Shown piece after piece: positions 1 to 64,000 of a DNA stretch of 64,000 nt (within the stretch, counting starts at the first letter, position 1; every line of letters begins with the position of its first letter). The position numbers and the translations under genes were made by a program. The stretch is taken from the NCBI GenBank assembly GCA_963733455.1, contig CAVTDE010000007.1, positions 44,854 to 108,853 of the forward strand, written 5' to 3'. Origin of the DNA: an uncultured Bacteroidales bacterium (GTDB lineage: Bacteria > Bacteroidota > Bacteroidia > Bacteroidales > VadinHA17). The notes under the pieces were generated by a model. It did not search any database, had not been told where the DNA came from, and was given only the letters and a program-made list of their open reading frames with translations.

Positions 1-215
1 ACGACTGATTTCGGAAAAGAAATGCTCAGTTTTTTTATCTCAGCACGTGTATGAGTTTTATTGCTGACGAGAGAAGTGGCTGAATGAATAATTTTGTTTT
101 GGATTGAAGGCAGCTGTATCAGGGAAATAATTATAATAAGTAAAAGCAGAATGCATACAGCAATCCACAAAATGACCTTTAAGGCTTTTTTTAATAATGA
201 TTGAATACTATTCAT
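1..215 (-). CDS. Partial CDS (N-terminus only, continues past window start): TamB/AsmA-like translocation-assembly membrane protein
   Basis: Minus-strand ATG at 213-215. Translation is MNSIQSLLKKALKVILWIAVCILLLLIIIISLIQLPSIQNKIIHSATSLVSNKTHTRAEIKKLSISFPKSVV. It has a basic N-terminus, one TM helix and an IQxPxIQNxI pattern, as in Bacteroidota TamB/DUF490 N-termini. It is absent from the ORF track because it runs off the edge. Confidence 0.45.
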   Translation of the reverse strand, partial: MNSIQSLLKKALKVILWIAVCILLLLIIIISLIQLPSIQNKIIHSATSLVSNKTHTRAEIKKLSISFPKSV

Positions 216-409
216 TCAATTTAAGATATTGTTCCGCTGTTACCATTGGCTTCATACCTTATTAATACATACTTGCCATAATAATTGTTTAAAATCAGTG
301 TGCTTTCAGGATCCAGATGAGAGCGAGTTAGTCGGACGAACGCTCTCGATCAACAAGTGAGAGACAAAATGACGTTGATTAGAGTAATCCTGTTGATAAA
401 CAAAAATGC

Positions 410-2125
410 TTACATTTCCTGAGATAAATTCAGGATAACCTGATTGTTTTCCGGGTAGATTTTAAAACCGGGCCCGGCATCCGATGATACAAACGCGCCT
501 CTTGTAGCCCTTATAGCATAGTTAAAACCCTCGAAATTACAATCAATTTTACTGCGGTTAATGTTTCTGAAAGGCAACTCTTTCTTATCGGCTGTAGCCA
601 GATCCAAAAACCAGTCTGCAGCTTTATCGCTTTTCAGTGCCATCTTAATTTCGTGTTCATTCATGTCAATAAGGAATATTCCCTCGATCGATTTTAAAGG
701 CCATGTTATGTGCAAAAATCCTTTGCGGGCACTGGTTATCACCGGGTCACCTCCCTCTAAAGCAGTTTCTTTTCCATTTACCATAACTTTGAACTTCAGG
801 CCGGCCAGCTGCTGTGCAGCACTCCATAGGAACCCATCGACGAAAGGCAGTGTAAAGAACTTACATTCGTTTGAGGTAGTTGGCTCCTTCTCATAAACCG
901 ACGGAAATTTCTCATTAAATAAATGAATATCCCTTATCCTCAGCGTACTGTTTTCCCACAATAAATTAATGCGATAAAACCTACTGTTGAACCAAACGGT
1001 TTTCAGGTTGCTCGCGCGGATATCATTATTTACCGTAACTGATGTTGCCGGAGTTACTTTATAATTTTGCCTAAACCAGTTTCCTGATTCTGCCAGTGTT
1101 TCAACCTGTATTTTATGCTGATCTCGTAAGCTGGCAATTAAGGGCATTTGTAACTCCAAACCTTTTTTCATGGCATTCCATGTAAAAGAATTCTCCTGCC
1201 CGGCCTGGACATAGCCAAATTCCATGCTTTCGCCATTTACAAATTCTTTAAAATACCAGTTTACCCAGGTGGAGTCACCGCCGGCCTTTTTGTAAACGGG
1301 TTCGAGCGTAACAACGCCCTGGCCGTTTGTACTCAGCCCGTTGTCATATTGGCGAATGGGGTCGCTCCCCAGCATCCTGAAAATGGGTACCGGAATTTGG
1401 TTTGCAGCATGCTGGGCAGGCATATAGGAGTTGAGTTTGCTCGGGTAGTAAGCCTGGTTCCAGTAACCGCCCCAGAGGGTATAGCCATCTGTGCCATACT
1501 GGTCCTTGCAATTTGCCGAAGCCACTATATGATACTTTTTATACAGATAGTTGAGTGTATGAGCATCAATAAACCAGGAGGCTACGGATTTTGGATAATA
1601 GCCGAATATGTTTTTAAAATCGTTCATGTAAACATCAGCCAGCTTTTCACGTTCGCCGGGAGTATATCCTGTAGCAAAGCCAATGTTTGCCCGCCAGTCC
1701 CAGGGATATCGCCCACGCCATTTCAATCCGGCTTTTTCTACCAGGGGCTGCGGAATTTCCCACCAGGCACCAATTTCAAAAGAGTCACGTGGCAGTCTTT
1801 TTAGTAGTTGCTGATAACGCGGGTCAATCAGTGCATCGTACTGTAGCAAAAACGTACCGCCCAATTTGTACTGCTTCATGAGTTCAATCTGTTTAACTAC
1901 AGTTTGATACAACACATCTTCCGTTACTCTCCGATCCCTCGGCTCCAGCAAGCGTATGAAGTTGACAATATTTACGATTTTGGGGCGGTTTTTATTATTC
2001 GCCGAGTCGCTTTGTGCATAGCCGGTTGAACATAACAACGACATGCCGGTTAATATCAGCAAAGCAAATCGGATAAGTGTTTTTAGTGTTATTTTTCTCA
2101 CGTCTGTTCTGGTATTAAATGTCAT
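410..2125 (-). CDS. Secreted hypothetical protein, possibly a carbohydrate-active enzyme (family not recognised)
   Basis: Long ORF 410..2194. The likely start is the ATG at 2125, giving signal peptide MTFNTRTDVRKITLKTLIRFALLILTGMSLLCSTGYAQS. The protein is aromatic/Trp-rich like glycan-active enzymes. No catalytic motif was recognised. Confidence 0.6.
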   Translation of the reverse strand: MTFNTRTDVRKITLKTLIRFALLILTGMSLLCSTGYAQSDSANNKNRPKIVNIVNFIRLLEPRDRRVTEDVLYQTVVKQIELMKQYKLGGTFLLQYDALIDPRYQQLLKRLPRDSFEIGAWWEIPQPLVEKAGLKWRGRYPWDWRANIGFATGYTPGEREKLADVYMNDFKNIFGYYPKSVASWFIDAHTLNYLYKKYHIVASANCKDQYGTDGYTLWGGYWNQAYYPSKLNSYMPAQHAANQIPVPIFRMLGSDPIRQYDNGLSTNGQGVVTLEPVYKKAGGDSTWVNWYFKEFVNGESMEFGYVQAGQENSFTWNAMKKGLELQMPLIASLRDQHKIQVETLAESGNWFRQNYKVTPATSVTVNNDIRASNLKTVWFNSRFYRINLLWENSTLRIRDIHLFNEKFPSVYEKEPTTSNECKFFTLPFVDGFLWSAAQQLAGLKFKVMVNGKETALEGGDPVITSARKGFLHITWPLKSIEGIFLIDMNEHEIKMALKSDKAADWFLDLATADKKELPFRNINRSKIDCNFEGFNYAIRATRGAFVSSDAGPGFKIYPENNQVILNLSQEM

Positions 2126-2407
2126 ATCCCGGGTCAGCATTACTGATGGCATGATATTAGCATTCCTTTCAGCCGATAACTGAAGCCTAATCAAAATCCA
2201 ACAGTTAAAGATAAAAATAAAAGCTCAATAGCGTTGGCCGCGCCGGATGTTCTAAGCTTCAGGACGGATTTTACTATTTGACTTATAATGTATAAATTAG
2301 TACCTTAGTTGGTGACTTTATTGAAATTATGTTAAAGGTCTATTTTGCACTCGGATGCAAATTAGGAGTCTATCCAATGGTTAAGCAAATCAGAGGAGAT
2401 TGATTAA

Positions 2408-3214
2408 ATGAACAAGCAGACCTTTTTAGAAAATGTTATTATCATAACTGGTGCATCATCCGGGATTGGGATGCACTTAGCGCTACGACTTGCTGAACAA
2501 GGTGCATGGCTCGCATTAGCGGCACGTAATATTGAGCATCTGGAGGAAGTTTCAAAACAATGTCATCAGCGAGGTGGTAAGGTTATCATTGTACCAACAG
2601 ATGTTACCGAGAAATCTCAATGTCAAAACCTGATTGAGCAGACTGTTGCGGAATATGGAAGAATTGATACCTTGATCAATAATGCGGGTATTGGTATAGC
2701 CTCCAGATTTGACGCATTAAATGATCTAACTATATTTGAACAGGTCATTCGGGTGAACTTTTTCGGCAGCGTATATTGCACGCATTATGCATTGTCCTAT
2801 TTAAAAGAAACCCATGGACGTTTGGTCGGGATATCCAGTCTTCGCGGCAAATTTCCGTCTGCAACAGCAGATGGTTATGGTGCAAGTAAGCACGCAATGT
2901 CTGAATTTTTCTCATCACTTAGAATAGAATTAGCTGATAGCGGTGTCAGCGTAACTCTAATTTACCCAGGATGGGTTAGTACTGGAATTAGCAGCAGAGC
3001 CATTAAAGCGGATGGAAGGCTTACAAACGAAACTTCAATCCATGAAAAAGGAGCTATGTCAGTTGAGACTTGCTCACGCATAATCGTTAATGCTGTTGCA
3101 AAACGGAAACGTCAAGTTGTAATGACCCTACAAGGCAAGTTAGGATTATGGTTGCATTTAATAGCTCCAAAAATTACCGATCAAATGGTCAAAAAGAATA
3201 CTGATTTAAGGTAA
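2408..3214 (+). CDS. SDR family oxidoreductase (short-chain dehydrogenase/reductase)
   Basis: TGASSGIG cofactor motif, NNAG, and catalytic YGASKHA (YxxxK). AGGAG-like sequence upstream. Confidence 0.9.
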   Translation: MNKQTFLENVIIITGASSGIGMHLALRLAEQGAWLALAARNIEHLEEVSKQCHQRGGKVIIVPTDVTEKSQCQNLIEQTVAEYGRIDTLINNAGIGIASRFDALNDLTIFEQVIRVNFFGSVYCTHYALSYLKETHGRLVGISSLRGKFPSATADGYGASKHAMSEFFSSLRIELADSGVSVTLIYPGWVSTGISSRAIKADGRLTNETSIHEKGAMSVETCSRIIVNAVAKRKRQVVMTLQGKLGLWLHLIAPKITDQMVKKNTDLR

Positions 3215-3219
3215 AATAA

Positions 3220-4014
3220 ATGAGAGATCTATATTTTTTTCAGGACAAAGTAATCTTAATTACAGGAGCATCAAGTGGTATTGGTCGGGCTACAGCTCTG
3301 ATTTTTGCAGAACTAAAGGCAAAAGTGATTCTATCTTCAAGGAATGAAGAAAAATTGGAGTTTTTGAAACAAGAAATTGAGTTGAGGGGGGGACAAGCTT
3401 TTGTGATCAAAGCAGATGTCAGTTCATTGGAAGACACTCAAAAAATGGTAATGGCTTCAATTTTAAAATGGGGTAACATAGATATATTAATAGCCAATGC
3501 AGGTGTTTATTTCCAGGATGTAAGTCATGAAATAAATGTTGAATCGTTTCGGGAATCTTTTAAAATAAATTTTTTCGGTGTACTACATGCTATAAAAAGT
3601 GTTCTTCCTGAAATGAAACATCAGGGGAAAGGTCATATTGTAATTGTTAACAGTCTTGATGCCAAGAAAGGTATAATAGGTGATTCTCCTTATGTAGCGG
3701 CGAAATCAGCATTGGATGGATTGGGGGATGTATTGCGTCAGGAGCTTAGAGGGGAAGGAATAAAAATAACTTCAATATATCCAGCTCGTGTTGATACACC
3801 AATGATTGAAAACATAAGGGTACCCTGGATATCTCCGAAGATTTCTCCGTTTAAAGTAGCGAAAGCTATTGTAAAAGGAATCAAAAGAAATAGGGCTATT
3901 GTTATAGTGCCTCCTTCAAACTTCCTGCTTGGGTCGTTAAATAACTTGTTCCCTCGTCTGCTCGATTGGTTTTATCTGACACTAAGAATTCAAGGAGAAA
4001 AAGTCAAGGAATAA
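3220..4014 (+). CDS. SDR family oxidoreductase (second tandem paralogue)
   Basis: TGASSGIG, ANAG and YVAAKSA (YxxxK). It starts 6 nt after the previous SDR stop. Confidence 0.9.
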   Translation: MRDLYFFQDKVILITGASSGIGRATALIFAELKAKVILSSRNEEKLEFLKQEIELRGGQAFVIKADVSSLEDTQKMVMASILKWGNIDILIANAGVYFQDVSHEINVESFRESFKINFFGVLHAIKSVLPEMKHQGKGHIVIVNSLDAKKGIIGDSPYVAAKSALDGLGDVLRQELRGEGIKITSIYPARVDTPMIENIRVPWISPKISPFKVAKAIVKGIKRNRAIVIVPPSNFLLGSLNNLFPRLLDWFYLTLRIQGEKVKE

Positions 4015-4196
4015 GAATGGAACAAGAAGAGCCGGAGGCCTTGACCATATATTAACCACTACAAATTGACTACCAAAATCACTTTTTCATCTCCCTCTCT
4101 CCCCCTCTCCCTTTCTCCCCCTCCTTCTTATTTGTCTTCAAAACAAATTTTTCGGCGAAGACCACAGAGGACGCAAAATGGTTGAATCCTTTTTCC

Positions 4197-4204
4197 TACT
4201 TTTG
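4197..4204 (+). promoter_or_regulatory. Candidate Bacteroidota -7 promoter element (TAnnTTTG)
   Basis: TACTTTTG lies 18 nt upstream of the 4222 ATG. This is a motif match only. Confidence 0.3.
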
Positions 4205-4221
4205 AAACCTCAAACGAAAAG

Positions 4222-6396
4222 ATGCTCAGCTCTAAACGATTCCTTCTCTTAATCCTATTTCTCTCCGGAGTAATATTGCTTTATTCCCAGGAGAAGGCTG
4301 TGAACCGTGATAAATACCGTATTAACATATCACGAACCAGCGAGGCAATGAAGATTGACGGAGTGCTTGATGAAAAATCCTGGCAGGTCTCAGAGGTAGC
4401 TGAAAATTTTATACGTGTGACGCCGGTGGATACAGGTTTTGCAATTGCAAAAACTACAGTTGTAATCACCTACGATAAATCAAATATATATGTCGGAGCT
4501 GTCTGCTATGATCCCTTACCCGGAAAAAGACCCGTGGAATCCCTGCGCAGGGATTTTGAGTTTGGCAAAAATGATAACTTCAGGATACATATAGATACCT
4601 ATAATAACCAGACGAATGGATTTGCCTTCGGCGTCTCTGCAGCGGGCGCCCAGTGTGACGGAGTGATAAACAACGGAAACCAGTCGAGCTTTACCTGGGA
4701 TATCAAATGGAAATCCGCAGTGAAGAGCTACAACGATCGCTGGGTGGCTGAGATGGCCATCCCTTTCCGCAGTCTCCGTTATCTCGGGGGAGAGAAAGAA
4801 TGGGGAGTCAACTTTGGTCGGCTAGATCTTAAAACGAACGAAAAATCAGCATGGGCTCCTGTTCCGCGTCAATTTCCTCACAACTCTCTGCCACACGCAG
4901 GATCTCTGATGTGGGATAAGCCCCTTGATAAAGCTGGATTACGGTTATCCATCATCCCTTACGCCACTTCTACAGTCATAAAAAATACAGAAGCAGGCGA
5001 ATCTGCAAAATGGAAATGGAACGCAGGTTTTGATACTAAAATGATATTGTCAACATCCATGAACCTCGACCTGACAGTCAATCCTGATTACTCCCAGGTT
5101 GAGGAAGACAGGCAGCAGACTAATCTCGATCGCTTTGAATTGTTTTATCCTGAAAGACGACAGTTTTTTCTTGAGAACAGTGACCTGTTTGCCGATCTCG
5201 GGAACAGTCAGGCACGTCCTTTCTTTTCAAGGCGTATCGGACTTAATGTCCCTGTAAATTTCGGCGGAAGATTGACCGGAAGGATTGGCAATAAATGGAG
5301 GATCGGGATGATGGATATGCAAACAGGATCAAAAGGCGAAAGCCGTTCAGGTAATTACGCGGTCGCTGTTCTGCAGCGTGAGATCTTCAGCCGTTCCAGT
5401 ATTGTAGGGTTTCTTGTCAATAAAAATATCACTGAATCGTTTGATGATTCTGCGTTCACCGGGTACCGTTACAACAGGGTGGCAGGACTGGAATATAATT
5501 ACGCAAGCGCAGATAACCAGTGGCAGGGTAAAGTATTCTATCATCAGTCATTTTATCCGGGAGCGGGCATGGATGCTGCAGCTGTTTCCGGAAATATCAG
5601 TTATTCCTCTCAGTATCTGAAAGCCGGTATCGATCAGTCGTGGATAGGATCTGATTACATTGCCGAAGCTGGTTATATAAGAAGAACAGGTTTCTATGAG
5701 CTCACACCGTCTGTCAGCTACCTGTTTTATCCATCAGGGTCAAAAAGGATCATCAGTCATGGTCCCGGTGCCAGCTTCAATGCGATCTTCGATCCGGAAT
5801 TCAATCTTACTGACCGGGAAACACAGCTTTCATATAGTATCGGATGGCAGAATAAAAGCCAGCTGTCCGTCAGCATTGAAGAACAATTCGTTAAGCTCAG
5901 CAGTGCTTTTGATCCTACCAATACCGAGGGAGAGAAATTTGTCGCAGGTGAGCAGTTTAACTGGAAAAGTGTCCGGGCGGGATTTACTTCAGATGCCCGA
6001 AAATTATTCAACTACACCCTGAATGCAAGCATCGGAGGTTACTATAACGGAAACCGCTGGAACATCAGCGGACTGATTAACTACCGGGTACAGCCATATG
6101 GCAGCATCGGAATGACAGCGAGCTATAACAATATCTTATTACCCGAGCCTTACAACAGTGCGAAGTTGATCCTTGTGGGACCCGCACTGGATATAACCTT
6201 CACGGATAAAATATTCCTCACTACATTCGTCCAGTACAACAACCAGGTCGATAACCTGAATATGAATATCCGCTTACAGTGGCGTTTTGCACCGGTGTCG
6301 GATCTATTTATTGTGTATACAGGGAATTCCTACACGGAAAATTTCGTGAATAAGAATCGGGGATTAGTCATTAAGCTATCATACTGGTTTAACTAA
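4222..6396 (+). CDS. CBM9-like / DUF5916 domain outer-membrane-type protein
   Basis: Signal peptide, then an N-terminal MKIDGVLDEKSWQ block typical of the CBM9-like domain. The long beta-rich C-terminal region ends in an aromatic SYWFN. Confidence 0.8.
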   Translation: MLSSKRFLLLILFLSGVILLYSQEKAVNRDKYRINISRTSEAMKIDGVLDEKSWQVSEVAENFIRVTPVDTGFAIAKTTVVITYDKSNIYVGAVCYDPLPGKRPVESLRRDFEFGKNDNFRIHIDTYNNQTNGFAFGVSAAGAQCDGVINNGNQSSFTWDIKWKSAVKSYNDRWVAEMAIPFRSLRYLGGEKEWGVNFGRLDLKTNEKSAWAPVPRQFPHNSLPHAGSLMWDKPLDKAGLRLSIIPYATSTVIKNTEAGESAKWKWNAGFDTKMILSTSMNLDLTVNPDYSQVEEDRQQTNLDRFELFYPERRQFFLENSDLFADLGNSQARPFFSRRIGLNVPVNFGGRLTGRIGNKWRIGMMDMQTGSKGESRSGNYAVAVLQREIFSRSSIVGFLVNKNITESFDDSAFTGYRYNRVAGLEYNYASADNQWQGKVFYHQSFYPGAGMDAAAVSGNISYSSQYLKAGIDQSWIGSDYIAEAGYIRRTGFYELTPSVSYLFYPSGSKRIISHGPGASFNAIFDPEFNLTDRETQLSYSIGWQNKSQLSVSIEEQFVKLSSAFDPTNTEGEKFVAGEQFNWKSVRAGFTSDARKLFNYTLNASIGGYYNGNRWNISGLINYRVQPYGSIGMTASYNNILLPEPYNSAKLILVGPALDITFTDKIFLTTFVQYNNQVDNLNMNIRLQWRFAPVSDLFIVYTGNSYTENFVNKNRGLVIKLSYWFN

Positions 6397-6449
6397 CTTC
6401 ATAAACCGCAAAGGAAGTAAAGTACGCAGAGAAAATTTTTTGCGAAGTG

Positions 6450-6530
6450 CCCTGCCTGCAGGCTGGCAGGCAACAGGCAGGTTCGGGGCGCTAAAACAGA
6501 GTGAGAGTGAGAGCGAGAGTGCGATCAGGA
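6450..6530. repeat. Intergenic hairpin/GAGAG-rich repeat (family B copy 1)
   Basis: cctgcc...ggcagg hairpin followed by ttcggggcgctaaaacagagtgagagtgagagcgagag. Related copies lie at 12687-12738 and, inverted, at 34668-34708. It sits between convergent gene ends. Confidence 0.6.
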
Positions 6531-7032
6531 TCATCGGTAGGCTATATCCATTATTTCAAAAACAATATCTTCCCTGTCCCGCTTTAAAGTAATCTTGTCT
6601 CCGACTTTTTTATTTATCAATGCTTTGGCTAAAGGTGAAATAAATGAGATCTTACCTTTGGCAATGTCTGCTTCATCAACACCAACTATCCGAAAAATCT
6701 GCATGTTACCAGACACTCCAGTTTTGAGGGTCACCAATGCACCGAACCTTATTTCGTTTTGAGGTTGCTCATTCAGATCAACAACTTTGGCTTCGGCAAT
6801 TCTGTTGTTCAGCAACTGTAATTTTGCATTAATATAGTTCAGGGAAATTCGTTTCTCATTTTCGCTGGTGCTGCTCAGGTTGTCTTTTTCATGGATCAGC
6901 ATCTCTTTTTCAGCTAATAGCTGATCCATTCCGGTCCGGGTAACAAAGTTTGTTACACCCTCCGGTAAATATGCCCTCCGGGACTATCGGAATTTCTTCC
7001 TGATCGTCTTCCTTGACAAATCCTCTGCTCAT
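6531..7032 (-). pseudogene. GreA/GreB-family transcription elongation factor homologue, interrupted by a 1-nt frameshift
   Basis: ORF 6531..6929 carries the C-terminal GreA-like domain (FGALVTLK...IVGVDEADIAKGKISFISPLAKALINKKVGD). The conserved N-terminus MSRGFVKEDDQEEIPIV starts at the ATG at 7032 in another frame. The frames meet at the CCC/GGG run near 6974-6983. The span is 502 nt (3n+1). Confidence 0.75.
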
Positions 7033-7196
7033 TGCATTTAGATCTGAACTACTAATTTTTCTCTTAAAGAATATACTCTAACAAATATAGTCAGTTTTTG
7101 CAGTAACCTGTTTTTTAATAGTCCGTATGTCATCCCGCTCGTAAAAAAATTTTTATTAATTTTCAACCTCTCAAAAAGGATTTAAATTTCTGTAAA

Positions 7197-8708
7197 ATGA
7201 CTATAAAGAAATCTGTTCCCTGTTCTGCCGAAAGACATGAAGCAAAAAAAATAAGCAGACGTAAAGTGCTGAAAAGTATGGTACTTGCACCGATTAATCT
7301 GAGCTTTTTCCTGTCTGTCATCAAAGCCCAGGGAAAAAGACAGGGATATCCTGAGGAAATCAATCTGCCGGGGAATTATTATCCCGGAAATGGGAGACCG
7401 TTGGATAACCTCTACCTCCCCAACCGACCACTGGGTAAGGCACAGGGCATCCTGCCAGGAAGGGTAAGCTGGGTATGGAATCCGGCATCCACAAATCCCG
7501 ATTGCATAAATAAACCCACATCAAAAGATGCCCCTTCGGTAGAGTATAATGCCTGGTTTATGGATAAAAATACAAACCAGGAAATAGTAGATCTTATGCT
7601 CAAAGCCGGCATATGTTCAATGGCCGGTAAGGAAAAGCAAGCTGAAGCCTGGGATTCCATATTCAGATATCATAATCAGAAGCGTGCCAAAGGAAACGTC
7701 CCTTACCTTGAAGGTGAAAAAATATATATTAAGCTGAACAGGACCTCTGCATCCGGAGGAATGAGTCCTGATTACAGGAGACTGGACGATAACCCTTTAA
7801 CTCTGGCTTGCGAAACATCACCCCAGATTGTTATTTCAGTGCTCAGACAACTTGTTCATGTTGCAGGTGTACCCCAGGAATGTATTTATGTGGGAGATGC
7901 TATGAGAAATATTTATCAGGATGAATACATTAAATACTATGCCGAATATCCACGGGTGAATTATCTATCAAGTTTTGGCGCCACACATGGAAGGATTCAC
8001 ACAAGTGAATCCAAAAAAGACCTGATATTTTATTCAGATAAAAAATCCATTATGAGCGAGGCAGGATCGGATAAGATCTATACCGTACTTGAAGATGCCG
8101 AATATCTTATAAACCTGGCAGCGATGAAGGGACATGGTATTGCCGGGATCTCCCTGTGCGCTAAAAATCATTTTGGGACACAAACAAGGCGCGATGCCTC
8201 TCACCTCCACGCCGGACTGAAAAATAGAAACAGTCAGGGATATGGAAACTATAGGGTACTGGTCGATCTTATGGGAAACAAGTTTACCGGTGACAAGAAC
8301 CTTTTCTTCATCCTCGACGCTCTCTGGTCAGGTTCAGATTGGAACGGGCTTCCTGTTAAATTCTTAATGCCTCCCTTTAATAATCACTGGAGTTCGTCCC
8401 TGTTCCTGTCGCTCGATCCGGTCGCTATAGAATCGGTAGCTTTTGATATTCTGAGAACTGAGTTCTCATTACCCGAACATACTGTTCCGCATATTCTTGA
8501 GCCTGGGGTCGATGATTATCTGCACCAGACAGCCGATTCGGGAAACTGGCCTGCGGGGATCAACTATACTCCAAATAACGATGGTATTCCGATTCCAAAA
8601 AGCCTGGGTGTTCATGAGCACTGGAATAATCCGGCAGACAAGCAGTATTCAAAGAACCTTGGTACAGGTGAAGGAATCGAACTGGTGAAAATCTTCCCCA
8701 GGAGTTGA
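7197..8708 (+). CDS. DUF362 domain-containing protein with Tat-type signal
   Basis: Twin-arginine ISRRKVLKSMVLAP. DUF362-like blocks KIYIKLNRTS and NLAAMKGHGIAGISLCAKNHFG. Confidence 0.7.
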   Translation: MTIKKSVPCSAERHEAKKISRRKVLKSMVLAPINLSFFLSVIKAQGKRQGYPEEINLPGNYYPGNGRPLDNLYLPNRPLGKAQGILPGRVSWVWNPASTNPDCINKPTSKDAPSVEYNAWFMDKNTNQEIVDLMLKAGICSMAGKEKQAEAWDSIFRYHNQKRAKGNVPYLEGEKIYIKLNRTSASGGMSPDYRRLDDNPLTLACETSPQIVISVLRQLVHVAGVPQECIYVGDAMRNIYQDEYIKYYAEYPRVNYLSSFGATHGRIHTSESKKDLIFYSDKKSIMSEAGSDKIYTVLEDAEYLINLAAMKGHGIAGISLCAKNHFGTQTRRDASHLHAGLKNRNSQGYGNYRVLVDLMGNKFTGDKNLFFILDALWSGSDWNGLPVKFLMPPFNNHWSSSLFLSLDPVAIESVAFDILRTEFSLPEHTVPHILEPGVDDYLHQTADSGNWPAGINYTPNNDGIPIPKSLGVHEHWNNPADKQYSKNLGTGEGIELVKIFPRS

Positions 8709-8767
8709 TCCGGTTTGAGAAACGCACCTGTCCCTGGAAGTTTCGGAGACCAACCTTAAAAAAATCA

Positions 8768-9160
8768 ATGAAAAAGTACTTTATCATCTTAGGTTGTATT
8801 CAGGCATTTATAGCTCTTGGAGCAATCCCTGCCGGATTGGGCTTCCTGTCCGATACGTCAGGAGCAAGAATGGGTAATTCTGTTGGGATGCTTGGAAACT
8901 CCCCTTTGAAAAGTTTCCTTATTCCCGGACTCTTTTTGTTGATTGTGCATGGATTTGGAAATGTCGCCGGTGCAATACTTTCATTCAGAAAGAACACTCT
9001 GGCCGGACTTTCAGGGCTTTCACTCGGCTTAATCCTGGTCCTTTGGATAGTAATTCAGGTGCACTGGATTGGACTTGGCAGTTTTATGCAACCACTGTTT
9101 TTTGTAATTGGTGTCCTGGAGGCTACAATGGGATGGATAATCTATAGGAATTCTTTCTAA
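8768..9160 (+). CDS. Small integral membrane protein (4 predicted TM helices), function unknown
   Basis: The ATG at 8768 gives MKKYFIILGCIQAFIALGAIPAGLGF. The sequence is hydrophobic throughout. The track ORF 8705.. starts at an upstream TTG that overlaps the DUF362 stop. Confidence 0.6.
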   Translation: MKKYFIILGCIQAFIALGAIPAGLGFLSDTSGARMGNSVGMLGNSPLKSFLIPGLFLLIVHGFGNVAGAILSFRKNTLAGLSGLSLGLILVLWIVIQVHWIGLGSFMQPLFFVIGVLEATMGWIIYRNSF

Positions 9161-9165
9161 ACAGA

Positions 9166-10215
9166 TTATTCTTTCATCCAGTTTATAAGGTTGTTTATAA
9201 ATGGCTGAGGCATGATCTGAAGGCCATTTGCATCGCCGATGAAGAATATTTTGCTTTTCGGATAGTTGAGAATTCCCATTACCGGAGGTGCCACAGGTTC
9301 GCCTTCATCCTTGATTCCGTTAAAATTCATATCGGCATAATCATTTTCACCTAACCATCCAAGTATCTGAATATCTGGATTCTGATCTGCGTTGATAAGA
9401 ACGGAGCCGGCAAAATAATCGAGACTGATGAGATTTTCGGTAATAATGTGACTGGCAAATTTACTTATCTTTCCTCCTGCCATGCCTGTGAATTCCAAGC
9501 CCAGGAGATCACCCAGTTCATCTTTTGGATCGTACTTTTTGTGATCAGTGAAAAAGACCAGGTTCATACCTCTTTTGACAAGTTTGGAATAGACATCAAG
9601 TTCATTTGCAGTATACGTTTGGAATCCATTAACTCTGATGACTATAAAATATCCCATAAAATGTTCCTCTTTTAGCTCTTCTCCCCTGCCCAGTTCATCC
9701 ACTTTGAATCCTTTCTGACGAAGCAGATCGGCAAATATCTTACCCTGATGATACTCGTCGGGATTAAAACCTGTCTGCTCTGATTGTGGGAACCACCATA
9801 CGCCACCATCGTGCGAGGCATCAATAACAATCCTTTTACTTACCGGAACTGCCGTTACATTCCACTCATCTTTCTGATTATTTATATCTTTTAGCTCGTA
9901 AGTAACAGTCCGGGAGAAATCGGTAGCCGAACTCCCTGAAACCTGCTCTTCCCCATTTAAATAAACAGTAATACCCGAGGGAACCTCAAACCGTGGTACC
10001 AACTTTGTAATATCCACATCAGACTCAACCTCAAGCTTCACCTGCTTCTGATTAATTTTTATGGCAGTAGACAGTATTGTCTGTCCATTTGTTGAAAACG
10101 AAAGAAAGCCTCCCTCAGGCTCAGGACTCTGAACTTCCGGTTCATCTTTCTCACATGATATCAGTAATAGCGGAAAGATAATGAACCAGATTCGATTGAT
10201 CAACTTTGTTTTCAT
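9166..10215 (-). CDS. Hypothetical lipoprotein
   Basis: Lipobox LLLISCEKDE. An N-terminal beta-sandwich-like segment is followed by an alpha/beta-like C-terminal half. No family was recognised with confidence. Confidence 0.65.
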   Translation of the reverse strand: MKTKLINRIWFIIFPLLLISCEKDEPEVQSPEPEGGFLSFSTNGQTILSTAIKINQKQVKLEVESDVDITKLVPRFEVPSGITVYLNGEEQVSGSSATDFSRTVTYELKDINNQKDEWNVTAVPVSKRIVIDASHDGGVWWFPQSEQTGFNPDEYHQGKIFADLLRQKGFKVDELGRGEELKEEHFMGYFIVIRVNGFQTYTANELDVYSKLVKRGMNLVFFTDHKKYDPKDELGDLLGLEFTGMAGGKISKFASHIITENLISLDYFAGSVLINADQNPDIQILGWLGENDYADMNFNGIKDEGEPVAPPVMGILNYPKSKIFFIGDANGLQIMPQPFINNLINWMKE

Positions 10216-10246
10216 GGTTAATATCTTTTAGTTATTGAATACAAGC

Positions 10247-10492
10247 TTAGTCTGAATCAATTTCATATTCATCAGTAGGATAACTTTCTCCGGTGATACA
10301 AGTAAAACAGCTAAGTCCGACAGTAGCTGATCCGATCACCCAAATGTCGTTACCGCAATGACATTTTTTACCTTTTTTAAAAGCATCAAGGGCACTATTA
10401 AGTCGAATCCTTAAGTCTTTCTCGTTTTCAGCAGGATTACTTTTGAGATGGAGTTTTACATATTTGTCCAGGGAAATGGGAACAAAGCTCAT
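10247..10492 (-). CDS. Small hypothetical protein with a 4-Cys (CxC...CxxC) zinc-ribbon-like motif
   Basis: 81-aa ORF with CHCGNDIW...CFTCITGE and an acidic tail. Confidence 0.5.
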   Translation of the reverse strand: MSFVPISLDKYVKLHLKSNPAENEKDLRIRLNSALDAFKKGKKCHCGNDIWVIGSATVGLSCFTCITGESYPTDEYEIDSD

Positions 10493-10873
10493 AGGTATTA
10501 TCGAATTAAAAATTTATCCCCTGAAGGTAATAATTTTTTTTTATCCGTTAGGCGTCGGAGAGCATAAATCCTGGCAGATGGGCAGGAGTTGTTCTGTCAC
10601 TATGAAGTTGTCCGGATGGATGATACTCAATAAACGGCTGAGAACTCTCATGTCAAGACGAAATTTGTTAAGTGATGAATCAGGGTATTAATGTCAGGTT
10701 TCAGCCATATCGCACATTTTTTTTGCCTCCAATTTTTTTTACATTTACATATAAATTAAAAATAAGTCTGCCCGGGAAATAATAGGGCGTCAGATTGCCT
10801 GTGCTTCCCGAAAAGATAAATTTCAGACTTAAACTCTGAATGACTACATTTTATCCGTTTTAATAAAAAAATT

Positions 10874-12637
10874 ATGTCCTGTACAAAAAAAATAAAATCC
10901 GGGAAAGTGGCCGGAAACCTTATTCCGGTTTTTCTCGGTGTGTGGATAATTATTTCAACGGGACCGGGCTGTTCTGAAAAAAACAAGACATACCGTCAGG
11001 GTACCAATATTGAAGTAGGTATAATCGGTATAAATTCTGAGCAGGTCAGGAAATATGAAAAATTTGAACTGGTTCTTGATCTGAAAAATGTCAGGTTTGA
11101 TAATCCCTACGATCCGGCCGACATAGACCTCTATGCTTTGTTTAATTCACCCTCGGGACAAACAATAAAGATCAATGGTTTTTTCGATAATTACAAAGGG
11201 GCAAATCAATGGAAGATCCGTTTTTCACCGGGTGAAACAGGGGAGTATAAATACCAGGTATACATAAAAGATGGATCAGAAAAAGGTGAGTCCCGGAGTT
11301 CTGCCTTCATGGCTGTTGAATCTGAACATCATGGATGGATAAAACCATCAGTCAAAAACCCCCATTATTTCGCATATGATGACGGGACCTCATATTATGG
11401 AGTAGGCGCTTATTCGCCATGGGGAAACAATGAGAAGGTTTTCAGGACATTTGTCGAAAATAAAGCTAATTTTTTTGCAATCTGGGATATTAATTACGGC
11501 GGTTTTGTAAACAGTGCCGGTATTATAGAAGAAAAGCTTGGCCGGTATAACCAGGAAAAACTCGGACAAATCGATTCATTGCTTTCGATTCTGGAAAAAA
11601 ATAATATCAAACTGATGTATGCAATCTGGCCGCACGACCTGTTCTCTGAAACCGTATGGGCAGCACAATGGAAACTGAATCCCTATAAACAGATCACTAA
11701 TGCTGAAAATGTTTATGGTGATTCCGTTGCCTGGGGATACCAGAAGATGAAATACCGCTATATGATAGCACGGTTTTCCCATAGCAGAAGCTGGGGAATA
11801 TGGGAGCTGATCAATGAAATGGATGGCACAGACGGATGGGCAAAAGGTCATCATAATGAGGCTTATGCCTGGGTTGAAAAATGTGCAAGGTATTTTTCGG
11901 AGAACGACCCCTATAAACACCCTCTAACTGCCTCATTCAGCGGCGGTTTCAAACAATACCGCGATTCGCTTTACAGGTTAACCGAAATTCCGAACATACA
12001 CCTTTATCCTGCCCAGGGATGGATGCCCAGGTATCCCGACGACAGTCTGAGAAGTGATATGTATAATTTCGCATGGGCGAGTAAGCGTTTCTGGGACAAT
12101 TTCGAAAAACCTGCGATTTTTGGAGAGGCCGGAGCTGACCTTACTTACTACAAACCCGAATCAAAAGAATATCATATCTCTTATCATAATCAGATATGGG
12201 CATCACTTGCAAACGGGCTTGCTGTAACACCGGTGTGGTGGACCGCTTCAATTATGAATGACCAGGACTGGGAACAGCTCAGTCATTTGTCAGTATTTGT
12301 ATCCGATATCGATTTTGCTAACCTTCCATATAAACCGCTACAGGCAAAAGCTTTAAACGCTGATATTTATGTGATGGACTGTGGTGAAAAAGGATTCGGA
12401 TGGACAAGGTCTTTTAAGAACGATAAGATTGATAATACAAGATTAATCCTTATTAAACCTGATAAAGGGTATTATATTGCAACATGGTACGATGCATGGA
12501 CCGGTAATATCGTAAAATCGGAAAAGGTCTCTTCAGCGAACGGAGAACTTATTCTGACGGTTCCCGTCCTGGAACATTATAGTCAGGATATTGCATTTAA
12601 AATCAGTAAAATAAGTGATTCTCAAGTTGGACCCTAA
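10874..12637 (+). CDS. DUF5060 N-terminal domain plus GH5-like (clan GH-A) glycoside hydrolase lipoprotein
   Basis: Lipobox STGPGCSE. DUF5060-like YEKFELVLDL...NPYDPADIDLYALFNSPSGQTIKINGFF. WELINE block (the NE acid/base motif of GH5-type TIM barrels). Confidence 0.75.
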   Translation: MSCTKKIKSGKVAGNLIPVFLGVWIIISTGPGCSEKNKTYRQGTNIEVGIIGINSEQVRKYEKFELVLDLKNVRFDNPYDPADIDLYALFNSPSGQTIKINGFFDNYKGANQWKIRFSPGETGEYKYQVYIKDGSEKGESRSSAFMAVESEHHGWIKPSVKNPHYFAYDDGTSYYGVGAYSPWGNNEKVFRTFVENKANFFAIWDINYGGFVNSAGIIEEKLGRYNQEKLGQIDSLLSILEKNNIKLMYAIWPHDLFSETVWAAQWKLNPYKQITNAENVYGDSVAWGYQKMKYRYMIARFSHSRSWGIWELINEMDGTDGWAKGHHNEAYAWVEKCARYFSENDPYKHPLTASFSGGFKQYRDSLYRLTEIPNIHLYPAQGWMPRYPDDSLRSDMYNFAWASKRFWDNFEKPAIFGEAGADLTYYKPESKEYHISYHNQIWASLANGLAVTPVWWTASIMNDQDWEQLSHLSVFVSDIDFANLPYKPLQAKALNADIYVMDCGEKGFGWTRSFKNDKIDNTRLILIKPDKGYYIATWYDAWTGNIVKSEKVSSANGELILTVPVLEHYSQDIAFKISKISDSQVGP

Positions 12638-12686
12638 ATAGGGATCAAGTCAAATAAACTTAACAGCTGGTTGCAACTTTTGTCCC

Positions 12687-12738
12687 CCTTCCTGCCGGCA
12701 GGTTCGGGGTGCTGAAAACAGAGCGAGAGTCATGATTA
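12687..12738. repeat. Family B hairpin/GAGAG repeat (copy 2)
   Basis: Perfect palindrome cctgccggcagg followed by ttcggggtgctgaaaacagagcgagag, directly downstream of the GH5-like gene. Confidence 0.55.
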
Positions 12739-12812
12739 TCTGGTTTTTTCAAAATTTGAAAAAGTAAATGACCGGGTGGTGATAATTAAATAATAACTAT
12801 GCTACTCCGCTA

Positions 12813-12943
12813 ATCAATGCCGGAGGCATTTAATTCCAATAGCCACGGTCACGCCCGTGGTACTGAGAACTGATAAATAACACAACCCCGGAGTGGGTTG
12901 AACATATTTAGGTTATAAGATATTTCTCGTCATAATCAACAGA
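12813..12943. repeat. About 130-bp direct repeat, copy 1 (transposase 3' flank with two hairpins)
   Basis: Near-identical to 13274-13405. Contains the hairpins ccacgg-tcacgc-ccgtgg and aaccc-cggagt-gggtt. Confidence 0.85.
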
Positions 12944-13033
12944 ATGCTCATTCAATAAATCTATTAACTCTTGCTTAAAAGTGACAATCTTATGATAAGT
13001 TTGGCGACTCGTTACAGGCAGCCGTAAAATCAT
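12908..13033 (-). pseudogene. C-terminal remnant of an IS200/IS605-type (Y1, RAYT-like) transposase
   Basis: The minus-strand translation ends ..HKIVTFKQELIDLLNEHSVDYDEKYLIT*. This matches the usual C-terminal pattern of Y1 transposases (HH-K-x-TFKxE..LL..H.V.YDEKYL). Only about 41 codons remain. Confidence 0.55.
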
Positions 13034-13063
13034 AGTAAAATAAGCAGCCATAATAAATATAAA

Positions 13064-13342
13064 ATGAGTATTACACTAAGTAAACTGATACCTGTAATTG
13101 GGTTGACTTTATTAACCTCCTGGTTATCCGGACAGTCTGACATCAATAAAGTATATACCCTGAAATATGAATATGAAGGCTTAAATTCCGCAGTTGGATC
13201 AGTTGCCGGAGCATCTTCTAAAGACAGTCTGGATGTATGCTACATGATCTGGTTTCTGAAAGGCTACACCGCCAATCAATGCCGGAGGCATTTAATTCCA
13301 ATAGCCACGGTTACGCCCGTGGTACTGAGAACTGATAAATAA
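13064..13342 (+). CDS. Short signal-peptide ORF, possibly the truncated 5' end of a secreted-protein gene
   Basis: MSITLSKLIPVIGLTLLTSWLSGQS signal. The last ~22 codons are encoded by repeat copy 2, so the C-terminus is repeat-derived. Confidence 0.35.
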   Translation: MSITLSKLIPVIGLTLLTSWLSGQSDINKVYTLKYEYEGLNSAVGSVAGASSKDSLDVCYMIWFLKGYTANQCRRHLIPIATVTPVVLRTDK

Positions 13343-13405
13343 CACAACCCCGGAGTGGGTTGAACATATTTAGGTTATAAGATATTTTCTCGTCATAATC
13401 AACAG
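13274..13405. repeat. About 130-bp direct repeat, copy 2
   Basis: Same sequence as 12813-12943, with a few substitutions and a 1-nt indel. It retains the last transposase codons (SVDYDEK) out of frame. Confidence 0.85.
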
Positions 13406-13540
13406 ACATAACAAACATTTTTGCTTATTATTCAGCACTTTACTAAATTTATAAAAAATTTCTAACCATGCCAAGTCTCGAAATTAATGTTGATTTTGCA
13501 AGGTTCAGAGGCGCTGTTCATTTTTTGTTGACTTTTATTA

Positions 13541-15673
13541 ATGGATATAATAAATTTATTCAACATTAATCGGTTTCAGGTGAACAGGTTTTTATTCATA
13601 TTCTTTATTTTATCTGGTTTCTCTTCTGCATTTTGTCAATTTTTAAAGAACAATGAAATTGACAGATTAAATAATAGCCTTAATGACTCTGCCTGTTTAC
13701 TTGAAGAGAATAATGTCAATATTGATGTGAATGATATTTTAAAAGGCACATTTAATAACCAGTTCAGACCGTTCAAAGAATTTACAAAAGTGCCAGTTTC
13801 AAATAATGTTTATTGGATAAAATTAAGGCTGAATACAAAAGAGAAGTCGAATATTGGCCTACTTATTCCACGAGCAAATCACAGAGTGGATTTATACGAG
13901 GTCACTGATTCGGCAATTTTACATCAGGTTACAGGAATGTATGTTTCTCATAAATTTAATCAGGAGATAATTCCTTTCTCAAATTGTCTTAAACTAACAT
14001 ATCCAGGCAATTCAGAGATTTTATTAAGAATTAAAAACAAATATGACGAGAATCCCAATTTCAACCTGAGGCTCGTTTCCATAACTGATGAAATCAGAAA
14101 AAATAATAAACAAAATATCATTGATGGGTTTATTCATGGACTGCTATGGCTGATGATCATATATGGATGGTTGCTTTTTCTTCTGCATAACGATAGACTT
14201 TATCTCCTGTATTCGGCTTATATCTTGTTTATTTCAATCTGGTATTTTGGTTGTATGGCAACAATTTACAGATTGTTCCCGAATTTTCCACGTGATATCT
14301 TTCCATACACGGATATACCGGCAAGTCTAGGATCTATTTTCTACATAGGATTTGTGAGGCATTTCGCAAGTACCTCCAGGATTCTGCCAAAATGGGATCG
14401 TTTTCTTAAGGTACTTCCCTTTCTCCTCGTGATTGAAATATCAGCAATAGCTTTATTTATACCTTTTAGCGGGAGAATTATTCTGAGTTATTATATTCAG
14501 GATACGGCCATACTATTTGTTATTCTTTGCATCGGTGTGCTTGCAATTAATCTGTTTCGCACAAAAGATAAACTCGCCGTCATTACTGCCACCGGATCAT
14601 TATTTCTTCTTGCCGGAACTTTTATTGGTATCTCTCTGTACCTATTTACTTTGAATGATAACATGTTAATAATACAAAAAATAGCTACAGTAATTGAATT
14701 ATTGATCTTCACTTTCGGAATAAGTTACCGGTATAAATTGATTGAAGTAAGTAAACTTGAAGTTCAAAAAAAATTAATTGCTCAGTTAAAAGAAAATTCT
14801 GAATTACAAAAAAAGGTTAACCGGGAATTGGAAGAAAAGGTAAGAGAAAGGACAATAGAGATAAGTGATCAAAATAGAATTCTGGTGCAACAAAAGAGTG
14901 AAATAGAAATTCAAAAGAATGATCTGACATCAAGTATTCTGTATGCTAAAAAGATTCAGACCGCTCTCCTTCCTTCCCATGAAGTGCTTTCGAGAAACTT
15001 CGATGATCATTTCATCTTATATCGTCCGCTTAATATAGTTAGTGGTGATTTTTACTGGTTTTCAGAAGTTGAAAATCACATTATTATTGCTGCAGCTGAT
15101 TGCACGGGACACGGTGTACCCGGGGCTTTCATGAGTGTTCTCGGAATATCATTGTTAAATGAGATTATTAATAAATCAGGAAGATTTGATACAAGCGAGA
15201 TTTTGAATAATCTCAGAAGGCATCTGATAGATTCATTACATCAGACAGGAATCAAAGACAATACAAGGGATGGAATTGACCTTGCTTTGTGCATGATCAA
15301 CAAGAATGATCAAACGTTACAATTCTCCGGCGGGTTTCGTCCACTTTACTTTATGAGGAACGGAGAGCTGTCAGAATTCAAGGGTGACAGAATGCCTATC
15401 GGAATCTATGAAGGGATATCCGAGCCTTTTTCCAGCATAGAAATTAATTATAAACATGGAGATAAAATATATTTGTTCTCTGATGGATTTGTAGATCAGA
15501 TTGGTGGAGCAAACAGAAAAAAATTTAAGTCAGAAAATTTGAAAAGAATTTTAAGTGAAAACAGGAATTTGCAAATGAGTTTTCAAAAGGAAATTCTGGA
15601 ACAAAAACTTGATGAGTGGAAAGGAGAAACTGAGCAAATAGATGATATTCTTGTTATTGGAATTAAAATCTGA
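13541..15673 (+). CDS. 7TMR-DISM sensor fused to a PP2C/SpoIIE-type serine phosphatase
   Basis: N-terminal extracellular domain, then 7 hydrophobic helices and a coiled coil. The C-terminus carries GDFYWF...AAADCTGHGVPGAFMS...DGFVDQ...DDILVIG, which are SpoIIE/PP2C motifs. Confidence 0.85.
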   Translation: MDIINLFNINRFQVNRFLFIFFILSGFSSAFCQFLKNNEIDRLNNSLNDSACLLEENNVNIDVNDILKGTFNNQFRPFKEFTKVPVSNNVYWIKLRLNTKEKSNIGLLIPRANHRVDLYEVTDSAILHQVTGMYVSHKFNQEIIPFSNCLKLTYPGNSEILLRIKNKYDENPNFNLRLVSITDEIRKNNKQNIIDGFIHGLLWLMIIYGWLLFLLHNDRLYLLYSAYILFISIWYFGCMATIYRLFPNFPRDIFPYTDIPASLGSIFYIGFVRHFASTSRILPKWDRFLKVLPFLLVIEISAIALFIPFSGRIILSYYIQDTAILFVILCIGVLAINLFRTKDKLAVITATGSLFLLAGTFIGISLYLFTLNDNMLIIQKIATVIELLIFTFGISYRYKLIEVSKLEVQKKLIAQLKENSELQKKVNRELEEKVRERTIEISDQNRILVQQKSEIEIQKNDLTSSILYAKKIQTALLPSHEVLSRNFDDHFILYRPLNIVSGDFYWFSEVENHIIIAAADCTGHGVPGAFMSVLGISLLNEIINKSGRFDTSEILNNLRRHLIDSLHQTGIKDNTRDGIDLALCMINKNDQTLQFSGGFRPLYFMRNGELSEFKGDRMPIGIYEGISEPFSSIEINYKHGDKIYLFSDGFVDQIGGANRKKFKSENLKRILSENRNLQMSFQKEILEQKLDEWKGETEQIDDILVIGIKI

Positions 15674-15851
15674 TACGGAGAAGAGAAGAATTTAATAATC
15701 TCATAGTGCAGCAATTTAGTTTTTTAACTCAACCCATCGCTGTAGCTAAAAAGTGATTGAACTGACAAAGAGCATAGGGTTAGCACAGGTATAATATTCG
15801 CATTATGGACAATACTTTTCTCTTTTTATGTAACAAATTCCCGCTATCAAC

Positions 15852-16043
15852 TCATTTTAGTCTATAGACACGAACATAATCAACTACCATCTGCTGCGGA
15901 AGATGTGCATTATCCGGCGCCGGTTCATCCGGGGATGTAATCATTGGTTTTATTCGGATTGCTTCCCCCATGTTTCCATGAGATCGACCTGTACCATTCC
16001 AGGTGATGCAAGATTCTGACAAAAACAAAAGCCACTTATACAA
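15852..16043 (-). pseudogene. C-terminal remnant of a GH16-type (laminarinase-like) glycoside hydrolase
   Basis: The ORF ends ..PAPDNAHLPQQMVVDYVRVYRLK*, the characteristic GH16 C-terminal strand (FPQ.M.VDYVRVY). Only ~60 codons lie directly after the upstream gene's stop at 16109. Confidence 0.5.
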
Positions 16044-16108
16044 TTAAAAGTATAAATGGCTCACAAATATTGTTGGCAGTTAGGAATTAATCCAGTGCTT
16101 GATAAAGA

Positions 16109-17542
16109 TCAAACTACTTTTGGAACGTTGAACGGTTTTCTCCCGCCATCAGGACGTGAGAGATAAGAATTTGCTTCATTATCATTTACATACTGTTCAG
16201 TTTTGCCGTCGAATATCAGTTTCCTTCCGGTACGGTATGCCGTGTTGCCCATATGCATCATCGCAGTTGATATATGTCCTTCTTCAATATCTGCAATCAG
16301 GTTTTTATAATTGCGGCTTTTCACACAGTCAACAAAATTCTGGAAATGATAATCAATTTTTGCATTTGCTGCTGCTTCCCATATCGGATCGGGTTCCAGA
16401 TCAGCTGCTGTAACCGTTATCGAAGGCTTTGTAGTTCTATCCTGCTGCCTGCCCGTACTGAATGCCGCCGTTCCGACCTGACCGTCAACTGCTGCACGTT
16501 CATTTCCGCTCTGGAAAACCTGAAATCCATTCTGCATCGTTGCATACCCTTTTGTTCCCAGCCAGAGATTGCCCCATGGTTCATTTGGCGTTGGCAAACT
16601 TCTCACCTCGAGCTCCATTACGGATCCGTTCGGATATTCAAATGTTGCAACCTGGAAATTTGGAACATTCTGGTCTGATTCTTTTGCATATGCATAGAAT
16701 CCTCCACAGCATGCTATTTTAGACGGATGTTCCTTGATACTCATTCCCTGGCGGATTATGTCCATCGCATGTATGCCATTATTACCAAATTCACCCGTAC
16801 TGGTATCCCAAAACCAGTGCCAGTTATAAAGGAAGTGATTTTCATTGAATGGTATCATCGGAGCTGGCCCCCTGAAGAGATCCCAGTTTACCCCCTGCGG
16901 AGCCGGACCATCAGGTTTTCTTCCGATACTGGGCCGTGAGCGGTATACAGTGCCACGTCCCATGTAAATATCACCTATTACTCCGTCGCGTAACATCTGG
17001 ATAGCTTTCATTGTAAGTCTGTTGGCCCTTCTCTGAGTACCAGCCTGAACTATCCTGTTGTATTTCCTGGCAGCCTGAACCATTTTCCTTCCTTCATCGA
17101 CGTTATATGATACAGGTTTCTCAACATATACGTCCTTGCCAGCCTGACATGCATTTATGGTCATAAGCCCATGCCAGTAACCCGGAGTAGCAATTGAAAT
17201 GACATCAAGATCCTTGTTCTCAAGCATCTTGCGGTAATCAGTGTATGTTGATGGTTTTGGTCCGCCAAGATCTTCTATATCCTTGATTGCCTGTGGCATA
17301 AGATAATCAACGCAGTCGCAGATAGCCGCCACCTGTGTCTCCTTTATTTTTGTATAGTTGGCTGTATGACCAGATCCTCCATATAATCCTCCGCGATCAT
17401 GTATTCCGATCACTCCGACATTGATCCTGTCAGATGGTTTTACCTGCTGAAATCCCCTGATGTATGCAGGAGCTCCAATGGCCATACCTGCTGTTGCCAT
17501 CACTGATTTCTTAATGAACGTGCGTCTTTTCTCAGTTTTCAT
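16109..17542 (-). CDS. Gfo/Idh/MocA family oxidoreductase with Tat signal
   Basis: KRRTFIKKSVMATAGMAIGAPA twin-arginine signal, VGVIGIHDRGG Rossmann start and an EKP motif (VYVEKP). Confidence 0.9.
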   Translation of the reverse strand: MKTEKRRTFIKKSVMATAGMAIGAPAYIRGFQQVKPSDRINVGVIGIHDRGGLYGGSGHTANYTKIKETQVAAICDCVDYLMPQAIKDIEDLGGPKPSTYTDYRKMLENKDLDVISIATPGYWHGLMTINACQAGKDVYVEKPVSYNVDEGRKMVQAARKYNRIVQAGTQRRANRLTMKAIQMLRDGVIGDIYMGRGTVYRSRPSIGRKPDGPAPQGVNWDLFRGPAPMIPFNENHFLYNWHWFWDTSTGEFGNNGIHAMDIIRQGMSIKEHPSKIACCGGFYAYAKESDQNVPNFQVATFEYPNGSVMELEVRSLPTPNEPWGNLWLGTKGYATMQNGFQVFQSGNERAAVDGQVGTAAFSTGRQQDRTTKPSITVTAADLEPDPIWEAAANAKIDYHFQNFVDCVKSRNYKNLIADIEEGHISTAMMHMGNTAYRTGRKLIFDGKTEQYVNDNEANSYLSRPDGGRKPFNVPKVV

Positions 17543-17667
17543 AATTCAATTTTGTATTAATTAGATTATTCAAGGATATTTCGTATATATTGACAACGAA
17601 TATACTAAAAAAGATAAGATTACAGGGGTAAAAATATGAGATCAATTAAGAGTAGTGACTTTATGGT

Positions 17668-19470
17668 TTAGAAAGCACGGATTGCCCGGGTTTTTATTGC
17701 ATTTTCATTCCTGTTTTGGTTGCTCTTGTTGCCGTAATAAAAACTCACTACCCATGCACCATACTTATCCTGGGTAGAACTCCAATAGAAGGAATCCTTA
17801 AAATCGCCCCAACCTTTTTCATGCAAATTTTTATACATGAGAAACAATTCATTGATTGACGGTAAAAACCAGTCACTATATCCATTCATTTCCAGGTTAT
17901 AGCATAAACTGGCCGCGGTTTCAACGGACGGACAACCGTTTACTATATCTGATGTATTTTTATTACCTGTCCCTATTTCCCTGCCTGCCGCTCCCGGAGG
18001 AGTACAGTTGCCCCATAATGCAACCTGACTTTGATCCGAAACTGCACATACCAGGCCATGTTCTCCTGTTTCGTCAATATAGAATATATAACCACCATTT
18101 AATTGCTCACCTATTACATATTCTGCTTTAAAAGTTGCATCATCACCAGGGATTGTCCCGTTCTCATTTGACACAACGATCCTGTAATGATAAGTCGTAC
18201 CGGATTTAAGTCCCCTGATATCTGCACTTGCCATTACGGGCTTATTTCCACTCACAGGACTTTGAGATGCTGTTATTGTATTGCCATAATCTGTTGTTGT
18301 GCCATATTCAAATGTTACAACAGTTTGCAAAAAATGTGCATTGACAGTACCATTCAGTTTTGCGGTTCCTGGTGTAGTGTTGGTTGCTGAACCGGTTTCC
18401 ACTGAAGGTACTTCACCTGATGTGGTAAATGGCATATCAATACCAACCATTATTCCTATGGAGTTTGTGGCGACAACTCTATAGTGGTATGTTAAACCGG
18501 ATTTGAGGTCTGAAACAACGGCGCTGACCCTGGAAGCAGTTTTCCCTGTAACAGGGTTTTGAACAGCTGTTATTTTATTTCCATAACCAGATGTAGTTCC
18601 GTATTCAAATGTAACAAAAGCTGAAAGATCATTGGCATTAACCAAACCATTTAAAGTAGCCTCTTTCCCCTGAACATTTGTGGCAGGCTGAGTGGAGACT
18701 ATTGGAACTGTTCCGGAAGCAACTAAAATTCCGTTATCCGCATCTTCGGCATCAAGCATATCAATCAGGATAACACCATTTGCTCCTCTTGATCCATAAA
18801 TAGCAGCGGCGGGCCCTTTAAGGACCTCTATTGATTTCACAAACTGGGGAGGGATATCTGCTATTGACCTGACAGGTACACCATCAACAATATACAGAGG
18901 CTCATTGCTTTGCATGATTGATGTAATTCCCCTGATCAGTATATTATCCTGATTCACCTGAACTCCGGGAATTGTACCATGTAACATATCATAAATTGAG
19001 CTGTATGATGAATATTTACTGTCCATCGTGTTTAATTTGCTTATGGGCGTTGTAATTTTTGATTTTTCCATTTTACCATAACCAACATTAATTTCTTCCT
19101 TATCTGCAAGATCTTCGGCATGACTCTCTGATTTATTCTTATACGGAGCTGCACTCGGAAAAGTAAAATTTATTCTGGTCCTCCCATTGATAACTTCCGC
19201 AAGTATCCCATGTGTAGAAGAAATAACAATGATTTTCGATGCATCAGTTGGAGCGGTGATCCTGACTTTATAAAATCCCTTTGCGTCGGTAACAACCCTG
19301 GTTTCATTATTACTGGTTCCGATTATGGCTATTATGGCACCAGCGACAGGGTAATGATACAGGTCAGTCACATAACCGGTAATTATGAACTTACTTTTTA
19401 TTTGTCCATTAGAAGGTATGACAGCCGCGGCAGTTAATAACAGAAATAAAATTAAGCCTTTAAGTTTCAT
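17668..19470 (-). CDS. Secreted multidomain protein: CarboxypepD_reg-like, TonB-dependent-receptor plug, two Ig/FN3-like repeats, C-terminal DUF1566 (Lcl-like)
   Basis: Signal peptide, then ITGYVTD...AIIAIIGT...TDAKGFYKV. Plug blocks are IPGVQV...IRG...PLYIVDGVP...IKSIEVLKGPAAAIYGSRGANGVILI. Two ~90-aa repeats follow (..LNG.VNA....V.FEYGTT..YGN.ITA.Q.PV.G........DL/GLKSG.TYHYR.V..N). The tail reads DWFLPSINELFLMYKN...YWSSTQ. No beta-barrel region is present. Confidence 0.8.
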   Translation of the reverse strand: MKLKGLILFLLLTAAAVIPSNGQIKSKFIITGYVTDLYHYPVAGAIIAIIGTSNNETRVVTDAKGFYKVRITAPTDASKIIVISSTHGILAEVINGRTRINFTFPSAAPYKNKSESHAEDLADKEEINVGYGKMEKSKITTPISKLNTMDSKYSSYSSIYDMLHGTIPGVQVNQDNILIRGITSIMQSNEPLYIVDGVPVRSIADIPPQFVKSIEVLKGPAAAIYGSRGANGVILIDMLDAEDADNGILVASGTVPIVSTQPATNVQGKEATLNGLVNANDLSAFVTFEYGTTSGYGNKITAVQNPVTGKTASRVSAVVSDLKSGLTYHYRVVATNSIGIMVGIDMPFTTSGEVPSVETGSATNTTPGTAKLNGTVNAHFLQTVVTFEYGTTTDYGNTITASQSPVSGNKPVMASADIRGLKSGTTYHYRIVVSNENGTIPGDDATFKAEYVIGEQLNGGYIFYIDETGEHGLVCAVSDQSQVALWGNCTPPGAAGREIGTGNKNTSDIVNGCPSVETAASLCYNLEMNGYSDWFLPSINELFLMYKNLHEKGWGDFKDSFYWSSTQDKYGAWVVSFYYGNKSNQNRNENAIKTRAIRAF

Positions 19471-19722
19471 GATCTTTCAGTAACAGATTTTGACACTATA
19501 TTACACCCGTTACACCCGAAATCAACATAATATAACACGAATTCATCTTCAAAGTTCAGATAACTATTGATCAAAATCAACCACATTAACATTAAAAATT
19601 GCAATTTTGTAATTCCTCGTTCTCTAACCCTGGTGTAACCGGGCATAATATTTAATACATTGCAGTCAGAATTGGAATAAATCTACTTAAGATTTTGTCC
19701 ATAAATAAAATCTACCCTGATC

Positions 19723-21828
19723 ATGAAAAAAATTTATGCAATTTCTGTCATCTGCCTCATTTTGGCACTGGTGGTCTCATGTACTGCCGGTAAAGAGAAG
19801 GAACCTCAACCTGTACTTGGAACAAGGTCAGTTGCAATTATTGAAAAAAAGGGGCTGAAGTTCAAAGACCTTAACAAAAACGGTAAGCTTGACAAGTATG
19901 AGGATTGGAGACTGACCCCTGAAGAAAGAAGCAAGGACCTGCTTTCCAAAATGTCTTTGAACGAGAAGGCCGGCTTTATGCTGATCAACTCTGCAAATAT
20001 GATCGGAACCCGAAGAGCAGAGGCTTCAGAGAATAAACTTGCGGCAAGTGATCTTGATGATGGTGCAGGTCGTTCAGAATTTCCAGGAGGTGGTGGTTTC
20101 GGGCAGAACAGGAACAGGCAGGGTGCACAGGAACGACCACGGGAAGGCGCTGCCGGAGCAAACGGTGAACGCATAGCAAATATGAATAGTTCGGCCGGAA
20201 CAGTCAAAGTGGTGAAAGAGTTTCATAACCGTCATTTTATTCTCCGGTCAAATGAGAGTGCAAGGATTACTGCTGAATGGGCCAATAAACTTCAGTCCCT
20301 TTGCGAGAGCGAACCACTTGGTATTCCTGCAATAATTGCTTCAAATCCCCGTAACAACATCACTACCAACGCATCCCTCGGTACCAGCGTAGGAACAACA
20401 ATCTTTTCTTCCTGGCCCGGGGAACTCGGCTTGTCGGCAATGCGCGATCTGTCACTGACAGGGGAATTTGCCAATATTGCCAGACAGGAATGGACTGCTG
20501 TCGGCCTTAGAAAGGGTTATATGTATATGGCCGACCTTGCAACAGAGCCACGCTGGTCGAGAGTAAACGGAACTTTCGGAGAAAATGCTGATTGGGTCGC
20601 CCAAATGATGAGAGAAGTTGTTCTGGGTTTCCAGGGAGAAAAGTTAAATCCGACATCTGTCGCTCTTACAACAAAACACTTTCCTGGCGGAGGATCAGGC
20701 TATAAGGGCCAGGATTCTCACTTTGACTGGGGTAAAAAAGAAGTTTACCCTGGTGGAATGTTCAGGAATAACCTGATTTCATTTCAGGCGGCTATTGATG
20801 CCGGTACCTCAGCTATTATGCCATACTATTCACTTCCTTCCGGAACCGAATATGAGGAGGTTGGATATGCCTTCAACAAAGGGGTAATTACTGACCTTCT
20901 CAGAAACCAGATGGGTTTTAAAGGAATCATTAACTCCGATACCGGACCTCTGACAGGTATGCCATGGGGAGTTGAAAAACTCACGAAGCAGGAGCGCTAT
21001 AAAAAGGCAATTGAAGCAGGTGTGAATATCTTCTCGGGTGAATCCGATCCTGCTATGCTGATCAACGTGATCGATAGCGGAATGGTCGACATCAGTTATA
21101 TTGACAATTCTGTTCTCCGTCTTCTTAAAGAAAAATTTGAACTCGGATTGTTTGAGAATCCGTATGTGGATGAAGATGCCGCAGAAAAAATTGTCAATAA
21201 TGATAAATTCAGGGAGAGAGCTGCCGTTGCAATGCGTAAATCAATAGTACTTTTAAGGAACAATAATAATGCATTACCACTAAAGCCCGGATTAAAAGTA
21301 TATTTTGAGTCTCTTCAGAGAAATGCCAGAGGACCTGCATCCGATGCGCCAAACATTTATGCATTAAATGACAATAAATATCAAGTAGAATTTGTTAAAA
21401 CTCCGGATAAATCTGACATAGCAATTCTATGGATACAGCCAACCGGAAATTCATTATTCGGCTCATCCGGATCACCAATATCATTGTCACTTTCAAAATG
21501 CTCAGTAGATGTCAATTATATCAACAGGATTGCCTCTCAAAAGCCAACCATTTTAGTAATAAACTATACTAATCCATGGGTAATAAATGAAATATACAAT
21601 GATAAAACTAAAAATATTGCTGCTATTCTTGCCACATTCGGGACTACCCCCGACGCAGTCCTGGATGTAATTACCGGTAAATTTAATCCTTCCGGTAAAA
21701 TGCCCTTTTCTACACCAGTCTCTGATCTTGCAGTTGAGAATCAGAAAGAGGATGTTCCTGGTTATTTGGAAGGAGCTGCCTATGCTCTCTTTAATTACGA
21801 TGAAGGATTAAGCTATGTAAAGGAGTAA
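19723..21828 (+). CDS. Glycoside hydrolase family 3 (beta-glucosidase-like) lipoprotein
   Basis: Lipobox LVVSCTAG, DLNKNGKLDKYEDWRL, KHFPGGG and GFKGIINSD (GH3 nucleophile region). Contains a Gly/Arg-rich insert. Confidence 0.9.
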   Translation: MKKIYAISVICLILALVVSCTAGKEKEPQPVLGTRSVAIIEKKGLKFKDLNKNGKLDKYEDWRLTPEERSKDLLSKMSLNEKAGFMLINSANMIGTRRAEASENKLAASDLDDGAGRSEFPGGGGFGQNRNRQGAQERPREGAAGANGERIANMNSSAGTVKVVKEFHNRHFILRSNESARITAEWANKLQSLCESEPLGIPAIIASNPRNNITTNASLGTSVGTTIFSSWPGELGLSAMRDLSLTGEFANIARQEWTAVGLRKGYMYMADLATEPRWSRVNGTFGENADWVAQMMREVVLGFQGEKLNPTSVALTTKHFPGGGSGYKGQDSHFDWGKKEVYPGGMFRNNLISFQAAIDAGTSAIMPYYSLPSGTEYEEVGYAFNKGVITDLLRNQMGFKGIINSDTGPLTGMPWGVEKLTKQERYKKAIEAGVNIFSGESDPAMLINVIDSGMVDISYIDNSVLRLLKEKFELGLFENPYVDEDAAEKIVNNDKFRERAAVAMRKSIVLLRNNNNALPLKPGLKVYFESLQRNARGPASDAPNIYALNDNKYQVEFVKTPDKSDIAILWIQPTGNSLFGSSGSPISLSLSKCSVDVNYINRIASQKPTILVINYTNPWVINEIYNDKTKNIAAILATFGTTPDAVLDVITGKFNPSGKMPFSTPVSDLAVENQKEDVPGYLEGAAYALFNYDEGLSYVKE

Positions 21829-21861
21829 TACTCGTGCACTCTGTTGTTGTTGACATTTATC

Positions 21862-22440
21862 TTAATTCTCTTGCAGATTACCGATTTCTTCGATCGGAGT
21901 TCTTCTCCGGACTTTAATATTTTTAAAATGAGAAGGCGAGAGTCCGGTGACTTTTTTAAATTGTTTGGATAAATATGAAATGCTGCTGTAGTTCATTTTC
22001 CAGGCAATTTCTGAGAGATTTAATTCGTCATAAATTATAAGTTCTTTAATCCGTTCAATTTTGTTTAAAATTACGAATTGCGCAATTGTAATTCCCTGCA
22101 CTTCTGAAAACAGATTCGCCATGTAGGTATAGTCGTAATTTAGTTTTTCGCTTAAAAAGTCAGAAAAGTTTATTTTAATGAGTTCATCCGAATGATGAAC
22201 CATATCGATAATTGTGGTCTTAATTTTTTCAATCAAAATAGCTCTTTTATCATCTATTAATTCAAGGCCTGACTTAAGCAATCCGATTTTTATCTGTTCC
22301 CGCTGCTCCTGAGATATATCTTCCATTATCTCAACTTCACCCAAATCAACGATGATGAAATGCAGGCCAAGGTTTTTCAACTCCGTCTTCACCGCCATCT
22401 TGCAACGGTTACTCACCATATATTTAATATATAACTTCAA
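21862..22440 (-). CDS. AraC-family (HTH_18) transcriptional regulator, short type
   Basis: N-terminal MVSNRCKMAV block typical of small Bacteroidota AraC proteins. C-terminal helix-turn-helix IAWKMNYSSISYLSKQFKKVTGLSPSHFK. Confidence 0.85.
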   Translation of the reverse strand: MKLYIKYMVSNRCKMAVKTELKNLGLHFIIVDLGEVEIMEDISQEQREQIKIGLLKSGLELIDDKRAILIEKIKTTIIDMVHHSDELIKINFSDFLSEKLNYDYTYMANLFSEVQGITIAQFVILNKIERIKELIIYDELNLSEIAWKMNYSSISYLSKQFKKVTGLSPSHFKNIKVRRRTPIEEIGNLQEN

Positions 22441-22662
22441 GAATTTTAGTTTTTTACATCAACTTCGTTAATGGCTTCCAAATGTTCTGATTCCGGGCCG
22501 GTTTTTCTATTGAAAATCATAAGTTTTTATGTTTATCATTAGCCGGCTTTAATTCTTAAAAGAGTTTTTGGGTTTAAAGGTAAGTCTGCAATTTTGCGAA
22601 AGCGTTACATATTTAATAAAATAAGTTACATCATTCACACATTCAGAGAAATTAATAAAAAT

Positions 22663-22697
22663 ACAAAAAAAAGGCAACCCATAATCCAGGATGCCTT
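22663..22697 (-). terminator. Rho-independent terminator of the DUF3494 gene
   Basis: The minus strand reads aaggcatcc-tggattat-gggttgcctt followed by T8, about 20 nt after the stop at 22720. Confidence 0.7.
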
Positions 22698-22719
22698 AGT
22701 CAAAATACCGACTATAATT

Positions 22720-24228
22720 TTAAGGTCTGTTTAATGTATTCGTACTGGTTAATGTAACTGCAGCATTAATGGCAAGCATTCTGCCTTCTGCAACTGCATG
22801 TGAGTTCATTGTTATGGACGTCAAAGCCAATACGTTCCCTTTAAAAGAAGTGTAATCTCCAATTGTGGCTGAACTGCCAATCTGCCAAAAGATATTTTTA
22901 GCCTGAGCGCCACCGGTAAGAATAACATTACCCCCTGCTCCACCTACTGTGGTTAGTGCAGATCCGACCTGAAAAATCCAGACAGCGTCGACATTACCCT
23001 GTGCATCGAGAGTCAGATCGCCTGAAGCTATCAATAGAGAAGATGTCGATTTGTAAATGCCCGGGGTGAGTGTCTTTCCACCCTGATCGCCAGCTACCAG
23101 TACAGGTGCCGGTAAAATTGCAGCCTGGGCAAAAAGATATGCACTGTTAAGATCCAGTTTAGCCTGTGCAAGCATTGCGGATGTTCCCATAGGGAGCATG
23201 TCATCAGATCCGTAAATAGCTCCGTTAGATATTAAAGCCGGCGGAAATCCTGTTATTGAAGCACGAATACCGGGGCTAATCCCTACATCCAGATTATTGA
23301 TCACGCTCAGACCAACGCTGGTAATTGCAGCGGCTCCGATAATTCCAAATCGTGCTGCTGATTTAAGATCAACAAATAAGGGATTAACAGTTACAACTGG
23401 GACCGGTACCGGATCTGGAACTGGTACTACTAAAGTAACAGGACTGTTTATAGCGTTCGTACTGGTTAATGTAACCGCAGCATTAATGGCAAGCATTCTG
23501 CCTTCTGCAACTGCATGTGAGTTCATTGTTATGGACGTCAAAGCCAATACGTTTCCTTTAAAAGAAGTGTAATCTCCAATTGTGGCTGAACTGCCAATCT
23601 GCCAAAAGATGTTTTTAGCCTGAGCGCCACCGGTAAGAATAACATTACCCCCTGCACCACCTACTGTGGTTAGTGCAGATCCTACCTGAAAAATCCAGAC
23701 AGCGTCGACATTACCCTGTGCATCGAGAGTCAGATCGCCTGAAGCTATCAATAAAGAAGATGTCGATTTGTAAATGCCCGGGGTGAGTGTCTTTCCACCC
23801 TGATCGCCAGCTACCAGTACAGGTACCGGTGAAAGTGCTGCTTCGGCAAAGAGATAAGCATCCGTAAGATCCAGTTTAGCCTGTGCAAGCATTGCAGATG
23901 TTCCCATAGGGAGCATGTCATCAGATCCGTAAATAGCTCCGTTAGATATTAATGCCGGCGGAAATCCTGTTATTGAAGCACGAATTCCAGGACTAATCCC
24001 AACATCCAGATTATTGATCACACTCAGACCAACATTTGTTATTGCAGTAGCTCCAAGAATCCCGAACCGACCTGCTGATTTAAGATCAACCGATAAGGGA
24101 TTATTAATTGTTTTTGATGATATGGTGGCTGGGTTTATGTTCCCGGTTACGAGTTCATCTTTTTGACACCCTGGTAATAGTCCAACCGATACTATCGCAA
24201 AGGCTGTTAATAAATTAATTACTTTCAT
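22720..24228 (-). CDS. Tandem two-domain DUF3494 (ice-binding-like) lipoprotein
   Basis: Lipobox LLPGCQKDE. Two ~230-aa beta-helix-type DUF3494 domains (FGILGA..ITN.G.S.I.G.....PG...TGFPP...G.IY...) are joined by a PVPDPVPVPV linker. The two domains are near-identical at the DNA level with a 717-nt period. Confidence 0.85.
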   Translation of the reverse strand: MKVINLLTAFAIVSVGLLPGCQKDELVTGNINPATISSKTINNPLSVDLKSAGRFGILGATAITNVGLSVINNLDVGISPGIRASITGFPPALISNGAIYGSDDMLPMGTSAMLAQAKLDLTDAYLFAEAALSPVPVLVAGDQGGKTLTPGIYKSTSSLLIASGDLTLDAQGNVDAVWIFQVGSALTTVGGAGGNVILTGGAQAKNIFWQIGSSATIGDYTSFKGNVLALTSITMNSHAVAEGRMLAINAAVTLTSTNAINSPVTLVVPVPDPVPVPVVTVNPLFVDLKSAARFGIIGAAAITSVGLSVINNLDVGISPGIRASITGFPPALISNGAIYGSDDMLPMGTSAMLAQAKLDLNSAYLFAQAAILPAPVLVAGDQGGKTLTPGIYKSTSSLLIASGDLTLDAQGNVDAVWIFQVGSALTTVGGAGGNVILTGGAQAKNIFWQIGSSATIGDYTSFKGNVLALTSITMNSHAVAEGRMLAINAAVTLTSTNTLNRP

Positions 24229-24622
24229 ATTATTGATTTAATTTTGTGAATAAATTTTCACATGACAAAGGTGATGTCATTTCTAAGCAGATGTGTTGTA
24301 CATTTAAAGGGAAGAGTTGTCTTTTTCACACATTTACCAAAAGTTATAATGAAAGTCTGCTATTAAACTTGCTATGCATCTATAATGGTTAATTAGCAGT
24401 AACCGTATATAAGTAAATGAATAGGAAAGATATAACTCTAAAATTTACTTCAAATCTCAGTGGAAAATCGTTGAAAAAAAACTAACGCATCGAATTAAAG
24501 GGATAAAGGATACTGAAGCCCACGGCAAATCCTTTTTTTGCAAATTCATAAATAGTAGCGATATTAGTACCACTAACGAGCGGATATAAAAAAACTCAAT
24601 GTCGGACAAAATATTTCTTAAT

Positions 24623-25852
24623 ATGAATAAAATATCAAAAGTTATCTTTCTGGCGGTTGTTTGTTTATTGTTAACCTCGGGTCAGTTATACTTTGGTTCA
24701 TCCGACAATTTATCAGGGCAATCTCAGGAAGAATATCTTCCCGTAGTTAATGAGCTTCCTGATCTTTTTCTTAGAAATGATGGATCCCGGGTGACAACAG
24801 TTGGTCAATGGAAATCACATCGCGAAGAGTTGGTAGAAAAATTACTGAAATATGAATATGGTCATCTGGCTAAATCGTCTCCCGTACTTGTAATAAACGA
24901 ATCTGCTGATTCAATAATAAGAGATGGACCTGATATTATAAGAAAGAAGGTTGTGAATTTAAAAACTGGTCCTGGAGGAGAGATTAGTTTCACATTGAAT
25001 CTTTTTGTACCAGACAAAAGTGAGGGACCATTTCCTGCAATTATTGACGGTGATCTCTGTTGGGGATCATTGCTTAAAAGGTTGAAGCCGGAAGGATTAG
25101 TATCTCTTGTAAAGCGCGGGTACATAATCGTAGAATTTGATCGTACAATATTTGCAGCGGATAGGAATACCAGAGACGAAGGGGTATTTCCCCTTTATCC
25201 AAATTATGACTGGGGTGCGCTTGCTGCCTGGGCATGGGGTTTTCATCGCACGATTGATTATCTTCTTACCCAGAGTGCAATTAATAAGGATAAGATCTGC
25301 GTTACTGGTTGGTCACGCGGTGGAAAAGCTTGTCTGCTTGCAGGTGCACTTGATGAGAGAATTGCCCTGGTCGCACCCAACTGTTCCGGTACATGCGGTT
25401 CTGGTCCATTGCGTTATGTCGACACCGGTGGTGAAAAAATTGATAATATTGCTACCACATTCCCTTACTGGTTCAATCCCACTTTTCGAAAGTTTACTGG
25501 AAAAGCGGTCGAAACACTGCCTTTTGATCAGCATACTTTAATTGCATTGGTCGCCCCACGTGCATATTTAAGTACCAATGGGTTAAAGGATGCATGGGCA
25601 AATCCAAAAGGGACAGCTCAGGCACATCTTGCAGCTAAGGAAGCTTTTAAAGCCCTGGGTGTGGAAAATAAAATCGGGATCTTCTATACAAATTCAGGTC
25701 ATGATCATAATATTGACAAGTGGATTGCCTTACTTGATTTTGCAGATTTGACCTTTTACGGTAAAAAGACTTCTTATGATTATAACAAGATACCTTTTAA
25801 TGATCTGCCGAAAGCTTATTCCTGGACCTCATCTGTACTGTCTATAAATTAA
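24623..25852 (+). CDS. CE15-like glucuronoyl esterase (alpha/beta hydrolase)
   Basis: VTGWSRGGKACLLAGALDERIALVAPNCSGTCGSGPLR aligns with the CE15 consensus VTGCSRxGKGALxAGAxDERIAL..PQESG.GG. Signal peptide from the ATG at 24623. Confidence 0.7.
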   Translation: MNKISKVIFLAVVCLLLTSGQLYFGSSDNLSGQSQEEYLPVVNELPDLFLRNDGSRVTTVGQWKSHREELVEKLLKYEYGHLAKSSPVLVINESADSIIRDGPDIIRKKVVNLKTGPGGEISFTLNLFVPDKSEGPFPAIIDGDLCWGSLLKRLKPEGLVSLVKRGYIIVEFDRTIFAADRNTRDEGVFPLYPNYDWGALAAWAWGFHRTIDYLLTQSAINKDKICVTGWSRGGKACLLAGALDERIALVAPNCSGTCGSGPLRYVDTGGEKIDNIATTFPYWFNPTFRKFTGKAVETLPFDQHTLIALVAPRAYLSTNGLKDAWANPKGTAQAHLAAKEAFKALGVENKIGIFYTNSGHDHNIDKWIALLDFADLTFYGKKTSYDYNKIPFNDLPKAYSWTSSVLSIN

Positions 25853-25918
25853 ATTAACTTCAGATATTGACTAGCGCGGACCGTTGATAAATTGTTTGGC
25901 AAATACTATTGACAATTT

Positions 25919-26011
25919 TTATAACTTATATATCCCATATTCAGACGCCAGAAACCCTATTGCCCAGGCGATATTCAGAATTACTGCAATTATATAAAGC
26001 AGATTCCCCAT
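25919..26011 (-). CDS. Micro-ORF resembling the N-terminus of lmo0937/DUF5670-type small membrane proteins
   Basis: Not in the track (30 aa): MGNLLYIIAVILNIAWAIGFLASEYGIYKL*. The MGNLLY.IAVIL.I.WAIGF start is characteristic of that family. This copy is shorter than usual. Confidence 0.4.
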   Translation of the reverse strand: MGNLLYIIAVILNIAWAIGFLASEYGIYKL

Positions 26012-26025
26012 GATTTTATTTTTAT

Positions 26026-26358
26026 CTACAGTAAAAGAAGCAAAAGAACAACAATAATAATAATCGCAGCGCCGGAAATATAAACGCCTCCTGATATGTC
26101 GCTGAGTTTCGATTTAATAGATTTAACTTCTTTTCTCAAATTCTTCTTTTCAGAAGAATTCAATTTTGTTTTATCCATCAAGTTAATTTCGTTCAACCTC
26201 GAAATTAAAACCCTTGCCTCTGCTTCATCCGCCGGTTTTGGAGCAGGTACTGAAACAACAGATTTTTCAGGATTTGCACCTGCAGATTGAACCGGGAGTA
26301 TTGTTAATGACAAAAAAGCCATTACCAATGAAAGAATTATTTTTTTCATCTTACCCAA
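26026..26358 (-). CDS. Small secreted/anchored hypothetical protein
   Basis: Signal peptide, a Lys-rich helical middle (EKKNLRKEVKSIKSKL) and a C-terminal hydrophobic anchor GGVYISGAAIIIIVVLLLLLL. Confidence 0.6.
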   Translation of the reverse strand: MGKMKKIILSLVMAFLSLTILPVQSAGANPEKSVVSVPAPKPADEAEARVLISRLNEINLMDKTKLNSSEKKNLRKEVKSIKSKLSDISGGVYISGAAIIIIVVLLLLLL

Positions 26359-26425
26359 GTATTAATTGTTTACAAAATCTAAATTCCCCCTCATCCTCGC
26401 TATTAACAATTAAAAGAACAGTAAG

Positions 26426-27304
26426 TCATTTAACAATAAAGGAATGTGATTGGTTCAGTTCAGCAATTCCAATAACCCCGGCATCCCTCTCAAGAGAATC
26501 AGGAATTGCAATTTTAAAATGCGATTTTACAAGACGTTCCATTGATTCCCTCTGTTTCTGAATCATCCCGACTGCCTCTTCATACGCATCACTGTACGAT
26601 TTACCATCTGTCATAAGCTGGCGTTCCTTCATTTCAAGAGCTATTGAATATTCGGTTTCTTCACAGGAAACCTGCCCGTCAATCCATATTTCTTTTGGAG
26701 GTATAAAATGATAAGCCATGTCATTGCCACTAAAGCCAAAATCGGGATAAAGGTTTTTACGTATCATATAACCATCCACAATCCAGATCGAAATACCTTC
26801 CCTTATTCCTTCAGGGATACGATATATATTCCGGAGATTTATGCTATCCGGAAGATTTCTAATTTCTTTTTTATTATAGGAGTCAAGTACTGAAACTTTG
26901 TTAAGCGAAGCTTCGTGTGCAACACAGATTTCCTGGTTTTTATGCCTGATAACCTGTTCAAGGGATAATGATGAATCGTGGGCTGCTTCATATGTCCATC
27001 CATATTTTGCCATCAGATGCCTTTCATTCATCTCATGCGCAACAGTAAGATCATACTCTTCACATGATATTGCATTATCAATCCATATTTCGCCCTTCGG
27101 ATTGAAAATATAACGCTGTTCATTCCCTCCATAAAGGAATTCCTTGTATATCTTCTGCCTGACAGTATTCCCGTCAATTATCCATATTCCTAAATTGTCC
27201 TTCTCACCGCAGTAATAACGGTATACATTATCTACTCTTTTTGAAGTTCTCCAATTAATCGCAATCAGGCTGATAACAATAAGGAATAAAATAGTTTTTT
27301 TCAT
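26426..27304 (-). CDS. Hypothetical protein with two tandem copies of an uncharacterised ~120-aa domain (IWI.DG...EIWID..SCEE...EM.ER.LM)
   Basis: N-terminal TM/signal segment. The internal duplication is visible in the translation: IWIIDGNTVRQKIY..NPKGEIWIDNAISCEEYDLTVAHEMNERHLM versus IWIVDGYMIRKNLY..IPPKEIWIDGQVSCEETEYSIALEMKERQLM. Confidence 0.65.
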   Translation of the reverse strand: MKKTILFLIVISLIAINWRTSKRVDNVYRYYCGEKDNLGIWIIDGNTVRQKIYKEFLYGGNEQRYIFNPKGEIWIDNAISCEEYDLTVAHEMNERHLMAKYGWTYEAAHDSSLSLEQVIRHKNQEICVAHEASLNKVSVLDSYNKKEIRNLPDSINLRNIYRIPEGIREGISIWIVDGYMIRKNLYPDFGFSGNDMAYHFIPPKEIWIDGQVSCEETEYSIALEMKERQLMTDGKSYSDAYEEAVGMIQKQRESMERLVKSHFKIAIPDSLERDAGVIGIAELNQSHSFIVK

Positions 27305-27615
27305 ATCGGTCCGGTTAACTTAATATCATTACCCATACTTAATTAAGACAATAATATCACTTGAATGTTTTTGAAATAGAACTCATTCCGATAATCTGTA
27401 AACAGATATTTTTAGTTGGTTATTAAATTTTTCTTTGTATTTTTCAACTCGAAAATGATCTTTTTTTGTAGGATTCTTTTATTAAGATTTTGATAAAATA
27501 ATATACACACTTTTAAATATTTATTGATTGTCTTATTACGAACTGCTTATATATAATTCTCTTAACGGTTGTATTTTTTAATTTTAAATATTATTAAGTA
27601 TCTGAATTGACTAAT

Positions 27616-28512
27616 ATGACTATCAAACAAATAGTTTCGAAATACAGGTATTCAATAGGCTTGTTATTGCTTTTTGTTCTCATAGAAAACGTAGCATGGA
27701 TCATTGAACCGACTTTTTTTGGTAAGCTTCTCGATGCACTGATCGGGCATTTTTATGATCACGAGAAGATTAACTATTACTTACCTCTTTTAATTTGGAT
27801 AATTGTTTATTTTATCAATGTTCTGGGGGGGTCACTTCACAGGCTTTACAATGGAGGTATATTTGCCAGGATGTACGCTGATGTCGCCACACAGGTCATC
27901 GATGAATCAAAATCGCGGGGCGATAAATATTCCAAAATGCTTGTAAGGGCCGAACTTGTAAAAGAGTATATAACTTTTTTCAAAGAACGCCTGCCCGAAA
28001 TATTGTGGCAGTTATCAGCCTCAGCAGGAGCAATAATTGCTCTGTTTTTCTATGATTACCGTATCGGATTGGTCTGCCTCGGAGTGATCGGACCAGTTGC
28101 ATTTATGAATAATTTAAACCGGAAAAAAGTAACACATTTTCAGAAAGATATTCATGACAACCAGGAAGAACTCTACAGACTGATTGAAAACCGGGATACA
28201 TCCGAAATACATCAGTTTTTTTATAATATGGTCTCTCCTAAAACCAGGATCGCAAGATGGAATTCATTTAGCTTTACTACAGTGAAGACTTTACTGATTA
28301 TAATATTTATTGTTGTTCTGTTTATCTGTATCGATCTGGATAATTTCTCCACAGGAAAAATATATTCAATTGTAGCCTATTTATGGACTTTCATTGGTCA
28401 AACTGATTACCTGCCTGACCTCATGGAAAGTCTTAGTTCAATTAAAGATCTGAATATTAGATTTGAAAAGGATAACCTGGTAACTCAAAGTTATGAGCCG
28501 GTTCTAAACTAA
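27616..28512 (+). CDS. Stand-alone ABC-transporter-type six-TM domain protein (no ATPase domain)
   Basis: About 6 TM helices with ABC exporter membrane-domain-like spacing. The ORF ends without Walker motifs. The ATG at 27616 is preferred over the TTG at 27607. Confidence 0.55.
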   Translation: MTIKQIVSKYRYSIGLLLLFVLIENVAWIIEPTFFGKLLDALIGHFYDHEKINYYLPLLIWIIVYFINVLGGSLHRLYNGGIFARMYADVATQVIDESKSRGDKYSKMLVRAELVKEYITFFKERLPEILWQLSASAGAIIALFFYDYRIGLVCLGVIGPVAFMNNLNRKKVTHFQKDIHDNQEELYRLIENRDTSEIHQFFYNMVSPKTRIARWNSFSFTTVKTLLIIIFIVVLFICIDLDNFSTGKIYSIVAYLWTFIGQTDYLPDLMESLSSIKDLNIRFEKDNLVTQSYEPVLN

Positions 28513-28761
28513 GTAGTTTGATATAGATAATTAGGCTCCACCACATTCCACCCCGGCAAGCCGGCCCCTCCCTAAAATTGCCCACCTGGTTGTTCTAATT
28601 TCAATTTAATTCAATATTAACGCTATCTTAATGTAAGCCGGATAAGGTTTATATAATTTAGCTCATCGTTAGCTCAGTTTTTGAGATTAAAGAACGGTAA
28701 ATAAACTTTCTCAAACATTAACCGGAATAGTGCTGTCAACTAAGAACTAAAAGATTGAATT

Positions 28762-28923
28762 ATGGAAACACAACAGCTCTCAAAACCAAAGGAACCTGTG
28801 AAACTCGTTCGTATCGATGAAACTACCTGGATTGAAGCAAAGGTCAATGTACCTGATGAAGTTGCACGACAGAAGTTCCTTCTGAAATTAGCCCCAACAT
28901 TAAAATCCAAACCTCACAACTAA
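28762..28923 (+). CDS. Possible small ORF (53 aa), hypothetical
   Basis: METQQLSKPKEPVKLVRIDETTWIEAKVNVPDEVARQKFLLKLAPTLKSKPHN*. It is below the track cutoff and no homology was recognised. Confidence 0.25.
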   Translation: METQQLSKPKEPVKLVRIDETTWIEAKVNVPDEVARQKFLLKLAPTLKSKPHN

Positions 28924-28938
28924 AGCACTCCTGCTGCT

Positions 28939-29502
28939 CTATTTTTTGTAATTGATGATTTCCTCTGCCTTCTTCCTCGGGGTTGCGGCTGACACAGCAT
29001 CAACACTTTTATCAACATTTCCGATTCGCAGTACTGCCACAGCCTTATATCCGGTTGGAATCTGAAACAGTTCTTTCCTGGAATTGATATTTCCAATTGG
29101 GCCGCCGTATATGCGTGCACCAAGCCCAAGTCCATGTGCAGCCACAAACATACTCTCTGTTGCCAGACCGCAATCGAGATCAGGGGTGGCACCTGATTCG
29201 GATTCATTCCCTGAAACAATGACCAGGACATTTCCGGTAACAACATCATTTATAATCTCCTTCATGCCGGCTTCGTCATTTACTACGGTGAACTTCCAGG
29301 GCTGGTTGTTCCTTCCGCTGGGAGCCTTTATACCGCATTTCAAAATCAGGTCGAGCTGCTGATCAGTTACGGGTTCGGATGTATATGTCCTCTCGGAATA
29401 TCCGGTAAGTATCACATTGGCAACACAATTGTCAGAGTTCTGACCATACAGTTTTGAGGCTGCAATTAAAGCAATAACAATTAATGATAATTTGATTTTC
29501 AT
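28939..29502 (-). CDS. Nitroreductase family protein with signal peptide
   Basis: KAPSGRNNQPWKF (FMN-binding nitroreductase motif), 187 aa, N-terminal signal MKIKLSLIVIALIAASKLYG. Confidence 0.85.
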   Translation of the reverse strand: MKIKLSLIVIALIAASKLYGQNSDNCVANVILTGYSERTYTSEPVTDQQLDLILKCGIKAPSGRNNQPWKFTVVNDEAGMKEIINDVVTGNVLVIVSGNESESGATPDLDCGLATESMFVAAHGLGLGARIYGGPIGNINSRKELFQIPTGYKAVAVLRIGNVDKSVDAVSAATPRKKAEEIINYKK

Positions 29503-29586
29503 GTCAAAAGGTTTAAAAGGTTCATATATGTTATGACCATTAAATTAAGTAAAATATTTTATTCCCCGCCTATCAATTCAATGAAC

Positions 29587-29841
29587 TTAGGATAAGTTAT
29601 TTCTATTATCTGGCACACACCAGCCTTCGTCTTCCGGACAGATCGACCAGGATTCCACAATCCCCCACTGGCTGTAAGGTCCCCAGTGCATCAGTAACCC
29701 GAATTTAATATCCTGCCATTGATCTATTCTTGTTTGAATCAATGGATTAGGATCAGGAACATAGATCTGTTCATTGTGTTGGGCAGATACTCTCATTACT
29801 GACAGGGCCAGAATAAAGAAAAGAAGTTTTTTTGATTTCAT
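29587..29841 (-). pseudogene. N-terminal remnant of a GH29 alpha-L-fucosidase
   Basis: Signal peptide plus RIDQWQDIKFGLLMHWGPYSQWGIVESW, the GH29 N-terminal block. It stops after 84 codons and no continuation appears in any frame before the next gene. Confidence 0.6.
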
Positions 29842-29970
29842 CCTGAAACAATATTACCACCGAATTTAATCAAAATTCAGGTTCTCCTGTCACGGACTCA
29901 GGTCTTTTGTATTCTGCCTTCCATCAACTCCCCCTCCCTGCCATCGATACCCATATTTCTGACATCAAAA

Positions 29971-30084
29971 GAAATACGTATTAAAAGCAGTATTTAATTC
30001 AAATAAAAGCAGTATTAAAAGCAGTATTTTATTTAATTAAAAGCAGTATTAAAAGCAGTATTTTATTTAATTAAAAACGTATAT
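29971..30084. repeat. Array of 12-mers: five exact AAAAGCAGTATT copies plus two degenerate flanking copies
   Basis: Exact copies at 29983, 30005, 30017, 30039 and 30051, arranged 1+2+2 with 10-nt AT spacers. The 34-nt unit is repeated twice. Degenerate copies are GAAATACGTATT and AAAAACGTATAT. Confidence 0.9.
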
Positions 30085-30157
30085 AATGGGCGCACATATA
30101 TATTATCGTAAGTTCTTATTTTATATAAATATCCGGATGTAATTATCTATTCAGCAA

Positions 30158-30473
30158 GGCATAGCCGTCAACTTAAGGAATAGGATACCTTATGAATCAA
30201 ACTGTATGCAACTGAGTTGCAATTATTTACATTTGGGATTGTTGAAAAAGTCTTTCTTAACCGCAAAGCACGCAAAGAAGGCGCAAGGACACAAAGTTAA
30301 AAAGTTAATAATTAGCTCTTTGCGTGCCGATAGCTATCGGCATTTGCGTAAATCCTTCGCGATCTTTGCGGTTAATGGATTTAGACTTTTTAAACACCTC
30401 AAACTTATTTAATTGTATTTCTGCTAAATATAATTCTCAGTTTAAAACTGATTCTTAAGTTGACGCCTCTGCC
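30158..30473. mobile_element. MITE-like palindromic intergenic element, full copy A
   Basis: Terminal inverted repeats are GGCATAGCCGTCAACTTAAG and CTTAAGTTGACGCCTCTGCC (17/20 complementary). Inner inverted TTAACCGCAAAG...CTTTGCGGTTAA, arms built of CGCAAAG-like 7-mers, and a 16-bp perfect palindrome GCCGATAGCTATCGGC. An inverted near-copy lies at 54578-54832. Confidence 0.65.
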
Positions 30474-30678
30474 CTGGAGGGAGTGGCTCTCCTGGGTTTC
30501 CCCCCAGATTACAGGGGAGGTATTGTGGTGGATTGAGGGGGAGAGGCCGGAATGCCAGGAAAAAGTAATTAAGCTTTGATTGCGTTAATTTGGTTTTTAC
30601 AAAAACTTAATATACCTTGAACATAAAAACTATTGTTTGGCAACCTTTAGAAACAATCCGCAATTAAAACTCAGACAT

Positions 30679-32169
30679 ATGAAAAAGAACGAGAAGACAA
30701 GAAGCCTAAAAGGGAAGAGTCTGTCGAGACGGAATTTCATCGGCACAGTTGGTGCGGCATCAGCTGCATTTACCATTGTCCCGCGTCATGTTTTGGGTGG
30801 AACCGGATATACTGCACCCAGCGACCTGATTAATATTGCAGGAATTGGAGTCGGAGGTCGTGGGGCAAGTAATATACGGGCAATAAGCGATCCTGATGAA
30901 ATTGTACAACCTCAAAAAATAAAATATGAAGACGTAATTCCTGCTCCGGCACAAAACGACACCAGATCGCAGGTAGCAAGAACGCCTATCAAGCTCGCGA
31001 ACATATATGCTTTATGTGATGTGGATGAGGAGAGAGCAGCTAATACATATAAAGGTTATCCGAAAGCGAAGATTTATAAAGATTTTCGGAAGATGCTTGA
31101 AAGAGAAAAATCAATCGATGCAGTCGTTATAAGTACACCGGACCATACTCATGCTGTTGCCTCCATGATGGCAATCAAAATGGGAAAGCATGTGTATTGT
31201 GAAAAGCCTTTAACTCATACGGTATATGAAGCCCGTGAATTGGCCAGGGCCGCAAAAGAAGCCAAAGTAGCCACGCAAATGGGTAACCAGGGGATGGCAT
31301 ATGATGCCAACAGACAGCTTAAGGAATGGCTTTGGGATGGAGCTATTGGTCAGGTACGTGAAGTGCATGCCTGGTCCAATCGTCCTATCTGGCCACAGGG
31401 TATTGAACGACCTGTGGATACTCCCCGTGTGCCTGCAACGCTCGACTGGGATTTATGGCTTGGACCATCTCCCTATCGACCTTATAATCCAGCCTATGTG
31501 CCTTTTGCCTGGAGAGGCTGGTTTGATTTCGGAAGTGGAGCCATAGGTGATGAGGCTATTCATAACCTTGCTCCGGTATTCACCTCCTTAAAACTAACCG
31601 CGCCCACACGCGTTCACGGAAGTTTTACACCCATCTTTCCGGAAACATTTCCACTTGCTTCTTTGCTTCACTTTGAGTTTCCGGCACGGGATAAAATGCC
31701 CCCGGTAACAGTTCATTGGTATGACGGAGGTCTCCTGCCCCAGAGGCCAGGCGAGCTTGATGCTGATGCTGTTAATGGTGTTTACAGTACAGATGTGCCT
31801 GATTGGGATAAAGCAAACGGAGTAATTTTTGTCGGTGACAAAGGTAAGCTCCTTTCACGTGGGGAAGGGACAAGAACACTAAGGTTCATACCTCAATCAA
31901 GGATTAATAATTACAAGCAGCCGGCTCAGACCTTACCACGTTCTATCGGGCATCACAAGGAATGGATCGAAGCTTGCAAGGGCAATGGAACAACTGAATC
32001 TGATTTCAGCTTTGCCGGGCTATTGACCGAAGCATGTCAACTCGGAAATATCTGTTTGAGAACAGGTGGTAAGGCAATCGAATGGGATTCGGCAAACTTT
32101 AAAATTACCAATAATGAGGAAGCGAATAAACTTCTTCATTTCGACTACCGCGATGGGTGGAGCTTATAA
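30679..32169 (+). CDS. Gfo/Idh/MocA family oxidoreductase with Tat signal
   Basis: LSRRNFIGTVGAASAAFTIVP, IAGIGVGGRG, VYCEKP. The ATG at 30679 is preferred over the TTG at 30637. Confidence 0.9.
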   Translation: MKKNEKTRSLKGKSLSRRNFIGTVGAASAAFTIVPRHVLGGTGYTAPSDLINIAGIGVGGRGASNIRAISDPDEIVQPQKIKYEDVIPAPAQNDTRSQVARTPIKLANIYALCDVDEERAANTYKGYPKAKIYKDFRKMLEREKSIDAVVISTPDHTHAVASMMAIKMGKHVYCEKPLTHTVYEARELARAAKEAKVATQMGNQGMAYDANRQLKEWLWDGAIGQVREVHAWSNRPIWPQGIERPVDTPRVPATLDWDLWLGPSPYRPYNPAYVPFAWRGWFDFGSGAIGDEAIHNLAPVFTSLKLTAPTRVHGSFTPIFPETFPLASLLHFEFPARDKMPPVTVHWYDGGLLPQRPGELDADAVNGVYSTDVPDWDKANGVIFVGDKGKLLSRGEGTRTLRFIPQSRINNYKQPAQTLPRSIGHHKEWIEACKGNGTTESDFSFAGLLTEACQLGNICLRTGGKAIEWDSANFKITNNEEANKLLHFDYRDGWSL

Positions 32170-32435
32170 GGAATAATGGGAAACCCTGCGGTCAGCCCTT
32201 TATTGATAAACTAGCAAATCATGAAGTTTGGCCTGAAAAAGGTTTCAAAATCAGGTCATGATAATTAGCATAACCCTGAACGCAATATCCATTCTCTCAA
32301 ACTGTTTATAAATTATCCTGAATTCCTCTGGAATTGTATAGGCCTGCCCCAGCTCAGGAATAAGAATAAGACATTGTTGACAACATTTGTCAAAAACAAA
32401 GGATTAAGACAGTTCTAATTCAAACATTTAACCTG

Positions 32436-33305
32436 ATGTCCAAAGGTGCTCATATTACTTATCTATGCGTTTTTGTTGCCGTAATTTTAATTGTCACTAT
32501 TACCGGTGCTTATTATGGTAGTTCATATTATACGGTCAGCCTTGAGGATAGGTTCTATCACCCTGATAATAAAAGCCTTAAACCAAGTGGTTATATTGGT
32601 CACAGCATGGGAATTATGGGATCTATTTGTATTATCAGCGGGGTTGGATTATATATGGCAAGGAAAAGATATCGATTTTTAAACCGGGTCGGGAAATTGA
32701 TGTACTGGCTTGAATTTCATATCTTCATGTGTATCCTGGGAACAATAATGGTTGTATTTCATACAACTTTCAAGTTAGGCGGTGTAGCTGGTATTAGCTT
32801 TTGGAGTATGGTCACAGCCCTGGTAAGCGGAGTAGCAGGGCGGTTCATTTATCTTCAGATCCCCAGGACAATTGAAGGCCGGGAGCTTGACCTTAAAGAA
32901 GTAAGGGAAATTCGAAATGACATTCTTTCGGAAATCAGGGATTCCTACAGTATGGATGAAGAAACTTTTAAATACATTTCATTTTCAATTGAAAAGAGAT
33001 CAGTAATTTACATTGAAAACAGGCATCCCCGGTTTTTGAAGAAGTCGAGGGATGACAGGAAAACCATCCACAAAATTAACAGTTTCCTCAGGCAAATTAA
33101 ATTGTCACGGTCCAAACGGTCACAGATAATGGCTCTTGTTAAGAATGATATAAGACTTGAGAGAATTTTGGAGCGGCTTGAAAGGATGAAAAACCTCTTC
33201 CGGTACTGGCATGTTTTTCATTTTCCCTTTACCATTGTAATGCTGATATTTCTGATAATACATGTGATGATAATTGCAGCCCTGGGTTATGCATGGAACT
33301 TTTAG
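32436..33305 (+). CDS. Integral membrane protein with two H-x13-H helices (possible b-type heme binding)
   Basis: 5 predicted TM helices. EFHIFMCILGTIMVVFHTTF and VFHFPFTIVMLIFLIIHVMI each carry His pairs 14 positions apart. A charged cytoplasmic coiled segment lies between them. Confidence 0.6.
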   Translation: MSKGAHITYLCVFVAVILIVTITGAYYGSSYYTVSLEDRFYHPDNKSLKPSGYIGHSMGIMGSICIISGVGLYMARKRYRFLNRVGKLMYWLEFHIFMCILGTIMVVFHTTFKLGGVAGISFWSMVTALVSGVAGRFIYLQIPRTIEGRELDLKEVREIRNDILSEIRDSYSMDEETFKYISFSIEKRSVIYIENRHPRFLKKSRDDRKTIHKINSFLRQIKLSRSKRSQIMALVKNDIRLERILERLERMKNLFRYWHVFHFPFTIVMLIFLIIHVMIIAALGYAWNF

Positions 33306-33307
33306 TT

Positions 33308-34640
33308 ATGGACCATACAATTTTCAAAATATTGTTTTATTGCTTTGCGGCATTCCTGAGTGCCTGTGTGATAATTCTTTACCTGCGCAGAAAGGCAAAG
33401 CAGTCAAAAATAACAGACGAGAAGATTGAAAAAGCTCTGGAAAATGGCCTTCATGAACCGGTTTCACTTTATCCGCATGTCGACATTAACAGTTGCATCG
33501 GTACAGGTGCATGTGTTAAAGCATGTGTTGAAAAAGACATACTGGGAATTAAAACATGGAAAAGCAGTAATTATAAATGCTGCCCGGTGTATAGGTCATG
33601 GAGCATGTTTCCATGCATGTCCCACTCACGCGATCTCCTTAAAGATCGGCACCGAGAAACGGGGTGTCGAACTCCCTCATGTCAGCAAAACCTTTGAAAC
33701 CAATGTCACTGGCATATTCATAGCCGGAGAGCTTGGCGGAATGGGTCTCATAAAAAATGCTGTCGAGCAGGGGAGACAAGCCACGGAAAACATTATCAGG
33801 TCGCTGAAAAAGGGACATGGCGCGGATTATGATATCATTATAGTAGGGGCCGGTCCGGCAGGCATATCAGCATCCCTTACCGCAAAAAAGAATGATGTCA
33901 GATTCCTCCTTCTTGAACAGGATTCCCTTGGTGGAACAGTCTATACCTATCCCCGTAAGAAAGTAGTAATGACTTCACCAATGCATCTGTCGCTTATAGG
34001 CAAAATAAAATTGTATAAGACAAGCAAAGCAGTTCTTCTGGATCTTTGGAAATCCGTCCTCTCCAAATACAATATTACTGTCCATGAAAACTGCAAAGTG
34101 GAATCGATTATCAGAACGAACACTCATATCGAGGTGATCACATATGACAATCAGATTTACAAAACTGCTTCTGTTTTGCTTGCAATAGGGAGGCGCGGAA
34201 GCCCACGTAAGCTTAATGTACCTGGCGAATTGAAGGAAAAGGTCGCTTACCGGCTCCTCGAACCTGAGGGTATCAAAGGCAAAAATATACTGATAGTGGG
34301 AGGCGGCGATTCCGCAATTGAAACTGCATTGCTGCTTGCTGATGAAAATCATGTAACAATTTCCTACAGGAATGAGGTTTTTAACCGTATCAAACCTGTT
34401 AACAACATTGCGATTAACAAAGCAGCGGCTGAAGGGAGGATAGAGTTAAGGTTTAATACAAATCTCATCAAAATAGAGGATGAAATCATAACTCTTTCTT
34501 CATGTACTGATGGCAGGAATTTAAACCTAAGAAATGATCTTGTATTTATTTTTGCCGGAGGTGAATTACCTACCCAGTTCCTTGAAAAAACGGGAATTCA
34601 GGTCACAAAGAAATTCGGCGAAACAATAATGAAACACTAG
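33308..34640 (+). pseudogene. Membrane-anchored ferredoxin-like plus FAD/NAD(P)-binding (pyridine nucleotide-disulfide type) oxidoreductase, 1-nt frameshift
   Basis: ORF 33293..33697 (TM helix plus CIGTGACVKAC) and ORF 33426..34640 (CIGHGACFHACP, IIIVGAGPAGISA, ILIVGGGDSAIE) join as ..DILGIK|HGKAVIIN.. at the A4 run 33551-33554. The span is 1333 nt (3n+1). Confidence 0.75.
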
Positions 34641-34667
34641 CATCGAAGGTTCAGGATTCAGAAACAT

Positions 34668-34708
34668 ATCGGGCGCTCTCACTCTGTTTTCTCAGAGCTC
34701 CCGGTCAC
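34668..34708. repeat. Family B repeat (inverted copy 3)
   Basis: gggcgctctcactctgttttctcagagctcccgg is the reverse complement of the ...ggg.gct.aaaacagagtgagagcg core seen at 6490 and 12700. It lies just downstream of the oxidoreductase stop. Confidence 0.5.
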
Positions 34709-34960
34709 TTTCTTATCTTCGATCTCTTTCTTTTTAGGAACCACACAAAACCTCCCTGACTTTCAGCTATGGGCAGTCCCTCCTTCACTGCAGTTCGGCG
34801 GACAAAGTGTAGGAATAGAAGTATACTCCTTTCCATAATTAAAATTAAAATATCGATATTTGATTGATCAATTTATGGAAAAGACGAGGAATCTCAGATA
34901 ATCAGTACCCAACGAAAACCGGCAACTCTGACAACTGACAGGATTTAAACCCTTATATCG

Positions 34961-35860
34961 ATGAAAAACCTATTCATTTTCAGTCTCCTTTGCTTACCTG
35001 TTCCGGCCCATTCTGCCACAGATGGAGAGCCGGCCCTAAATGATCAGATTGAAACCAGGGACAAGGTCGCCCACAATCAGGAAATTTACAAAACGATTGA
35101 TACATTCAAACTTAAGATTGATATCTTTTATACAAACCAATCGTTTGGAAGAGAGAATAATACAGCCATTGTTTTCTTTCATGGAGGGGGGTGGGCTTTT
35201 GGCACACCGGGTGAGTTTTTTACAACCTGTGAACGATATGCGAAAATGGGGATTGTGACTTTTTCGGTAGATTATCGTCTGTCAATTGAAAATGGGATAA
35301 CCCCACATAAAACGATCAGCCCGATCGAATCTGTAATGGATGCAAAATCAGCCATGCGCTGGGTCCGGGAAAATGCCGGAAAATTCCACATTGATAGAAA
35401 TAAAATAGTTGCTGCCGGCCAATCTGCAGGAGGTCACCTGGCATTATGTACAGCTATGATTGATGATTATAATGAAAAATCAGATGACCTGAGTATAAGC
35501 TGCTGCCCGGATGCTATATTGTTGTTTTCAGCATGTGTAAATGCAGTTGAGGGCTGGTGCGACCGTTTGCTGGCTGATCGAAGAACTAAAATATGGAGTA
35601 TCTCTCCGGCACATAATATAAAAGCAGGATTACCTCCGATGATTGAATTTCATGGTACGGATGATGAACAGGTTCCTAAATGGACCGTTGAGTTTTTTGA
35701 AAGCGACATGAAAAATAAAGGCAATTATTTTGAACTGCATATGTTTGAAGGAAGAAAACACTATCTGGGTGATGGGAACCCAAAGTATTCACGATACTAT
35801 GATGATGAAATACTTAAGATTGCAGATGATTTTCTACAAAAACATAATCTCCTGGACTAA
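34961..35860 (+). CDS. Alpha/beta hydrolase (esterase/lipase, HGGG type)
   Basis: FFHGGGW oxyanion motif, GQSAGGH nucleophile elbow and a signal peptide. Confidence 0.85.
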   Translation: MKNLFIFSLLCLPVPAHSATDGEPALNDQIETRDKVAHNQEIYKTIDTFKLKIDIFYTNQSFGRENNTAIVFFHGGGWAFGTPGEFFTTCERYAKMGIVTFSVDYRLSIENGITPHKTISPIESVMDAKSAMRWVRENAGKFHIDRNKIVAAGQSAGGHLALCTAMIDDYNEKSDDLSISCCPDAILLFSACVNAVEGWCDRLLADRRTKIWSISPAHNIKAGLPPMIEFHGTDDEQVPKWTVEFFESDMKNKGNYFELHMFEGRKHYLGDGNPKYSRYYDDEILKIADDFLQKHNLLD

Positions 35861-35990
35861 TACTCAAATAATCGGGCTTCAATGCCCGGGCATATGCTTT
35901 GTGATATAAAATTAATCTTAAATTTGTTTATTAAGAGCCAAATTTTATACAGCAGATCTCTTTTGTATCCACACATAAAAATTTTCAACT

Positions 35991-37196
35991 ATGGGAAATA
36001 ACAATCGCAGGGAATTTCTGAGGAAAAGTATTTTCGGACTTTCCGGAGCAGCATTATTACCTTCAAATCTAAAGATAACCCCAAAGGTATTACCATCTTC
36101 TCCTCCTGACCTTCCATCGCGCCTACTTGGAAAAACAGGCATCAAAACCCCATTAATCAGCCTGGGTACAAGTGGCGTAACAGCTCCCGGTTTTGTCAGA
36201 GCTGCATACGAAGCCGGAGTTAAAATGTTTTTTTCAGCAACCTACTATGGTGAAGGAAACAATGAAATTCTGGTCGGAGAAGGTTTGAAAGGTTTACCAA
36301 GAGAATCATTTATTGTAGGGACTGCAGCAATACCGGAAGGTATTGACACGCGTTCGGGTACCCTTCCACGTAACTTTACTTCTGATTCTTTTATGAAAAC
36401 AGCAGACGCCAGTCTTAAACGATTTGGTCTTGATCATATCGATATTCTCCTTCTTCCCTTTGCAGGTAAAAAAGAGACTGTCCTGCACGATGCTGTTTTG
36501 AGAACAATGGAACAAGTAAAAAAACAGGGGAAAGCGAGGTTTGTCGGAATTGCTTCCCACGCAGACACTGAAGAGGCTTTAAATGCCGCTGCCGGGTCGG
36601 GTATTTATGATGTGGCAATGATTGCCTATAATTTTAAATCTCAGAACAAAGGATCATTGAATGCAGCAGTTGCCAATGCCGTCAGTAAAGGCATGGGTAT
36701 TGTTGCAATGAAAACGATTGCCGGTGCTGCCCTTGACAAAGCAGGAACTGCCCTTAACATCAATGCTGCGCTCAAATGGGTTTTGCGGAATGAAAACATA
36801 TCAAGTATCGTTTCGGGTATGACATCGCTGGATGAATTGCAGAAAAACCTGTCAATGATCCAAAACCTGAAAATGACTGAGAAGGAACTAAAAGACCTTA
36901 ATATCGCAGCATCAGGTTCAGAAACCGGACTTTATTGTCAGCAATGCAGGCAATGTATTCCACAATGCCCGAATAACATTGATATTCCAACAATCATGCG
37001 AAGCTATATGTATGCATACGGGTACAGGAATATCGAACAGGCATGGTACACACTGGCTGATGCAAAATTATCAGGCAATCCATGCGTAAAATGCGATGTT
37101 TGTAGTGTAAATTGTGTGTCAGGTTTTAATGTTAAAAATAAGATCCTTGATATTGCCCGACTGAAGGATGTCCCTAAGGATTTTGTCGTGGCTTAA
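35991..37196 (+). CDS. Aldo/keto reductase with C-terminal Cys-cluster (FeS) region and Tat signal
   Basis: NRREFLRKSIFGLSGAALL. AKR-like TIM-barrel body. C-terminal CQQCRQCIPQCP and CVKCDVCSVNC. Confidence 0.8.
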   Translation: MGNNNRREFLRKSIFGLSGAALLPSNLKITPKVLPSSPPDLPSRLLGKTGIKTPLISLGTSGVTAPGFVRAAYEAGVKMFFSATYYGEGNNEILVGEGLKGLPRESFIVGTAAIPEGIDTRSGTLPRNFTSDSFMKTADASLKRFGLDHIDILLLPFAGKKETVLHDAVLRTMEQVKKQGKARFVGIASHADTEEALNAAAGSGIYDVAMIAYNFKSQNKGSLNAAVANAVSKGMGIVAMKTIAGAALDKAGTALNINAALKWVLRNENISSIVSGMTSLDELQKNLSMIQNLKMTEKELKDLNIAASGSETGLYCQQCRQCIPQCPNNIDIPTIMRSYMYAYGYRNIEQAWYTLADAKLSGNPCVKCDVCSVNCVSGFNVKNKILDIARLKDVPKDFVVA

Positions 37197-37309
37197 TAAC
37201 TTTGTCTTGCGGTCCAGGCTTCAGTTGGCTTAGAGCCACATAAATCCATCCTGTAGCGCTCCTTCAAAGCTTTCAGACATCATGTGGCAGGGACTTGTTC
37301 TCGGGGAGC

Positions 37310-38473
37310 TCAGGAATTTACAGATTTTCGGAATTCCGATGGAGTTTTGCCAGTCAGCTTCTTAAACGCATTATTAAAAGCGGTTTTTGAATTATATCCG
37401 ACCATTTCGGAGATCTCCTCTATTGTAAGTTTAATGTCGGTATCCTCAGCCAGTATCTTTTTCGCCTTTTCCACCCTGTATGTTGCCAGTACTTCAAAAA
37501 AACTCTTGTTCATTTTTTCGTTCAATGTCTGGGAGACATGATGCGGACTCTCGCCGATCTTTTTTGCAAGATCCGATAAAGATGCCAGGCTCTCTGTAAA
37601 ATATTGTCTGGTTTCAAACTCTATAAGGATATTACTAAGGATCTTCTGTTTCCCCTCCTCAGTTAGAGACGATTTACGATACTTACCTATTGAAATATCC
37701 AGGAAAGTGGCTGACCTGTCGAAATAGGTCGAATCATTCATAACCCTGAAAGTCGTTATAAAAGCAAATGCCGCAACATACATACCAATAAAATAATCAC
37801 CGGCATTTCCTTGAAAATATGCTTTTACAACAATAAATATCAGGAAGATCATAAACATATGAAAAATCACATTTCTTAACGACCTGAGAACATAGTCAGC
37901 TGTTCTGAATATCGATGATCCTGCCTCGCGTGCTTTCTTAACCAGCTTTCCAAATGAAAGTGATACATAAAACAGGATCTGGACCGCTGTCAGAATATTC
38001 AGATATTTATTTATTCCAAGAGGGTCATTCGAAATTTTTGGATGTACTTCAAGCATAGTCCAGTCGGGATGGTTGGCCGACACATACGAGTTATACTTGA
38101 ATTCATTTGACTGAATCAAATCGAAACTTAAATATATCAGATAGAGCACTGGCAAAATAAAATGAATCCACTCTTTTTTTGAACCTGACTGATCTATACT
38201 GCTCGTTATGTAGAGGTACAGAAAGGGACCGATAAGGAAATTTAATGACGCAGTAGAATAGGTAAGCGGCAGTACCCTGACTATATAACCTGTAATGTTG
38301 AGAAGCACTTCCAGAAAAATAAGCGATAATGTCAGAAGCAAAAGTCCCTGGTACCGGTTCGCTTTAATGTTCGAAGAAGGCTTAATTATGAAGAAAAGGG
38401 AAAGAATAATTCCAAGGAAGATCCCCAGAAAAATAAATACTGAAAAGCCATCTATATGGGTGTAAGTGTTCAT
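37310..38473 (-). CDS. AraC-family transcriptional regulator with N-terminal multi-TM domain
   Basis: About 7 hydrophobic helices, followed by a C-terminal HTH IEEISEMVGYNSKTAFNNAFKKLTGKTPSEFR. Confidence 0.85.
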   Translation of the reverse strand: MNTYTHIDGFSVFIFLGIFLGIILSLFFIIKPSSNIKANRYQGLLLLTLSLIFLEVLLNITGYIVRVLPLTYSTASLNFLIGPFLYLYITSSIDQSGSKKEWIHFILPVLYLIYLSFDLIQSNEFKYNSYVSANHPDWTMLEVHPKISNDPLGINKYLNILTAVQILFYVSLSFGKLVKKAREAGSSIFRTADYVLRSLRNVIFHMFMIFLIFIVVKAYFQGNAGDYFIGMYVAAFAFITTFRVMNDSTYFDRSATFLDISIGKYRKSSLTEEGKQKILSNILIEFETRQYFTESLASLSDLAKKIGESPHHVSQTLNEKMNKSFFEVLATYRVEKAKKILAEDTDIKLTIEEISEMVGYNSKTAFNNAFKKLTGKTPSEFRKSVNS

Positions 38474-38540
38474 ATACCAAAACTACTGAACTTTTTGATA
38501 TTAACTATCAGTAACAAGACATTGAAGGGCAATAGGGCTT

Positions 38541-39473
38541 CTACAGGATGTCTTTGAAATACTCGGCCACTGCTTCCCAATCGACAGTCTCATCCGGCGC
38601 CTTTCCTAACTTCTCATATAACTTCCTGCGGCTCTTTTTGTCATCAATGGCGATGGTCGCTGCAAAGTAAAGCACATCCTCGGCGACTTCGATCGGCACA
38701 ACCACAACCCCGTCCCAGTCACATCCGACAATATCACCGGGGCGAACCATTACGCCTCCGCAGGCCACAGGTACATTCACGTCCATCAACTCCACACGAC
38801 CCGGAATTATGGTCCGGCCTATCCCTCTGCAGGCGACAGGATTTTTCTGAAGGACGATCTCATCAGTATCCCTTGCATTGCCATCAGTAACTATACCGAC
38901 GACCCCGCTTGCCTGCATCCCCATTGAATTGTTCGAACCCCAGTAACCGCATTCCCGGGCCCCGTTGGTTGAGGTTACGATCACGCACCCGGGTTTTGTA
39001 CTTAGATTGGCATGCATACCCCCGGACTTGCTCCAAATGTCATGCTGCAGCAAGGCATCCTTACGGTCCATCACAGGCATTCGCCGGTTAGTCGGGATGA
39101 CACGCATGGTAACGGCTGGTCCCCAGAAACGCATACCCATCCACAATGGACGTATCGCAGGATCCATAAGTGTCAGATCGGCCCGTCCTATAGCATCGAG
39201 ACCGTCAGTTACATCAGTAACCCTCAGGAATTTATTGAACCTCGCAGCGATGGCATAGGGGTCCTTGCCCTGAGTGGATGCGGGTTTAACCTGGTCTGAG
39301 GTTTGGGAAACCGGGACAGCTGAAGCAAACGGTTGAGCTATTCCCATCCCTACGGCAGTGACGGCGGAGAGTTTCAGAAAGTCACGCCGGGATGAGGTAT
39401 TGGAGCTATCGGTTCCGTTTTGGACGCCGGAGGTGTCCCCGGTTAATTTAACAAAAGTGTTTTTTCTTTTCAT
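38541..39473 (-). CDS. RraA-family (RraA / HMG-CHA aldolase fold) protein with Tat signal
   Basis: SSRRDFLKLSAVTAVGMGIAQPFASA. The body carries RraA-like blocks (WGSNNSMGMQASGVVGIVTDGNARD..., VRPGDIVGCDWDGVVVVP). Confidence 0.7.
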   Translation of the reverse strand: MKRKNTFVKLTGDTSGVQNGTDSSNTSSRRDFLKLSAVTAVGMGIAQPFASAVPVSQTSDQVKPASTQGKDPYAIAARFNKFLRVTDVTDGLDAIGRADLTLMDPAIRPLWMGMRFWGPAVTMRVIPTNRRMPVMDRKDALLQHDIWSKSGGMHANLSTKPGCVIVTSTNGARECGYWGSNNSMGMQASGVVGIVTDGNARDTDEIVLQKNPVACRGIGRTIIPGRVELMDVNVPVACGGVMVRPGDIVGCDWDGVVVVPIEVAEDVLYFAATIAIDDKKSRRKLYEKLGKAPDETVDWEAVAEYFKDIL

Positions 39474-39524
39474 TTTCGGTTTGTTTCAATGTTTACGTAA
39501 ATTATCAAGGTCCAGTAAAAATAC

Positions 39525-40505
39525 TTATCGTGAGACAGATGTTTTATGAATAGCCCTGAGCAATGACTTTGAGCCGTGTGCATCTCCTCCCAACTGCCAG
39601 ATCATAACCCCGGAGGCTTTTTCTTTCGCAAGCTCAGTCTTCAGCTTTATGGTAGGAATACCGTTATAATACATAATATAGCCGTTATCCATATTCCATT
39701 GATCGACAGATTCAGAACCAGGGAACTCAGAGACGATCTTATTATAATCCATGGATTTAACAGGAGATACCGGTCCAAATCCATATCCATAGAAAGGTAA
39801 TCCAAGTACCATTTTTTCCCGTGGAATATTTCTTTCCGTTCCAAAGTACTCCAGGTCTTCCACAGCATCTCTATAAGAGGAATGCTGACCAGGTACTTCA
39901 GGTCGCCATGGCCCTGTACGGTCATAACACATGATATTGACAAAATCATATTGTGCCAGAGCCTTGTCGGAGAACTTATCTTTATAATAAACGGCAATAG
40001 CAGATGTGATCAATTTTTGGTGAAGTCTTAATTCACCTGCCAGCTCCGTAACAAAAACTTCATAATTTTCATCAATGTCTCTGCCCTCAAGATCAACATC
40101 AATTCCATCAAAATTATATCTGAGAACCTGTGAAAGTAAATTCTGAATAAAAAGAGGCCTTAAACTATCCAGCAAAAGCCTATGGTAATATGGGTGTTCA
40201 CCGCCTCCGGCGATTGAGAACAACACTTTTACATTATTTTTGTGAGCTTTGTTAATAAAATGTTCCAGGGGTGAAAGATCCTGAGTGAAATTTCCGAGTG
40301 TATCGGGGTTAAGAAAGAATAAATTAACATGGGTTAATCTTTTAAACGGAAATTTACCAAAGTGATTCATCGCTGACCGGAGGGAAAAATATCCAACAAC
40401 CCTGAAATCAGGATCTGTTTGCCTGGCATTTACCGGAATTATAAGAAACCCGCACATCAGGATGATGAAAAAAGTCTCTTTTCTCATAACCAATAGTTTA
40501 TTCAT
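39525..40505 (-). CDS. Glycoside hydrolase family 18 (chitinase / endo-beta-N-acetylglucosaminidase-like)
   Basis: FDGIDVDLEG (DxxDxDxE catalytic motif). Signal peptide. The start is ambiguous (ATG at 40529, 40505 or 40487). Confidence 0.85.
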   Translation of the reverse strand: MNKLLVMRKETFFIILMCGFLIIPVNARQTDPDFRVVGYFSLRSAMNHFGKFPFKRLTHVNLFFLNPDTLGNFTQDLSPLEHFINKAHKNNVKVLFSIAGGGEHPYYHRLLLDSLRPLFIQNLLSQVLRYNFDGIDVDLEGRDIDENYEVFVTELAGELRLHQKLITSAIAVYYKDKFSDKALAQYDFVNIMCYDRTGPWRPEVPGQHSSYRDAVEDLEYFGTERNIPREKMVLGLPFYGYGFGPVSPVKSMDYNKIVSEFPGSESVDQWNMDNGYIMYYNGIPTIKLKTELAKEKASGVMIWQLGGDAHGSKSLLRAIHKTSVSR

Positions 40506-40566
40506 AAAATGAGCTCCTGAATAATTCATATTCTTTATAAATAAGACACTTCAATAAATCTGTATT

Positions 40567-41814
40567 TTAAAGTTTCAATCGTATTCCCGACCTGATCAAA
40601 ATACCTGTAATAATCACACACAACAATGCAAATAAAGCGGATTTCACCAAACCGATGCCTCCTGTCAATATAACATCAGGTAAATGTATATCAAATAATT
40701 GTGTAGTTGCATAGGCAAAATATGGTATCAGATAACAAAGCAGGGTCGCTTTTCCTGCTGGCTTTATCACGTCAAACCATTTTGCTTTGCCCATTACATC
40801 TACAACCCAGTATACCGCTGTGAACGTCAGGATAGTAAAGGCACTGCAAAGGAATAACCATGCCGGGGTAGCTCCGAGCTTTGCCAATCCCCAATAAGGC
40901 CGGGTAACAATTGATAAACCAATCAGAATAGCCGAGAATACGAGGAATACCAGGGTCAACTTTTTATTATCCTTGCGCTTCACAAAATATTGGAATATTA
41001 AAGAAGTAAGCACGCCTCCCATAGTAAGGCCTGTAAGTGTACCTCCCCGGATCGCATCGGGTATATACGAAATTAGACTTTCGCGGGGAATGAGCACTGC
41101 TTTGGAAACCATACTTAAAATACAAAAAAACACCCACCCTGCTAATATTGCATAAAAATTGTTCTTTGAATAAATGGTAATCAGTCCGCTAACCAGGTAT
41201 GCCCATCCGATCAATCCCAATATACCCCACCACTGGGGTGCAAAGTGTTGAATATTACCATCTTCACCGCCCCTGTAAACAATACTTAAAGTTATTAATG
41301 TTATGATGCCAATCACCCTTGCAATCCAGACCAGATATTTATTCGAGGATGTGGGATAACTGTTCCATATCAGGATAAAGGATAAACAGCAAAGTGGATT
41401 CCAAAGATATTCTGCCATACCGGTCGCACTGGCATTATAGGTTTCCCCATTAACAAGGAATACTCCCATTACCAGAAGCGCTATCGTTCTAAGTAACACG
41501 TGTTTTACCAGCTGCCAGTTGGTATCGCCCTTTATTCGCCTGTTATTGATGGCAAAAGGGATGGATAATCCGACAATAAACAAAAATGCCGGAAAAACAA
41601 CATCGGCCAGACCTATTCCATCTACACCCCTTTCAACATGCTCCAACCATCCGGGTATATTCTTCAACGACCATAAGTCATTCACGAAAATCATCAGTAC
41701 CATTGTAAGCGCCCGGAGTATATCAATGGAGGCTATACGTTGAGTAGTTACCTGTCCTGCTTTATCATACAGATTTTCTTTAACCGGAGAAGGCGAAGTA
41801 TTCATTTGTATCAT
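40567..41814 (-). CDS. DUF5009 / heparan-alpha-glucosaminide N-acetyltransferase-like membrane acyltransferase
   Basis: RIASIDILRALTMVLMIFVND block and about 10 TM helices. Confidence 0.75.
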   Translation of the reverse strand: MIQMNTSPSPVKENLYDKAGQVTTQRIASIDILRALTMVLMIFVNDLWSLKNIPGWLEHVERGVDGIGLADVVFPAFLFIVGLSIPFAINNRRIKGDTNWQLVKHVLLRTIALLVMGVFLVNGETYNASATGMAEYLWNPLCCLSFILIWNSYPTSSNKYLVWIARVIGIITLITLSIVYRGGEDGNIQHFAPQWWGILGLIGWAYLVSGLITIYSKNNFYAILAGWVFFCILSMVSKAVLIPRESLISYIPDAIRGGTLTGLTMGGVLTSLIFQYFVKRKDNKKLTLVFLVFSAILIGLSIVTRPYWGLAKLGATPAWLFLCSAFTILTFTAVYWVVDVMGKAKWFDVIKPAGKATLLCYLIPYFAYATTQLFDIHLPDVILTGGIGLVKSALFALLCVIITGILIRSGIRLKL

Positions 41815-41889
41815 GGTTATAGTCTGTTAATTGAATAAAGTTATATCCCAGTACCCGGAAAATAAATTGTTTTTGATTCATTTCTGTTC

Positions 41890-43439
41890 TCAGGTGACAG
41901 GTCCCGGATTAAATAACACCAGATCATTATGTAATCCTATTTTATCACAGGCAACTTGTTTTTCACCGCTGGCGACATTTAAAATCAAATGAAAGAGTTC
42001 CCATCCCATTTCTTCAATTGTTTTTTGTCCCAGCGCTACCTGTCCTGCATCAAGATCAATCAAATCAAACCAGCGACTACTCATCTTTGAATTTGATCCA
42101 ACTTTTATTACCGGCACCATAGACAATCCATAAGGAGTTCCCCGGCCGGTCATAAAAACGTGGACATTCATCCCCGAAGCCAGTTGTAATGTTCCACATA
42201 TAAAATCGCTGGCAGGCGTGGCTGCAAAGGTCAATCCTTTTTTCCTGATCTTCTCGCCGGGGGCCAACACATCCACAATATGGCTGGTTCCTGATTTTGC
42301 TATTGATCCAAGAGCCTTTTCGACAATATTACTTAATCCTCCGCTTTTATTCCCGGGTGTCGGATTGGCACTCCGGTCCGAATCTCCTTTAAAAAGGTAT
42401 TCATCATACCATTTCATTTCATTTATAAGGGCTTGTCCGACTGATGAATTTATTGTTCTTGGAACCAATAAATGGACTGCATCCCTTACTTCCGTTACTT
42501 CAGAAAACATAACGCTTCCACCTGCACGAACAATTAAATCTGCAGCAAATCCTGCAACCGGATTTGAAGTAATCCCGGAAAAGGCATCACTCCCTCCGCA
42601 CTGCATCCCTACTATTAATTCTGAGGCAGGAACAATTTCTCTTTCCCGTTTATTAAGTTCTTTCAAATGCTCTTCAGCCAATATCATTGCCCCTTTTATC
42701 ATATCATTGAATCCTTTAAAGGATTCATCCTGCATCTTCATAACATTTGAAACATAGTTCCATGAGGTCTCTGATGATTGATCTAATTCAGGAAGAAGTT
42801 TATCCGGTAACAATTTCTCGCATCCAAGTCCGATAATCAAAATTCTTCCGCCAAAATTCGGATTCCTGGCAATGTTTTTTATTGTCCTTATCGGAATGAC
42901 AGCCCCCGGAGCATTAATTGCCACACCACATCCATAGTATGATTCAAAGGTATCACATCATCCACTCTGGGATACTTTGGCAGTAATTCATCTTTTATCT
43001 TTTTGGCAACATAACTGGTAAAACCAGTGACGCAATTGACAATGGAGGTAATCCCCAGAATATTTTTTGTCCCTACGCTGCCGTCAGGATTGCGAAAACC
43101 TTTAAATACATAACCTTCCAATGGCTGTGACTCAGGCTTCGGATTAACAGCTAACGGTATGGAATCCAGATCAGGTGGTTGCGGAAGAGAAACCAGGGAT
43201 TCCCGGACCCATTCTCCACGCCTGATCAGTTTGTTCGCATAACCGATTACCTGGCTGTATCTGATAATTTTATCGCCACCATATATATCATTTAAAGCTA
43301 CTTTGTGCCCGATCGGGACATTTTCAGATAACTGTGTGCCATCTTCAAGAATAGTCCCTCCGGGTAATCCGTTAAGATTGACCACAATCCCGACGTTATC
43401 TGCTTTCGCTCTTTTAATTATTATTGGTTTCTCCGGCAT
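41890..43439 (-). pseudogene. garD: Galactarate dehydratase (GarD, UxaA family), 1-nt frameshift
   Basis: Collinear with my recollection of E. coli GarD over the full length (NVGIVVN..GHKVAL..IIRY..VIGYA; [11 protein letters not shown]; TEVRDA; [24 protein letters not shown]; FNPGPVT*). The two ORFs (42888..43439 and 41890..42924) overlap in different frames inside the conserved [14 protein letters not shown] block near 42930-42940. The span is 1550 nt (3n+2). Confidence 0.85.
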
Positions 43440-43477
43440 TTTATATTATATTATCAACCAATGACATACACTACATT

Positions 43478-44383
43478 CTATTTCAATAATCCCATTTCTA
43501 TCAGAACTTGCCTGAGCTTTGCCCTTTCGTCATCTGTCATAGGCCCAACCGGTCCCATGCAGGGACCGGCTTCGATCCCCAACATAATAAGGGATTCCTT
43601 AATAACCGCAGGAAAGGTACCAAGTGTAAAAGCAATCCTGAGAGGAGCCAGAGTGAACTGTGCCTTTAAGGAGCCTTTTAAATCCCCGGCAATGAACTTT
43701 TCATAGATATCTACGCACAACTTTGGTGCAACGTTGGCGCACGATGCAATAGAGCCGGCAGCGCCATAGCAAAGTGCACCATAGATCAGAGTGTCGCGCC
43801 CCATCAGTACTGAAAAATCGTCCATGTGCCGGGTTAATCGAATATATTCGGCAGTCACAGTCAAATCGCCTGAGGAATCCTTAATACCGACAATATTTGG
43901 AACTTCAGCCAGTTTTGCTACTGTTGCCGGGGCAAGGTTTACTGATGTTTTTGGGGGATTGTTGTAAAGTACTATTGAAAGACCTGTGTTTTCTGCAATA
44001 GTCCGGTAATGCTTAATCAATTGATCCTGAGAAGGTGAAATAAACATTGGTGTTAAAATGGAAACCGCGTCAACCCCGCATTCTTCTGCTAATTGGGTCA
44101 GCATCACTGTTTCGCGGGTTGTGATACCATTTGTTCCGGCATAAACAGGTACCCTTCCTTTAGTCTCATCCATTGTGATACTAAAGATTTCGCGCTTTTC
44201 TTCAGGTGTCAGCCCGTAAAATTCGCCCGTTGTCCCAACAACAAACAGACCATGCACACCTCCTTCAATCAGGTAATTTAACAATTTGCGCATGGCTTTT
44301 TCGTTGAACTTACCCTCATCGGTGAGAGGGGTTATAACTGCGGGGATTATGCCTTTCGGTTTAAATCCTGTTTTCTTTCCCAT
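43478..44383 (-). CDS. Dihydrodipicolinate synthase/N-acetylneuraminate lyase family (class I aldolase/dehydratase) protein
   Basis: GTTGEF, YNNP, and IVGIKDSSGD (Schiff-base Lys context). 301 aa and intact. Confidence 0.85.
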   Translation of the reverse strand: MGKKTGFKPKGIIPAVITPLTDEGKFNEKAMRKLLNYLIEGGVHGLFVVGTTGEFYGLTPEEKREIFSITMDETKGRVPVYAGTNGITTRETVMLTQLAEECGVDAVSILTPMFISPSQDQLIKHYRTIAENTGLSIVLYNNPPKTSVNLAPATVAKLAEVPNIVGIKDSSGDLTVTAEYIRLTRHMDDFSVLMGRDTLIYGALCYGAAGSIASCANVAPKLCVDIYEKFIAGDLKGSLKAQFTLAPLRIAFTLGTFPAVIKESLIMLGIEAGPCMGPVGPMTDDERAKLRQVLIEMGLLK

Positions 44384-44435
44384 TATATTATTTGTTATCT
44401 TTTATTTAATCCAAAGGGCTGTCTCTTAATTCTAC

Positions 44436-44563
44436 TTAACCGCAAAGTTCTCAAAGTTGTCGGAAAGTTCGTAAAGTTAAGATACTTATTTACTATTCTT
44501 TGCGATCTTAGGTTTGAAATCATAGCGTGCTTTGCGGTTAATGGATTTTGATTCTTTAAACAG
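44436..44563. repeat. Short copy of the TTAACCGCAAAG...CTTTGCGGTTAA palindromic element
   Basis: ttaaccgcaaagttctcaaag...gtgctttgcggttaatggattttgattctttaaaca. It lies between the gudD stop and the DHDPS-like start. Confidence 0.7.
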
Positions 44564-44577
44564 GATTCTATTAAATT

Positions 44578-45925
44578 TTAACGAACAAGGCAAGGTCTCT
44601 TATTGTCAAATTTCCATCCTGGTATCAGGTATTGCATGGCCATGGAGTCGTCCCTTGCCCCAAGTCCTTTTTCCATATAAAGTTTATTTGCTTTTTCAAT
44701 TTGATCCATATCAATTTCAATTCCCAGACCTGGTTTGTCAGGTACAGAAATCATTCCGCCAGTAATTTTAAGAGGTTCTCTGGTTAAACGTTCCTGTCCT
44801 TCCTGCCAGATCCAGTGTGTATCCAAAGCAGTAATTTTACCGGGTGCTGCAGCCCCGGCATGAACAATCATTGCAAGCGATATATCAAAATGATTATTGG
44901 AATGTGAACCCCATGTTAATCCCCATTCCTGACAAATCTGGGCAACACGTACCGCACCCTGCATTGTCCAGAAATGCGGATCGGCCAATGGAATATCTAC
45001 CGCATGCAATTGAATTGAGTGTCCCAGCTGACGCCAGTCAGTAGCGATCATATTTGTGGCTGTCATCAGGCCTGTTGCCCGCCTGAATTCTGCCATTATT
45101 TCACGTCCTGAGTAACCATTTTCCGCACCGCAGGGGTCTTCTACATAGGCAAGTATATCGTGCTTATTCCTGCATAACTTTATAGCCTCATCAAGCGACC
45201 ATGCTCCATTAGGGTCTATCGTGATCCTGGCATCGGGAAAACGATCAGCGAGTGCAACCACCGCTTCCATTTCCTTGCTACCGCTCATTACCCCGCCTTT
45301 CAGCTTAAAGTCTTTAAAACCATAGCGTTGTTGAGCCGCTTCTGCCAGCCGTACAATTGCTTCAGGGGTCAGGGCAGCTTCACTCCGCAATCTTAACCAG
45401 TCATCCTTGTGATTTGAGGTGTTCAGATATGGCAAATCGGTTTTTTTGCTGGTCGCCAATATAAAATAAATAGCCAAGCATCTCCACCTTTTGACGCTGC
45501 TGGCCTGTGCCAAGCAAGGCGGCAACAGGAACACCAAGGAACTGGCCAAGAAGATCCAGTAATGAAGTTTCAAGTGCTGTTATGGCATGAATAACAATTC
45601 GTAAATCGAAGGTCTGTAATCCACGCCCCCCGGAATCCCTGTCACCAAACTGTTTTCTGACATCGTTAAGGATATCATTATAAGAACCTATAGATTTGTT
45701 AATTACAAATGTTTTTGAATCTTCCAGAACCTGCCGGATACGATCTCCTCCGGGAACTTCACTTACACCTGTGTGTCCGGCATTATCTTTTAAAATTACA
45801 ACATTCCTTGTAAAGAAAGGGCTATGGGCACCGCTAAGGTTAAGCAGCATGCTGTCGTAGCCGGCAACCGGGATCACCAACATTTCAGTTACCACCGGTG
45901 CTCCTTTAAAATTCTCCATGTCCAT
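44578..45925 (-). pseudogene. gudD: Glucarate dehydratase (GudD, enolase superfamily), 1-nt frameshift
   Basis: Near-collinear with my recollection of E. coli GudD (FKLKGGV..., [100 protein letters not shown]). ORFs 45401..45925 and 44578..45573 switch frame at the T7 run 45441-45447. The span is 1348 nt (3n+1). Confidence 0.9.
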
Positions 45926-45954
45926 ACGATTTTTAGAAATTCTGATTCTCTAAT

Positions 45955-46143
45955 TTGTGATCTCTGATCTCCGTGCTCTGCGTCCTTCGCTCTGCGCTCT
46001 CTGCTCTGGCTCTACCTTCGCTCCTCCGGTAGCTCGGTGGCAATGCTGTGCCCCACCTTCGCCTCCCTCCGGTCAGCTTCGGTGGGCAAAGCCTGTGCCC
46101 TGTGCTCTGTGCTCTGTGCCCTGTGCCCTTCGCCCTGCGCCCT
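45955..46143. repeat. Strand-asymmetric pyrimidine-rich 7-mer repeat tract between gudD and garR
   Basis: Five tandem CTGTGC[CT] units at about 46091-46127, preceded by ctctgcg/cttcgct-type 7-mers. GGTGG...CCACC...GGTGG allows alternative hairpins. The track ORFs here read like translated repeat. Confidence 0.7.
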
Positions 46144-47032
46144 TTATCGTCTGACTTCAACTTTTGCTAGTTTTTCGTAGTACCGGACAATGCTTCCATG
46201 GTCATTTTCTCCCAGACCATCAACCTTAAGTGCCTGCAAAATTTCCATTACTGCTGATGTAAGCGGTAAGGGGACGCCGATTTCATGCGATGTATCCAAT
46301 GCATTGCTCAAATCTTTGATATGCAGGTTTATCCTGAATCCGGGATTAAACTTTCTGTCCATCACCAATGGTGCCTTTGCATCCAATACGGTGCTTCCGG
46401 CAAGCCCGCCTCTTATCGCCTGATAAACAAGCTCGGGTTCAACACCGGCTTTAGTTGCCAAAACCAGCGCCTCCGACATTGCTGCTATATTAAGGGCTAC
46501 AATAATTTGATTTGCGAGTTTGGTAACATTACCGGCGCCAATACTACCGGTATGTACTACCGAACCGGCCATAGCTTTAAGGATGGGATAGCATCTGTCA
46601 AAAACATCTTTTTTACCTCCTACCATAACCGAAAGAGTGCCGTCAATTGCCTTTGGTTCACCTCCACTTACCGGAGCATCCAGCATTTCCACACCTATTC
46701 CTTCAAGTTTTTGGTATAATTCCCTGCTTACGATTGGAGATATTGAGCTCATATCAATAAATACAGAACCGTCTTTTAAACTCTCCAGCAATCCGTTTTT
46801 TCCAAGCACAACTTCTTTAACATGTGGGGAATTAGGCAACATTGTAATTATAAACTCACATTTGGCTCCAACTTCTTTGGGATTTGTAGCTCTTCTCAGC
46901 GCCCATGGAAACAAGTTCGTCCATGGAGCTTTGATTTAAATCAAGTATAACTAGTTTGTATCCTGCCTTTAAAAGATTTTTAGCCATCGGTTTACCCATG
47001 ATCCCCAAACCAATAAATCCTATTTTAAACAT
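46144..47032 (-). pseudogene. garR: 2-hydroxy-3-oxopropionate (tartronate semialdehyde) reductase GarR, 1-nt frameshift
   Basis: ORF 46144..46914 matches my recollection of E. coli GarR almost residue for residue in places (ITMLPNSPHVKEV, DAPVSGGEPKAIDGTLSVMVGG, AGNVTKLANQ.IVALNIAAMSEAL.LATKAG, YYEKLAKVEV.R*). The Rossmann N-terminus MFKIGFIGLGIMGKPMAKNLLKAGY starts at the ATG at 47032 in another frame. The junction is near 46889-46900. The span is 889 nt (3n+1). Confidence 0.9.
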
Positions 47033-47070
47033 AATGTGTCCTCCTGTTATTTTGTATTAGTGTCGTCTGA

Positions 47071-48414
47071 TTATATCTTCTTAAGTTCAAAACGCTGAAT
47101 TTTCCCCACAATAAATACATAACTTACAATTGCCAGAAATGCATGAATGCTGACAAAAACCAGTGCCCAGCTAAACGAACCTGTAACCTTGATTATGTAA
47201 CCAATCGCTATCGGGGTTATAATGCTTGATAGATTTCCAAAGGTGTTAAAGAGGGAACCGCTTAACCCTGTGATTTCCTTAGGTGCTGTGTCGGCATTGA
47301 CCGCCCATCCGAGAGCTCCGACTCCCTTGCCAAAATACGATAATGCCATAAATGCAATTACAATCCATTCAACAGCAGTATAATTGCAGAAAATCATGCT
47401 CATGGATAATAACATACCTGTAACAATAGGCACTTTTCTTGCAACCGAAAGTGAATTGCCTTTTTTAAGCAGATAATCTGAGAATATACCTCCAAGATTC
47501 CCTCCGACAAAACCAAAAATTGCAGGTAATACGGCAACTATTCCGGCTTTAAGAATAGTCATTCCCCGGTCCTGAACCAGATAAACAGGAAACCAGGTAA
47601 TGAAAAAAAATGTAATGGCATTAATGCAGTATTGAGCAATATAAACACCTATAAACATACGGTTTTTTAAAAGCTGTTTAAGAAAGCGCCATGCCGGGGC
47701 ATCGTTAACAACTTTATTGTTTTTAACTCCATGGTCCATTTCAACAAGGGCTCCACCATTCGTAATATACTCCAGTTCTGCCTGATTAATGTATCGTGAT
47801 TTCTTTGGTGCATGAATATACTTTAGCCAGAAGATCAGAAAAATAAAACCTACCGACCCCATGAACATAAATGAATACTTCCACCCATAGGTGTGAACGA
47901 TATATCCTAACAGGGGGGCAAAAAGCACTGTCGCAAAATATTGGGCTGAATTAAATATAGCAGCTGCCGTACCTGTTTCTTTTGAAGGGAACCAGGCAAC
48001 CGTAATTCTGCTGTTTGCCGGAAATGCCGGTGCTTCGGCTATACCCAAAAGGAACCTTAAAATGAATAGAGCAACAACTGCCGAAAAACCAACAAGGAAA
48101 CTCGTAAAACCCGTTATAAATGTAAAAAAAGACCATACGAAAAGACTGATAGCATATATTTTCCTCGATCCAAAACGGTCCAGAAGCCATCCTCCGGGAA
48201 GTTGCGCCAGGACATACGACCAACCGAATGCTGAAAAAATATATCCCATTGACACGGAATCCAAATGCAGGCTCTTAGCCAATGCAGGACCAGCAATTGA
48301 AAGAACCGTACGGTCTGCGTAATTTATTGCCGTTGCAAAAAAAAGTAAACTCACAATGACCCAGCGGAAATTACTTTTCTTTGATTCTTCCATTAACTGG
48401 TTCTTAGAGGCCAT
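47071..48414 (-). CDS. MFS transporter, anion:cation symporter type (glucarate/galactarate permease-like)
   Basis: 12 TM helices. INYADRTVLSIAGP block as in GudP/GarP/DgoT-type permeases. Operon context. The ATG at 48414 is preferred over the longer track ORF. Confidence 0.85.
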   Translation of the reverse strand: MASKNQLMEESKKSNFRWVIVSLLFFATAINYADRTVLSIAGPALAKSLHLDSVSMGYIFSAFGWSYVLAQLPGGWLLDRFGSRKIYAISLFVWSFFTFITGFTSFLVGFSAVVALFILRFLLGIAEAPAFPANSRITVAWFPSKETGTAAAIFNSAQYFATVLFAPLLGYIVHTYGWKYSFMFMGSVGFIFLIFWLKYIHAPKKSRYINQAELEYITNGGALVEMDHGVKNNKVVNDAPAWRFLKQLLKNRMFIGVYIAQYCINAITFFFITWFPVYLVQDRGMTILKAGIVAVLPAIFGFVGGNLGGIFSDYLLKKGNSLSVARKVPIVTGMLLSMSMIFCNYTAVEWIVIAFMALSYFGKGVGALGWAVNADTAPKEITGLSGSLFNTFGNLSSIITPIAIGYIIKVTGSFSWALVFVSIHAFLAIVSYVFIVGKIQRFELKKI

Positions 48415-48528
48415 TTCGATATATTTGGTTTGGTTCGGTTTCTCTGTAATTAGTGAACTCAAAAATAGAGTTTTTATTAACGCTCGGGTCTCCACCGGGC
48501 AATTTTTTAACGTGCGGCCCCCCGGAGT

Positions 48529-48660
48529 GCATAGGCGTAAAGCCTTCGCGACCTTTGCGGTTAATGGATTTGGACTTTTTAAACAACCCTAATGTAAATT
48601 ATTGTTGCTCAGTTGCATTCAGTTTAATTCATAAGCTATCCTACTACTTAAGTTGACGCG
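48529..48660. repeat. Half copy (one arm plus terminus) of the MITE-like element
   Basis: gcataggcgtaaagccttcgcgacctttgcggttaatggatttggactttttaaaca...cagttgcattcagttt...cttaagttgacgc closely matches the left arm of copy A (30158-30260) read as its reverse complement. Confidence 0.7.
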
Positions 48661-48747
48661 GATGCACCCGTGGGGGTTTGGGGAGTGTCCGGATAATTCG
48701 ATCCCTGGGGAGGGAATAAATAAACCGGAGGTAAGCGGACCTCTGTT

Positions 48748-50853
48748 TCACTTTTTAATCACCTTTACCGATTTCCGGAAATTACCATTGTAAACAGTGA
48801 CTATATAAACTCCGGGGGGGATATCACCGGTCTCAACTACTGTCATATACCGGCAATTGGCTATTTCTTTCAGCAGTTTGCCATTAGCCGAGAAGAATAG
48901 CAATGTATAATTATCCTCATTGCTGAGCGCCACATTGAATTGATCGCCGATAAGTGTTGGCCAGACAAAAATATCAGGCTCACCGGAATTAGTTTTCCTT
49001 TTGATATAGACATATATGTTATTGCTTGTCACAGTCCCGCAGGTCCCTTTTACAATCACCCGGTACAGTCCGGTATTGCCGGCGTTTAAATTCTGCATGG
49101 CAAATTCAGTTCCGGTTGCATTGTTGAGGCGAGTGCTGTCTTTTTCCCACTGATAGCTCAGATCATGCCCTGCAGCGGTGACATTAAGTTTAATTGCTCC
49201 ACCAAACGCGACCTCCGAATCAGGAGTTAAACTGGTTATTGCGGTAAGCGGAAGGACAGTAAGATTAATCGGGAGGGAAGTCGCCGATCCGCACGATCCG
49301 TTAATCTTGGTTATGTAGATTCCGGAATTGTTCACCCTCGTACTGTTCAGGTTAACCTCATTTGAAGCACCCGATTTCAAAAGTGTGTCATTCCTGTACC
49401 AGGAATAGTTAAGATTGTAACCTTCCGCATTCACATCGATTACAAGCGGCTTTTCTGCACATAATATTGTATCCCCCGATTGTCTGAGGATATTTGTGAG
49501 TCTTGCAATATGAACACTCAGTACGGACCAGTCTGATAACGAATTATTATGTGTTACTCTGAACATTACATATACTTTGCCTGTAAAAGATGCATTCCAG
49601 TTTGCAGTTGCCTGACCGGATGTACCGGAAATACTTCCTGCACTTGTGGGAAAGAGCTGCCATTCATAAGCAGTAGCTCCGGTTACTGCACCCACACTAT
49701 AACTGCTTGTTGAAATTCCCTGGCATACGATCGAATCACCTGTAGGTGCCGGAGGAGTAAATGATATTTCAACGCCGGTTTTGGAAGTGATCCAAGAATC
49801 AAAAAGTGAAACGCGGGTATAAGCCCCATAGGTATCGCATCTGCTGCTCCCCCAGCTTACAATTCCTCCCAGCTTAAATTCGTTATAATATGGCACTACC
49901 AATGGACCTCCGCTATCGCCGTTGCAGGCATCCTTCCCGCCATTAAGGTAACCTGCCATCAGGTCAGTGGAAGGAATATCGGGCCATACAGTCGATGCCT
50001 GTGTATTTGAAATCAGGGGCAGCTGTACCTTTTGAAGAGTTTTTGGTAAAGTTTGGGGATTGACCACGGTCAGTCCGTAACCGGTAACCCATGCAAATAC
50101 TCCGGGGTCAGTTAGTCCTGCAGCAGCATCCCTTGCTGATACAAGTTTTATTGGTTTGGCATTTGGGTAATTTATTGTCTGTGTTAATTTCAGGAGAGCA
50201 ATATCATTTGCAAGGGTACTATGATTGAAGTTTTCATTTGCTATTACCTGGCTTACCAGATATTTCTTACCCTCAAGTCCGCTGACCGGATTATTTGCAC
50301 CGACAATGACTTCCATGCTGGCTGCCGGTACCGGATTTCCTGCATCATCTATGGTGCAATGGGCGGCCGTTAACACCCAGTCACCACTTATGATTGTTCC
50401 CCCGCAGTCAAAATTTCCGGCACGAAGGTAAACCTGCCATGGAAAATTTGAAATATCCGTACTTGTCCCTCCCGTAATCTTACTTTCTTCCTGAAGGATA
50501 CCGGTAAAAAAATAAAAGAAATGATCCCCCGGACCAATGTCAGAATTAATAAGAAGGACAGGTTCATTGTTGATGTATAACCTGTAAAGTGATGTATCAG
50601 AATTATATACAGCAGATACTGATATTTCAAGCCGGTACCTTTTATTGGCTTCAAGAACAAAAGGGATGGAATCATCCCGGAAATACTCATTACCCTGAAA
50701 GACAGGATTGTACTGCTCATCAAGCACAAGCCATTGTGATTCTGCAACATTTTTTGTTTTCACCATATGGACGATAACCTTCTGAGAAAACAGGGAGAGT
50801 GAGAAAGCCCAGATAAACGCGACCAGCAGAGTTCTTTTCATAACATTAGTCAT
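48748..50853 (-). CDS. Secreted trypsin-like (S1) serine protease with Ig/PKD-like repeats and a T9SS C-terminal sorting domain
   Basis: WVLTAAHC (His), DIALLKL (Asp), GDSGGPL (Ser). Repeated Y.W..D modules. The C-terminal ~80 aa (VWPTLIGDQFNV...GVYIVTVYNGNFRKSVKVIKK) is T9SS type-A-like. Confidence 0.9.
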   Translation of the reverse strand: MTNVMKRTLLVAFIWAFSLSLFSQKVIVHMVKTKNVAESQWLVLDEQYNPVFQGNEYFRDDSIPFVLEANKRYRLEISVSAVYNSDTSLYRLYINNEPVLLINSDIGPGDHFFYFFTGILQEESKITGGTSTDISNFPWQVYLRAGNFDCGGTIISGDWVLTAAHCTIDDAGNPVPAASMEVIVGANNPVSGLEGKKYLVSQVIANENFNHSTLANDIALLKLTQTINYPNAKPIKLVSARDAAAGLTDPGVFAWVTGYGLTVVNPQTLPKTLQKVQLPLISNTQASTVWPDIPSTDLMAGYLNGGKDACNGDSGGPLVVPYYNEFKLGGIVSWGSSRCDTYGAYTRVSLFDSWITSKTGVEISFTPPAPTGDSIVCQGISTSSYSVGAVTGATAYEWQLFPTSAGSISGTSGQATANWNASFTGKVYVMFRVTHNNSLSDWSVLSVHIARLTNILRQSGDTILCAEKPLVIDVNAEGYNLNYSWYRNDTLLKSGASNEVNLNSTRVNNSGIYITKINGSCGSATSLPINLTVLPLTAITSLTPDSEVAFGGAIKLNVTAAGHDLSYQWEKDSTRLNNATGTEFAMQNLNAGNTGLYRVIVKGTCGTVTSNNIYVYIKRKTNSGEPDIFVWPTLIGDQFNVALSNEDNYTLLFFSANGKLLKEIANCRYMTVVETGDIPPGVYIVTVYNGNFRKSVKVIKK

Positions 50854-51004
50854 ACTACTAAGACAGACTATTCCGGGAATAGTTTTATTCGCCCGGCAAC
50901 TAACTTAATTTTAACCCTCTATTATCATTGTAGTTGAATAAATGGATAAATTTGTTAAGTGCGGTAAGTTCAGGGATTTTTGTCATTTATCCGGTTATTC
51001 AAAT

Positions 51005-51391
51005 ATGATTGATTTCTCATTTTTATTAAAACTACTGAAATTCGGTTTAGTAGGAATTTCAGGTATGGGGGTCGATTTTGGAGTTACCTTCTTATTTAAA
51101 GAGGTTTTAAAGGTAAAAAAATATCCCTCGAACAGTATTGGATTCACCCTTGCAGCTACTTCAAACTATATTTTGAACAGAGTCTGGACATTTCACAGTA
51201 CAAGTCCCGATGTGGTTGTACAATTCTCAAAATTCTTTATAATATCAATATTAGGGCTCCTGCTGAACAATCTCACAATTTACTTCTTTACTGATTATAA
51301 GTTTAAGCTTAACTTCTATTTTTCAAAGGTAATAGCAACATTTTTAGTATTCTTCTGGAATTTCTTAATGAATTATTTCTTTACATTCTGA
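51005..51391 (+). CDS. GtrA family membrane protein
   Basis: LLKFGLVGISGMGVDFGV...YILNRVWTF pattern and 4 TM helices. The ATG at 51005 is preferred. Confidence 0.8.
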   Translation: MIDFSFLLKLLKFGLVGISGMGVDFGVTFLFKEVLKVKKYPSNSIGFTLAATSNYILNRVWTFHSTSPDVVVQFSKFFIISILGLLLNNLTIYFFTDYKFKLNFYFSKVIATFLVFFWNFLMNYFFTF

Positions 51392-51411
51392 AAATCAGCA
51401 ATTCAATAGCT

Positions 51412-53010
51412 TCAGGATCCTGTGTTTGGAGGGTAAGAACAAGTATCAGACTTAAAATCAACTAATTCATATATATAAATGTATTTAACAGCTTTATGGT
51501 TTCTGTCGATGACCAGGGTGTCTTTTGGAATTATTTTTGTAAAACAGGAGCCAAGCTCCTCCGGACTATGGTAATTACGCGAGTCGGTGACATAAAGTAC
51601 CCTATCATTCTCATTTAATTTCCTCGTTTTGTTTATCCAGTAATACTTGTGCATTCTCTCAATACTACCCTGGACAATGAGTTTTATATTCAGAGGATTG
51701 GCAATATAGTAATCCAGATGTGCTCCCGGAAACCAGTTATCAGAAACTATTGCAAGGTCCCGGCGGTTGGTCTCAGTTATCCCTTCTTCTGACAGGAATT
51801 TTGTAAACTTCTCCCGTGCCTGTTTCCATCCATACATATCAAGAGTAAAGTCATTTTTACCTGAATATTCAGACATCTGATAAGTTCTGAATTCAAGGAT
51901 CCCCGTTTTTATCTCAATTACTCCCAGCACAAGTATAAGGACAAATATCATCAATGCTGATGATAATGACCTTATTATAATCTTTTTCCTTTCTGGATAA
52001 ATATCAGCAAGATATTCACTGCTTAAAATGATCAGACAGATAAATGCGGGACCCGTCCAATGAGGGAGAGTACTGCGGAATAAGGAAACAAAAATAAACA
52101 CCAGGATAAGTGGTATTCCTGAATAAAGAAGAAGAAGATTTAAACTTGTGATTTCATGACTTTTTCCTCGGAAGACTTTAAAAAGTGCTATAACATAGAT
52201 CACTGACAAAACCGGATTCTGGTAAAAGAATTGTCCCAGATTGAATTGCATGAAGGAACTCAAATCTAAGGAATTGTGAAATAATCCTATCCTGTTTCCA
52301 TGAAAAGTGAAACTTATAAAGTCATTTTTTATGTTCCAGTAAATCACCGGGATCGATAAAATTAGTGTAGCCAGTACACTTAAATAAAGAGCCGGCTTTT
52401 TAAGCCAGATCCTGTTGTGGAAGAGGATGTATAATCCCACTCCAAACCACAGGAACAGTGAATGATATTTGCTCAGGAATGCCAGTCCTGTAAAAAAACC
52501 AAAAATGACAAAATTGGAAAGATCTGTTTTTGCCGGATTCTTTAGTGTCACGGAAGGCAATAAATACCAGAGTGCAAGTAGTATAAAAAACACCTGGGGG
52601 GCATCGGGCAAAATAAATAATCCGCTGATAATATTAAAATAGAATGAGGATATATACATTACAACTGCAAAGCCTGCCGCGCGCCGCGAATGTAACCGTC
52701 TCACAAGGTAAAAGAGAATTATAATATTGGCCGATGATAATAGAAGCGCCCCTGCCCTTAAGAAGAGCTCACTTTGAAAAGTAAGATTTAATGAGGAAAG
52801 TTGAATTAGCAGCCCTACCATGGGAGGATGGTCAAAGTGGCTCCAGTCGGGGAACAAAGCATATGTCCAATAATACACCTCGTCATTACCCAATTCAAGT
52901 ATACCTGCCGGTATTGCCTTGATTACAAGATTAATAGCAACAACTATCAGGAGGAAGAGTCTGTCTCTTTTACCACTCATATTGATATCTCCGAAGGTCT
53001 GAATATTCAT
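51412..53010 (-). CDS. Glycosyltransferase family 39 (ArnT/PMT-like) membrane protein
   Basis: N-terminal GNDEVYYWTYA...DHPPM block typical of ArnT-like GT-C enzymes, and more than 10 TM helices. An alternative start lies at 52980. Confidence 0.8.
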   Translation of the reverse strand: MNIQTFGDINMSGKRDRLFLLIVVAINLVIKAIPAGILELGNDEVYYWTYALFPDWSHFDHPPMVGLLIQLSSLNLTFQSELFLRAGALLLSSANIIILFYLVRRLHSRRAAGFAVVMYISSFYFNIISGLFILPDAPQVFFILLALWYLLPSVTLKNPAKTDLSNFVIFGFFTGLAFLSKYHSLFLWFGVGLYILFHNRIWLKKPALYLSVLATLILSIPVIYWNIKNDFISFTFHGNRIGLFHNSLDLSSFMQFNLGQFFYQNPVLSVIYVIALFKVFRGKSHEITSLNLLLLYSGIPLILVFIFVSLFRSTLPHWTGPAFICLIILSSEYLADIYPERKKIIIRSLSSALMIFVLILVLGVIEIKTGILEFRTYQMSEYSGKNDFTLDMYGWKQAREKFTKFLSEEGITETNRRDLAIVSDNWFPGAHLDYYIANPLNIKLIVQGSIERMHKYYWINKTRKLNENDRVLYVTDSRNYHSPEELGSCFTKIIPKDTLVIDRNHKAVKYIYIYELVDFKSDTCSYPPNTGS

Positions 53011-53042
53011 GAAAATTATGCTGAGAATATAATCACCCTGGT

Positions 53043-54266
53043 TCAGTTATTAATGGCTTTGATTTGAGTAAAGCCTGATTTATTTCCGAAAACCTTTAAG
53101 ACAGATTTGGTTCTGACTAACGGAGTCAATAACAATACGATAAGAACAATCGAGCGACAGACATATGTTTTAAATAAATTACGTGAGGGAGCAAAATCAG
53201 TTAGTTTGACTCCATCATATCTCAAAACAGGGTTCAAAAAATAAATTGTGCCATCCTGACATTCGATCTCGGTTCTGATATATGTGTCCTCTTTATTGAA
53301 CAAATAATATCCCATCGCAGAATTTGTTATCATCTTCCTTTCCGCTCCTTTCTGTCCAATAAATTTAATTGTTTTCACAGGCTGATTGAAACTTACTTTA
53401 AGCGTATCTCCATTAAGAGTAATACCTGTTATTTCAGGCAACTTCTCCAATCGGGATTTTCTTTCCTCAAGGGTTTTAAAAGAACCAAAGTTAAATTTAA
53501 CCCCGACCAGGCATCCGGTCTTTATGGCATGCAGGATAGAATCCCTGACCAGCTCTGTATTTATCAGATTAAAACTTTGACAACCATCATTAATCCGTGT
53601 CAGATGGTGGGTGTCATCATCAGCCATTAAAAATACCGGGTGCCCAGCCGAAAGAATAGTGTCATAATAGGAAGTAAAAAGTTGCTCATTATTTGCAATT
53701 TCCAGGCAGTCATAATTCGTAAGATACTTAAAATCATTAAATAGATAGGCCTGTCTTTTATCCGGATGAACTATTGTTAATATGACTGATGTATCTCTTT
53801 TAAGATGGTCAATGACGAATTGTTTATTACTTAATGTCTGACGGAAAACAAAATCGAGCCAGCTCACTTTCTTGGCATTTATTACCAGCTGGTGATTTTT
53901 AAAATATTGATATCCATGCTCATACAATGGGACAAACCATTCATTCCTGCTTTCGAACTGATTTATATTCTGATAATTTGATATGCCGATGATATTATAG
54001 TTGAAATACTTATAAAAGCTATCGAGATGCGGATTAACATTTTCACTTCCGTTTGTCAGACCAAGAAGTATGCGGGTGTGTGCGTGAAAATTAGCTATTT
54101 TCCATTTCCTGCTATCTATATTCTTGTAGGGATTATAAAGATATTCGCCCTTAAAACCTTGAGGTTCAGGAAATGTATATTTTGTGTTAACTACATATTG
54201 TAAGATGAGAATAGTTAAAATAAGGATTCCGGGGAGAATAAAAACTTTGGCCTTAAATATTTTCAT
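53043..54266 (-). CDS. Membrane-anchored hypothetical protein with PHP-like metal-dependent phosphoesterase motifs
   Basis: N-terminal TM helix. ANFHAHT (HxH), YEHGY, IVHP and ADDDTHH, in the order expected for PHP/CehA-type metallohydrolases. The assignment is tentative. Confidence 0.45.
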   Translation of the reverse strand: MKIFKAKVFILPGILILTILILQYVVNTKYTFPEPQGFKGEYLYNPYKNIDSRKWKIANFHAHTRILLGLTNGSENVNPHLDSFYKYFNYNIIGISNYQNINQFESRNEWFVPLYEHGYQYFKNHQLVINAKKVSWLDFVFRQTLSNKQFVIDHLKRDTSVILTIVHPDKRQAYLFNDFKYLTNYDCLEIANNEQLFTSYYDTILSAGHPVFLMADDDTHHLTRINDGCQSFNLINTELVRDSILHAIKTGCLVGVKFNFGSFKTLEERKSRLEKLPEITGITLNGDTLKVSFNQPVKTIKFIGQKGAERKMITNSAMGYYLFNKEDTYIRTEIECQDGTIYFLNPVLRYDGVKLTDFAPSRNLFKTYVCRSIVLIVLLLTPLVRTKSVLKVFGNKSGFTQIKAINN

Positions 54267-54577
54267 ATACAAATTCTTTGAAGTCGGCAGAGGCAAATGC
54301 ACGCATTATTTCTATTATGAATTATTGCACTGTTGATTCCGGCTTTCAGAAGGAAGCTGTCAATTTCCGTTATTGCTCTACAAACCAGCCAAATCACAAT
54401 ACCATTAATTAAAACAGACCTGATTTGTATTTGGTTCAATTTAAAATTCATGTGCCGGTTAATGATGTTCCGGAATTATTGAGCACATGACCTGAGAGTA
54501 AATGTGCGAAATATTATTGTAATATCCTAATCAGGTGGACATTCGCACACTTAATGGTTTTCCCCTACGCTCAAGGT

Positions 54578-54832
54578 TTAAGTTGCAGGTAAATAACTTG
54601 GGGCTGTTTAAAAGGTCTAAATCCATTAACCGCAAAGATCGCGAAGGATTTACGCAAATGCCGATAGCTATCGGCACGCAAAGAGCTAATTATTAACTTT
54701 TTAACTTTGCGTGCTTTGCGCCTTCTTAGCGTCCTTTGCGGTTAAAAAAGGCGTTTTCAACAACCCCAATTTTATTTTAGAATAGCAGACCTCTTCTTAC
54801 GAAAAAAACTCTTAGGTTGACGGTCTATGGAG
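54578..54832. mobile_element. MITE-like palindromic element, copy D (inverted relative to copy A)
   Basis: The core 54625-54745 is a near-exact reverse complement of 30257-30375, including GCCGATAGCTATCGGC. It ends in ctcttaggttgacggtctatgg, resembling the CTTAAGTTGACG terminus. Confidence 0.65.
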
Positions 54833-54979
54833 TCGGAGTCTTGCAAACCATAATCCGGAAATATTTAATTCTTCTCAAACAAAACTTATTTAAATCTGTT
54901 TAGCTCTAGTTCATTTCCCCTTATAATGTTCAGGTGGTAAATAAAGAACAGAATTTAATAATTTCAGGAGGATCCTGCA

Positions 54980-56887
54980 ATGACAACCGAATCAACGTCC
55001 AATCTCCAGTCAAACGGCGAAATATACTATCCTGCTTCCTATTTCACATCAGAAGAAAAGGTTCTTGAACGGGAAGCAAAAAACATCCGTGCAGAACAGG
55101 ATCTTACAGGTTTCTGGAGTGAGCGTGCTCTCGAACTTGAATGGTATAAGCCATGGGATACAGTTCTCGACGAAAGCAACAAACCCTTTTATAAATGGTT
55201 TGTCGGAGGAAAGGTCAATATAGTCCATAACTGCCTCGACAGATATGTCAAAACCTGGCGCCGCAATAAGCTTGCATTGATCTGGGAAGGGGAACCGGGT
55301 GATCAACGCACATTCTCCTACCATGCCCTTAACCGTGAAGTCAGCAAATTTGCCAGTGTGATCAAGGCAATGGGGATTACCAAAGGAGACCGTGTTACAA
55401 TCTATCTGCCTCGTATCCCTGAGATCGTGATTGCAATGCTGGCCTGTGCTAAAATCGGCGCCATCCATTCAGTTGTGTATGGAGGTTTTTCTGTGGAATC
55501 GTTGCATGGCCGTATCCTTGACTCTCACTCCAAGATAGTAATAACTGCCGACGGAGGCTGGATGAACGGGAAGATCGTCAGGCTTAAGGATATAATGGAC
55601 GAGGCGCTCAAACGTTCACCGAGTGTTGAACATGTGATTGTCGTTAAACGCACCGGACAGGAAGTGACAATGGAGCCGGAAAGGGATCTTTGGTATCACG
55701 ACCTGATGTCGTTGCCGATAGCAAGTCCGAAATGCGAAACCGAGGTAATGGATGCTGAAGATCCATTATACATTCTTTATACCTCAGGTACAACCGGAAA
55801 GCCCAAAGCTGTACTTCATACACATGGCGGCTACATGGTCGGCATCTATGCTACGCTCAGGGATGTATTTGATATTAAGGATGAAGACAGGTGGTGGTGT
55901 ACAGCTGATCCGGGTTGGGTTACCGGTCATTCGTACCTGGTTTATGGCCCGTTGCTTAACGGTGCTACCTCCTTCCTTTATGAAGGGGCACCCACATTCC
56001 CATATCCGAACAGATGGTGGCAGATGATTGAAAAATATGATATTTCCATCCTCTACACCGCCCCCACCGCGATCCGCGGATTGATGCGCTTCGGTGAGGC
56101 CTGGCCAAACAGGCATGACCTCTCATCACTGCGTCTGCTCGGGTCAGTAGGAGAACCGATAAATCCGGAGGCATGGAAATGGTATCATCGTGTAATTGGT
56201 AAGGGGAAATGCCCTATTATGGATACCTGGTGGCAAACCGAAACCGGAATGTTCATAATAACTCCGGTGCCTTCTATTGCACTGAAGCCCGGATCAGCCA
56301 CCCGTCCGTATTTTGGTGTAACAGCTGAAATCGTGAATGCAGAAGGGAATCCTGTCCCCGACGGCGAGGAAGGCTACCTGGTGCTTCTCAGGCCCTGGCC
56401 GGCTATGATTCGCAATATTTATGGTGATCCGGACCGCTATGTAAAACAATACTGGAGTAATTATCCAGGCAAGTATATGACAGGCGATTCGGCAAGAAGG
56501 GATCAGGATGGTTATTTCTGGATCATCGGGCGTGTTGATGATGTAATTAAAGTCTCTGGTTACCGTTTGGGTTCAGCTGAAATTGAATCTGCATTAGTGA
56601 GCCACCCGGCAGTGGCTGAGGCAGCTGCAATCGGCCTGCCGCATGAAGTAAAAGGAAATTCAATACATGCCTATGTTATTCTGCGTACAGGGTTTGATCC
56701 TTCCGATTCACTAAAGGAGGAGCTTCGAAACCACATTGGTCATGAAATTGGTCCGATTGCCAAACCGGAAGCTATTACTTTTCTGGACACACTGCCAAAG
56801 ACCAGGTCAGGGAAAATTATGAGGCGTCTTCTTAAAACACGTGCGCAGGGATTGCCTGACGGGGATATTACAACTCTTGAGGAGTAA
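54980..56887 (+). CDS. acs: Acetyl-CoA synthetase (acetate--CoA ligase)
   Basis: YTSGTTGKPKAVLHTHGGY, WWQTETG, and SGKIMRRLLK near the C-terminus. 635 aa. AGGAGG lies 8 nt upstream of the ATG. Confidence 0.95.
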   Translation: MTTESTSNLQSNGEIYYPASYFTSEEKVLEREAKNIRAEQDLTGFWSERALELEWYKPWDTVLDESNKPFYKWFVGGKVNIVHNCLDRYVKTWRRNKLALIWEGEPGDQRTFSYHALNREVSKFASVIKAMGITKGDRVTIYLPRIPEIVIAMLACAKIGAIHSVVYGGFSVESLHGRILDSHSKIVITADGGWMNGKIVRLKDIMDEALKRSPSVEHVIVVKRTGQEVTMEPERDLWYHDLMSLPIASPKCETEVMDAEDPLYILYTSGTTGKPKAVLHTHGGYMVGIYATLRDVFDIKDEDRWWCTADPGWVTGHSYLVYGPLLNGATSFLYEGAPTFPYPNRWWQMIEKYDISILYTAPTAIRGLMRFGEAWPNRHDLSSLRLLGSVGEPINPEAWKWYHRVIGKGKCPIMDTWWQTETGMFIITPVPSIALKPGSATRPYFGVTAEIVNAEGNPVPDGEEGYLVLLRPWPAMIRNIYGDPDRYVKQYWSNYPGKYMTGDSARRDQDGYFWIIGRVDDVIKVSGYRLGSAEIESALVSHPAVAEAAAIGLPHEVKGNSIHAYVILRTGFDPSDSLKEELRNHIGHEIGPIAKPEAITFLDTLPKTRSGKIMRRLLKTRAQGLPDGDITTLEE

Positions 56888-56927
56888 AGGATAGGTTGTA
56901 GTTTTTTTGTTTAAGGAAAGGTCCACC

Positions 56928-58841
56928 TTAATTAATATCCAGTACCTTTTTAACAGCCGCGATATTCTTCGGATTTACTATATTTTTGGCCTCAGGGGTA
57001 TACAGGTAGTTTATCCTGTCCCTGTAATATTCGACAATCTTACTTCTGACTATCTTCCCTGTACTGTTGACAAGTGAATTATCCTGGTTAAACGGTTCAT
57101 CGAGGATTGCAACAGCCGCAGGCAGCCATCTTGAAGGGAACAGGTTGTCATATGCACCTCCCTGCTTGTATTGATTGATAACTGACTCGATCTCAAGCAA
57201 TGCTGCTTCCTGTCCTTTTGAGTCAGAAAGGCTTATGCCCTTATTTTTTGCCCATTTTAACAATGTTTCCTTATTTGGTACCAGAAGCGCCGATGTGTAT
57301 TTGTTCTGATTATTATACAACATAAACTGATCGATAAAATGTGATCTGTCGGTTATTGTTTCCTCTATTCCTTCCGGGCTGTACTTTTCTCCATCATCTG
57401 AAATAAGCAGGCTTTTAAATCGTCCAAGCACATATAGGAATCCATCGCTGTCAACATATCCCATATCACCGGTGTGCAGCCAGCCGTCGCGGAGAGTCTC
57501 TCGGGTGGTTTTCTCATTTTTCCAGTATCCCTTCATAACATTTTCACCGTGTACCACTATCTCACCTTTTGTACCGGTTGGCATTTCTTTTCCTTCTTCA
57601 TCGCAAATCTTCAGGTCGAGGTGTTTAACTACCACGCCTGACGATCCCAGCTTATGTCTCTTCTCGGTGTTACCTGAGATCACCGGAGAAGCTTCTGACA
57701 ATCCGTAACCCTGAAATACGGGTATACCAATCGCATAAAAGAAGCGCTGAAGTTCTATATCCAACAGTGCCGCCCCTCCGAAGAAAAACTTAAGTCGTCC
57801 TCCCAGGTTTGCCCTGATTTTTTTAAACAGAATTTTATCATAGAGTTTATACAAAGGTTTAAGAAATATGTTAAATCCCTTTCCCCTGTCCCATCCGATC
57901 CCGTTGTATTGATAGGCAATCTTCATTGCATGCTTAAAAAGCTTTTCCGCAACCGGACCCTTTTCCCTGATACCCTTTTCAATACTTTTACGTAAACTTT
58001 TTGTAAGGGCGGGAGCACTAAGTATGAAGACTGGCTTTATCTCCCGGATATTAACTGAAATATTTTTAAGGCTGTCAAGGTAAGATTTGCCGGATTGGAC
58101 GGCTGCGAGACTTGCACCGACAGCCATCATTATGTAGATCCCCACGGTATGGGCAAATGAATGATCCCATGGCAGAATCAGAAGAGTGGACCACCATTCG
58201 GGAACATCCATAAGGGTTAATGTCTGTTCAATATTGGCGGTGTAATTCCTGTGCGACAGGATAATTCCTTTTGGGTCGGCAGTTGTTCCCGATGTATAAC
58301 AAATATTGACATAATCATCAGGACCGGCTGAATTGATGATTTCCAGAAACCTGTCATAATTGTTTAGAAGATATTCCTCTCCCCTTTTTTTCAGATCGCC
58401 AATATAAATCTCGTCATCTTCATATTTCTCTGCCGGGTCAAGAAGAATTACTTTTTTGAGCTCTTTAAGCTCTTTCTTTATGGAGTTTATTTTATCAATT
58501 TGAATACGAGAGACGATCACCCAGCTTGTTTCCGAATGAACGAGTCTGAATTTCAGATCCGCACCTTCCTTTATCGTGATGGAAAGAGGAACACATATTG
58601 CCCCTGCATGCAAAACTCCAAGCTCGCTTATTACCCAGTCGGTACGCGATTCGGAGATCAATGCAACGCGATCACCTTTCCTGATTCCAAGAGCAAGAAG
58701 TCCGGCAGCTACCTTGTAAACCTGCTTTTTGGTTTCCCTGTATGTCGTGGCTTCATACATGTCGGTTTTTTTCTCGAGAATATAGGTATTATCCGGATAC
58801 TTCTGTGAACTGCTTTCCAATAAATCGATTATTGTTTTCAT
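56928..58841 (-). CDS. Long-chain-fatty-acid--CoA ligase (AMP-dependent synthetase/ligase)
   Basis: YTSGTTADPKGIILSH AMP-binding motif, GYGLSE, GWLHTGDMGYVD. 637 aa. Confidence 0.9.
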   Translation of the reverse strand: MKTIIDLLESSSQKYPDNTYILEKKTDMYEATTYRETKKQVYKVAAGLLALGIRKGDRVALISESRTDWVISELGVLHAGAICVPLSITIKEGADLKFRLVHSETSWVIVSRIQIDKINSIKKELKELKKVILLDPAEKYEDDEIYIGDLKKRGEEYLLNNYDRFLEIINSAGPDDYVNICYTSGTTADPKGIILSHRNYTANIEQTLTLMDVPEWWSTLLILPWDHSFAHTVGIYIMMAVGASLAAVQSGKSYLDSLKNISVNIREIKPVFILSAPALTKSLRKSIEKGIREKGPVAEKLFKHAMKIAYQYNGIGWDRGKGFNIFLKPLYKLYDKILFKKIRANLGGRLKFFFGGAALLDIELQRFFYAIGIPVFQGYGLSEASPVISGNTEKRHKLGSSGVVVKHLDLKICDEEGKEMPTGTKGEIVVHGENVMKGYWKNEKTTRETLRDGWLHTGDMGYVDSDGFLYVLGRFKSLLISDDGEKYSPEGIEETITDRSHFIDQFMLYNNQNKYTSALLVPNKETLLKWAKNKGISLSDSKGQEAALLEIESVINQYKQGGAYDNLFPSRWLPAAVAILDEPFNQDNSLVNSTGKIVRSKIVEYYRDRINYLYTPEAKNIVNPKNIAAVKKVLDIN

Positions 58842-59054
58842 ATGGCAAAAATTAACCTGACCGTAAAAACTAAATGAACTTCAATCATAATGACAATACG
58901 ATTGTATACTTTATGAGTAAGATTTATCCAATGTACTAAAATATCCTGCTCAACGCAAATCTTTTATTACAAGCTGTTTCCAAATTCTCTCACGGTAATT
59001 AAATAAAAGATCCACGTTTTTATTTAAACAACCAAAAAGTATCTGATAATAGCT

Positions 59055-60290
59055 TTATTTATTGCCAATGCAATACAGGTGCTGATATCCCCGGATATAT
59101 ATTTTCCCCCTGCTGATTGCCGGTGAAGCATTCATTCTTTCACCAATAGAGTTTTTTGCAACATACTCAAATCTGGGGCCTGGTTTAATCACGGTTATCA
59201 CACCGTCATCATTAGGCATATAAACCAGCCCGTTGGCCAGAACAGGTGAAGAGTACTGCATGCCAAGGTTTTTCACCCAGAGGATATTTCCGGTAGCAGC
59301 TTCAATGCAATTAACCTCGCCAGTTGTCATTGTTGTAAACAGATAATCATCGGTACAAACAGGCGAAGGAACATAATATGCACCTTTTCTTGACTGCCAT
59401 ACCACATGACTATTAGTAACATCACCCTGTCCATCGGGTTTTACCGCTACAAGATTGCGAACAGGCCAGGCACTGCTTACAAGTACTAATCCTGATTTTT
59501 CATTATAGACAGGACTGGAACAAAAGTCTTCGGAAGGGCCATTTACGAACCAGTATCGCGAACCATCGCCGGGATTGTAGGAAGCAATTTCTTTGTTGCC
59601 ACAAAAAATCATCTGCATCTTTCCTGCCATTTTCCTGAATATAGGAGTGCTGAAACTGTGCGCCGGTCTTTCGTGAGAAACTTTCCAGATTATGTGGCCG
59701 TCGGTTCTGCTAAGAGCTGCGACAAATGAATCTCCCTGACTATCACCATTAATTATGACTTTATCTTCAAACAGCACCGGTGAACAACTGTAACCATGAG
59801 GACTTAAGAATGTGCCGGGTCGCTGCAGCCAGACCTGTTTTCCTGAAAAGTCATACGCTCCCACAACAATATCCTTACCATCCAAAAAAGACACATAAAC
59901 CCTTGTGCCATCTGTAGATGGTGTACCTGAAGCGAAACTGTTGTTATCATGCTTCTGTTCAAACGTGGTTTTGAGTACAGTTTTTTTCCATAAGAGGTTG
60001 CCGTTAACTGTGTTATAACAAAGGAGAACTTTTTCCTGAGTTGCAGGAAAAGCTGTAGTCAGGAAAATCTTATCATTCCACACTATCGGTGATGAATAAC
60101 CTGTGCCCGGTACCGTAATTTTCCAGACCACGTTCGTGACTGAATCCCACTTAACGGGCAAATTGATTTCTGAACTTGTCCCGTCCCCGTTCGGGCCGCG
60201 CCAGCAAGGCCAGTTTTGGGCTTGTGTGACAGATATGGTATCAGCAATCAGCAACAGTAGAAATATATTCAAAAATCTGAGGTTGTTCAT
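59055..60290 (-). CDS. PQQ-like beta-propeller repeat protein, secreted
   Basis: Signal peptide followed by NWPCWRGPNGDGTS and repeated ..G..LW. blades. Confidence 0.8.
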   Translation of the reverse strand: MNNLRFLNIFLLLLIADTISVTQAQNWPCWRGPNGDGTSSEINLPVKWDSVTNVVWKITVPGTGYSSPIVWNDKIFLTTAFPATQEKVLLCYNTVNGNLLWKKTVLKTTFEQKHDNNSFASGTPSTDGTRVYVSFLDGKDIVVGAYDFSGKQVWLQRPGTFLSPHGYSCSPVLFEDKVIINGDSQGDSFVAALSRTDGHIIWKVSHERPAHSFSTPIFRKMAGKMQMIFCGNKEIASYNPGDGSRYWFVNGPSEDFCSSPVYNEKSGLVLVSSAWPVRNLVAVKPDGQGDVTNSHVVWQSRKGAYYVPSPVCTDDYLFTTMTTGEVNCIEAATGNILWVKNLGMQYSSPVLANGLVYMPNDDGVITVIKPGPRFEYVAKNSIGERMNASPAISRGKIYIRGYQHLYCIGNK

Positions 60291-60372
60291 GTATTTTATT
60301 TATTTCTATTTAAAAAGACCAAAGGATTCCGGTCAAAAATAAAGAAAAATAATGGAAAGTATCAAACAGAAA

Positions 60373-60450
60373 AGCTCACTTTAAGTACTCCAAACTCCAG
60401 CTCACTCTAAGTACTTCAAACTCTAGTTCACTCTAAGTACTTCAAACATG
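60373..60450. repeat. Three tandem 26-bp repeats with a palindromic AGTACT core
   Basis: agctcactttaagtactccaaactcc / agctcactctaagtacttcaaactct / agttcactctaagtacttcaaacatg. They lie in the divergent intergenic region between the propeller gene and the AraC gene. Confidence 0.9.
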
Positions 60451-60543
60451 TACTCCGGTATGAACTTCAGTAAGTGATATTTGTTATAAATACTAATAAG
60501 CAGTTGATACTTTTCATACTTTTCGCCCCTATATTAAAAAGGA

Positions 60544-61449
60544 TTGCATCAAAACAGACATAACGGCAACTCCCTTTATCACTTTAGTTTCCTCCGGGAT
60601 ATCAGAGTGCATGGCATTTATTATAACTCATTCGACAAGTATCTGGGTCTCTATCCCTTTATTAAAAAGGAACATTATCACGATTTCTATACAGTTCTGT
60701 TGTTTACAAAAGGGAACAGTGTTATAAGGGTAAATAACGATTCTTACCCTGTTGAACCGCAAACCATCTGTATCATTGCTCCTGGTCAGATGCATTCATT
60801 TGAAGGCCTTGAAGATATGCACGGCACTGTTTTCTTCTTTTGCCAGGATTTTTATGTTGAGGAATTTAGTTTTATCCGCTTATTGAATGTTTTTTCCTGC
60901 ACTTCACAAATCAACGGTAATATATCAAATCATATCATTAAATTGTCAGATGACGAGTTTTGCCAGACAAGAGATTTAATAAAGCTGATCGAGCGGGAAT
61001 ATGAATGTTATACACCTGCCAATAATTCTTCAACTGTAATACGTTCGTTTCTGAACATACTTCTTTTGAAACTTTCTGAATTATATGAAGCAAAGTCGGA
61101 ACAATCGAATAAAAGCGACAGCATCTTCATTCACGAATTATCACGTCTTGTTGATTCTTATTTTATTAATGAACACCATATCGGTTTTTATACTTCAGCG
61201 TTTAATGTCTCGGAGAAACAATTAAACGACATATGCAACAAGAATTTCAACTGCGGATTAAAAAAAATATTAAATGACAGGCTGATGCAGGAAGCCAGAA
61301 AACTCCTGCTCTCTTCAGAACTTTCGGTTTCAGAGATTTCGTACAAGCTGAATTTTGACGATAACTCCTACTTCAATAAGGTCTTTAAGAAACAGACCGG
61401 CCTCACACCCAAGCGATTCCGCGACGTACATAAAAAGCTGGTACCATAA
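60544..61449 (+). CDS. AraC-family transcriptional regulator (cupin-like N-terminal domain plus HTH)
   Basis: C-terminal ISYKLNFDDNSYFNKVFKKQTGLTPKRFR. The start is uncertain: the track uses TTG and there is no nearby in-frame ATG. Confidence 0.8.
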   Translation: MHQNRHNGNSLYHFSFLRDIRVHGIYYNSFDKYLGLYPFIKKEHYHDFYTVLLFTKGNSVIRVNNDSYPVEPQTICIIAPGQMHSFEGLEDMHGTVFFFCQDFYVEEFSFIRLLNVFSCTSQINGNISNHIIKLSDDEFCQTRDLIKLIEREYECYTPANNSSTVIRSFLNILLLKLSELYEAKSEQSNKSDSIFIHELSRLVDSYFINEHHIGFYTSAFNVSEKQLNDICNKNFNCGLKKILNDRLMQEARKLLLSSELSVSEISYKLNFDDNSYFNKVFKKQTGLTPKRFRDVHKKLVP

Positions 61450-61488
61450 AAACTCCGAATTTTACCATTTTTCATGATCATGTGATTT

Positions 61489-61496
61489 TACTTTTG
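61489..61496 (+). promoter_or_regulatory. Candidate Bacteroidota -7 promoter element (TAnnTTTG)
   Basis: TACTTTTG lies 20 nt upstream of the hmuY-like ATG. This is a motif match only. Confidence 0.3.
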
Positions 61497-61515
61497 CAAA
61501 AAACTTACATTGATT

Positions 61516-62106
61516 ATGAAGACACTATTTATTTCGCTTATCGTTTTAACAGGATTTTTTTTCGGCTGTACGAAAGAAGAAACCAATCCGATCCAGTCAC
61601 AAACATTTGAAGTAAACTCCACGGGATCAACAACATGGAAATATTTCAGTTTCTCAAAAAACGATACAATCAACGTCGCGGACCCGCTAACCTCAACTGA
61701 ATGGGATCTGGCATTCCAGCGATACAGACTCAGAACAAACGGGGGCAAATCGGGAAGCGGAATGGGTAGTGCAGCAAACTCTTTTAAGAAAGGCCAGGCA
61801 GGTTTTGATGCATTGAACGAGGTTTCGGATACATCCACCTTTTTTACGGATGACACCCTTAGAATTGCCGTACAGCAGGGATATGCAACCTATACCGTTA
61901 ATCCGGAGCTCTATACCTGGTTCACGATTGAACTGGCAACCCAGGGAACACAAATTGTACCATCAGACTACATCTATATAATTAAGACAGGTGATGGTAA
62001 ATATGCAAAAGTCTGGTTCAAAAGCTATTACAGCGCTGCCAATGTTTCCGGTCATGTTACTTTTCAATACAAGTACCAGCCGGACGGATCAAAAAGGCTT
62101 AATTAA
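61516..62106 (+). CDS. hmuY: HmuY-family heme-binding lipoprotein
   Basis: Lipobox FFFGCTKEE. TWKYFSF...TEWDLAFQRYRLRTNGG pattern typical of HmuY. It lies directly upstream of a TonB-dependent receptor. Confidence 0.75.
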   Translation: MKTLFISLIVLTGFFFGCTKEETNPIQSQTFEVNSTGSTTWKYFSFSKNDTINVADPLTSTEWDLAFQRYRLRTNGGKSGSGMGSAANSFKKGQAGFDALNEVSDTSTFFTDDTLRIAVQQGYATYTVNPELYTWFTIELATQGTQIVPSDYIYIIKTGDGKYAKVWFKSYYSAANVSGHVTFQYKYQPDGSKRLN

Positions 62107-62171
62107 ATTCTGATGGAAATCCGGGTTGACCGGCTGATCTTACAAATTGAGAATAATCTCCGTGAAATAAT

Positions 62172-64000
62172 ATGCTGTCATCCTTAAAGAAAAATTTTCT
62201 CATCCTGACATTCCTGTCCATTACGGGTATCATTACCTCCCAGGAAGGCAGGATATCAGGGAGAGTTATGGGAATCGACAGCAGTTCGGTATCCGGTGCA
62301 ACCATTGTGATAAAAGGTACTACTCTTGGTGCAGTAACCGACCAGGAAGGAATTTATCATTTTAGTAAAATCAAACCCGGGACATACACACTGCGGGCGG
62401 CACTACTTGGGTACGAAACTCAGGAAAAAACGATTGCTGTTCCGGTTGGAGAGGAAGTTGCCGATTTCATACTCGGGGAATCGAACATTAATTTAAATGA
62501 AGTAGTGGTAACAGCAACAAAGTCAGAAAAAACTTTAAAAAATGTTCCTGTCCTGACCCAGGTTATCAGCGCCCGTCAGATGCTCAACCTTGGGATAACA
62601 AACGTTACCGATGCTCTTCAAAACATGGTGCCTGGTCTTGATGTGAGCCAGTTTGGCACTAGAACCTCAATATCAATGCAGGGCATGGATTCGAAGTATG
62701 TTTTGTTCCTGATTGACGGAGAGAGGATTGCCGGCGAAGTAAACGGGGATATCGATTACTCAATGCTGAATATGGAGAATATCGACAGAATTGAAGTTAT
62801 CAAGGGAGCATCCTCATCCCTTTACGGTTCTAATGCCATAGGCGGCGTCATTAACATCATAACCAAAGGGATAACAGGAGCTTTTGACGGGAAGTTTTAC
62901 TCACGCTATTCTAAATTCAATGAGTTGTATTCCGGAGGCGGAATAGCTCTGAAGAAAGGAATTATTGGTTCCAGAACCAGTCTGAATTATAGTCGTACCG
63001 ATGGTTACGACATTACCCCCGATAGTCCTCACGACTGGAGCCAGAATCCATACACTTCATTAAGCGTAAACCAGAAATTTGAAATAACTCCCGGACCACA
63101 TCTTTCCATTGTTCCATATTTCGGATATTATCAGTTTGAGAGGGGTAACGTAAGCGCGCGGCCGGCTCATGATCTTTACCAGGATCTGAATACCGGACTG
63201 AAAGGACATTTTTTCTTTGGTAAACATGCCCTTGATTTTTCATATTACCGCGATCGTTATAATACTTTTAATGTTCTTGAATTGCTTAACAATAAAAAGG
63301 ACAGGGTTTCATATGACATCATTCAGACCCTCAGAACACAGGGGAATTTTCATCTCTCGGATAAAAACAGTTTAGTCGCCGGCCTCGAGTACAATTATGA
63401 AAATCTATTTTCGATAAGAAACGAAGGCGGGCTCAAAGATGAAGGAGAAGCTGTATTCTATGTTCAGGAGGATGTCCATCTTGGCGGGCGATGGAACATT
63501 GTGGCAGGTATAAGGGCAAGCCACCACAGCAGCTATGGGTTGAACGCAGCACCAAAAATCTCAGTTCTGTTCAAAGAGCGGTCTCTGAACTTCAGGGCTT
63601 CTGCCGGAACTGGTTTCCGTTCCCCTTCATTGAAGGAATTATATATGAACTTTGATCATTTCGGAGAATGGTATATAATAGGGAATACGCAATTAAGACC
63701 CGAATCTTCGAAATATGTATCAGGATCTATAGAATTCTCAAAGCCATGGAACAATTCGTCTGTTTCCGTTTACCGGAATGAGCTTTCAGATATGATCACT
63801 GACCGGTGGCTGCCCGATTCAGTTCAGCTTACACGGCAGTATCAGAATATTGCCAGCGCTTCTGTTTATGGCATTGACTTTCTATCCAAACAAAAAATCT
63901 TCAGGGGACTTTGGCTCACGGCAGGTTATAGTTATGTTAAATCGCACGATAATGAAACTGGTCTTCAGTTATACGGCACAACCAAACATTCCGGAAGTGT
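62172..64000 (+). CDS. TonB-dependent receptor (HmuR-like), partial, continues past window end
   Basis: Not in the track because it has no stop, but I read it as open from ATG 62172 to 64000. CarboxypepD_reg-like RISGRVMG...GATIVIKGT, plug blocks (DRIEVIKGASSSLYGSNAIGGVINI) and barrel-type segments. Confidence 0.9.
   Translation, partial: MLSSLKKNFLILTFLSITGIITSQEGRISGRVMGIDSSSVSGATIVIKGTTLGAVTDQEGIYHFSKIKPGTYTLRAALLGYETQEKTIAVPVGEEVADFILGESNINLNEVVVTATKSEKTLKNVPVLTQVISARQMLNLGITNVTDALQNMVPGLDVSQFGTRTSISMQGMDSKYVLFLIDGERIAGEVNGDIDYSMLNMENIDRIEVIKGASSSLYGSNAIGGVINIITKGITGAFDGKFYSRYSKFNELYSGGGIALKKGIIGSRTSLNYSRTDGYDITPDSPHDWSQNPYTSLSVNQKFEITPGPHLSIVPYFGYYQFERGNVSARPAHDLYQDLNTGLKGHFFFGKHALDFSYYRDRYNTFNVLELLNNKKDRVSYDIIQTLRTQGNFHLSDKNSLVAGLEYNYENLFSIRNEGGLKDEGEAVFYVQEDVHLGGRWNIVAGIRASHHSSYGLNAAPKISVLFKERSLNFRASAGTGFRSPSLKELYMNFDHFGEWYIIGNTQLRPESSKYVSGSIEFSKPWNNSSVSVYRNELSDMITDRWLPDSVQLTRQYQNIASASVYGIDFLSKQKIFRGLWLTAGYSYVKSHDNETGLQLYGTTKHSGS

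What the first reader, a model, noticed from the sequence alone, without database searches (positions are those of the whole stretch)
17668..19470. TonB-dependent-receptor plug without a barrel, fused to FN3-like repeats and a DUF1566 domain
The 600-aa secreted protein begins like a SusC/TBDR, with a CarboxypepD_reg-like domain and then canonical plug blocks ending in GSRGANGVILI. Instead of a 22-strand barrel it continues with two ~90-aa internal repeats (FEYGTT..YGN...TYHYR) and a C-terminal DUF1566/Lcl-like domain (DWFLPSINEL...YWSSTQ). A soluble or surface-displayed plug domain is architecturally odd. It could be a decoy or partner for a TBDR, or a TonB-interacting surface protein.
Basis: partly seen in the sequence, partly recalled or inferred. 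Interest (0 to 1): 0.55.

Follow-up and report, generated by a model that had tools for sequence, protein, structure and literature searches.

The report
Barrel-less TonB plug fused to lectin
This is a real, conserved gene from uncultured Bacteroidales that joins the periplasmic front end of a SusC-type nutrient transporter (without its membrane barrel) to a stalk and a lectin-like head; it belongs to a large, unstudied group of barrel-less "plug" proteins that seem to work with the TonB machinery rather than as transporters.

Summary
ORF 17668-19470 (-) encodes a 600-aa protein: signal peptide, SusC-type NTE domain, TonB-box block, complete plug, two FN3 repeats and a DUF1566/Lcl_C head. It has no barrel, lipobox or T9SS domain.

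It is not a chimera. More than 70 protein clusters from independent metagenomes share the architecture and length (50-64% identity), and every domain is conserved.

The plug is not a one-off truncation. The closest relatives of the N-terminal 245 aa are a large family of stand-alone ~235-aa NTE+plug proteins. All 150 best representatives lack a recognisable barrel. They share a variant TonB box, (I/V)-N/D-(I/V)-GYG, against VVV(I/V)GYG in SusC.

Barrel-less plugs also follow TonB_C in inner-membrane M56/BlaR1-like proteins, which puts those plugs in the periplasm. The stalk-and-head module otherwise occurs on lipoproteins. Similar lipoprotein genes sit just upstream of stand-alone plug genes in two loci.

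Best reading (inferred): a periplasmic, TonB-system-associated lectin-like adaptor, not a transporter. A plug acting in trans on a separate barrel is not excluded. Function is untested. I found no paper describing such proteins.

The parts
17668..19470 (-). Whole gene: a 600-aa barrel-less NTE-plug-FN3-FN3-DUF1566 protein. The TAA stop codon is at 17668-17670.
   Evidence: ORF list and translation. An identical protein, P0001, occurs on a 281-kb contig, and more than 70 homologous clusters share the architecture.
19405..19470 (-). Signal peptide, aa 1-22 (MKLKGLILFLLLTAAAVIPSNG|Q). It is signal-peptidase-I type with Gln at +1, as in SusC proteins, and has no lipobox Cys.
   Evidence: Read directly from the sequence. 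Aligns with the signal peptide and first residues of SusC 8aa4_A. The cleavage site is inferred.
19159..19392 (-). NTE: an Ig-like, CarboxypepD_reg-type N-terminal extension, about aa 27-104.
   Evidence: The Pfam match is weak. The AF2 model has pLDDT about 80-97 here, and Foldseek matches the crystal structure of the SusC NTE domain 9hfj (target TM-score 0.80, rmsd 2.6 A over 82 columns).
19033..19104 (-). TonB-box block, aa 123-146 (DKEEINVGYGKMEKSKITTPISKL), with the family-specific Asn128.
   Evidence: Aligns with the SusC TonB-box block EVVV(I/V)GYGT.KKKDLTGAVSSV. Mean pairwise identity within the family is 0.63. The N/D signature is quantified.
18751..19065 (-). Plug domain, aa 136-240. 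Motifs: PGV (167-172), IRG (R180), LYIVDG (192-197), LKGP (K218) and the SusC signature AIYGSRGANGVILID (223-237).
   Evidence: Pfam Plug E=1.8e-17 with full profile coverage. SusC signature TIGR04057 scores 44.7 bits, just under its 46.2 cut-off. Foldseek matches SusC 8aa4_A, ButC 8ypu_C, BtuB and others at 2.5-3.2 A.
18706..18750 (-). Acidic, variable linker, aa 241-255.
   Evidence: pLDDT below 50. Mean pairwise identity within the family is 0.37.
18427..18705 (-). FN3-like repeat 1, aa 256-348.
   Evidence: Internal repeat alignment. Pfam FN3-type hits. AF2 beta-sandwich at pLDDT 85-95. Foldseek matches tandem FnIII domains at E about 1e-9.
18130..18408 (-). FN3-like repeat 2, aa 355-447.
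   Evidence: Same evidence as repeat 1.
17671..18123 (-). DUF1566/Lcl_C head, aa 450-600 (Pfam core 477-598), presumably with a C-type-lectin-like fold. Cys475, Cys513 and Cys523 are invariant.
   Evidence: Pfam Lcl_C E=1e-10, above its cut-off. PDB 8q4e (Lcl C-terminal domain) E=3.8e-7. It is the most conserved domain in the family at 0.69. The AF2 model of this part is poor (pLDDT 30-50), so the fold rests on homology and on PMC11162425.

Best explanation
The gene encodes a genuine, Sec-exported, non-lipidated protein with no barrel. It belongs to an uncharacterised family of uncultured Bacteroidales.

It is a fusion of two pre-existing modules:
1. A signal peptide, NTE, variant TonB box and plug. 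This module otherwise exists as a large family of stand-alone ~235-aa proteins. It also forms the periplasmic C-terminal part of inner-membrane M56/BlaR1-TonB_C proteins.
2. An FN3 stalk with a DUF1566 lectin-like head. This module is otherwise carried by lipoproteins.

Most likely mechanism (inferred): the protein stays in the periplasm or at the inner face of the outer membrane. Its NTE and TonB box dock by beta-strand pairing onto a TonB-type C-terminal domain. The plug is an autonomous globular domain and does not close a channel. The FN3 stalk holds out a head that binds a glycan, a glycoconjugate or a lectin-type partner. On this reading it is a TonB-system-associated periplasmic adaptor or sensor accessory, not a transporter.

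Shown here: the architecture, its conservation, the absence of a barrel, the module origins, and the cis fusion of barrel-less plugs to TonB_C. Inferred: the compartment, TonB binding and glycan binding.
For: **Architecture and folds:**

**Real and conserved:**
- More than 70 clusters of 594-606 aa share the architecture at 50-64% identity.
- Three GTDB species representatives carry it.
- Plug (0.67), TonB-box block (0.63) and head (0.69) are the most constrained parts, and the linkers are free to vary.

**No barrel partner nearby:**
- No barrel or SusD gene lies next to the gene in the window or in seven homologous loci. Pfam-annotated neighbours are available for L001-L004. For L010-L012 the only check is BLAST against the window's neighbours.
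- No SusC-type barrel remnant was found in any window ORF of 80 aa or more.

**The N-terminal module belongs to a barrel-less clade:**
- All 150 best representative hits lack a recognisable barrel, and most are 205-269 aa proteins that end where the plug ends.
- These short genes are complete genes on long contigs followed by unrelated genes.
- True SusC N-termini are less similar, at 30-37% against 35-49%.
- The clade has a TonB-box signature: N/D at position -2 in 31/31 and 58/69, against 1/49 in SusC.

**Periplasmic location and TonB link:**
- M56 + (NTE) + TonB_C + Plug is a recurrent complete architecture.
- One example overlaps a BlaI-type repressor gene.
- TonB_C is periplasmic by topology.

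**NTE:** it is periplasmic, flexible, essential for BT1763, also present in some B. thetaiotaomicron TonB homologues, and hypothesised to aid TonB pairing (bioRxiv 10.1101/2023.07.07.548152; 10.64898/2026.09.16.752182).

**Targeting:** the protein has no lipobox Cys, no Por_Secre_tail match and no barrel.

**Link to the lectin-like module:**
- Plug-less relatives of the C-terminal module are lipoproteins.
- Fib_succ_major lipoprotein genes lie immediately upstream, on the same strand, of stand-alone plug genes in L009 and L090. Elsewhere in the sampled loci there is only one other such gene.

**Head function:** the DUF1566 domain of Lcl has a C-type-lectin-like fold and binds glycosaminoglycans (PMC11162425).
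Against: - There is no experimental or direct computational evidence for localisation, TonB binding or glycan binding.
- The isolated FepA plug behaves as an unfolded protein in vitro (Usher et al. 2001, as cited in PMC11658791). A plug may therefore need a barrel to fold.
- Arg180 (IRG) and Lys218 (LKGP) are conserved. In classical transporters the residues at these positions pair with barrel acidic residues, according to my own knowledge of the FepA literature. Their conservation is compatible with docking into a barrel.
- The lectin-like module's relatives are lipoproteins that could be surface-exposed, and Lcl itself acts outside the cell.
- No tonB or exbBD gene lies next to the gene in any locus examined.
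- The AF2 plug fold could be biased by transporter structures in its training set.
- The Fib_succ_major adjacency rests on 2 of about 4 independent contexts.
- The head domain was not modelled with confidence.
Confidence: 0.45

Rival explanations
1. Plug in trans. The protein, like the stand-alone ~235-aa plug proteins, inserts its plug from the periplasm into a separately encoded outer-membrane barrel that lacks its own plug. The result would be a two-component TonB-dependent gate or an anchor. The FN3-lectin arm would hang on the periplasmic side.
For: - The plug is complete and strongly conserved. This includes Arg180 and Lys218, the residues that contact the barrel in classical transporters.
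- The TonB box is retained.
- The isolated FepA plug is unfolded without its barrel (PMC11658791).
- From my own memory, not checked here: separately exported FhuA cork and barrel reconstitute an active transporter in E. coli (Braun et al. 2003, J Bacteriol).
- NTE-plug takes the place that a lipid anchor occupies in relatives, which fits an anchoring role.
Against: - No barrel gene lies next to the gene in the window or in the four family loci with Pfam annotation, nor next to the nine short-family loci. L010-L012 were checked only against the window's neighbours.
- No plug-less barrel was seen in any DNA examined.
- Plugs fused to inner-membrane-anchored TonB_C proteins could hardly sit inside an outer-membrane barrel in every case.
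- Tandem half-plug repeats cannot be channel plugs.
Confidence: 0.2
2. Surface adhesin. The FN3 stalk and lectin-like head are displayed on the cell surface, as in intimin/invasin passengers or Bacteroidota surface glycan-binding lipoproteins. The NTE-plug would be the membrane-proximal anchor, threaded through a partner barrel or exported by an unknown route.
For: - A stalk of Ig/FN3 repeats with a C-type-lectin-like tip is a typical adhesin build. Lcl is an adhesin, and its C-terminal domain resembles the invasin/intimin lectin-like domains (PMC11162425).
- Relatives are lipoproteins with some acidic residues after the Cys (CKKEE, CKKEK), which could be a weak surface-export signal.
- The protein evolves much faster than its syntenic neighbour: 53-55% against 81-82% identity.
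Against: - The protein has no lipobox, no T9SS C-terminal domain and no barrel.
- In known transporters both ends of the plug face the periplasm (established structures; own knowledge).
- The NTE and TonB box act in the periplasm.
- Fusions with TonB_C place barrel-less plugs in the periplasm.
Confidence: 0.1
3. TonB decoy or regulator. A soluble periplasmic protein whose TonB box and NTE titrate a particular TonB paralogue or an M56-TonB_C sensor, so modulating SusC-type uptake or BlaR1-like signalling. The lectin head would make this dependent on a periplasmic glycan.
For: - The TonB-box block is conserved but altered: Asn128, with N/D at position -2 in barrel-less proteins only. That suggests a distinct partner specificity.
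- Bacteroides species encode many TonB homologues, some with M56 or NTE domains (10.1101/2023.07.07.548152).
- M56-TonB_C-plug genes pair with BlaI-type repressors.
Against: This is purely inferential. A decoy would not obviously need a full, highly conserved plug. There is no regulatory gene linkage for the 600-aa family.
Confidence: 0.1
4. Artefact or decay. The gene is a misassembled chimera or a pseudogenised SusC remnant with no function of its own.
For: Nothing beyond the unusual architecture. Annotation pipelines label such proteins generically as SusC or plug-domain proteins.
Against: - The same architecture and length recur in more than 70 clusters from JGI, ENA, Logan and NCBI assemblies and in three GTDB species.
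- All domains are under constraint, with variable linkers.
- The reading frame is uninterrupted, the junction is conserved, and there is no barrel remnant.
Confidence: 0.02

Closest known systems
SusC/RagA-family TonB-dependent transporters (e.g. BT3090 SusCdex 8aa4/9hfj, BT1763, ButC 8ypu)
   Same: Signal peptide with Gln at +1, Ig-like NTE, the TonB-box block GYGT.K.K.LT..VS, and a plug carrying the PGV, IRG, (L)VDG and YGSRGANGVI motifs. The predicted folds superpose.
   Different: There is no 22-strand barrel and no SusD partner. TIGR04056 is matched only at positions 84-201 of 981 (114.6 bits against a cut-off of 368). The TonB box carries Asn where SusC has Val. The C-terminus is FN3-FN3-DUF1566.
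Stand-alone ~235-aa 'TonB-dependent receptor plug domain-containing proteins' of Bacteroidota (uncharacterised; e.g. P0122, P0270, P0292, P0337)
   Same: They are the closest relatives of aa 1-245 at 35-49% identity. They have the same signal peptide, NTE, N/D-type TonB box and plug, and no barrel.
   Different: They stop right after the plug, whereas the window protein continues into a stalk and head. No function is known for them either, and NCBIfam has no dedicated model.
M56/BlaR1-like TonB homologues of Bacteroidota (M56 + TonB_C, as in B. thetaiotaomicron TonB1/TonB10), here the subset with a C-terminal plug (P0409, P0410, P0425, P0448)
   Same: They contain a barrel-less plug, sometimes with an NTE, in a periplasmic setting linked to the Ton system (10.1101/2023.07.07.548152).
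   Different: They are anchored in the inner membrane, carry TonB_C in cis and pair with a BlaI-type repressor. They have no FN3 or DUF1566 domains.
Legionella pneumophila collagen-like adhesin Lcl (C-terminal domain, PDB 8q4e/8qk8)
   Same: It shares the DUF1566/Lcl_C domain at the C-terminus of a stalked protein (Pfam E=1e-10; PDB E=3.8e-7). Its fold is C-type-lectin-like and it binds glycosaminoglycans (PMC11162425).
   Different: The window protein has no collagen-like repeats or N-terminal coiled coil. The equivalog model NF046116 scores 46.5 bits against a cut-off of 500. Lcl is secreted by a type II system and lacks disulfides, whereas this head has three invariant Cys. Whether this head forms a trimer is unknown.
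Bacteroidales lipoproteins with FN3-like repeats and a DUF1566 or Fib_succ_major head (P0030, P0084, P0079, P0111, P0065; neighbour genes in L009 and L090)
   Same: They have the same ~93-aa TFEYGTT...TYHYR repeats and the same head, at 47-54% identity.
   Different: They are anchored by a lipidated Cys and have three to six repeats (one Ig/FN3-like domain in the L090 neighbour). In the window protein the NTE-TonB box-plug module replaces the lipid anchor.
Intimin/invasin inverse autotransporters (functional analogy only)
   Same: A stalk of Ig-like domains tipped by a C-type-lectin-like domain, with a segment that occupies a barrel lumen (own knowledge; PMC11162425 notes the similarity of the lectin-like domains).
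   Different: Those proteins carry their own 12-strand barrel and a LysM domain. There is no sequence relationship, no TonB box and no plug fold.

Membership tests
TonB-dependent transporter, SusC/RagA family (TIGR04056) | 22-strand C-terminal beta-barrel (PF00593 or the SusC barrel) | tested here: not met
   Pfam finds no barrel model. TIGR04056 is matched only at positions 84-201 of 981, at 114.6 bits against a cut-off of 368. A SusC barrel HMM gives no hit in any window ORF. Pfam does detect the barrel of the ordinary transporter at 62166-64000.
TonB-dependent transporter, SusC/RagA family (TIGR04056) | N-terminal plug domain | tested here: met
   PF07715 E=1.8e-17 with full profile coverage. 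Foldseek matches SusC, ButC and BtuB plugs at 2.5-3.2 A.
TonB-dependent transporter, SusC/RagA family (TIGR04056) | TonB box preceding the plug | tested here: inconclusive
   The sequence block EEINVGYGKMEKSKITTPISKL aligns with the SusC TonB-box block. It carries Asn128 where 84% of SusC proteins have Val. Binding to TonB was not testable.
TonB-dependent transporter, SusC/RagA family (TIGR04056) | Adjacent SusD-like lipoprotein gene or PUL context | tested here: not met
   The neighbours are a Gfo/Idh/MocA oxidoreductase and a GH3 enzyme. No SusD gene is present in L001-L004. L010-L012 were not annotated for SusD.
Barrel-less stand-alone NTE+plug family (uncharacterised) | Signal peptide, NTE, N/D-type TonB box and plug; closest sequence relatives lack a barrel | tested here: met
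   All 150 best representatives lack a recognisable barrel. N at position -2 in 31/31 family members and N/D in 58/69 short proteins.
Barrel-less stand-alone NTE+plug family (uncharacterised) | Protein ends just after the plug (about 230-240 aa) | tested here: not met
   The window protein continues for another 360 aa (FN3-FN3-DUF1566). It is a fusion derivative, not a plain member.
DUF1566 / Lcl_C domain proteins (PF07603) | Match to the Lcl_C profile above the gathering score | tested here: met
   42.3 bits against 34.9, E=1e-10, profile positions 3-117 of 117. PDB 8q4e E=3.8e-7.
Legionella Lcl adhesin (NF046116 equivalog) | Collagen-like repeat stalk and full-length equivalog score | tested here: not met
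   46.5 bits against a cut-off of 500, and only the C-terminal ~75 residues match. The sequence has no GXY repeats.
Legionella Lcl adhesin (NF046116 equivalog) | Trimeric head that binds sulphated glycosaminoglycans | not testable with these tools
   The head was modelled poorly (pLDDT 30-50). No multimer or ligand tools were available.
Fibronectin type III repeats | Beta-sandwich FN3 fold, in tandem | tested here: met
   Pur_ac_phosph_N scores 37.8 bits against 30; fn3 scores 23.5 against 25. AF2 pLDDT is 85-95. Foldseek matches tandem FnIII domains of titin and neogenin at E about 1e-9.
Bacteroidota lipoproteins / T9SS cargo (routes to the cell surface) | Lipobox Cys after the signal peptide, or a C-terminal Por_Secre_tail domain | tested here: not met
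   The signal peptide ends ...VIPSNG|Q with no Cys. There is no PF18962 hit, and the C-terminus is the DUF1566 domain.

The most novel reading that the evidence does not exclude
Barrel-less NTE-TonB box-plug proteins would be a previously unrecognised class of clients or partners of the Ton machinery in Bacteroidota. The class includes the stand-alone ~235-aa family, this lectin-tipped fusion and the M56-TonB_C-plug sensors. On this reading the plug domain has a life independent of the barrel. It could act as a soluble periplasmic module coupled to TonB-type domains, for glycan-dependent signalling or regulation of uptake. Alternatively it could act as a trans-acting plug or anchor for a separately encoded barrel.
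Probability: 0.3. Interest if true: 0.8.

Novelty: new variant of a known kind. Interest (0 to 1): 0.6.

Why it matters
TonB-dependent transport is understood as a barrel closed by its own covalently attached plug. Plug-only gene calls are usually dismissed as fragments.

The evidence here is that Bacteroidota keep a large, conserved set of plug proteins without barrels. These have their own TonB-box signature. They recur in fusions to TonB_C/BlaR1-type sensors and, in this gene, to a lectin-like stalk-and-head module.

If these proteins engage TonB or dock into barrels in trans, that would add a new layer to how this phylum, which dominates glycan turnover in guts, sediments and digesters, controls or exploits its many Ton systems. 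It would also give the essential but unexplained NTE domain a second experimental handle.

The hypotheses are directly testable with a few recombinant domains and one cultivable carrier of the stand-alone form, such as Mucilaginibacter.

Tried and rejected
- **Misassembly or pseudogene.** Rejected: there are many independent full-length homologues with conserved junctions.
- **Hidden or neighbouring barrel.** Pfam and NCBIfam find none in the protein. A home-made SusC barrel HMM hit no window ORF of 80 aa or more. That HMM also missed the non-SusC barrel at 62166-64000, which Pfam detects.
- **Conserved operon partner for the 600-aa family.** None found. Only local synteny with a Gfo/Idh/MocA gene in the closest relatives L003 and L012.
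- **Full-length AF2 model.** Mean pLDDT was only 62 and the DUF1566 head was unusable. A second job on aa 22-250 with a 109-sequence alignment worked.
- **Genome scan of GTDB representatives.** It therefore gives only a lower bound of three species for the 600-aa family, and it returned no stand-alone plug genes.
- **Odd-length ORFs.** L018, L026 and L028 have NTE+plug followed by unassigned sequence, and L020 has no Pfam hit. Not pursued.
- **Literature searches.** Searches for barrel-less, isolated or stand-alone plug proteins, for 'plug domain-containing protein' in Bacteroidota, and for M56/TonB/plug found no description of such proteins.
- **Promoter and terminator scan.** Uninformative: 8 sigma-70-like sites against 8.9 expected, and Bacteroidota promoters are not covered.
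- **Model-organism data for the stand-alone family.** The members sampled are almost all from uncultured bins. Cultured carriers turned up only later (Mucilaginibacter, Parapedobacter, Sphingobacterium).
- **Conservation of the barrel-contacting residues Arg180 and Lys218.** Considered as a discriminator between free and docked plug, and judged not decisive.
Full report
**1. What is there**

The window holds one intact ORF at 17668-19470 on the minus strand: ATG start, TAA stop, 600 aa. Sequence searches give the following.
- A full-length TonB-dependent-receptor Plug match covers aa 136-233, profile positions 2-107 of 107, E=1.8e-17, 64 bits against a cut-off of 23.9.
- An Lcl_C/DUF1566 match above its cut-off covers aa 477-598 (E=1e-10).
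- There are two FN3-type stretches and a weak CarboxypepD_reg hit at aa 30-74.
- NCBIfam's SusC/RagA model is matched only at its positions 84-201 of 981, at 114.6 bits against a cut-off of 368.
- The best solved-structure match is a SusC homologue (8aa4_A), aligned from the signal peptide to the end of the plug (aa 3-256). The C-terminal ~75 residues hit the Lcl C-terminal domain, 8q4e.
- The two internal repeats (aa 256-348 and 355-447) align over 93 residues at about 47% identity.

**2. Structure**

A full-length AF2 model from a 31-sequence alignment was confident only for the two repeats (pLDDT 85-95). These match tandem FnIII domains in the PDB at E about 1e-9.

A second model of aa 22-250, built from 109 diverse sequences, reached mean pLDDT 86. 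Its first domain superposes on the crystal structure of the NTE domain of the SusC dextran transporter (9hfj, target TM-score 0.80, 2.6 A). Its second domain superposes on the plugs of SusC (8aa4), ButC (8ypu), BtuB, FepA, Cir and ChuA at 2.5-3.2 A over 122-145 columns.

The DUF1566 head was not modelled reliably. Its assignment rests on sequence homology. The C-type-lectin-like fold is taken from the Lcl structure paper (PMC11162425).

**3. Not an artefact**

The identical protein occurs on a 281-kb contig, and a member of the same 90%-identity cluster sits on a 263-kb contig from another assembly. More than 70 clusters (at 90% identity) from JGI, ENA, Logan and NCBI data have the same domain set, at 50-64% identity. 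Nearly all are 594-606 aa long.

Three GTDB species representatives, all uncultured Bacteroidales MAGs, carry the gene (L010-L012).

In a 31-sequence alignment all domains are conserved while the linkers vary. Mean pairwise identities are:
- DUF1566 head 0.69
- plug 0.67
- TonB-box block 0.63
- FN3 repeats 0.55-0.57
- NTE 0.56
- linkers 0.24 and 0.37

Cys475, Cys513 and Cys523 are invariant.

There is no barrel-coding remnant. A profile built from 40 SusC barrels hits no window ORF of 80 aa or more. That profile also missed the barrel of the ordinary NTE+plug+barrel transporter at 62166-64000, next to an HmuY gene. Pfam detects that barrel, so it is Pfam's negative result on the 600-aa protein that has a positive control.

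**4. Context**

The gene stands alone between a convergent Gfo/Idh/MocA oxidoreductase gene (with a Tat-like RRxFxK motif) and a divergent GH3 gene.

In L001-L004, homologous loci with Pfam-annotated neighbours, there is no barrel, SusD, tonB or exbBD gene nearby. L010-L012 were compared only against the window's own neighbours by BLAST. Across all seven loci the neighbours differ. The exception is the closest relatives, L003 and L012, which keep the oxidoreductase gene nearby.

That neighbour is 81-82% identical between genomes, whereas the plug-fusion protein is only 53-55% identical. The protein therefore evolves comparatively fast.

**5. Where the N-terminal module comes from**

An exhaustive profile-free search with aa 1-245 against 1.84 billion representatives gave 21,276 hits. 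The best 150 all lack a recognisable barrel. Most (134) are 205-269-aa proteins that align from their signal peptide to their last residues with aa 1-243 of the query (35-49% identity) and stop there.

These are real genes. A second search found 1,597 relatives of one of them. In nine loci on contigs up to 362 kb they are followed by unrelated genes.

True SusC N-termini from reference genomes are less similar, at 30-37%.

The barrel-less proteins share a derived signature in the TonB box. The residue two positions before the Gly of GYG is Asn in 31/31 members of the 600-aa family. It is Asn or Asp in 58/69 stand-alone proteins where the motif could be found. In true SusC it is Val in 41/49 and Asn/Asp in 1/49.

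The module is therefore not a recently truncated SusC. It belongs to a distinct barrel-less clade. NCBIfam has no dedicated model, and sources name these proteins generically ('TonB-dependent receptor plug domain-containing protein') or wrongly (SusC).

**6. Other barrel-less plug architectures**

Several other architectures turned up along the way.
- **Tandem half-plug repeats.** Units of about 60 aa (PLYIVDG ... VLKD.SA.A.YG..G.NGVI.ITTK) follow either a signal peptide or an M56/BlaR1 membrane domain.
- **M56 + (NTE) + TonB_C + Plug.** This is a recurrent architecture of about 600-680 aa on contigs up to 6.4 Mb, with near-full-length plug matches in P0409 and P0410.
- **Pairing with a repressor.** P0410 overlaps by 4 bp a BlaI/MecI-type repressor gene just upstream. 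That makes it a BlaR1/BlaI-style signalling pair whose extracytoplasmic part is TonB_C plus plug.
- **Cultured carriers.** Parapedobacter and Sphingobacterium have M56+plug proteins, and Mucilaginibacter has ~246-aa plug-only proteins.

TonB_C domains are periplasmic, so these fusions place barrel-less plugs in the periplasm, next to a TonB-type domain. This is an inference from topology.

**7. Where the C-terminal module comes from**

The closest plug-less relatives of the FN3-FN3-DUF1566 part (47-54% identity) are lipoproteins. They have a lipobox Cys (…LTGC|KKEK, …TIGC|EKQK, …ISC|KKEE), one divergent Ig-like domain, three to six copies of the same ~93-aa repeat, and the same head. In the window protein the NTE-TonB box-plug module sits where these relatives have a lipid anchor.

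In two of about four independent genomic contexts of stand-alone plug genes (L009, L090), the gene immediately upstream on the same strand encodes a Fib_succ_major/Lcl_C protein. In L090 this is a lipoprotein with one Ig/FN3-like domain.

By the precomputed Pfam calls, only one other such gene occurs in the 13 family and short-family loci. My own narrow HMMs found the same genes across ~300 kb and none in 1.3 Mb of unrelated SusC loci. This control is crude and of limited sensitivity.

Fusion plus neighbourhood thus point to a functional link between barrel-less plugs and stalked lectin-like proteins.

**8. Mechanism**

Shown:
- the protein is exported (signal peptide with Gln at +1, like SusC);
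- it has no lipobox, no T9SS domain and no barrel;
- it keeps a conserved NTE, TonB-box block and plug;
- it ends in a stalk and a lectin-like head.

From the literature:
- The NTE is a flexible periplasmic Ig-like domain. It is essential for BT1763, is also present in some B. thetaiotaomicron TonB homologues, and is suspected to help pair with TonB (10.1101/2023.07.07.548152; 10.64898/2026.09.16.752182; PMC12204202).
- The DUF1566 domain of Lcl is C-type-lectin-like and binds glycosaminoglycans.

Inferred (confidence 0.45): the protein is periplasmic, docks on a TonB-type C-terminal domain through its NTE and variant TonB box, and uses its head to bind a glycan or glycoconjugate. That would make it a Ton-associated adaptor or sensor accessory rather than a channel.

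The main rival (0.2) is a plug acting in trans on a separately encoded barrel. Evidence for it:
- the isolated FepA plug is unfolded (Usher 2001, cited in PMC11658791);
- Arg180 and Lys218, the barrel-contacting positions of classical plugs by my own knowledge, are conserved;
- separately exported FhuA cork and barrel can be reconstituted, which I recall from memory and did not check.

Evidence against it is the lack of any partner barrel in the DNA examined, and the fusions to inner-membrane proteins.

Other readings are a surface adhesin (0.1), a TonB decoy or regulator (0.1) and an artefact (0.02).

**9. Comparison and novelty**

The protein is not a TonB-dependent transporter, because the defining barrel was tested for and is absent. 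It is not an Lcl orthologue either, because it has no collagen repeats and the equivalog model scores 46.5 bits against a cut-off of 500.

It works, if anything, like the periplasmic front end of a SusC protein detached from its channel. All its domains are known, and databases already hold and label such proteins.

What appears undescribed is the barrel-less plug clade with its TonB-box signature, its fusions to TonB_C/BlaR1-type proteins, and its fusion and neighbourhood link to lectin-like stalk proteins. Six literature searches on these themes found no description.

I rate the finding a new variant of a known kind, interest 0.6.

**10. Limits**

No localisation, binding or expression data exist. 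The source genome beyond 64 kb could not be searched for plug-less barrels. The adjacency statistic rests on few loci. The AF2 plug fold may lean on transporter structures in its training set. The head domain was not modelled.

Noticed in passing
window 22720-24228 (-): A 502-aa lipoprotein (…LLPGC|QKDE) made of two nearly identical ~240-aa Ice_binding (PF11999/DUF3494) halves joined by a Pro/Val-rich linker. It looks like a very recent internal tandem duplication.
   Followed up: partly
window 60544-64000 (+): An AraC-type regulator (60544-61449), HmuY (61510-62106), and an ordinary NTE+Plug+TonB_dep_Rec barrel transporter (62166 onward, running off the window end). This is an hmuYR-like haem uptake locus. 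I used it as the positive control for barrel detection by Pfam.
   Followed up: partly
proteins P0194, P0211, P0234, P0253, P0260: Tandem repeats of only the C-terminal half of the plug, about 60 aa each (PLYIVDG...VLKD.SA.A.YG..G.NGVI.ITTK). There are four to seven or more copies, following either a signal peptide alone or an M56/BlaR1 membrane domain. A sub-domain of the plug appears to be an autonomous repeat module.
   Followed up: partly
L094 4594-6986 (P0410); also P0409, P0425, P0448, P0436: M56/BlaR1-like membrane domain + (NTE) + TonB_C + Plug proteins of about 600-680 aa. P0410 overlaps by 4 bp a BlaI/MecI-type repressor gene (Penicillinase_R) just upstream, which suggests a signalling pair whose periplasmic sensor is TonB_C plus plug.
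   Followed up: partly
alignments A1 and A2 and SusC loci L013-L088; window aa 125-132 (nt 19075-19098): TonB-box signature. Barrel-less plug proteins have (I/V)-N/D-(I/V)-GYG: N in 31/31 and N/D in 58/69. True SusC proteins have V-V-V-(I/V)-GYG, with N/D in 1/49.
   Followed up: yes
L008 8001-8714 and 8791-9501: Two stand-alone ~236-aa plug genes in tandem, between a MiaB-like radical-SAM gene and aspS. The same housekeeping context, with a single copy, occurs in L089 and L092.
   Followed up: no
L009 5529-7748 and L090 4754-5746: Fib_succ_major/Lcl_C genes lie immediately upstream, on the same strand, of stand-alone plug genes. One of them has a T9SS Por_Secre_tail domain, and one is a lipoprotein with an Ig/FN3-like domain.
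   Followed up: partly
window 16109-17542 (-) against L003 7623-9056 and L012 4139-5572: The neighbouring Gfo/Idh/MocA oxidoreductase (with a Tat-like RRTFIK motif) is 81-82% identical to its syntenic orthologues. The plug-fusion protein next to it is only 53-55% identical, so the two evolve at markedly unequal rates.
   Followed up: partly
L018 1312-3315, L028 9887-11644, L026 10001-10945: ORFs of 667, 585 and 314 aa with NTE+Plug followed by about 90-440 aa that match no Pfam barrel or other family. They may be further barrel-less architectures or decayed SusC genes.
   Followed up: no
window 13541-15673 (+); 48748-50853 (-); 24599-25852 (+): A 7TMR-DISM sensor fused to a SpoIIE/PP2C phosphatase; a trypsin-like protease with PKD and Ig_7 domains; and a CE15 glucuronyl-esterase-like protein. 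Together with the GH3 gene, the region has a glycan-degrading flavour but no SusCD pair.
   Followed up: no

What the first reader, a model, noticed from the sequence alone, without database searches (positions are those of the whole stretch)
22720..24228. Ice-binding-like (DUF3494) protein made of two almost identical tandem domains
The gene contains a 717-nt (239-codon) direct duplication: 22741 onward versus 23458 onward. By eye there are only scattered substitutions, apart from one more diverged patch that maps to ..FAEAALSPVPV.. versus ..FAQAAILPAPV... The two domains are linked by PVPDPVPVPV. Multi-domain DUF3494 ice-binding proteins are known, but this level of DNA identity implies a very recent duplication or ongoing gene conversion. 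The gene has its own strong terminator and an adjacent small AraC regulator. Long near-identical repeats are also a place where assemblies collapse or expand copy number.
Basis: partly seen in the sequence, partly recalled or inferred. Interest (0 to 1): 0.55.

Follow-up and report, generated by a model that had tools for sequence, protein, structure and literature searches.

The report
Two-domain ice-binding-like lipoprotein, homogenised domains
An uncultured Bacteroidota bacterium encodes a predicted cell-surface lipoprotein with two DUF3494 (ice-binding-like) domains that are 93% identical in DNA, most likely because gene conversion keeps overwriting an older duplication; this is a clean example of something that recurs in the family, not a new kind of system.

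Summary
The gene lies on the minus strand (22720-24228, 502 aa). It contains a direct repeat with a 717-nt period. The similar part is 663 nt (codons 43-263 vs 282-502): 45 differences, 93.2% nt and 93.7% aa identity. Both halves are full PF11999/DUF3494 domains, and the model matches solved ice-binding proteins. The N-terminus reads as a Bacteroidota surface-lipoprotein signal (C21-QKDEL). The PV-rich linker, a hairpin plus U-tract terminator and the adjacent small AraC regulator are all present.

The identity is not an assembly artefact. A second assembly from a roughly 99%-identical strain has the same two-copy gene and shares 40 fixed differences between the copies.

Gene conversion explains the identity better than one fresh duplication:
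- Synonymous divergence is mosaic (dS 0.37 vs 0.077; max-chi-square P<=0.001).
- Similarity stops at the domain borders, and the linker has no second copy.
- The closest two-domain relatives have halves only 70-72% identical (dS>1.2).
- Copy-specific sites agree with one relative 8:1.
- One strain difference appears in both copies.

The pattern is not unique: 6 of 98 multi-domain DUF3494 representatives have adjacent domains at least 90% identical. Ice binding remains untested.

The parts
22720..24228 (-). Whole gene, 502 codons plus stop: a lipoprotein with two DUF3494 domains
   Evidence: ORF. PF11999 x2, E 1.3e-114. The exact protein is P0121 in public collections.
24166..24228 (-). Signal peptide and lipobox, codons 1-21 (MKVINLLTAFAIVSVGLLPG-C21)
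   Evidence: Read directly from the translation. No signal-peptide predictor was available.
24103..24165 (-). Lipoprotein export signal Q-K-D-E-L at +2..+6, followed by a disordered tether (codons 22-42)
   Evidence: Matches the optimal C-X-K-(D/E)2-X motif and the QKDDE consensus of PMC5080379. pLDDT is below 50 for residues 14-44.
23440..24102 (-). DUF3494 domain 1 (codons 43-263), repeat copy 1
23386..23439 (-). Pro/Val-rich linker VTLVVPVPDPVPVPVVTV (codons 264-281). It is not part of the similar segment and has no second copy before domain 1 or after domain 2.
   Evidence: pLDDT below 50 for residues 266-283.
22723..23385 (-). DUF3494 domain 2 (codons 282-502), repeat copy 2
23455..23823 (-). 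Most recently homogenised tract, copy 1 (codons 136-258). Its partner is 22738-23106 (codons 375-497). Between them: 0 non-synonymous and 7 synonymous differences, dS 0.077.
23824..23865 (-). Diverged patch, copy 1 (codons 122-135, ..TDAYLFAEAALSPV..). Its partner is 23107-23148 (..NSAYLFAQAAILPA..). It lies at the end of the long alpha-helix and in the following loop.
   Evidence: Helix 110-130 in the model. E vs Q/K at this site is copy-specific in the relatives too.
23551..23551 (-). Third base of codon 226. Together with its paralogous site 22834 (codon 465) it reads C/C in the window and T/T in the second strain.
   Evidence: Chance estimate.
22664..22714 (-). Two hairpins after the stop codon. 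The second (22672-22696) is followed by a run of seven U (22665-22671): a likely intrinsic terminator.
   Evidence: Not listed by the consensus scan.
21862..22440 (-). Small AraC-type regulator (192 aa: an N-terminal ~90-aa domain plus HTH_18), 280 nt downstream on the same strand
   Evidence: Homologues lie next to DUF3494 genes in many Bacteroidota loci.
24262..24280 (.). Palindrome ATGACAaaggtgaTGTCAT, 34-52 nt upstream of the start codon. A possible operator, but speculative.
   Evidence: expected 0.03 per window. Present only in the window and the second strain among 163 loci.

Best explanation
The gene encodes a lipoprotein of a Bacteroidota bacterium. From the N-terminus it has a lipid-modified Cys21 followed by a surface-export signal, a ~20-residue disordered tether, a DUF3494 beta-solenoid domain, an 18-residue Pro/Val linker, and a second DUF3494 domain.

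The two domains descend from a duplication that is older than the split from the nearest known two-domain relatives. In this lineage their DNA has been repeatedly overwritten by intragenic gene conversion (non-reciprocal homologous recombination between the two copies). The most recent large tract covers the C-terminal two-thirds of the domain, which forms most of the solenoid. Older or no conversion has left the first ~25 codons, a helix-end patch and the tail distinct. Conversion appears to continue at strain level.

The functional consequence is inferred, not shown. The cell displays two essentially identical binding faces on a flexible stalk. This would give bivalent (avidity) binding to a periodic surface: ice if the domain behaves like its characterised relatives, otherwise another substrate. 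The gene is transcribed on its own, with its own terminator, and is probably controlled by the adjacent small AraC-type regulator.

Shown here: the repeat, the domains, the fold, the mosaic divergence, and the second-strain data. Inferred: surface exposure, the conversion mechanism, the regulation, and ice binding.
For: Repeat and numbers. Domains and fold.

Not selection alone: synonymous divergence between the halves is only 0.19, against more than 1.0 for every comparison with relatives.

Not one clean duplication:
- dS is 0.37 in codons 43-135 against 0.077 in codons 136-258 (Fisher p = 2.7e-4).
- Maximum chi-square with permutation gives P = 4e-4 for all sites and 1e-3 or less for synonymous codons only.
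- Similarity ends at the domain borders. The 54-nt linker has no counterpart before copy 1 or after copy 2, although a fresh 717-nt tandem duplication would leave one.

Older duplication:
- The nearest relatives P0002 and P0003 have the same architecture, a homologous leader and a VPVP(D/E)PV-type linker.
- Their halves are only 70.4% and 72.5% identical in DNA (dS 1.2 and 1.4).
- P0002-D1 groups with P0003-D1 at 86% bootstrap, and all six domains form one clade at 88%.
- Copy-specific nucleotide sites agree between the window and P0002 8:1 (p = 0.02), and between P0002 and P0003 29:10 (p = 0.002).

Ongoing conversion:
- Comparing the window with a second strain that is 99.05% identical over 13.8 kb, one synonymous change is present in both copies (codons 226/465).
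- In that strain three neighbouring sites of copy 2 (codons 445, 464, 465) all match copy 1, giving a 206-nt identical tract.
- The chance of a paralogous double hit is about 0.016-0.05.

Same process elsewhere in the family: L142 jumps from 60-65% to 98-100% nt identity within one domain pair, and L138 shows the opposite polarity.

Surface lipoprotein: C21-Q-K-D-E-L against C-X-K-(D/E)2-X (PMC5080379). AraC link. Terminator.
Against: In every tree the two domains of this gene are each other's closest relatives (100% bootstrap). In the C-terminal tree they sit outside a P0002+P0003 clade (81%). An independent duplication in this lineage, later partly converted, therefore cannot be excluded.

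The copy-specific-site test is significant only against P0002; against P0003 it is 5:3, not significant.

The strain-level evidence rests on one shared site and one short tract, with P about 0.02-0.05 and up to 0.1 under the most conservative null. Both sequences are metagenome consensus assemblies, and I could not inspect their reads.

Part of the N-to-C gradient reflects stronger protein constraint on the C-terminal coils, which is visible in relatives too.

For function: the protein scores 229.7 bits against NCBIfam's IBP_CFB equivalog, below the 400-bit cut-off. DUF3494 proteins are also described as substrate-binding or adhesive (PMC12337378). The habitat temperature is unknown. The flanking genes are carbohydrate-active enzymes.
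Confidence: 0.65

Rival explanations
1. A single, recent tandem duplication of one DUF3494 domain occurred in this lineage, independent of the duplications in relatives. The copies have simply not had time to diverge, and no gene conversion is involved.
For: The two halves cluster together with 93-100% bootstrap in all trees. In the C-terminal region they fall outside the P0002/P0003 four-domain clade. Overall dS is low at 0.19. Independent duplications clearly happen in this family.
Against: Divergence along the repeat is significantly heterogeneous even at synonymous sites: dS 0.37 vs 0.077, permutation P of 1e-3 or less. The 54-nt linker has no second copy, although at this divergence it should still be recognisable. 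Leader and linker are homologous with two-domain relatives whose halves are old. Copy-specific sites agree with P0002 8:1. One strain difference is present in both copies.
Confidence: 0.15
2. The duplicate is an assembly artefact: a mis-expanded repeat, or two strain variants of a single domain stitched in tandem.
For: Repeats of ~0.7 kb at more than 90% identity are hard for short-read metagenome assemblers. I could not see reads or coverage.
Against: A second public assembly (ENA ERZ25039545 contig_41814, 262.7 kb) differs from the window by about 1% and by several indels. It carries the same 1509-nt gene with two copies and the same 40 fixed between-copy differences. The reading frame is intact, a distinct linker joins the copies, and relatives share the architecture.
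Confidence: 0.03
3. The protein is not an ice binder. It is a DUF3494-fold surface adhesin or substrate-binding lipoprotein, for example for a polysaccharide or particle surface, in a carbohydrate-degrading Bacteroidota bacterium. The account of how the two domains evolved is unchanged.
For: DUF3494 is described in both ice-binding and substrate-binding or adhesive proteins across many environments (PMC12337378). The score is below the NCBIfam IBP equivalog cut-off. Neighbours are a GH3 glycosidase, a glucuronyl esterase, GFO/IDH/MocA oxidoreductases and a TonB-dependent receptor. There is no evidence that the habitat freezes.
Against: The best sequence and structure matches are all experimentally characterised ice-binding proteins: 6eio at E 2e-44 and 45% identity, and 5uyt, 6bg8, 4nu3, 7bwx at TM 0.85-0.91. 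The gene is its own transcription unit. Its gene context is not conserved in relatives apart from the AraC regulator, so the carbohydrate-enzyme neighbours may be incidental.
Confidence: 0.4
4. The similarity of the halves is maintained purely by strong purifying selection on an old duplication, with no recent DNA exchange.
For: dN/dS between the halves is 0.17, and there are no amino-acid differences in codons 136-258.
Against: Selection on the protein does not preserve synonymous sites. dS is 0.077-0.37 here, against 1.0-3 for every orthologous or paralogous comparison in relatives under the same constraint.
Confidence: 0.02

Closest known systems
IBPv, the two-domain DUF3494 antifreeze protein of Flavobacteriaceae bacterium 3519-10 (PDB 5UYT; PMC5673226)
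   Same: Both are Bacteroidota proteins with two DUF3494 domains in one chain. 5UYT is the top structural hit (E 3.7e-22). In IBPv each domain binds ice through a flat face of the solenoid, and the two domains cooperate.
   Different: IBPv's domains are only 44% identical and are functionally specialised: domain B is stronger, and different ice planes are proposed for each. Here the domains are 94% identical, and identical across most of the solenoid. The global superposition is poor (rmsd 21 A). This protein also has a long low-confidence Pro/Val linker and a lipoprotein signal.
Single-domain bacterial DUF3494 ice-binding proteins: EfcIBP (6EIO), FfIBP (4NU2/4NU3), ColAFP (3WP9)
   Same: Same fold for each domain. 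EfcIBP is the closest solved sequence (E 2.2e-44, 45% identity; TM 0.86).
   Different: They have one domain and are secreted rather than lipid-anchored. Their activity has been measured, whereas this protein's has not.
SfIBP_1 of Shewanella frigidimarina (6BG8), a proposed ice adhesin
   Same: A DUF3494 domain held on the cell by a tether, and proposed to stick the cell to ice rather than act as a free antifreeze (title cited in PMC9957290). Structural match TM 0.87.
   Different: SfIBP_1 has one DUF3494 domain on a stalk of tandem beta-sandwich domains. Here there are two DUF3494 domains on a short disordered tether with a lipid anchor.
Double- and triple-domain DUF3494 proteins in metagenomes (ddIBPs; PMC9957290)
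   Same: Double-domain proteins make up 11.75% of Arctic Ocean prokaryotic IBPs, come mostly from Bacteroidota, often carry signal peptides, and often sit in tandem gene arrays. In my own survey, 6 of 98 multi-domain representatives have adjacent domains at least 90% identical.
   Different: That paper does not analyse identity between the domains. A full-text search found no paper containing DUF3494 together with any of 'gene conversion', 'concerted evolution', 'internal duplication' or 'domain duplication'.
Concerted evolution of tandem repeat domains in bacterial surface proteins, and of antifreeze gene arrays (general knowledge, not tested here)
   Same: Near-identical tandem coding repeats homogenised by recombination between copies, giving mosaic divergence patterns.
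   Different: Those classic cases usually involve many short repeats with variable copy number. Here there are two long (221-codon) globular domains, and the copy number is the same in both strains.

Membership tests
Pfam PF11999 (Ice_binding / DUF3494) | Profile score above the gathering threshold | tested here: met
   381.5 bits against a 28.7-bit cut-off, two stretches, profile positions 1-205 of 208.
Pfam PF11999 (Ice_binding / DUF3494) | Fold: a discontinuous beta-solenoid braced by one long alpha-helix | tested here: met
   AlphaFold2 model with mean pLDDT 83.5. Each domain has a ~20-residue helix (110-130, 349-369) plus stacked strands. Foldseek TM is 0.85-0.91 to 6eio, 6bg8, 9li0, 7bwx and 4nu3.
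NCBIfam NF045625 IBP_CFB (equivalog 'ice-binding protein') | Whole-protein score at or above the curated cut-off of 400 bits | tested here: not met
   229.7 bits. The protein is related to that equivalog group but is not a member.
Functional ice-binding / antifreeze protein | Measured thermal hysteresis, ice shaping or recrystallisation inhibition | not testable with these tools
   There is no sequence motif that predicts ice affinity. Only homology to characterised IBPs is available.
Functional ice-binding / antifreeze protein | A flat, regularly spaced face of small or hydroxyl residues on the solenoid | not tested
   Model coordinates were not analysed residue by residue. The only relevant result is that codons 136-258, which form most of the solenoid coils, are identical in both domains.
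Double-domain DUF3494 protein (IBPv-like) | Two complete DUF3494 domains in one polypeptide | tested here: met
   Residues 43-263 and 282-502. 5uyt is the best structural hit.
Double-domain DUF3494 protein (IBPv-like) | Fixed relative arrangement of the two domains, as in the 5UYT crystal | tested here: inconclusive
   Global rmsd to 5uyt is 21 A, pTM is 0.51, and linker pLDDT is below 50. The orientation of the domains is not predicted with confidence.
Bacteroidota surface-exposed lipoprotein | Signal peptide ending in a lipobox cysteine | tested here: met
   MKVINLLTAFAIVSVGLLPG-C21, read from the translation. No SPII predictor was available, so this is judged by eye.
Bacteroidota surface-exposed lipoprotein | Lipoprotein export signal C-X-K-(D/E)2-X directly after the +1 Cys | tested here: met
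   C-Q-K-D-E-L against the QKDDE consensus and the optimal C-X-K-(D/E)2-X (PMC5080379). The second strain has E25G (C-Q-K-D-G-L), a weaker match.
Bacteroidota surface-exposed lipoprotein | The host is a member of Bacteroidota | tested here: inconclusive
   There is no marker gene in the window. Nearly all close genomic homologues of the DUF3494 gene and of the AraC gene are in Bacteroidota genomes. The window also holds a CarboxypepD_reg+Plug receptor and a protease with a PKD_6 domain and a weaker Ig_7 (CHU_C-associated) match, domains common in that phylum.
Concerted evolution by gene conversion | Copies within one genome are far more alike than each is to its counterpart in relatives | tested here: met
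   93.2% nt identity and dS 0.19 within the gene, against 68-74% and dS 1.2-3.1 to the P0002 and P0003 domains.
Concerted evolution by gene conversion | Mosaic divergence along the repeat, with segments of different ages | tested here: met
   dS 0.37 vs 0.077. Max-chi-square permutation P = 4e-4 for all sites and 1e-3 or less for synonymous sites. A 206-nt identical tract in the second strain has P < 5e-5.
Concerted evolution by gene conversion | The duplication predates the divergence from relatives that keep diverged copies | tested here: inconclusive
   Shared architecture, leader and linker. Copy-specific sites are 8:1 against P0002 (p = 0.02) but 5:3 against P0003 (not significant). The trees allow an independent duplication.
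Concerted evolution by gene conversion | A new variant is found in both copies of one strain and in neither copy of a sister strain | tested here: met
   Codons 226/465 read AAC/AAC in the window and AAT/AAT in the second strain. This is a single site, with a chance probability of about 0.016-0.05.
Rho-independent terminator | GC-containing hairpin immediately followed by a U run | tested here: met
   AGGCAUCCUG-GAUUA-UGGGUUGCCU followed by U7. It has one bulge and was not picked up by the strict scan.

The most novel reading that the evidence does not exclude
Tandem DUF3494 domains may be subject, family-wide, to recurrent intragenic gene conversion, seen here and in L142, L138 and several protein clusters with at least 90% identical neighbouring domains. 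The homogenised part is often, though not always (L138 shows the opposite polarity), the C-terminal solenoid that carries the binding face. This would mean selection favours, or at least tolerates, identical repeated binding faces for avidity on a periodic surface such as ice. That contrasts with the specialised, diverged domains of IBPv. In addition, DUF3494 genes in Bacteroidota may form a conserved two-gene module with a dedicated small AraC-type regulator, which could be a cold- or ice-responsive switch.
Probability: 0.25. Interest if true: 0.5.

Novelty: new member of a known kind. Interest (0 to 1): 0.3.

Why it matters
Double-domain DUF3494 proteins are common in cold-environment metagenomes. 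The only structurally characterised one, IBPv, has diverged and specialised domains. This gene, with a handful of others found in passing, represents the opposite regime: the two domains are kept nearly identical by DNA exchange.

That makes it a natural test of whether bivalency alone (two copies of the same face) improves ice or surface binding. It is also a caution for metagenome surveys that treat each domain as an independent lineage.

The recurrent pairing with a small AraC regulator gives a concrete handle on how these genes are controlled, which is largely unknown. None of this changes the picture of what DUF3494 proteins are.

Tried and rejected
- Tandem Repeats Finder found nothing because its period limit is 500.
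- The consensus terminator and promoter scan gave nothing useful for this gene.
- An exact look-up of the window protein in the contig index failed, although the identical sequence exists as P0121. The near-identical P0001 led to the second strain.
- Scans of species-representative genomes and of JGI metagenomes found no further close strains. The best hits were 62-76% identical, so the strain comparison rests on one pair.
- A uniform-placement test of the longest identical tract was not significant for the window copy (77 nt, P = 0.14) but was for the second strain. I therefore relied on the max-chi-square test instead.
- I tested whether the eight sites at which P0002 and P0003 share copy-specific residues while this gene's two copies are identical prove conversion. 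I rejected the argument, because substitutions specific to a P0002+P0003 clade explain those sites equally well.
- The upstream palindrome is not conserved in other loci.
- Rfam found no RNA element in 21700-24700.
- A PDB search with the AraC protein matched only the generic HTH half.
- There is no second DUF3494 gene in the window.
- GC content gives no clear sign of recent transfer: 0.40-0.46 in the gene against 0.32-0.48 nearby.
- I ran no further search on naming the organism.
Full report

Yes. The only long ORF across the flagged interval is on the minus strand, 22720..24228, and encodes 502 aa. The repeat finder independently reports a direct repeat with 717-nt spacing.

A base-by-base comparison at that offset shows similarity from 22723 to about 23386 against 23440 to about 24103, with background identity on both sides. 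In gene terms this is codons 43-263 against 282-502. The aligned segment is 663 nt with no indels and 45 differences, giving 93.2% nt identity. There are 14 amino-acid differences in 221.

The remaining 54 nt of the 717-nt period encode the linker VTLVVPVPDPVPVPVVTV, which is not repeated. The differences cluster in three places:
- the first ~25 codons of each domain;
- the last five codons.

Codons 136-258 carry only seven differences, all synonymous.

**2. What the gene encodes**

Pfam's Ice_binding model (PF11999, DUF3494) matches twice at E 1.3e-114. Sequence search of the PDB returns only characterised ice-binding or antifreeze proteins, led by EfcIBP (6eio, E 2.2e-44) and the two-domain IBPv (5uyt).

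An AlphaFold2 model built on a 29-sequence alignment has mean pLDDT 83.5. It shows two beta-solenoid domains, each with one long helix. Residues 14-44 and the linker 266-283 have low confidence. Foldseek puts 5uyt first, and single-domain ice-binding proteins match at TM 0.85-0.91.

The protein scores below the cut-off of NCBIfam's 'ice-binding protein' equivalog (229.7 vs 400 bits). It is therefore a family member, not an equivalog of the tested proteins.

The N-terminus is MKVINLLTAFAIVSVGLLPG-C21-QKDEL. The residues after the cysteine fit the Bacteroidota lipoprotein export signal, whose consensus is QKDDE and whose optimal form is C-X-K-(D/E)2-X (PMC5080379). I therefore infer a surface-exposed, lipid-anchored protein. 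This has not been shown.

Downstream of the stop codon, two hairpins fold, and the second is followed by seven U, which looks like an intrinsic terminator. The next gene, 280 nt further on the same strand, is a 192-aa AraC-type regulator.

**3. Is it an assembly artefact?**

The nearly identical protein P0001 led to ENA ERZ25039545 contig_41814. That contig is not the window. It is 99.05% identical over 13.8 kb and differs by indels and two larger insertions.

Its gene has the same length and the same two copies, with 12 nucleotide differences from the window's gene. Forty between-copy differences are fixed in both strains. The window's own protein is P0121, from a different 281-kb contig.

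Two independent assemblies agreeing, together with relatives that share the architecture, make a copy-number artefact unlikely. I could not inspect reads.

**4. Why are the halves so alike?**

Protein-level selection cannot be the reason. Synonymous divergence between the halves is 0.19, while every comparison with relatives is saturated at dS 1.0-3.1.

A single fresh duplication also fits poorly, for three reasons.
- Divergence is mosaic. dS is 0.37 in codons 43-135 but 0.077 in codons 136-258 (Fisher p = 2.7e-4). A maximum-chi-square scan with permutation, which corrects for choosing the breakpoint after the fact, gives P = 4e-4 for all sites and 1e-3 or less for synonymous codons only, in both strains.
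- Similarity stops at the domain borders. The 54-nt linker has no counterpart before copy 1 or after copy 2. At this level of divergence, a 717-nt tandem duplication should still show one.
- The closest relatives look old. P0002 (73% identical) and P0003 (70%) have the same leader, two domains and a similar VPVP(D/E)PV-type linker. Their halves, however, are only 70.4% and 72.5% identical in DNA (dS 1.2 and 1.4).

In bootstrapped NJ trees the six domains form one clade (88%), and P0002-D1 groups with P0003-D1 (86%). The duplication is therefore older than the P0002/P0003 split. Copy-specific nucleotide sites agree between P0002 and P0003 29:10 (p = 0.002) and between the window and P0002 8:1 (p = 0.02). 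Against P0003 the count is only 5:3.

The two domains of this gene always pair with each other (93-100%). In the C-terminal tree they sit outside the P0002/P0003 clade. That is what a converted pair would look like, but it also allows an independent duplication followed by conversion. Either way, some conversion is needed to explain the mosaic.

**5. Is conversion still going on?**

Nine of the twelve strain differences lie inside the two copies.
- Seven are private to one copy.
- One position differs between the strains in both copies: codons 226 and 465 read AAC/AAC in the window and AAT/AAT in the other strain.
- In the other strain, copy-2 codons 445, 464 and 465 all match copy 1. That produces a 206-nt identical tract (P < 5e-5 under uniform placement).

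One mutation plus one short conversion tract explains four of the nine sites. A chance paralogous double hit has probability about 0.016-0.05, and up to 0.1 under the most conservative null. This evidence is suggestive rather than conclusive.

On the dS scale, the last large homogenisation of the C-terminal two-thirds is roughly three times older than the strain split (0.077 vs 0.026). The N-terminal third is roughly fourteen times older.

**6. How unusual is it?**

Double-domain DUF3494 proteins are well known. They make up 11.75% of Arctic Ocean prokaryotic IBPs and come mostly from Bacteroidota (PMC9957290). The characterised example, IBPv, has domains that are 44% identical and have different activities (PMC5673226).

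Among 40 multi-domain proteins already in hand, between-domain identity was bimodal. Several were at 86-99%: P0040 at 99%, P0033 at 94% and P0017 at 90%.

A full HMMER search of 1.84 billion cluster representatives gave 98 multi-domain proteins among the top 150. The highest adjacent-domain identity was at least 90% in 6 of them and 80-90% in 14. That sample is biased towards strong hits to a two-domain query.

At the DNA level, L142 jumps from 60-65% to 98-100% identity within one domain pair, and L138 shows the reverse polarity. Intragenic conversion between tandem DUF3494 domains is therefore recurrent.

A full-text search found no paper containing DUF3494 together with any of 'gene conversion', 'concerted evolution', 'internal duplication' or 'domain duplication'. 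The general phenomenon in repeat-containing surface proteins is, to my knowledge, well established.

**7. How it most likely works**

Shown: a monocistronic gene for a two-domain DUF3494 protein with a lipoprotein-type leader. The two domains are identical across most of the solenoid. They differ mainly in the first coil and around the end of the bracing helix.

Inferred: the protein is lipid-anchored on the outer surface and holds two equivalent binding faces on flexible segments. This would give avidity for a repetitive surface.

By homology, ice is the leading candidate for that surface. However, DUF3494 is also described in substrate-binding and adhesive proteins (PMC12337378). The flanking genes are carbohydrate-active enzymes, and the habitat is unknown. 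I put ice binding at roughly even odds.

The AraC-type neighbour is probably its regulator. Homologues at 54-77% identity occur in 22 of 163 fetched DUF3494 loci from many Bacteroidota genera, and 13 of the hits lie within 1 kb of a DUF3494 ORF. Only one copy exists in the 64-kb window. I did not compute a proper genome-wide background rate.

**8. Verdict**

The mechanism is best read as gene conversion acting on an older duplication.

This is a tidy new member of a known kind (double-domain DUF3494 proteins, concerted evolution of tandem domains), not a new system. Interest is modest at 0.3. The family-wide conversion pattern and the DUF3494-AraC pairing are the two leads worth following.

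Noticed in passing
window 21862-22440 (minus strand); loci L010, L014-L018, L020-L023, L027, L029, L031, L042, L074, L118 and others: The small AraC-type regulator next to the gene has homologues at 54-77% identity in 22 of 163 DUF3494 loci from Pontibacter, Paludibacter, Saprospiraceae, Cyclobacterium and other Bacteroidota. Thirteen hits lie within 1 kb of a DUF3494 ORF, mostly on the same strand. This suggests a conserved gene pair. No background rate was computed.
   Followed up: partly
L142 (ORF 2850-4617) and L138 (ORF 555-3705): Other multi-domain DUF3494 genes show sharp mosaic identity between adjacent domains. L142 goes from 60-65% to 98-100% nt identity. L138 goes from 93-100% down to 70-88%. 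These are textbook conversion tracts in unrelated lineages.
   Followed up: partly
P0040, P0033, P0017, P0198, P0206, P0224, P0123, P0191, P0130: Protein clusters with neighbouring DUF3494 domains 90-99% identical, some with 5-6 domains in proteins of 1200-3200 aa. Near-identical tandem domains are recurrent in the family.
   Followed up: partly
L016 (5504-10052) and L092 (57-6889): Relatives carry arrays of four to five single-domain DUF3494 genes in tandem, interleaved in L016 with copies of the small AraC regulator.
   Followed up: no
window codon 25 of the gene (24154-24156) vs L001: The second strain has E25G inside the predicted lipoprotein export signal (CQKDEL to CQKDGL), plus N30D. 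These are the only two amino-acid differences between the strains in this protein.
   Followed up: no
window ~29608-29631 and ~12996-13083, vs L001 3703-4613 and 20138-20749: The second strain has about 0.9 kb extra, overlapping most of its alpha-L-fucosidase-like gene. It also has about 0.6 kb extra overlapping its Y1 (IS200-type) transposase gene. Both are absent from the window.
   Followed up: no
window 12801-12943 and 13263-13406; also 54590-54769: Short (~144-180 nt) sequences recur at 92-99% identity, near the transposase insertion site of the other strain and once 40 kb away. They may be small dispersed repeat elements.
   Followed up: no
window 24262-24280: Perfect 6+6 palindrome ATGACA-N7-TGTCAT, 34-52 nt upstream of the start codon (expected 0.03 per window). 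It is not found upstream of DUF3494 genes in other loci.
   Followed up: yes
P0004, P0005, P0007-P0009: A sister group of ~500-aa lipoproteins pairs a distant DUF3494 subtype (about 40% identity) in position 1 with a domain 74-80% identical to this gene's domains in position 2. The two are joined by a similar Pro/Val linker. Two-domain architectures have therefore been assembled from unlike domains as well.
   Followed up: no

Follow-up and report, generated by a model that had tools for sequence, protein, structure and literature searches.

Two adjacent genes in the 64-kb stretch of DNA analysed here (the window), termed gene A and gene B, might together code for a two-subunit transmembrane oxidoreductase that would move electrons across the inner membrane, from NAD(P)H in the cytoplasm to the periplasmic side, bypassing the quinone pool, with the break in the window copy of gene B being most likely a sequencing or assembly indel; from the sequence comparisons presented below, we assign this reading a probability of roughly 0.55. 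A wider proposal, put forward tentatively and at somewhat less than even odds, is that the pair represents an unrecognised NADPH-oxidase-like machine, i.e., a quinone-independent NAD(P)H:multihaem-cytochrome oxidoreductase, and that it would be the true inner-membrane entry of PCC3-type conduits in Bacteroidota, Acidobacteriota and probably other phyla. In this machine, the chain would consist of a flavoprotein of the thioredoxin reductase (TrxR) fold, an atypical His-bearing pair of FeS clusters and a five-helix di-haem cytochrome b. The features of the two genes are compiled in Table 1.

Table 1. Coordinates of the A-B pair and its sequence features in the window
Feature	Position	Strand	Remark
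Block common to the window and metagenome contigs L001 and L002	32225..34754	+	blastn, 93-94% nucleotide identity
Gene A, PCC3-IMP-type inner-membrane protein, 289 aa	32436..33305	+	intact ORF
TM3 motif W91-x3-H95-x13-H109 of A	32706..32762	+	within FHIFMCILGTIMVVFH
TM4 motif S131-G-V-A-G135 (SGxxG) of A	32826..32840	+	motif match
TM5 motif W258-x3-H262-x13-H276 of A	33207..33263	+	within HFPFTIVMLIFLIIH
Gene B, 5' part, frame 2; TM anchor and first ferredoxin-like motif	33308..33553	+	
First ferredoxin-like motif of B	33494-33526	+	CIGTGACVKAC
Frameshift site in B, one surplus base	33547..33554	+	ctgggAattaaaacat
Gene B, 3' part, frame 0; second ferredoxin-like, FAD and NAD(P) motifs	33555..34640	+	
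Second ferredoxin-like motif of B	33588-33623	+	CIGHGACFHACP
FAD motif of B	33846-33863	+	GAGPAG
NAD(P) motif of B	34299-34316	+	GGGDSA

Gene A codes for a predicted two-haem cytochrome b

The product of gene A, for which over 5000 homologues were found, nearly all of them 289 aa in length, is predicted to be a cytochrome b with two haems. It has five TM helices and a cytoplasmic helical insert of about 110 aa (residues 141-255). The AF2 model (pLDDT 91.3) places helices at residues 3-32, 53-78, 88-109, 116-140 and 225-282, membrane-length in the case of the first four and of the end of the last. An N-in/C-out topology is consistent with the hydropathy cores and the charge distribution, and the loop formed by residues 74-90, with six K/R, is assigned to the cytoplasm by positive-inside analysis.

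The original prediction, which was made from the sequence of the window, had drawn attention to two pairs of histidines 14 residues apart in this membrane protein, and both are indeed there, H95/H109 in FHIFMCILGTIMVVFH and H262/H276 in HFPFTIVMLIFLIIH. Judged by sequence alone this spacing is only mildly unusual: A has 10 histidines, and at least two pairs at spacing 14 arise in 3.2% of its shuffles, while at least one WxxxHx13H, of which A itself has two, arises in 0.4%. The real support for reading these residues as pairs of haem ligands comes from conservation and not from spacing. Among 102 diverse relatives with 21-46% identity to the window protein, H95 is kept in 101, H109 in 102, H262 in 97 and H276 in 98, so that each of the four histidines, whose conservation had been left to be checked, persists in 97 to 102 of the 102 proteins; H259 is likewise kept in 89/102. 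In addition, S131, G132 and G135 of the SGxxG motif are invariant in the alignment of A homologues (A1). According to the AF2 model and the topology, the two pairs occupy corresponding depths of the membrane on two TM helices, with H95 and H262 near the cytoplasmic and H109 and H276 near the outer ends of TM3 and TM5. H95/H262 would thus ligate a haem b on the cytoplasmic side, and H109/H276 a haem b on the outer side.

With respect to known families, the window protein scored 17.7 bits against DUF4405 (cut-off 26.7) and 15.6 bits against Ni_hydr_CYTB (cut-off 30.1), and none of its Pfam scores in the two-haem cytochrome b clan reached the gathering threshold. Among 89 members of the A family, weak HMM matches were obtained to DUF4405 (31 members, best E-value 5.7e-06), Ferric_reduct (12), Ni_hydr_CYTB (9) and PepSY_TM (2). 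These similarities are restricted to two-haem cytochrome b families, and, on a point raised by the original prediction, no characterised non-haem family was matched by the 89 members in this HMM search. A PDB sequence search with the A-family profile (A2) returned nothing below E = 0.48, Foldseek with the A model gave no match in the PDB at E <= 0.001, and hhalign did not align A2 significantly with E. coli MsrQ. JGI gives A the labels "DsrC/TusE" and "TRAP small permease", which were set aside as annotation noise.

Gene B codes for a putative membrane-anchored FeS-flavoprotein

Gene B starts with an ATG at 33308, 2 nt past the TAG of gene A (33303-33305), with an alternative in-frame ATG at 33293, and its stop codon lies at 34638-34640. 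From its motifs and domain matches, its product appears to be a thioredoxin-reductase-like flavoprotein that is anchored in the membrane and lacks a redox CxxC. The N-terminal TM helix (approximately residues 5-26) is followed by RRKAKQSK, which positive-inside analysis assigns to the cytoplasm.

The observation that both ferredoxin-like motifs lack the usual second Cys proved to be a property of the family, this residue being replaced by T or S in motif 1 and by H in motif 2 in 70/70 intact Bacteroidota copies. Window B therewith has six Cys in its two motifs, versus eight in a 2x[4Fe-4S] ferredoxin with two CxxCxxCxxxCP. Motif 1 reads Cxx[T/S]xxCxxxCP in the 70 copies (T in 55, S in 15) and has the canonical form CxxCxxCxxxCP in the distant relatives L085, L090, L091, L094 and L095. 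Motif 2 reads CxxHxxCxxxCP in 78/78 intact copies checked; it is present in the 70 Bacteroidota copies and also in L085, L090, L091, L092, L094 and L095; in the distant relatives the Cys is accordingly back in motif 1 and the His is retained in motif 2. Pfam Fer4 scored just below threshold on the two pieces of window B.

In the flavin part, Pyr_redox_3 (E = 1.3e-41, 143 bits) and Pyr_redox_2 (92.7 bits) are above their cut-offs, and the closest solved structures (E-values from 4e-28 to 1e-15) are YpdA/Bdr (PDB 7a76, 7a7b) and TrxR-type FNR (3lzw, 3ab1, 2zbw). Like these proteins, B has two Rossmann motifs and no redox-active CxxC, but it differs from them by its N-terminal TM anchor and its fused ferredoxin-like domain. 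The TRX_reduct equivalog reached 82 bits against a cut-off of 343, and the NCBIfam model for YpdA (TIGR04018) 161.2 bits against a cut-off of 339.9. A CxxC after residue 170 was found neither in the window copy nor in any of 70 homologues, and this lack of a CxxC led us to reject B as a disulfide reductase acting on thioredoxin or bacillithiol. Modelling of B with AF2 from 29 sequences of at least 77% identity gave a poor result (pLDDT 57).

The break in the window copy of gene B

The original prediction read straight across gene B and left a frameshift unnoticed. While the TM helix, both ferredoxin-like motifs and the FAD and NAD(P) motifs that it described are all present, they do not share one ORF but are spread over two, 33293..33697 (134 aa) and 33426..34640 (404 aa), with the two ferredoxin motifs in different reading frames. 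By three-way DNA alignment with L001 and L002 together with three-frame translation, the surplus base was located as an A or T in ggAATTAAAAc, which moves the frame by +1 in comparison with the in-frame relatives. Deletion of one base yields ...DILGIKHGKAV..., in line with the B-family consensus DI+GI..G, and a protein of 443 aa that is colinear with the homologues of 440-450 aa.

In comparisons with L001/L002, dN/dS amounts to 0.18-0.20 for A and to 0.08-0.21 for every segment of B, which points to purifying selection on the window pair, and therefore the frameshift is probably a sequencing or assembly indel and not the mark of a dead gene. Besides, at least two further genes in the window, housekeeping sugar-acid genes, carry 1-nt frameshifts (near 42915 and at 45400-45570), and L001 and L002, which are one and the same locus (97% identical, 38 gaps), differ by 38 indels in 4.5 kb; both observations indicate indel-prone assemblies. 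Programmed +1 frameshifting was rejected because more than 70 homologues have an uninterrupted ORF and because there is no conserved recoding site.

Alternatively, the window copy might be a decaying remnant which lost its cytochrome and porin genes and in which B was subsequently killed by a real frameshift, rendering the pair inactive. Apart from the split in B itself, such a scenario would explain why a multihaem cytochrome gene is absent from the 64-kb window as well as from L001/L002, why B is broken in these closest relatives, too, albeit at different sites, and why window B differs at 6 of 163 near-invariant positions when the median for other copies is 1. However, at least three of these deviations, Y55, V74 and A91, have to be regarded as lineage traits, since L001 has them as well, and the dN/dS values of both genes imply selection throughout nearly all of the divergence. 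As the 38 indels within a single locus and the additional 1-nt frameshifts in the window are typical of indel-prone assemblies, a remnant seems unlikely to us.

Genomic neighbourhood of the pair

Gene B directly follows gene A in 84/84 loci examined, and the gap between them, usually 2 nt, measures 0-4 nt in 48 of the 51 loci where it could be determined. The adjacency is found in all distant relatives whose flanking sequence is long enough, such as L085 and L090, which are only 21-25% identical, the Acidobacteriota L091, L094 and L095, and the Emticicia plasmid pEMTOL02. The co-occurrence of the two genes, which had been suggested as a check, therefore holds throughout the 84 loci and also in other phyla. 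Multihaem cytochrome genes adjoin the pair in 80/84 loci, the first of them coding for 20-23 haems (median 20) and the second for a variable number (13-46), and in the relatives of A-B the cytochromes are followed by a porin-like ORF of about 535 aa. The same cytochrome/porin set stands beside the pair in L085, L090, L092, L094 and L095 and on the Emticicia plasmid, and in the Acidobacteriota the order MHC-MHC-porin-X-A-B is different whereas the gene set is identical. The original prediction was made without this link of the relatives to giant multihaem cytochromes, which are absent from the window.

None of the ORFs in the 64-kb window contains more than one CxxCH motif, and tblastn with the cytochromes and the porin of L003 gave no match there. 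The window pair is thus an orphan without cytochromes or porin inside 64 kb; the cytochrome genes may sit elsewhere in the genome of the organism. On either side of the block shared with L001 and L002 the flanks are unrelated, and because L001 and L002 are one locus, only two genomic contexts of the block are known. The sharp ends of similarity at 32225 and 34754 prompted the idea of A-B being a mobile cassette. A scan found no intrinsic terminator, and a scan for sigma-70 promoters is not meaningful for Bacteroidota.

Comparison with PCC3 and other electron transfer systems

The "conserved inner-membrane protein" (IMP) of the PCC3/PCC4 type of porin-cytochrome cluster was defined by He, Barco, Emerson & Chan (2017, Front Microbiol 8:1584; PMC5566968) as a hypothetical protein which is approximately 300 aa long, crosses the membrane with five TM helices and is predicted to bind two haems b; TM3 and TM5 each carry WxxxHx13H, and TM4 carries SGxxG. 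PCC3 was described as a four-gene cluster of Proteobacteria for which no flavoprotein is mentioned and whose cytochromes have a median of 21 and 34 haems, respectively; PCC3 clusters are widespread, and their role and tie to metabolism are still hypothetical (PMC5566968). Gene A matches the IMP description in its length, its five TM helices, SGxxG and two WxxxHx13H, as judged by motifs and published description, and its relatives are likewise encoded with a cytochrome of about 20 haems, one of about 34 haems and a porin. In contrast to PCC3, A always has the flavoprotein B attached, the hosts are Bacteroidota and Acidobacteriota, and the window copy comes without a porin and without a periplasmic or extracellular multihaem cytochrome. 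He et al. use none of the words FAD, ferredoxin, thioredoxin and Bacteroidetes in their main text, the supplements are free of flavoprotein and ferredoxin terms (PMC5566968), and our literature searches yielded no paper presenting B as a partner in PCC3. The statement in the original prediction that the pair is no named system consequently stands for the partnership with B but not for A, which fits the IMP.

Proteins of the DUF4405, PepSY-like and MsrQ-like types have been shown by experiment to carry electrons across the membrane by means of haem b (Huang et al. 2024, PMC11334425). A resembles them in having four histidines on two TM helices, placed for two stacked haems b, and in its predicted role in moving electrons across the cytoplasmic membrane. 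It differs from these members of the ferric-reductase-domain superfamily in that it has five TM helices instead of six and carries the 110-aa cytoplasmic helical insert, and in that their partners are extracytosolic flavinylated proteins whereas that of A is a cytoplasmic FeS-flavoprotein.

In NOX/FRE enzymes and in the split system of E. coli MsrQ and Fre, electrons pass from pyridine nucleotide via flavin to two haems b across the membrane, and electron export of the NOX/FRE type is electrogenic. The predicted logic of A-B, from NAD(P)H via flavin to two haems b, is the same. However, NOX enzymes have an FNR-fold dehydrogenase domain without FeS clusters, joined to the haem domain in one polypeptide, while the dehydrogenase of A-B has a TrxR fold and resides on a separate membrane-anchored polypeptide, with two predicted FeS clusters between flavin and haem. 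CymA, ImcH and CbcL, in turn, feed periplasmic multihaem cytochromes from the inner membrane, as is proposed here for A-B, but they are quinol dehydrogenases of the c or b/c type, whereas A-B has no c-haem motif and brings its own NAD(P)H-binding flavoprotein.

Proposed electron path and alternative explanations

In the predicted topology, the catalytic domains of B and one His pair of A are cytoplasmic and the other His pair is on the outer side. B would be anchored by its single N-terminal helix and its domains would reside in the cytoplasm, where NAD(P)H would reduce the FAD of the thioredoxin-reductase-like domain. Electrons would then pass through two FeS clusters, with three Cys ligands each in this lineage, the second of which might be a His-ligated [4Fe-4S] or a [3Fe-4S] cluster because of the universally conserved His in motif 2, and from there to the cytoplasmic-side and on to the outer-side haem b of A. 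In almost all relatives they might continue via the periplasmic 20-23-haem cytochrome c and the 13-46-haem cytochrome to the porin-like outer-membrane protein, so that the entire chain would form a PCC3-type extracellular electron conduit. Outward flow would be favoured by the redox potential as well as by the membrane potential, and A-B would therefore act as an electron-disposal valve with a logic similar to that of NADPH oxidase. A split NAD(P)H-FeS-haem chain across the membrane, as originally proposed, is thus supported, and neither variable histidines, nor separate occurrence of A and B, nor membership of A in a non-haem family was observed.

From the HX13H motifs, He et al. proposed a quinone-reactive cytochrome b for the IMP (PMC5566968), and a quinone site in A would be compatible with the data. 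In such a quinone-coupled model, A would join the quinone pool to the periplasmic cytochromes in the manner of the b subunits of bc1 or hydrogenase, with B as an accessory outside the direct path, e.g., an NAD(P)H:quinone reductase or a regulator. Being anchored in the membrane, B could deliver electrons to quinone, and PCC3 first came to light in Fe(II) oxidisers, organisms with an inward electron flow that need quinone reduction (PMC5566968). This inward flow, like the local absence of the proposed cytochrome acceptor from the window, speaks against the NAD(P)H-driven chain. On the other hand, the invariable adjacency of A and B (84/84 loci, gap of 0-4 nt in 48/51) suggests a stoichiometric complex, the FeS domain of B, including the conserved His variant, provides what a haem wire would need, and a non-rigorous look at A identified no quinone-site motif, which makes the quinone-coupled model rather unlikely in our view. 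Quite improbable is that the pair serves another periplasmic acceptor and that the cytochrome link of the relatives is only one of several uses. Here, the acceptor might be a repair or reductase enzyme as in MsrQ-MsrP, ferric or siderophore iron reduced for uptake as in FoxB/PepSY-like systems, or O2 as in NOX, and related di-haem families do work that way (PMC11334425). The pairs of the window, L001 and L002 are under selection without adjacent cytochromes, and two Tat-exported redox enzymes, a Gfo/Idh/MocA protein (30637-32169) and an aldo/keto reductase with an FeS domain (35991-37196), are encoded beside the window pair. These flanking genes do not, however, accompany the pair in L001/L002, the cytochrome genes may just be located elsewhere in the window genome, and the 80/84 loci together with those from other phyla argue for multihaem cytochromes as the ancestral partner.

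Implications and experimental access

The FeS-flavoprotein joined to the PCC3-type IMP in every locus examined offers a concrete alternative to the quinone model for electron entry into, or exit from, these conduits. Were the NADPH-oxidase-like reading true, the quinone-coupled model of PCC3 would be overturned, many soil and sediment bacteria with a fermentative or aerobic metabolism would be able to dump reducing equivalents directly outside, and the lineage of the window would represent a case in which the pair has been re-used with a different periplasmic acceptor. With A-B, PCC3-like machinery reaches at least 556 species-level genomes, of which the majority are Bacteroidota MAGs, and also Acidobacteriota. 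To our knowledge, Bacteroidota and Acidobacteriota are not usually counted as electroactive bacteria. For finding further members of the B family, CxxHxxCxxxCP can be used as a simple marker. Finally, with Emticicia oligotrophica DSM 17448 there is a cultured carrier, which makes genetics and biochemistry feasible; the A protein of Emticicia is WP_015031196.1; on its plasmid pEMTOL02, the pair is part of a seven-gene operon that includes ccsA.

Conservation and fold of the membrane protein

The region 32436-34640 on the forward strand comprises one intact ORF, gene A, and one broken gene, B (see the table). Among the ten histidines of protein A, H95 and H109 (inside FHIFMCILGTIMVVFH) as well as H262 and H276 (inside HFPFTIVMLIFLIIH) are 14 residues apart, which confirms the two pairs with exactly this spacing on which the original prediction was built. 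Judged by the window sequence alone the pattern goes modestly beyond chance, two or more pairs at this spacing arising in 3.2% of shuffles and one WxxxHx13H, of which A has two, in 0.4%; it is the conservation across homologues that settles the question. More than 5000 homologues, nearly all of 289 aa, are found in a set of 5.8 billion proteins, and a 50%-identity library holds 3247 cluster representatives at E<=1e-3. In a set of 102 relatives with 21-46% identity to the window protein, H95 is kept in 101, H109 in 102, H262 in 97 and H276 in 98, and H259 in 89, so that the lack of conservation named originally as an argument against the proposal is not seen. A third pair at the same spacing, H42 and H56, is near-invariant among close relatives (53/102 and 68/102, respectively, in the diverse set) and might have arisen by coincidence or form a metal or haem site specific to the lineage.

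The window copy of A stays below the thresholds of all Pfam and NCBIfam models, and a sequence search of the PDB returned no chain matching it. Its weak HMM matches are DUF4405, Ni_hydr_CYTB and PepSY_TM, and among 89 family members 31 match DUF4405, 12 Ferric_reduct, 9 Ni_hydr_CYTB and 2 PepSY_TM. These sub-threshold matches are confined to two-haem cytochrome b families, and none is to a well-characterised non-haem family, with which the proposal would be at odds. Experiments support a role as haem b electron carriers across the membrane for DUF4405 and PepSY-like proteins, which are among these groups, and for MsrQ-like proteins (PMC11334425). Protein A would work like the DUF4405, MsrQ and ferric-reductase di-haem b families, to which it is probably related distantly, but fails their models. 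The labels given to the family in source databases disagree with one another and are probably wrong: many homologues are called "sulfur relay DsrC/TusE family protein" by JGI, some Acidobacteriota copies are labelled "TRAP-type C4-dicarboxylate transport small permease", and the RefSeq label is "hypothetical protein".

The AF2 model of A is confident (pLDDT 91.3, pTM 0.80), with helices at residues 3-32, 53-78, 88-109 and 116-140, a long one at 225-282, and a helical insert at 141-224; fold searches gave no informative match. Together with the charge distribution (six K/R in the loop 74-90 and a highly charged segment 141-255) it supports a topology of five TM helices, N-in/C-out; in this arrangement H95 and H262 would be close to the cytoplasm, and H109 and H276 to the outer face of the membrane.

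Features of the A-B region, of its surroundings and of distant A-B loci (window positions unless another sequence is named; IMP, conserved inner membrane protein of PCC3 clusters)
Feature	Position	Strand	Remarks
Gene A	32436-33305	+	intact ORF, 289-aa membrane protein
A motif WX3HX13H, TM3	W91-H95-H109		matches IMP definition
A motif SGXXG, TM4	S131GVAG135		matches IMP definition
A motif WX3HX13H, TM5	W258-H262-H276		matches IMP definition
A, third His pair	32559-32603		residues 42-56; H42 in outer loop, H56 at TM2 start
Gene B start	33308	+	ATG, 2 nt past A stop; alternative in-frame ATG at 33293
B ORFs	33293..33697; 33426..34640	+	
B frameshift site	33547-33554	+	ggAATTAAAAc; one surplus base by alignment with two close metagenome contigs
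A-B block shared with L001, L002	32225-34754		2.5 kb; L001 290-2809, L002 373-2876
GH29 alpha-L-fucosidase fragment	29587-29841	-	84 aa, N-terminal
Gfo/Idh/MocA oxidoreductase	30637-32169	+	predicted Tat signal SRRNFIGT
Aldo/keto reductase	35991-37196	+	signal RREFLRKS; C-terminal two-cluster ferredoxin-like domain (CQQCRQCIPQCP, CVKCDVCSVNC)
Altronate/galactarate dehydratase (UxaA-like)	41890-43439	-	1-nt frameshift near 42915; two overlapping ORFs
Enolase-superfamily gene (MR_MLE_C)	44578-45925	-	appears frameshifted; 174-aa and 331-aa ORFs overlap ~45400-45570
L085 (A 21% identical)			A-B-20 haems-35 haems
L090 (GC 64%)			A-B-23 haems-46 haems-porin-like
L094, L095 (Acidobacteriota/Terriglobales)	L094 1-11342; L095 372-11351		23 haems, 31-42 haems, porin-like, 266-269-aa secreted protein, A-B
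L092 (Emticicia oligotrophica DSM 17448, plasmid pEMTOL02)	NC_018749.1 78197-90781		full cluster: fused ccsA (1028 aa), A, B, 23-haem cytochrome, 40-haem cytochrome, 538-aa porin-like hypothetical protein, GW-domain protein

Relation to the PCC3 inner membrane protein

He et al. [quoted passage not shown] Three of the four features examined, i.e. size with five TM helices, WX3HX13H and SGXXG, are found in the window copy of A, whereas the cluster context is lacking in the window and present in its relatives. Going by the published description of the IMP, A should be filed with the PCC3-IMP-type proteins. The median haem counts of PCC3 are 21 for the periplasmic and 34 for the extracellular cytochrome (PMC5566968), and papers after He et al. 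2017 still describe its function as unverified.

A flavoprotein with an atypical ferredoxin-like domain

B is not a single gene in the window, where its two ferredoxin-like motifs occupy different reading frames. Removing one base at the frameshift site results in ...DILGIKHGKAV..., the family consensus, and in a 443-aa protein. While all motifs originally listed for B are present, reading them as one gene had thus overlooked the frameshift.

The flavin part matches Pyr_redox_3 (1.3e-41) and, also strongly, Pyr_redox_2, and the solved structures closest to it are those of YpdA/Bdr (7a76, 7a7b) and of TrxR-type ferredoxin-NADP reductases (2zbw, 3ab1, 5ygq, 3lzw). B scores far under the YpdA and TrxR equivalog cut-offs and is a member of neither; a disulfide reductase is ruled out, since CxxC occurs in the flavin part of 0/70 intact homologues. 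It would work like a TrxR-type ferredoxin-NADP reductase that has an atypical ferredoxin of its own and a membrane anchor fused into the same chain. Behind the second Rossmann strand Ser-Tyr-Arg is invariant, as is a second Arg, which weakly hints at a preference for NADPH. The predicted structure model of B is poor; the protein starts with one hydrophobic helix, and the RRKAKQSK behind it suggests that the enzyme lies on the cytoplasmic face.

In the 70 Bacteroidota copies, motif 1 has the form Cxx[T/S]xxCxxxCP (T in 55, S in 15) and motif 2 is CxxHxxCxxxCP throughout (70/70), bearing out the claim that both lack the second Cys, a position taken by Thr or Ser in the former and by His in the latter. 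In the more distant loci L085, L090, L091, L094 and L095, motif 1 is the canonical CxxCxxCxxxCP, in the Emticicia locus it is CIGSGACVAACP, and all of them retain the His of motif 2. It is the second Cys that [3Fe-4S] ferredoxins lack. Since His-ligated [4Fe-4S] clusters typically occur where electrons enter or leave hydrogenases and complex I, we infer that the His-bearing cluster of B may be the one contacting the haem of A.

Association with multihaem cytochromes

B lies directly downstream of A in 84/84 loci (80 species-representative genomes and four metagenome loci), with a gap of 2 nt in 34 and of 0-4 nt in 48 of the 51 measurable loci; the pair therefore does co-occur elsewhere, the lack of which would have counted against the proposal. 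At least 556 species genomes carry A, the hosts being mostly Bacteroidales, Saprospiraceae, Cytophagales and Chitinophagales MAGs, plus a Chlorobiota MAG. By clustering of neighbours, multihaem cytochrome c genes follow right after B in 80/84 loci. Typically, A (289 aa) and B (~448 aa) precede a cytochrome of ~532 aa in which CxxCH occurs 20 times (23 in Saprospiraceae), a second cytochrome whose haem number varies (13-41), and a porin-like protein of ~535 aa with a signal peptide, a C-terminal aromatic residue and no Pfam match.

In the Terriglobales loci the multihaem cytochromes come first and A-B last; one of the porin-like proteins has 985 aa with an AMIN domain, and the secreted protein is conserved, its gene overlapping the start of A. 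E. oligotrophica DSM 17448 is a cultured aerobic Cytophagales isolate, and on its 100-kb plasmid A is annotated "hypothetical protein" and B "NAD(P)-binding domain-containing protein"; genes for a Rieske protein, a DUF5777 barrel, YceI and a c-type cytochrome lie upstream of the cluster on the other strand.

Proposed electron path

The data establish that A and B are coupled as genes, that their motifs are conserved, which domains they contain, and that they are linked to multihaem cytochromes and a porin-like protein. With the cofactor content, topology, path and direction that we infer, electrons would pass from NAD(P)H to the FAD of B, via FeS to its His-bearing FeS, on to a haem b at H95/H262 and another at H109/H276 of A, and finally via a periplasmic multihaem cytochrome to an outer-membrane conduit, the pair resembling an NADPH oxidase divided between two proteins and supplied with an FeS relay. 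The NAD(P)H-to-FeS-to-haem chain across the membrane suggested by the original prediction, its cofactors being predicted, has thus withstood all the objections foreseen for it. Outward flow is favoured on bioenergetic grounds, because NAD(P)H (~-320 mV) lies well below the likely extracellular acceptors and electrons moving from the negative to the positive membrane side run electrically downhill; the opposite flow, in which Fe(II) would reduce NAD(P)+, would run against both the redox and the electrical gradient.

He et al. (PMC5566968), whose PCC3 IMP A fits, proposed a coupling to quinones, which is the main rival reading for A-B and compatible with the data; their main text makes no mention of FAD, ferredoxin, thioredoxin reductase or Bacteroidetes, and flavoprotein and ferredoxin terms are absent from their supplements. 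A search of the accessible literature found no account that pairs PCC3 with a flavoprotein or describes A-B, in agreement with the earlier view of the pair as an unnamed system. If the quinone-independent reading, from NAD(P)H to the conduit, were true, it would be a significant revision for specialists in extracellular electron transfer, and the cultured, plasmid-borne example in Emticicia makes it directly testable.

The pair in the window

The 64 kb of the window contain no ORF with two or more CxxCH and no similarity to the cytochromes or porin of the locus L003. The closest relatives of the pair, the metagenome contigs L001 and L002 (A 94% identical), are devoid of cytochromes, too, and share 93-94% nucleotide identity with the window over the A-B block only, the flanks being unrelated. 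The similarity stops abruptly on both sides, which may be due to a rearrangement, a joint transfer of A and B or a chimeric assembly.

B is broken in all three sequences, each at different places, by one extra base in the window, a 4-nt deletion at ~33992 in L001 and five 1-nt deletions in L002. L001 and L002 represent the same locus, yet are 38 indels apart in 4.5 kb, and the window holds three broken genes, namely B, the enolase-superfamily gene and the UxaA-like gene, in which LNHT lies in one frame and Pfam GD_AH_second is split 1-52 / 61-136 across both ORFs; these signs suggest an indel-prone assembly. Comparison with L001/L002 gives a dN/dS of 0.18-0.20 in A and of 0.08-0.21 in each B segment. 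The unusual residues Y55, V74 and A91 at conserved positions of B are, by comparison with L001, which has them too, lineage traits and not decay. Because of the signs of an indel-prone assembly, the low dN/dS and these lineage traits, B is probably intact in the organism.

On this sequence evidence the pair is maintained without adjacent cytochromes; the cytochromes may be encoded at another place in the genome, or a different acceptor may be in use. Predicted Tat-exported redox enzymes lie on both sides of the pair, a neighbourhood not conserved in L001/L002, and the aldo/keto reductase, a predicted periplasmic FeS protein 1.3 kb from B, could be an alternative acceptor or donor. The GH29 fragment covers Pfam positions 5-56 of 345 and is a truncated gene remnant, directly downstream of which lies a nitroreductase-like gene.
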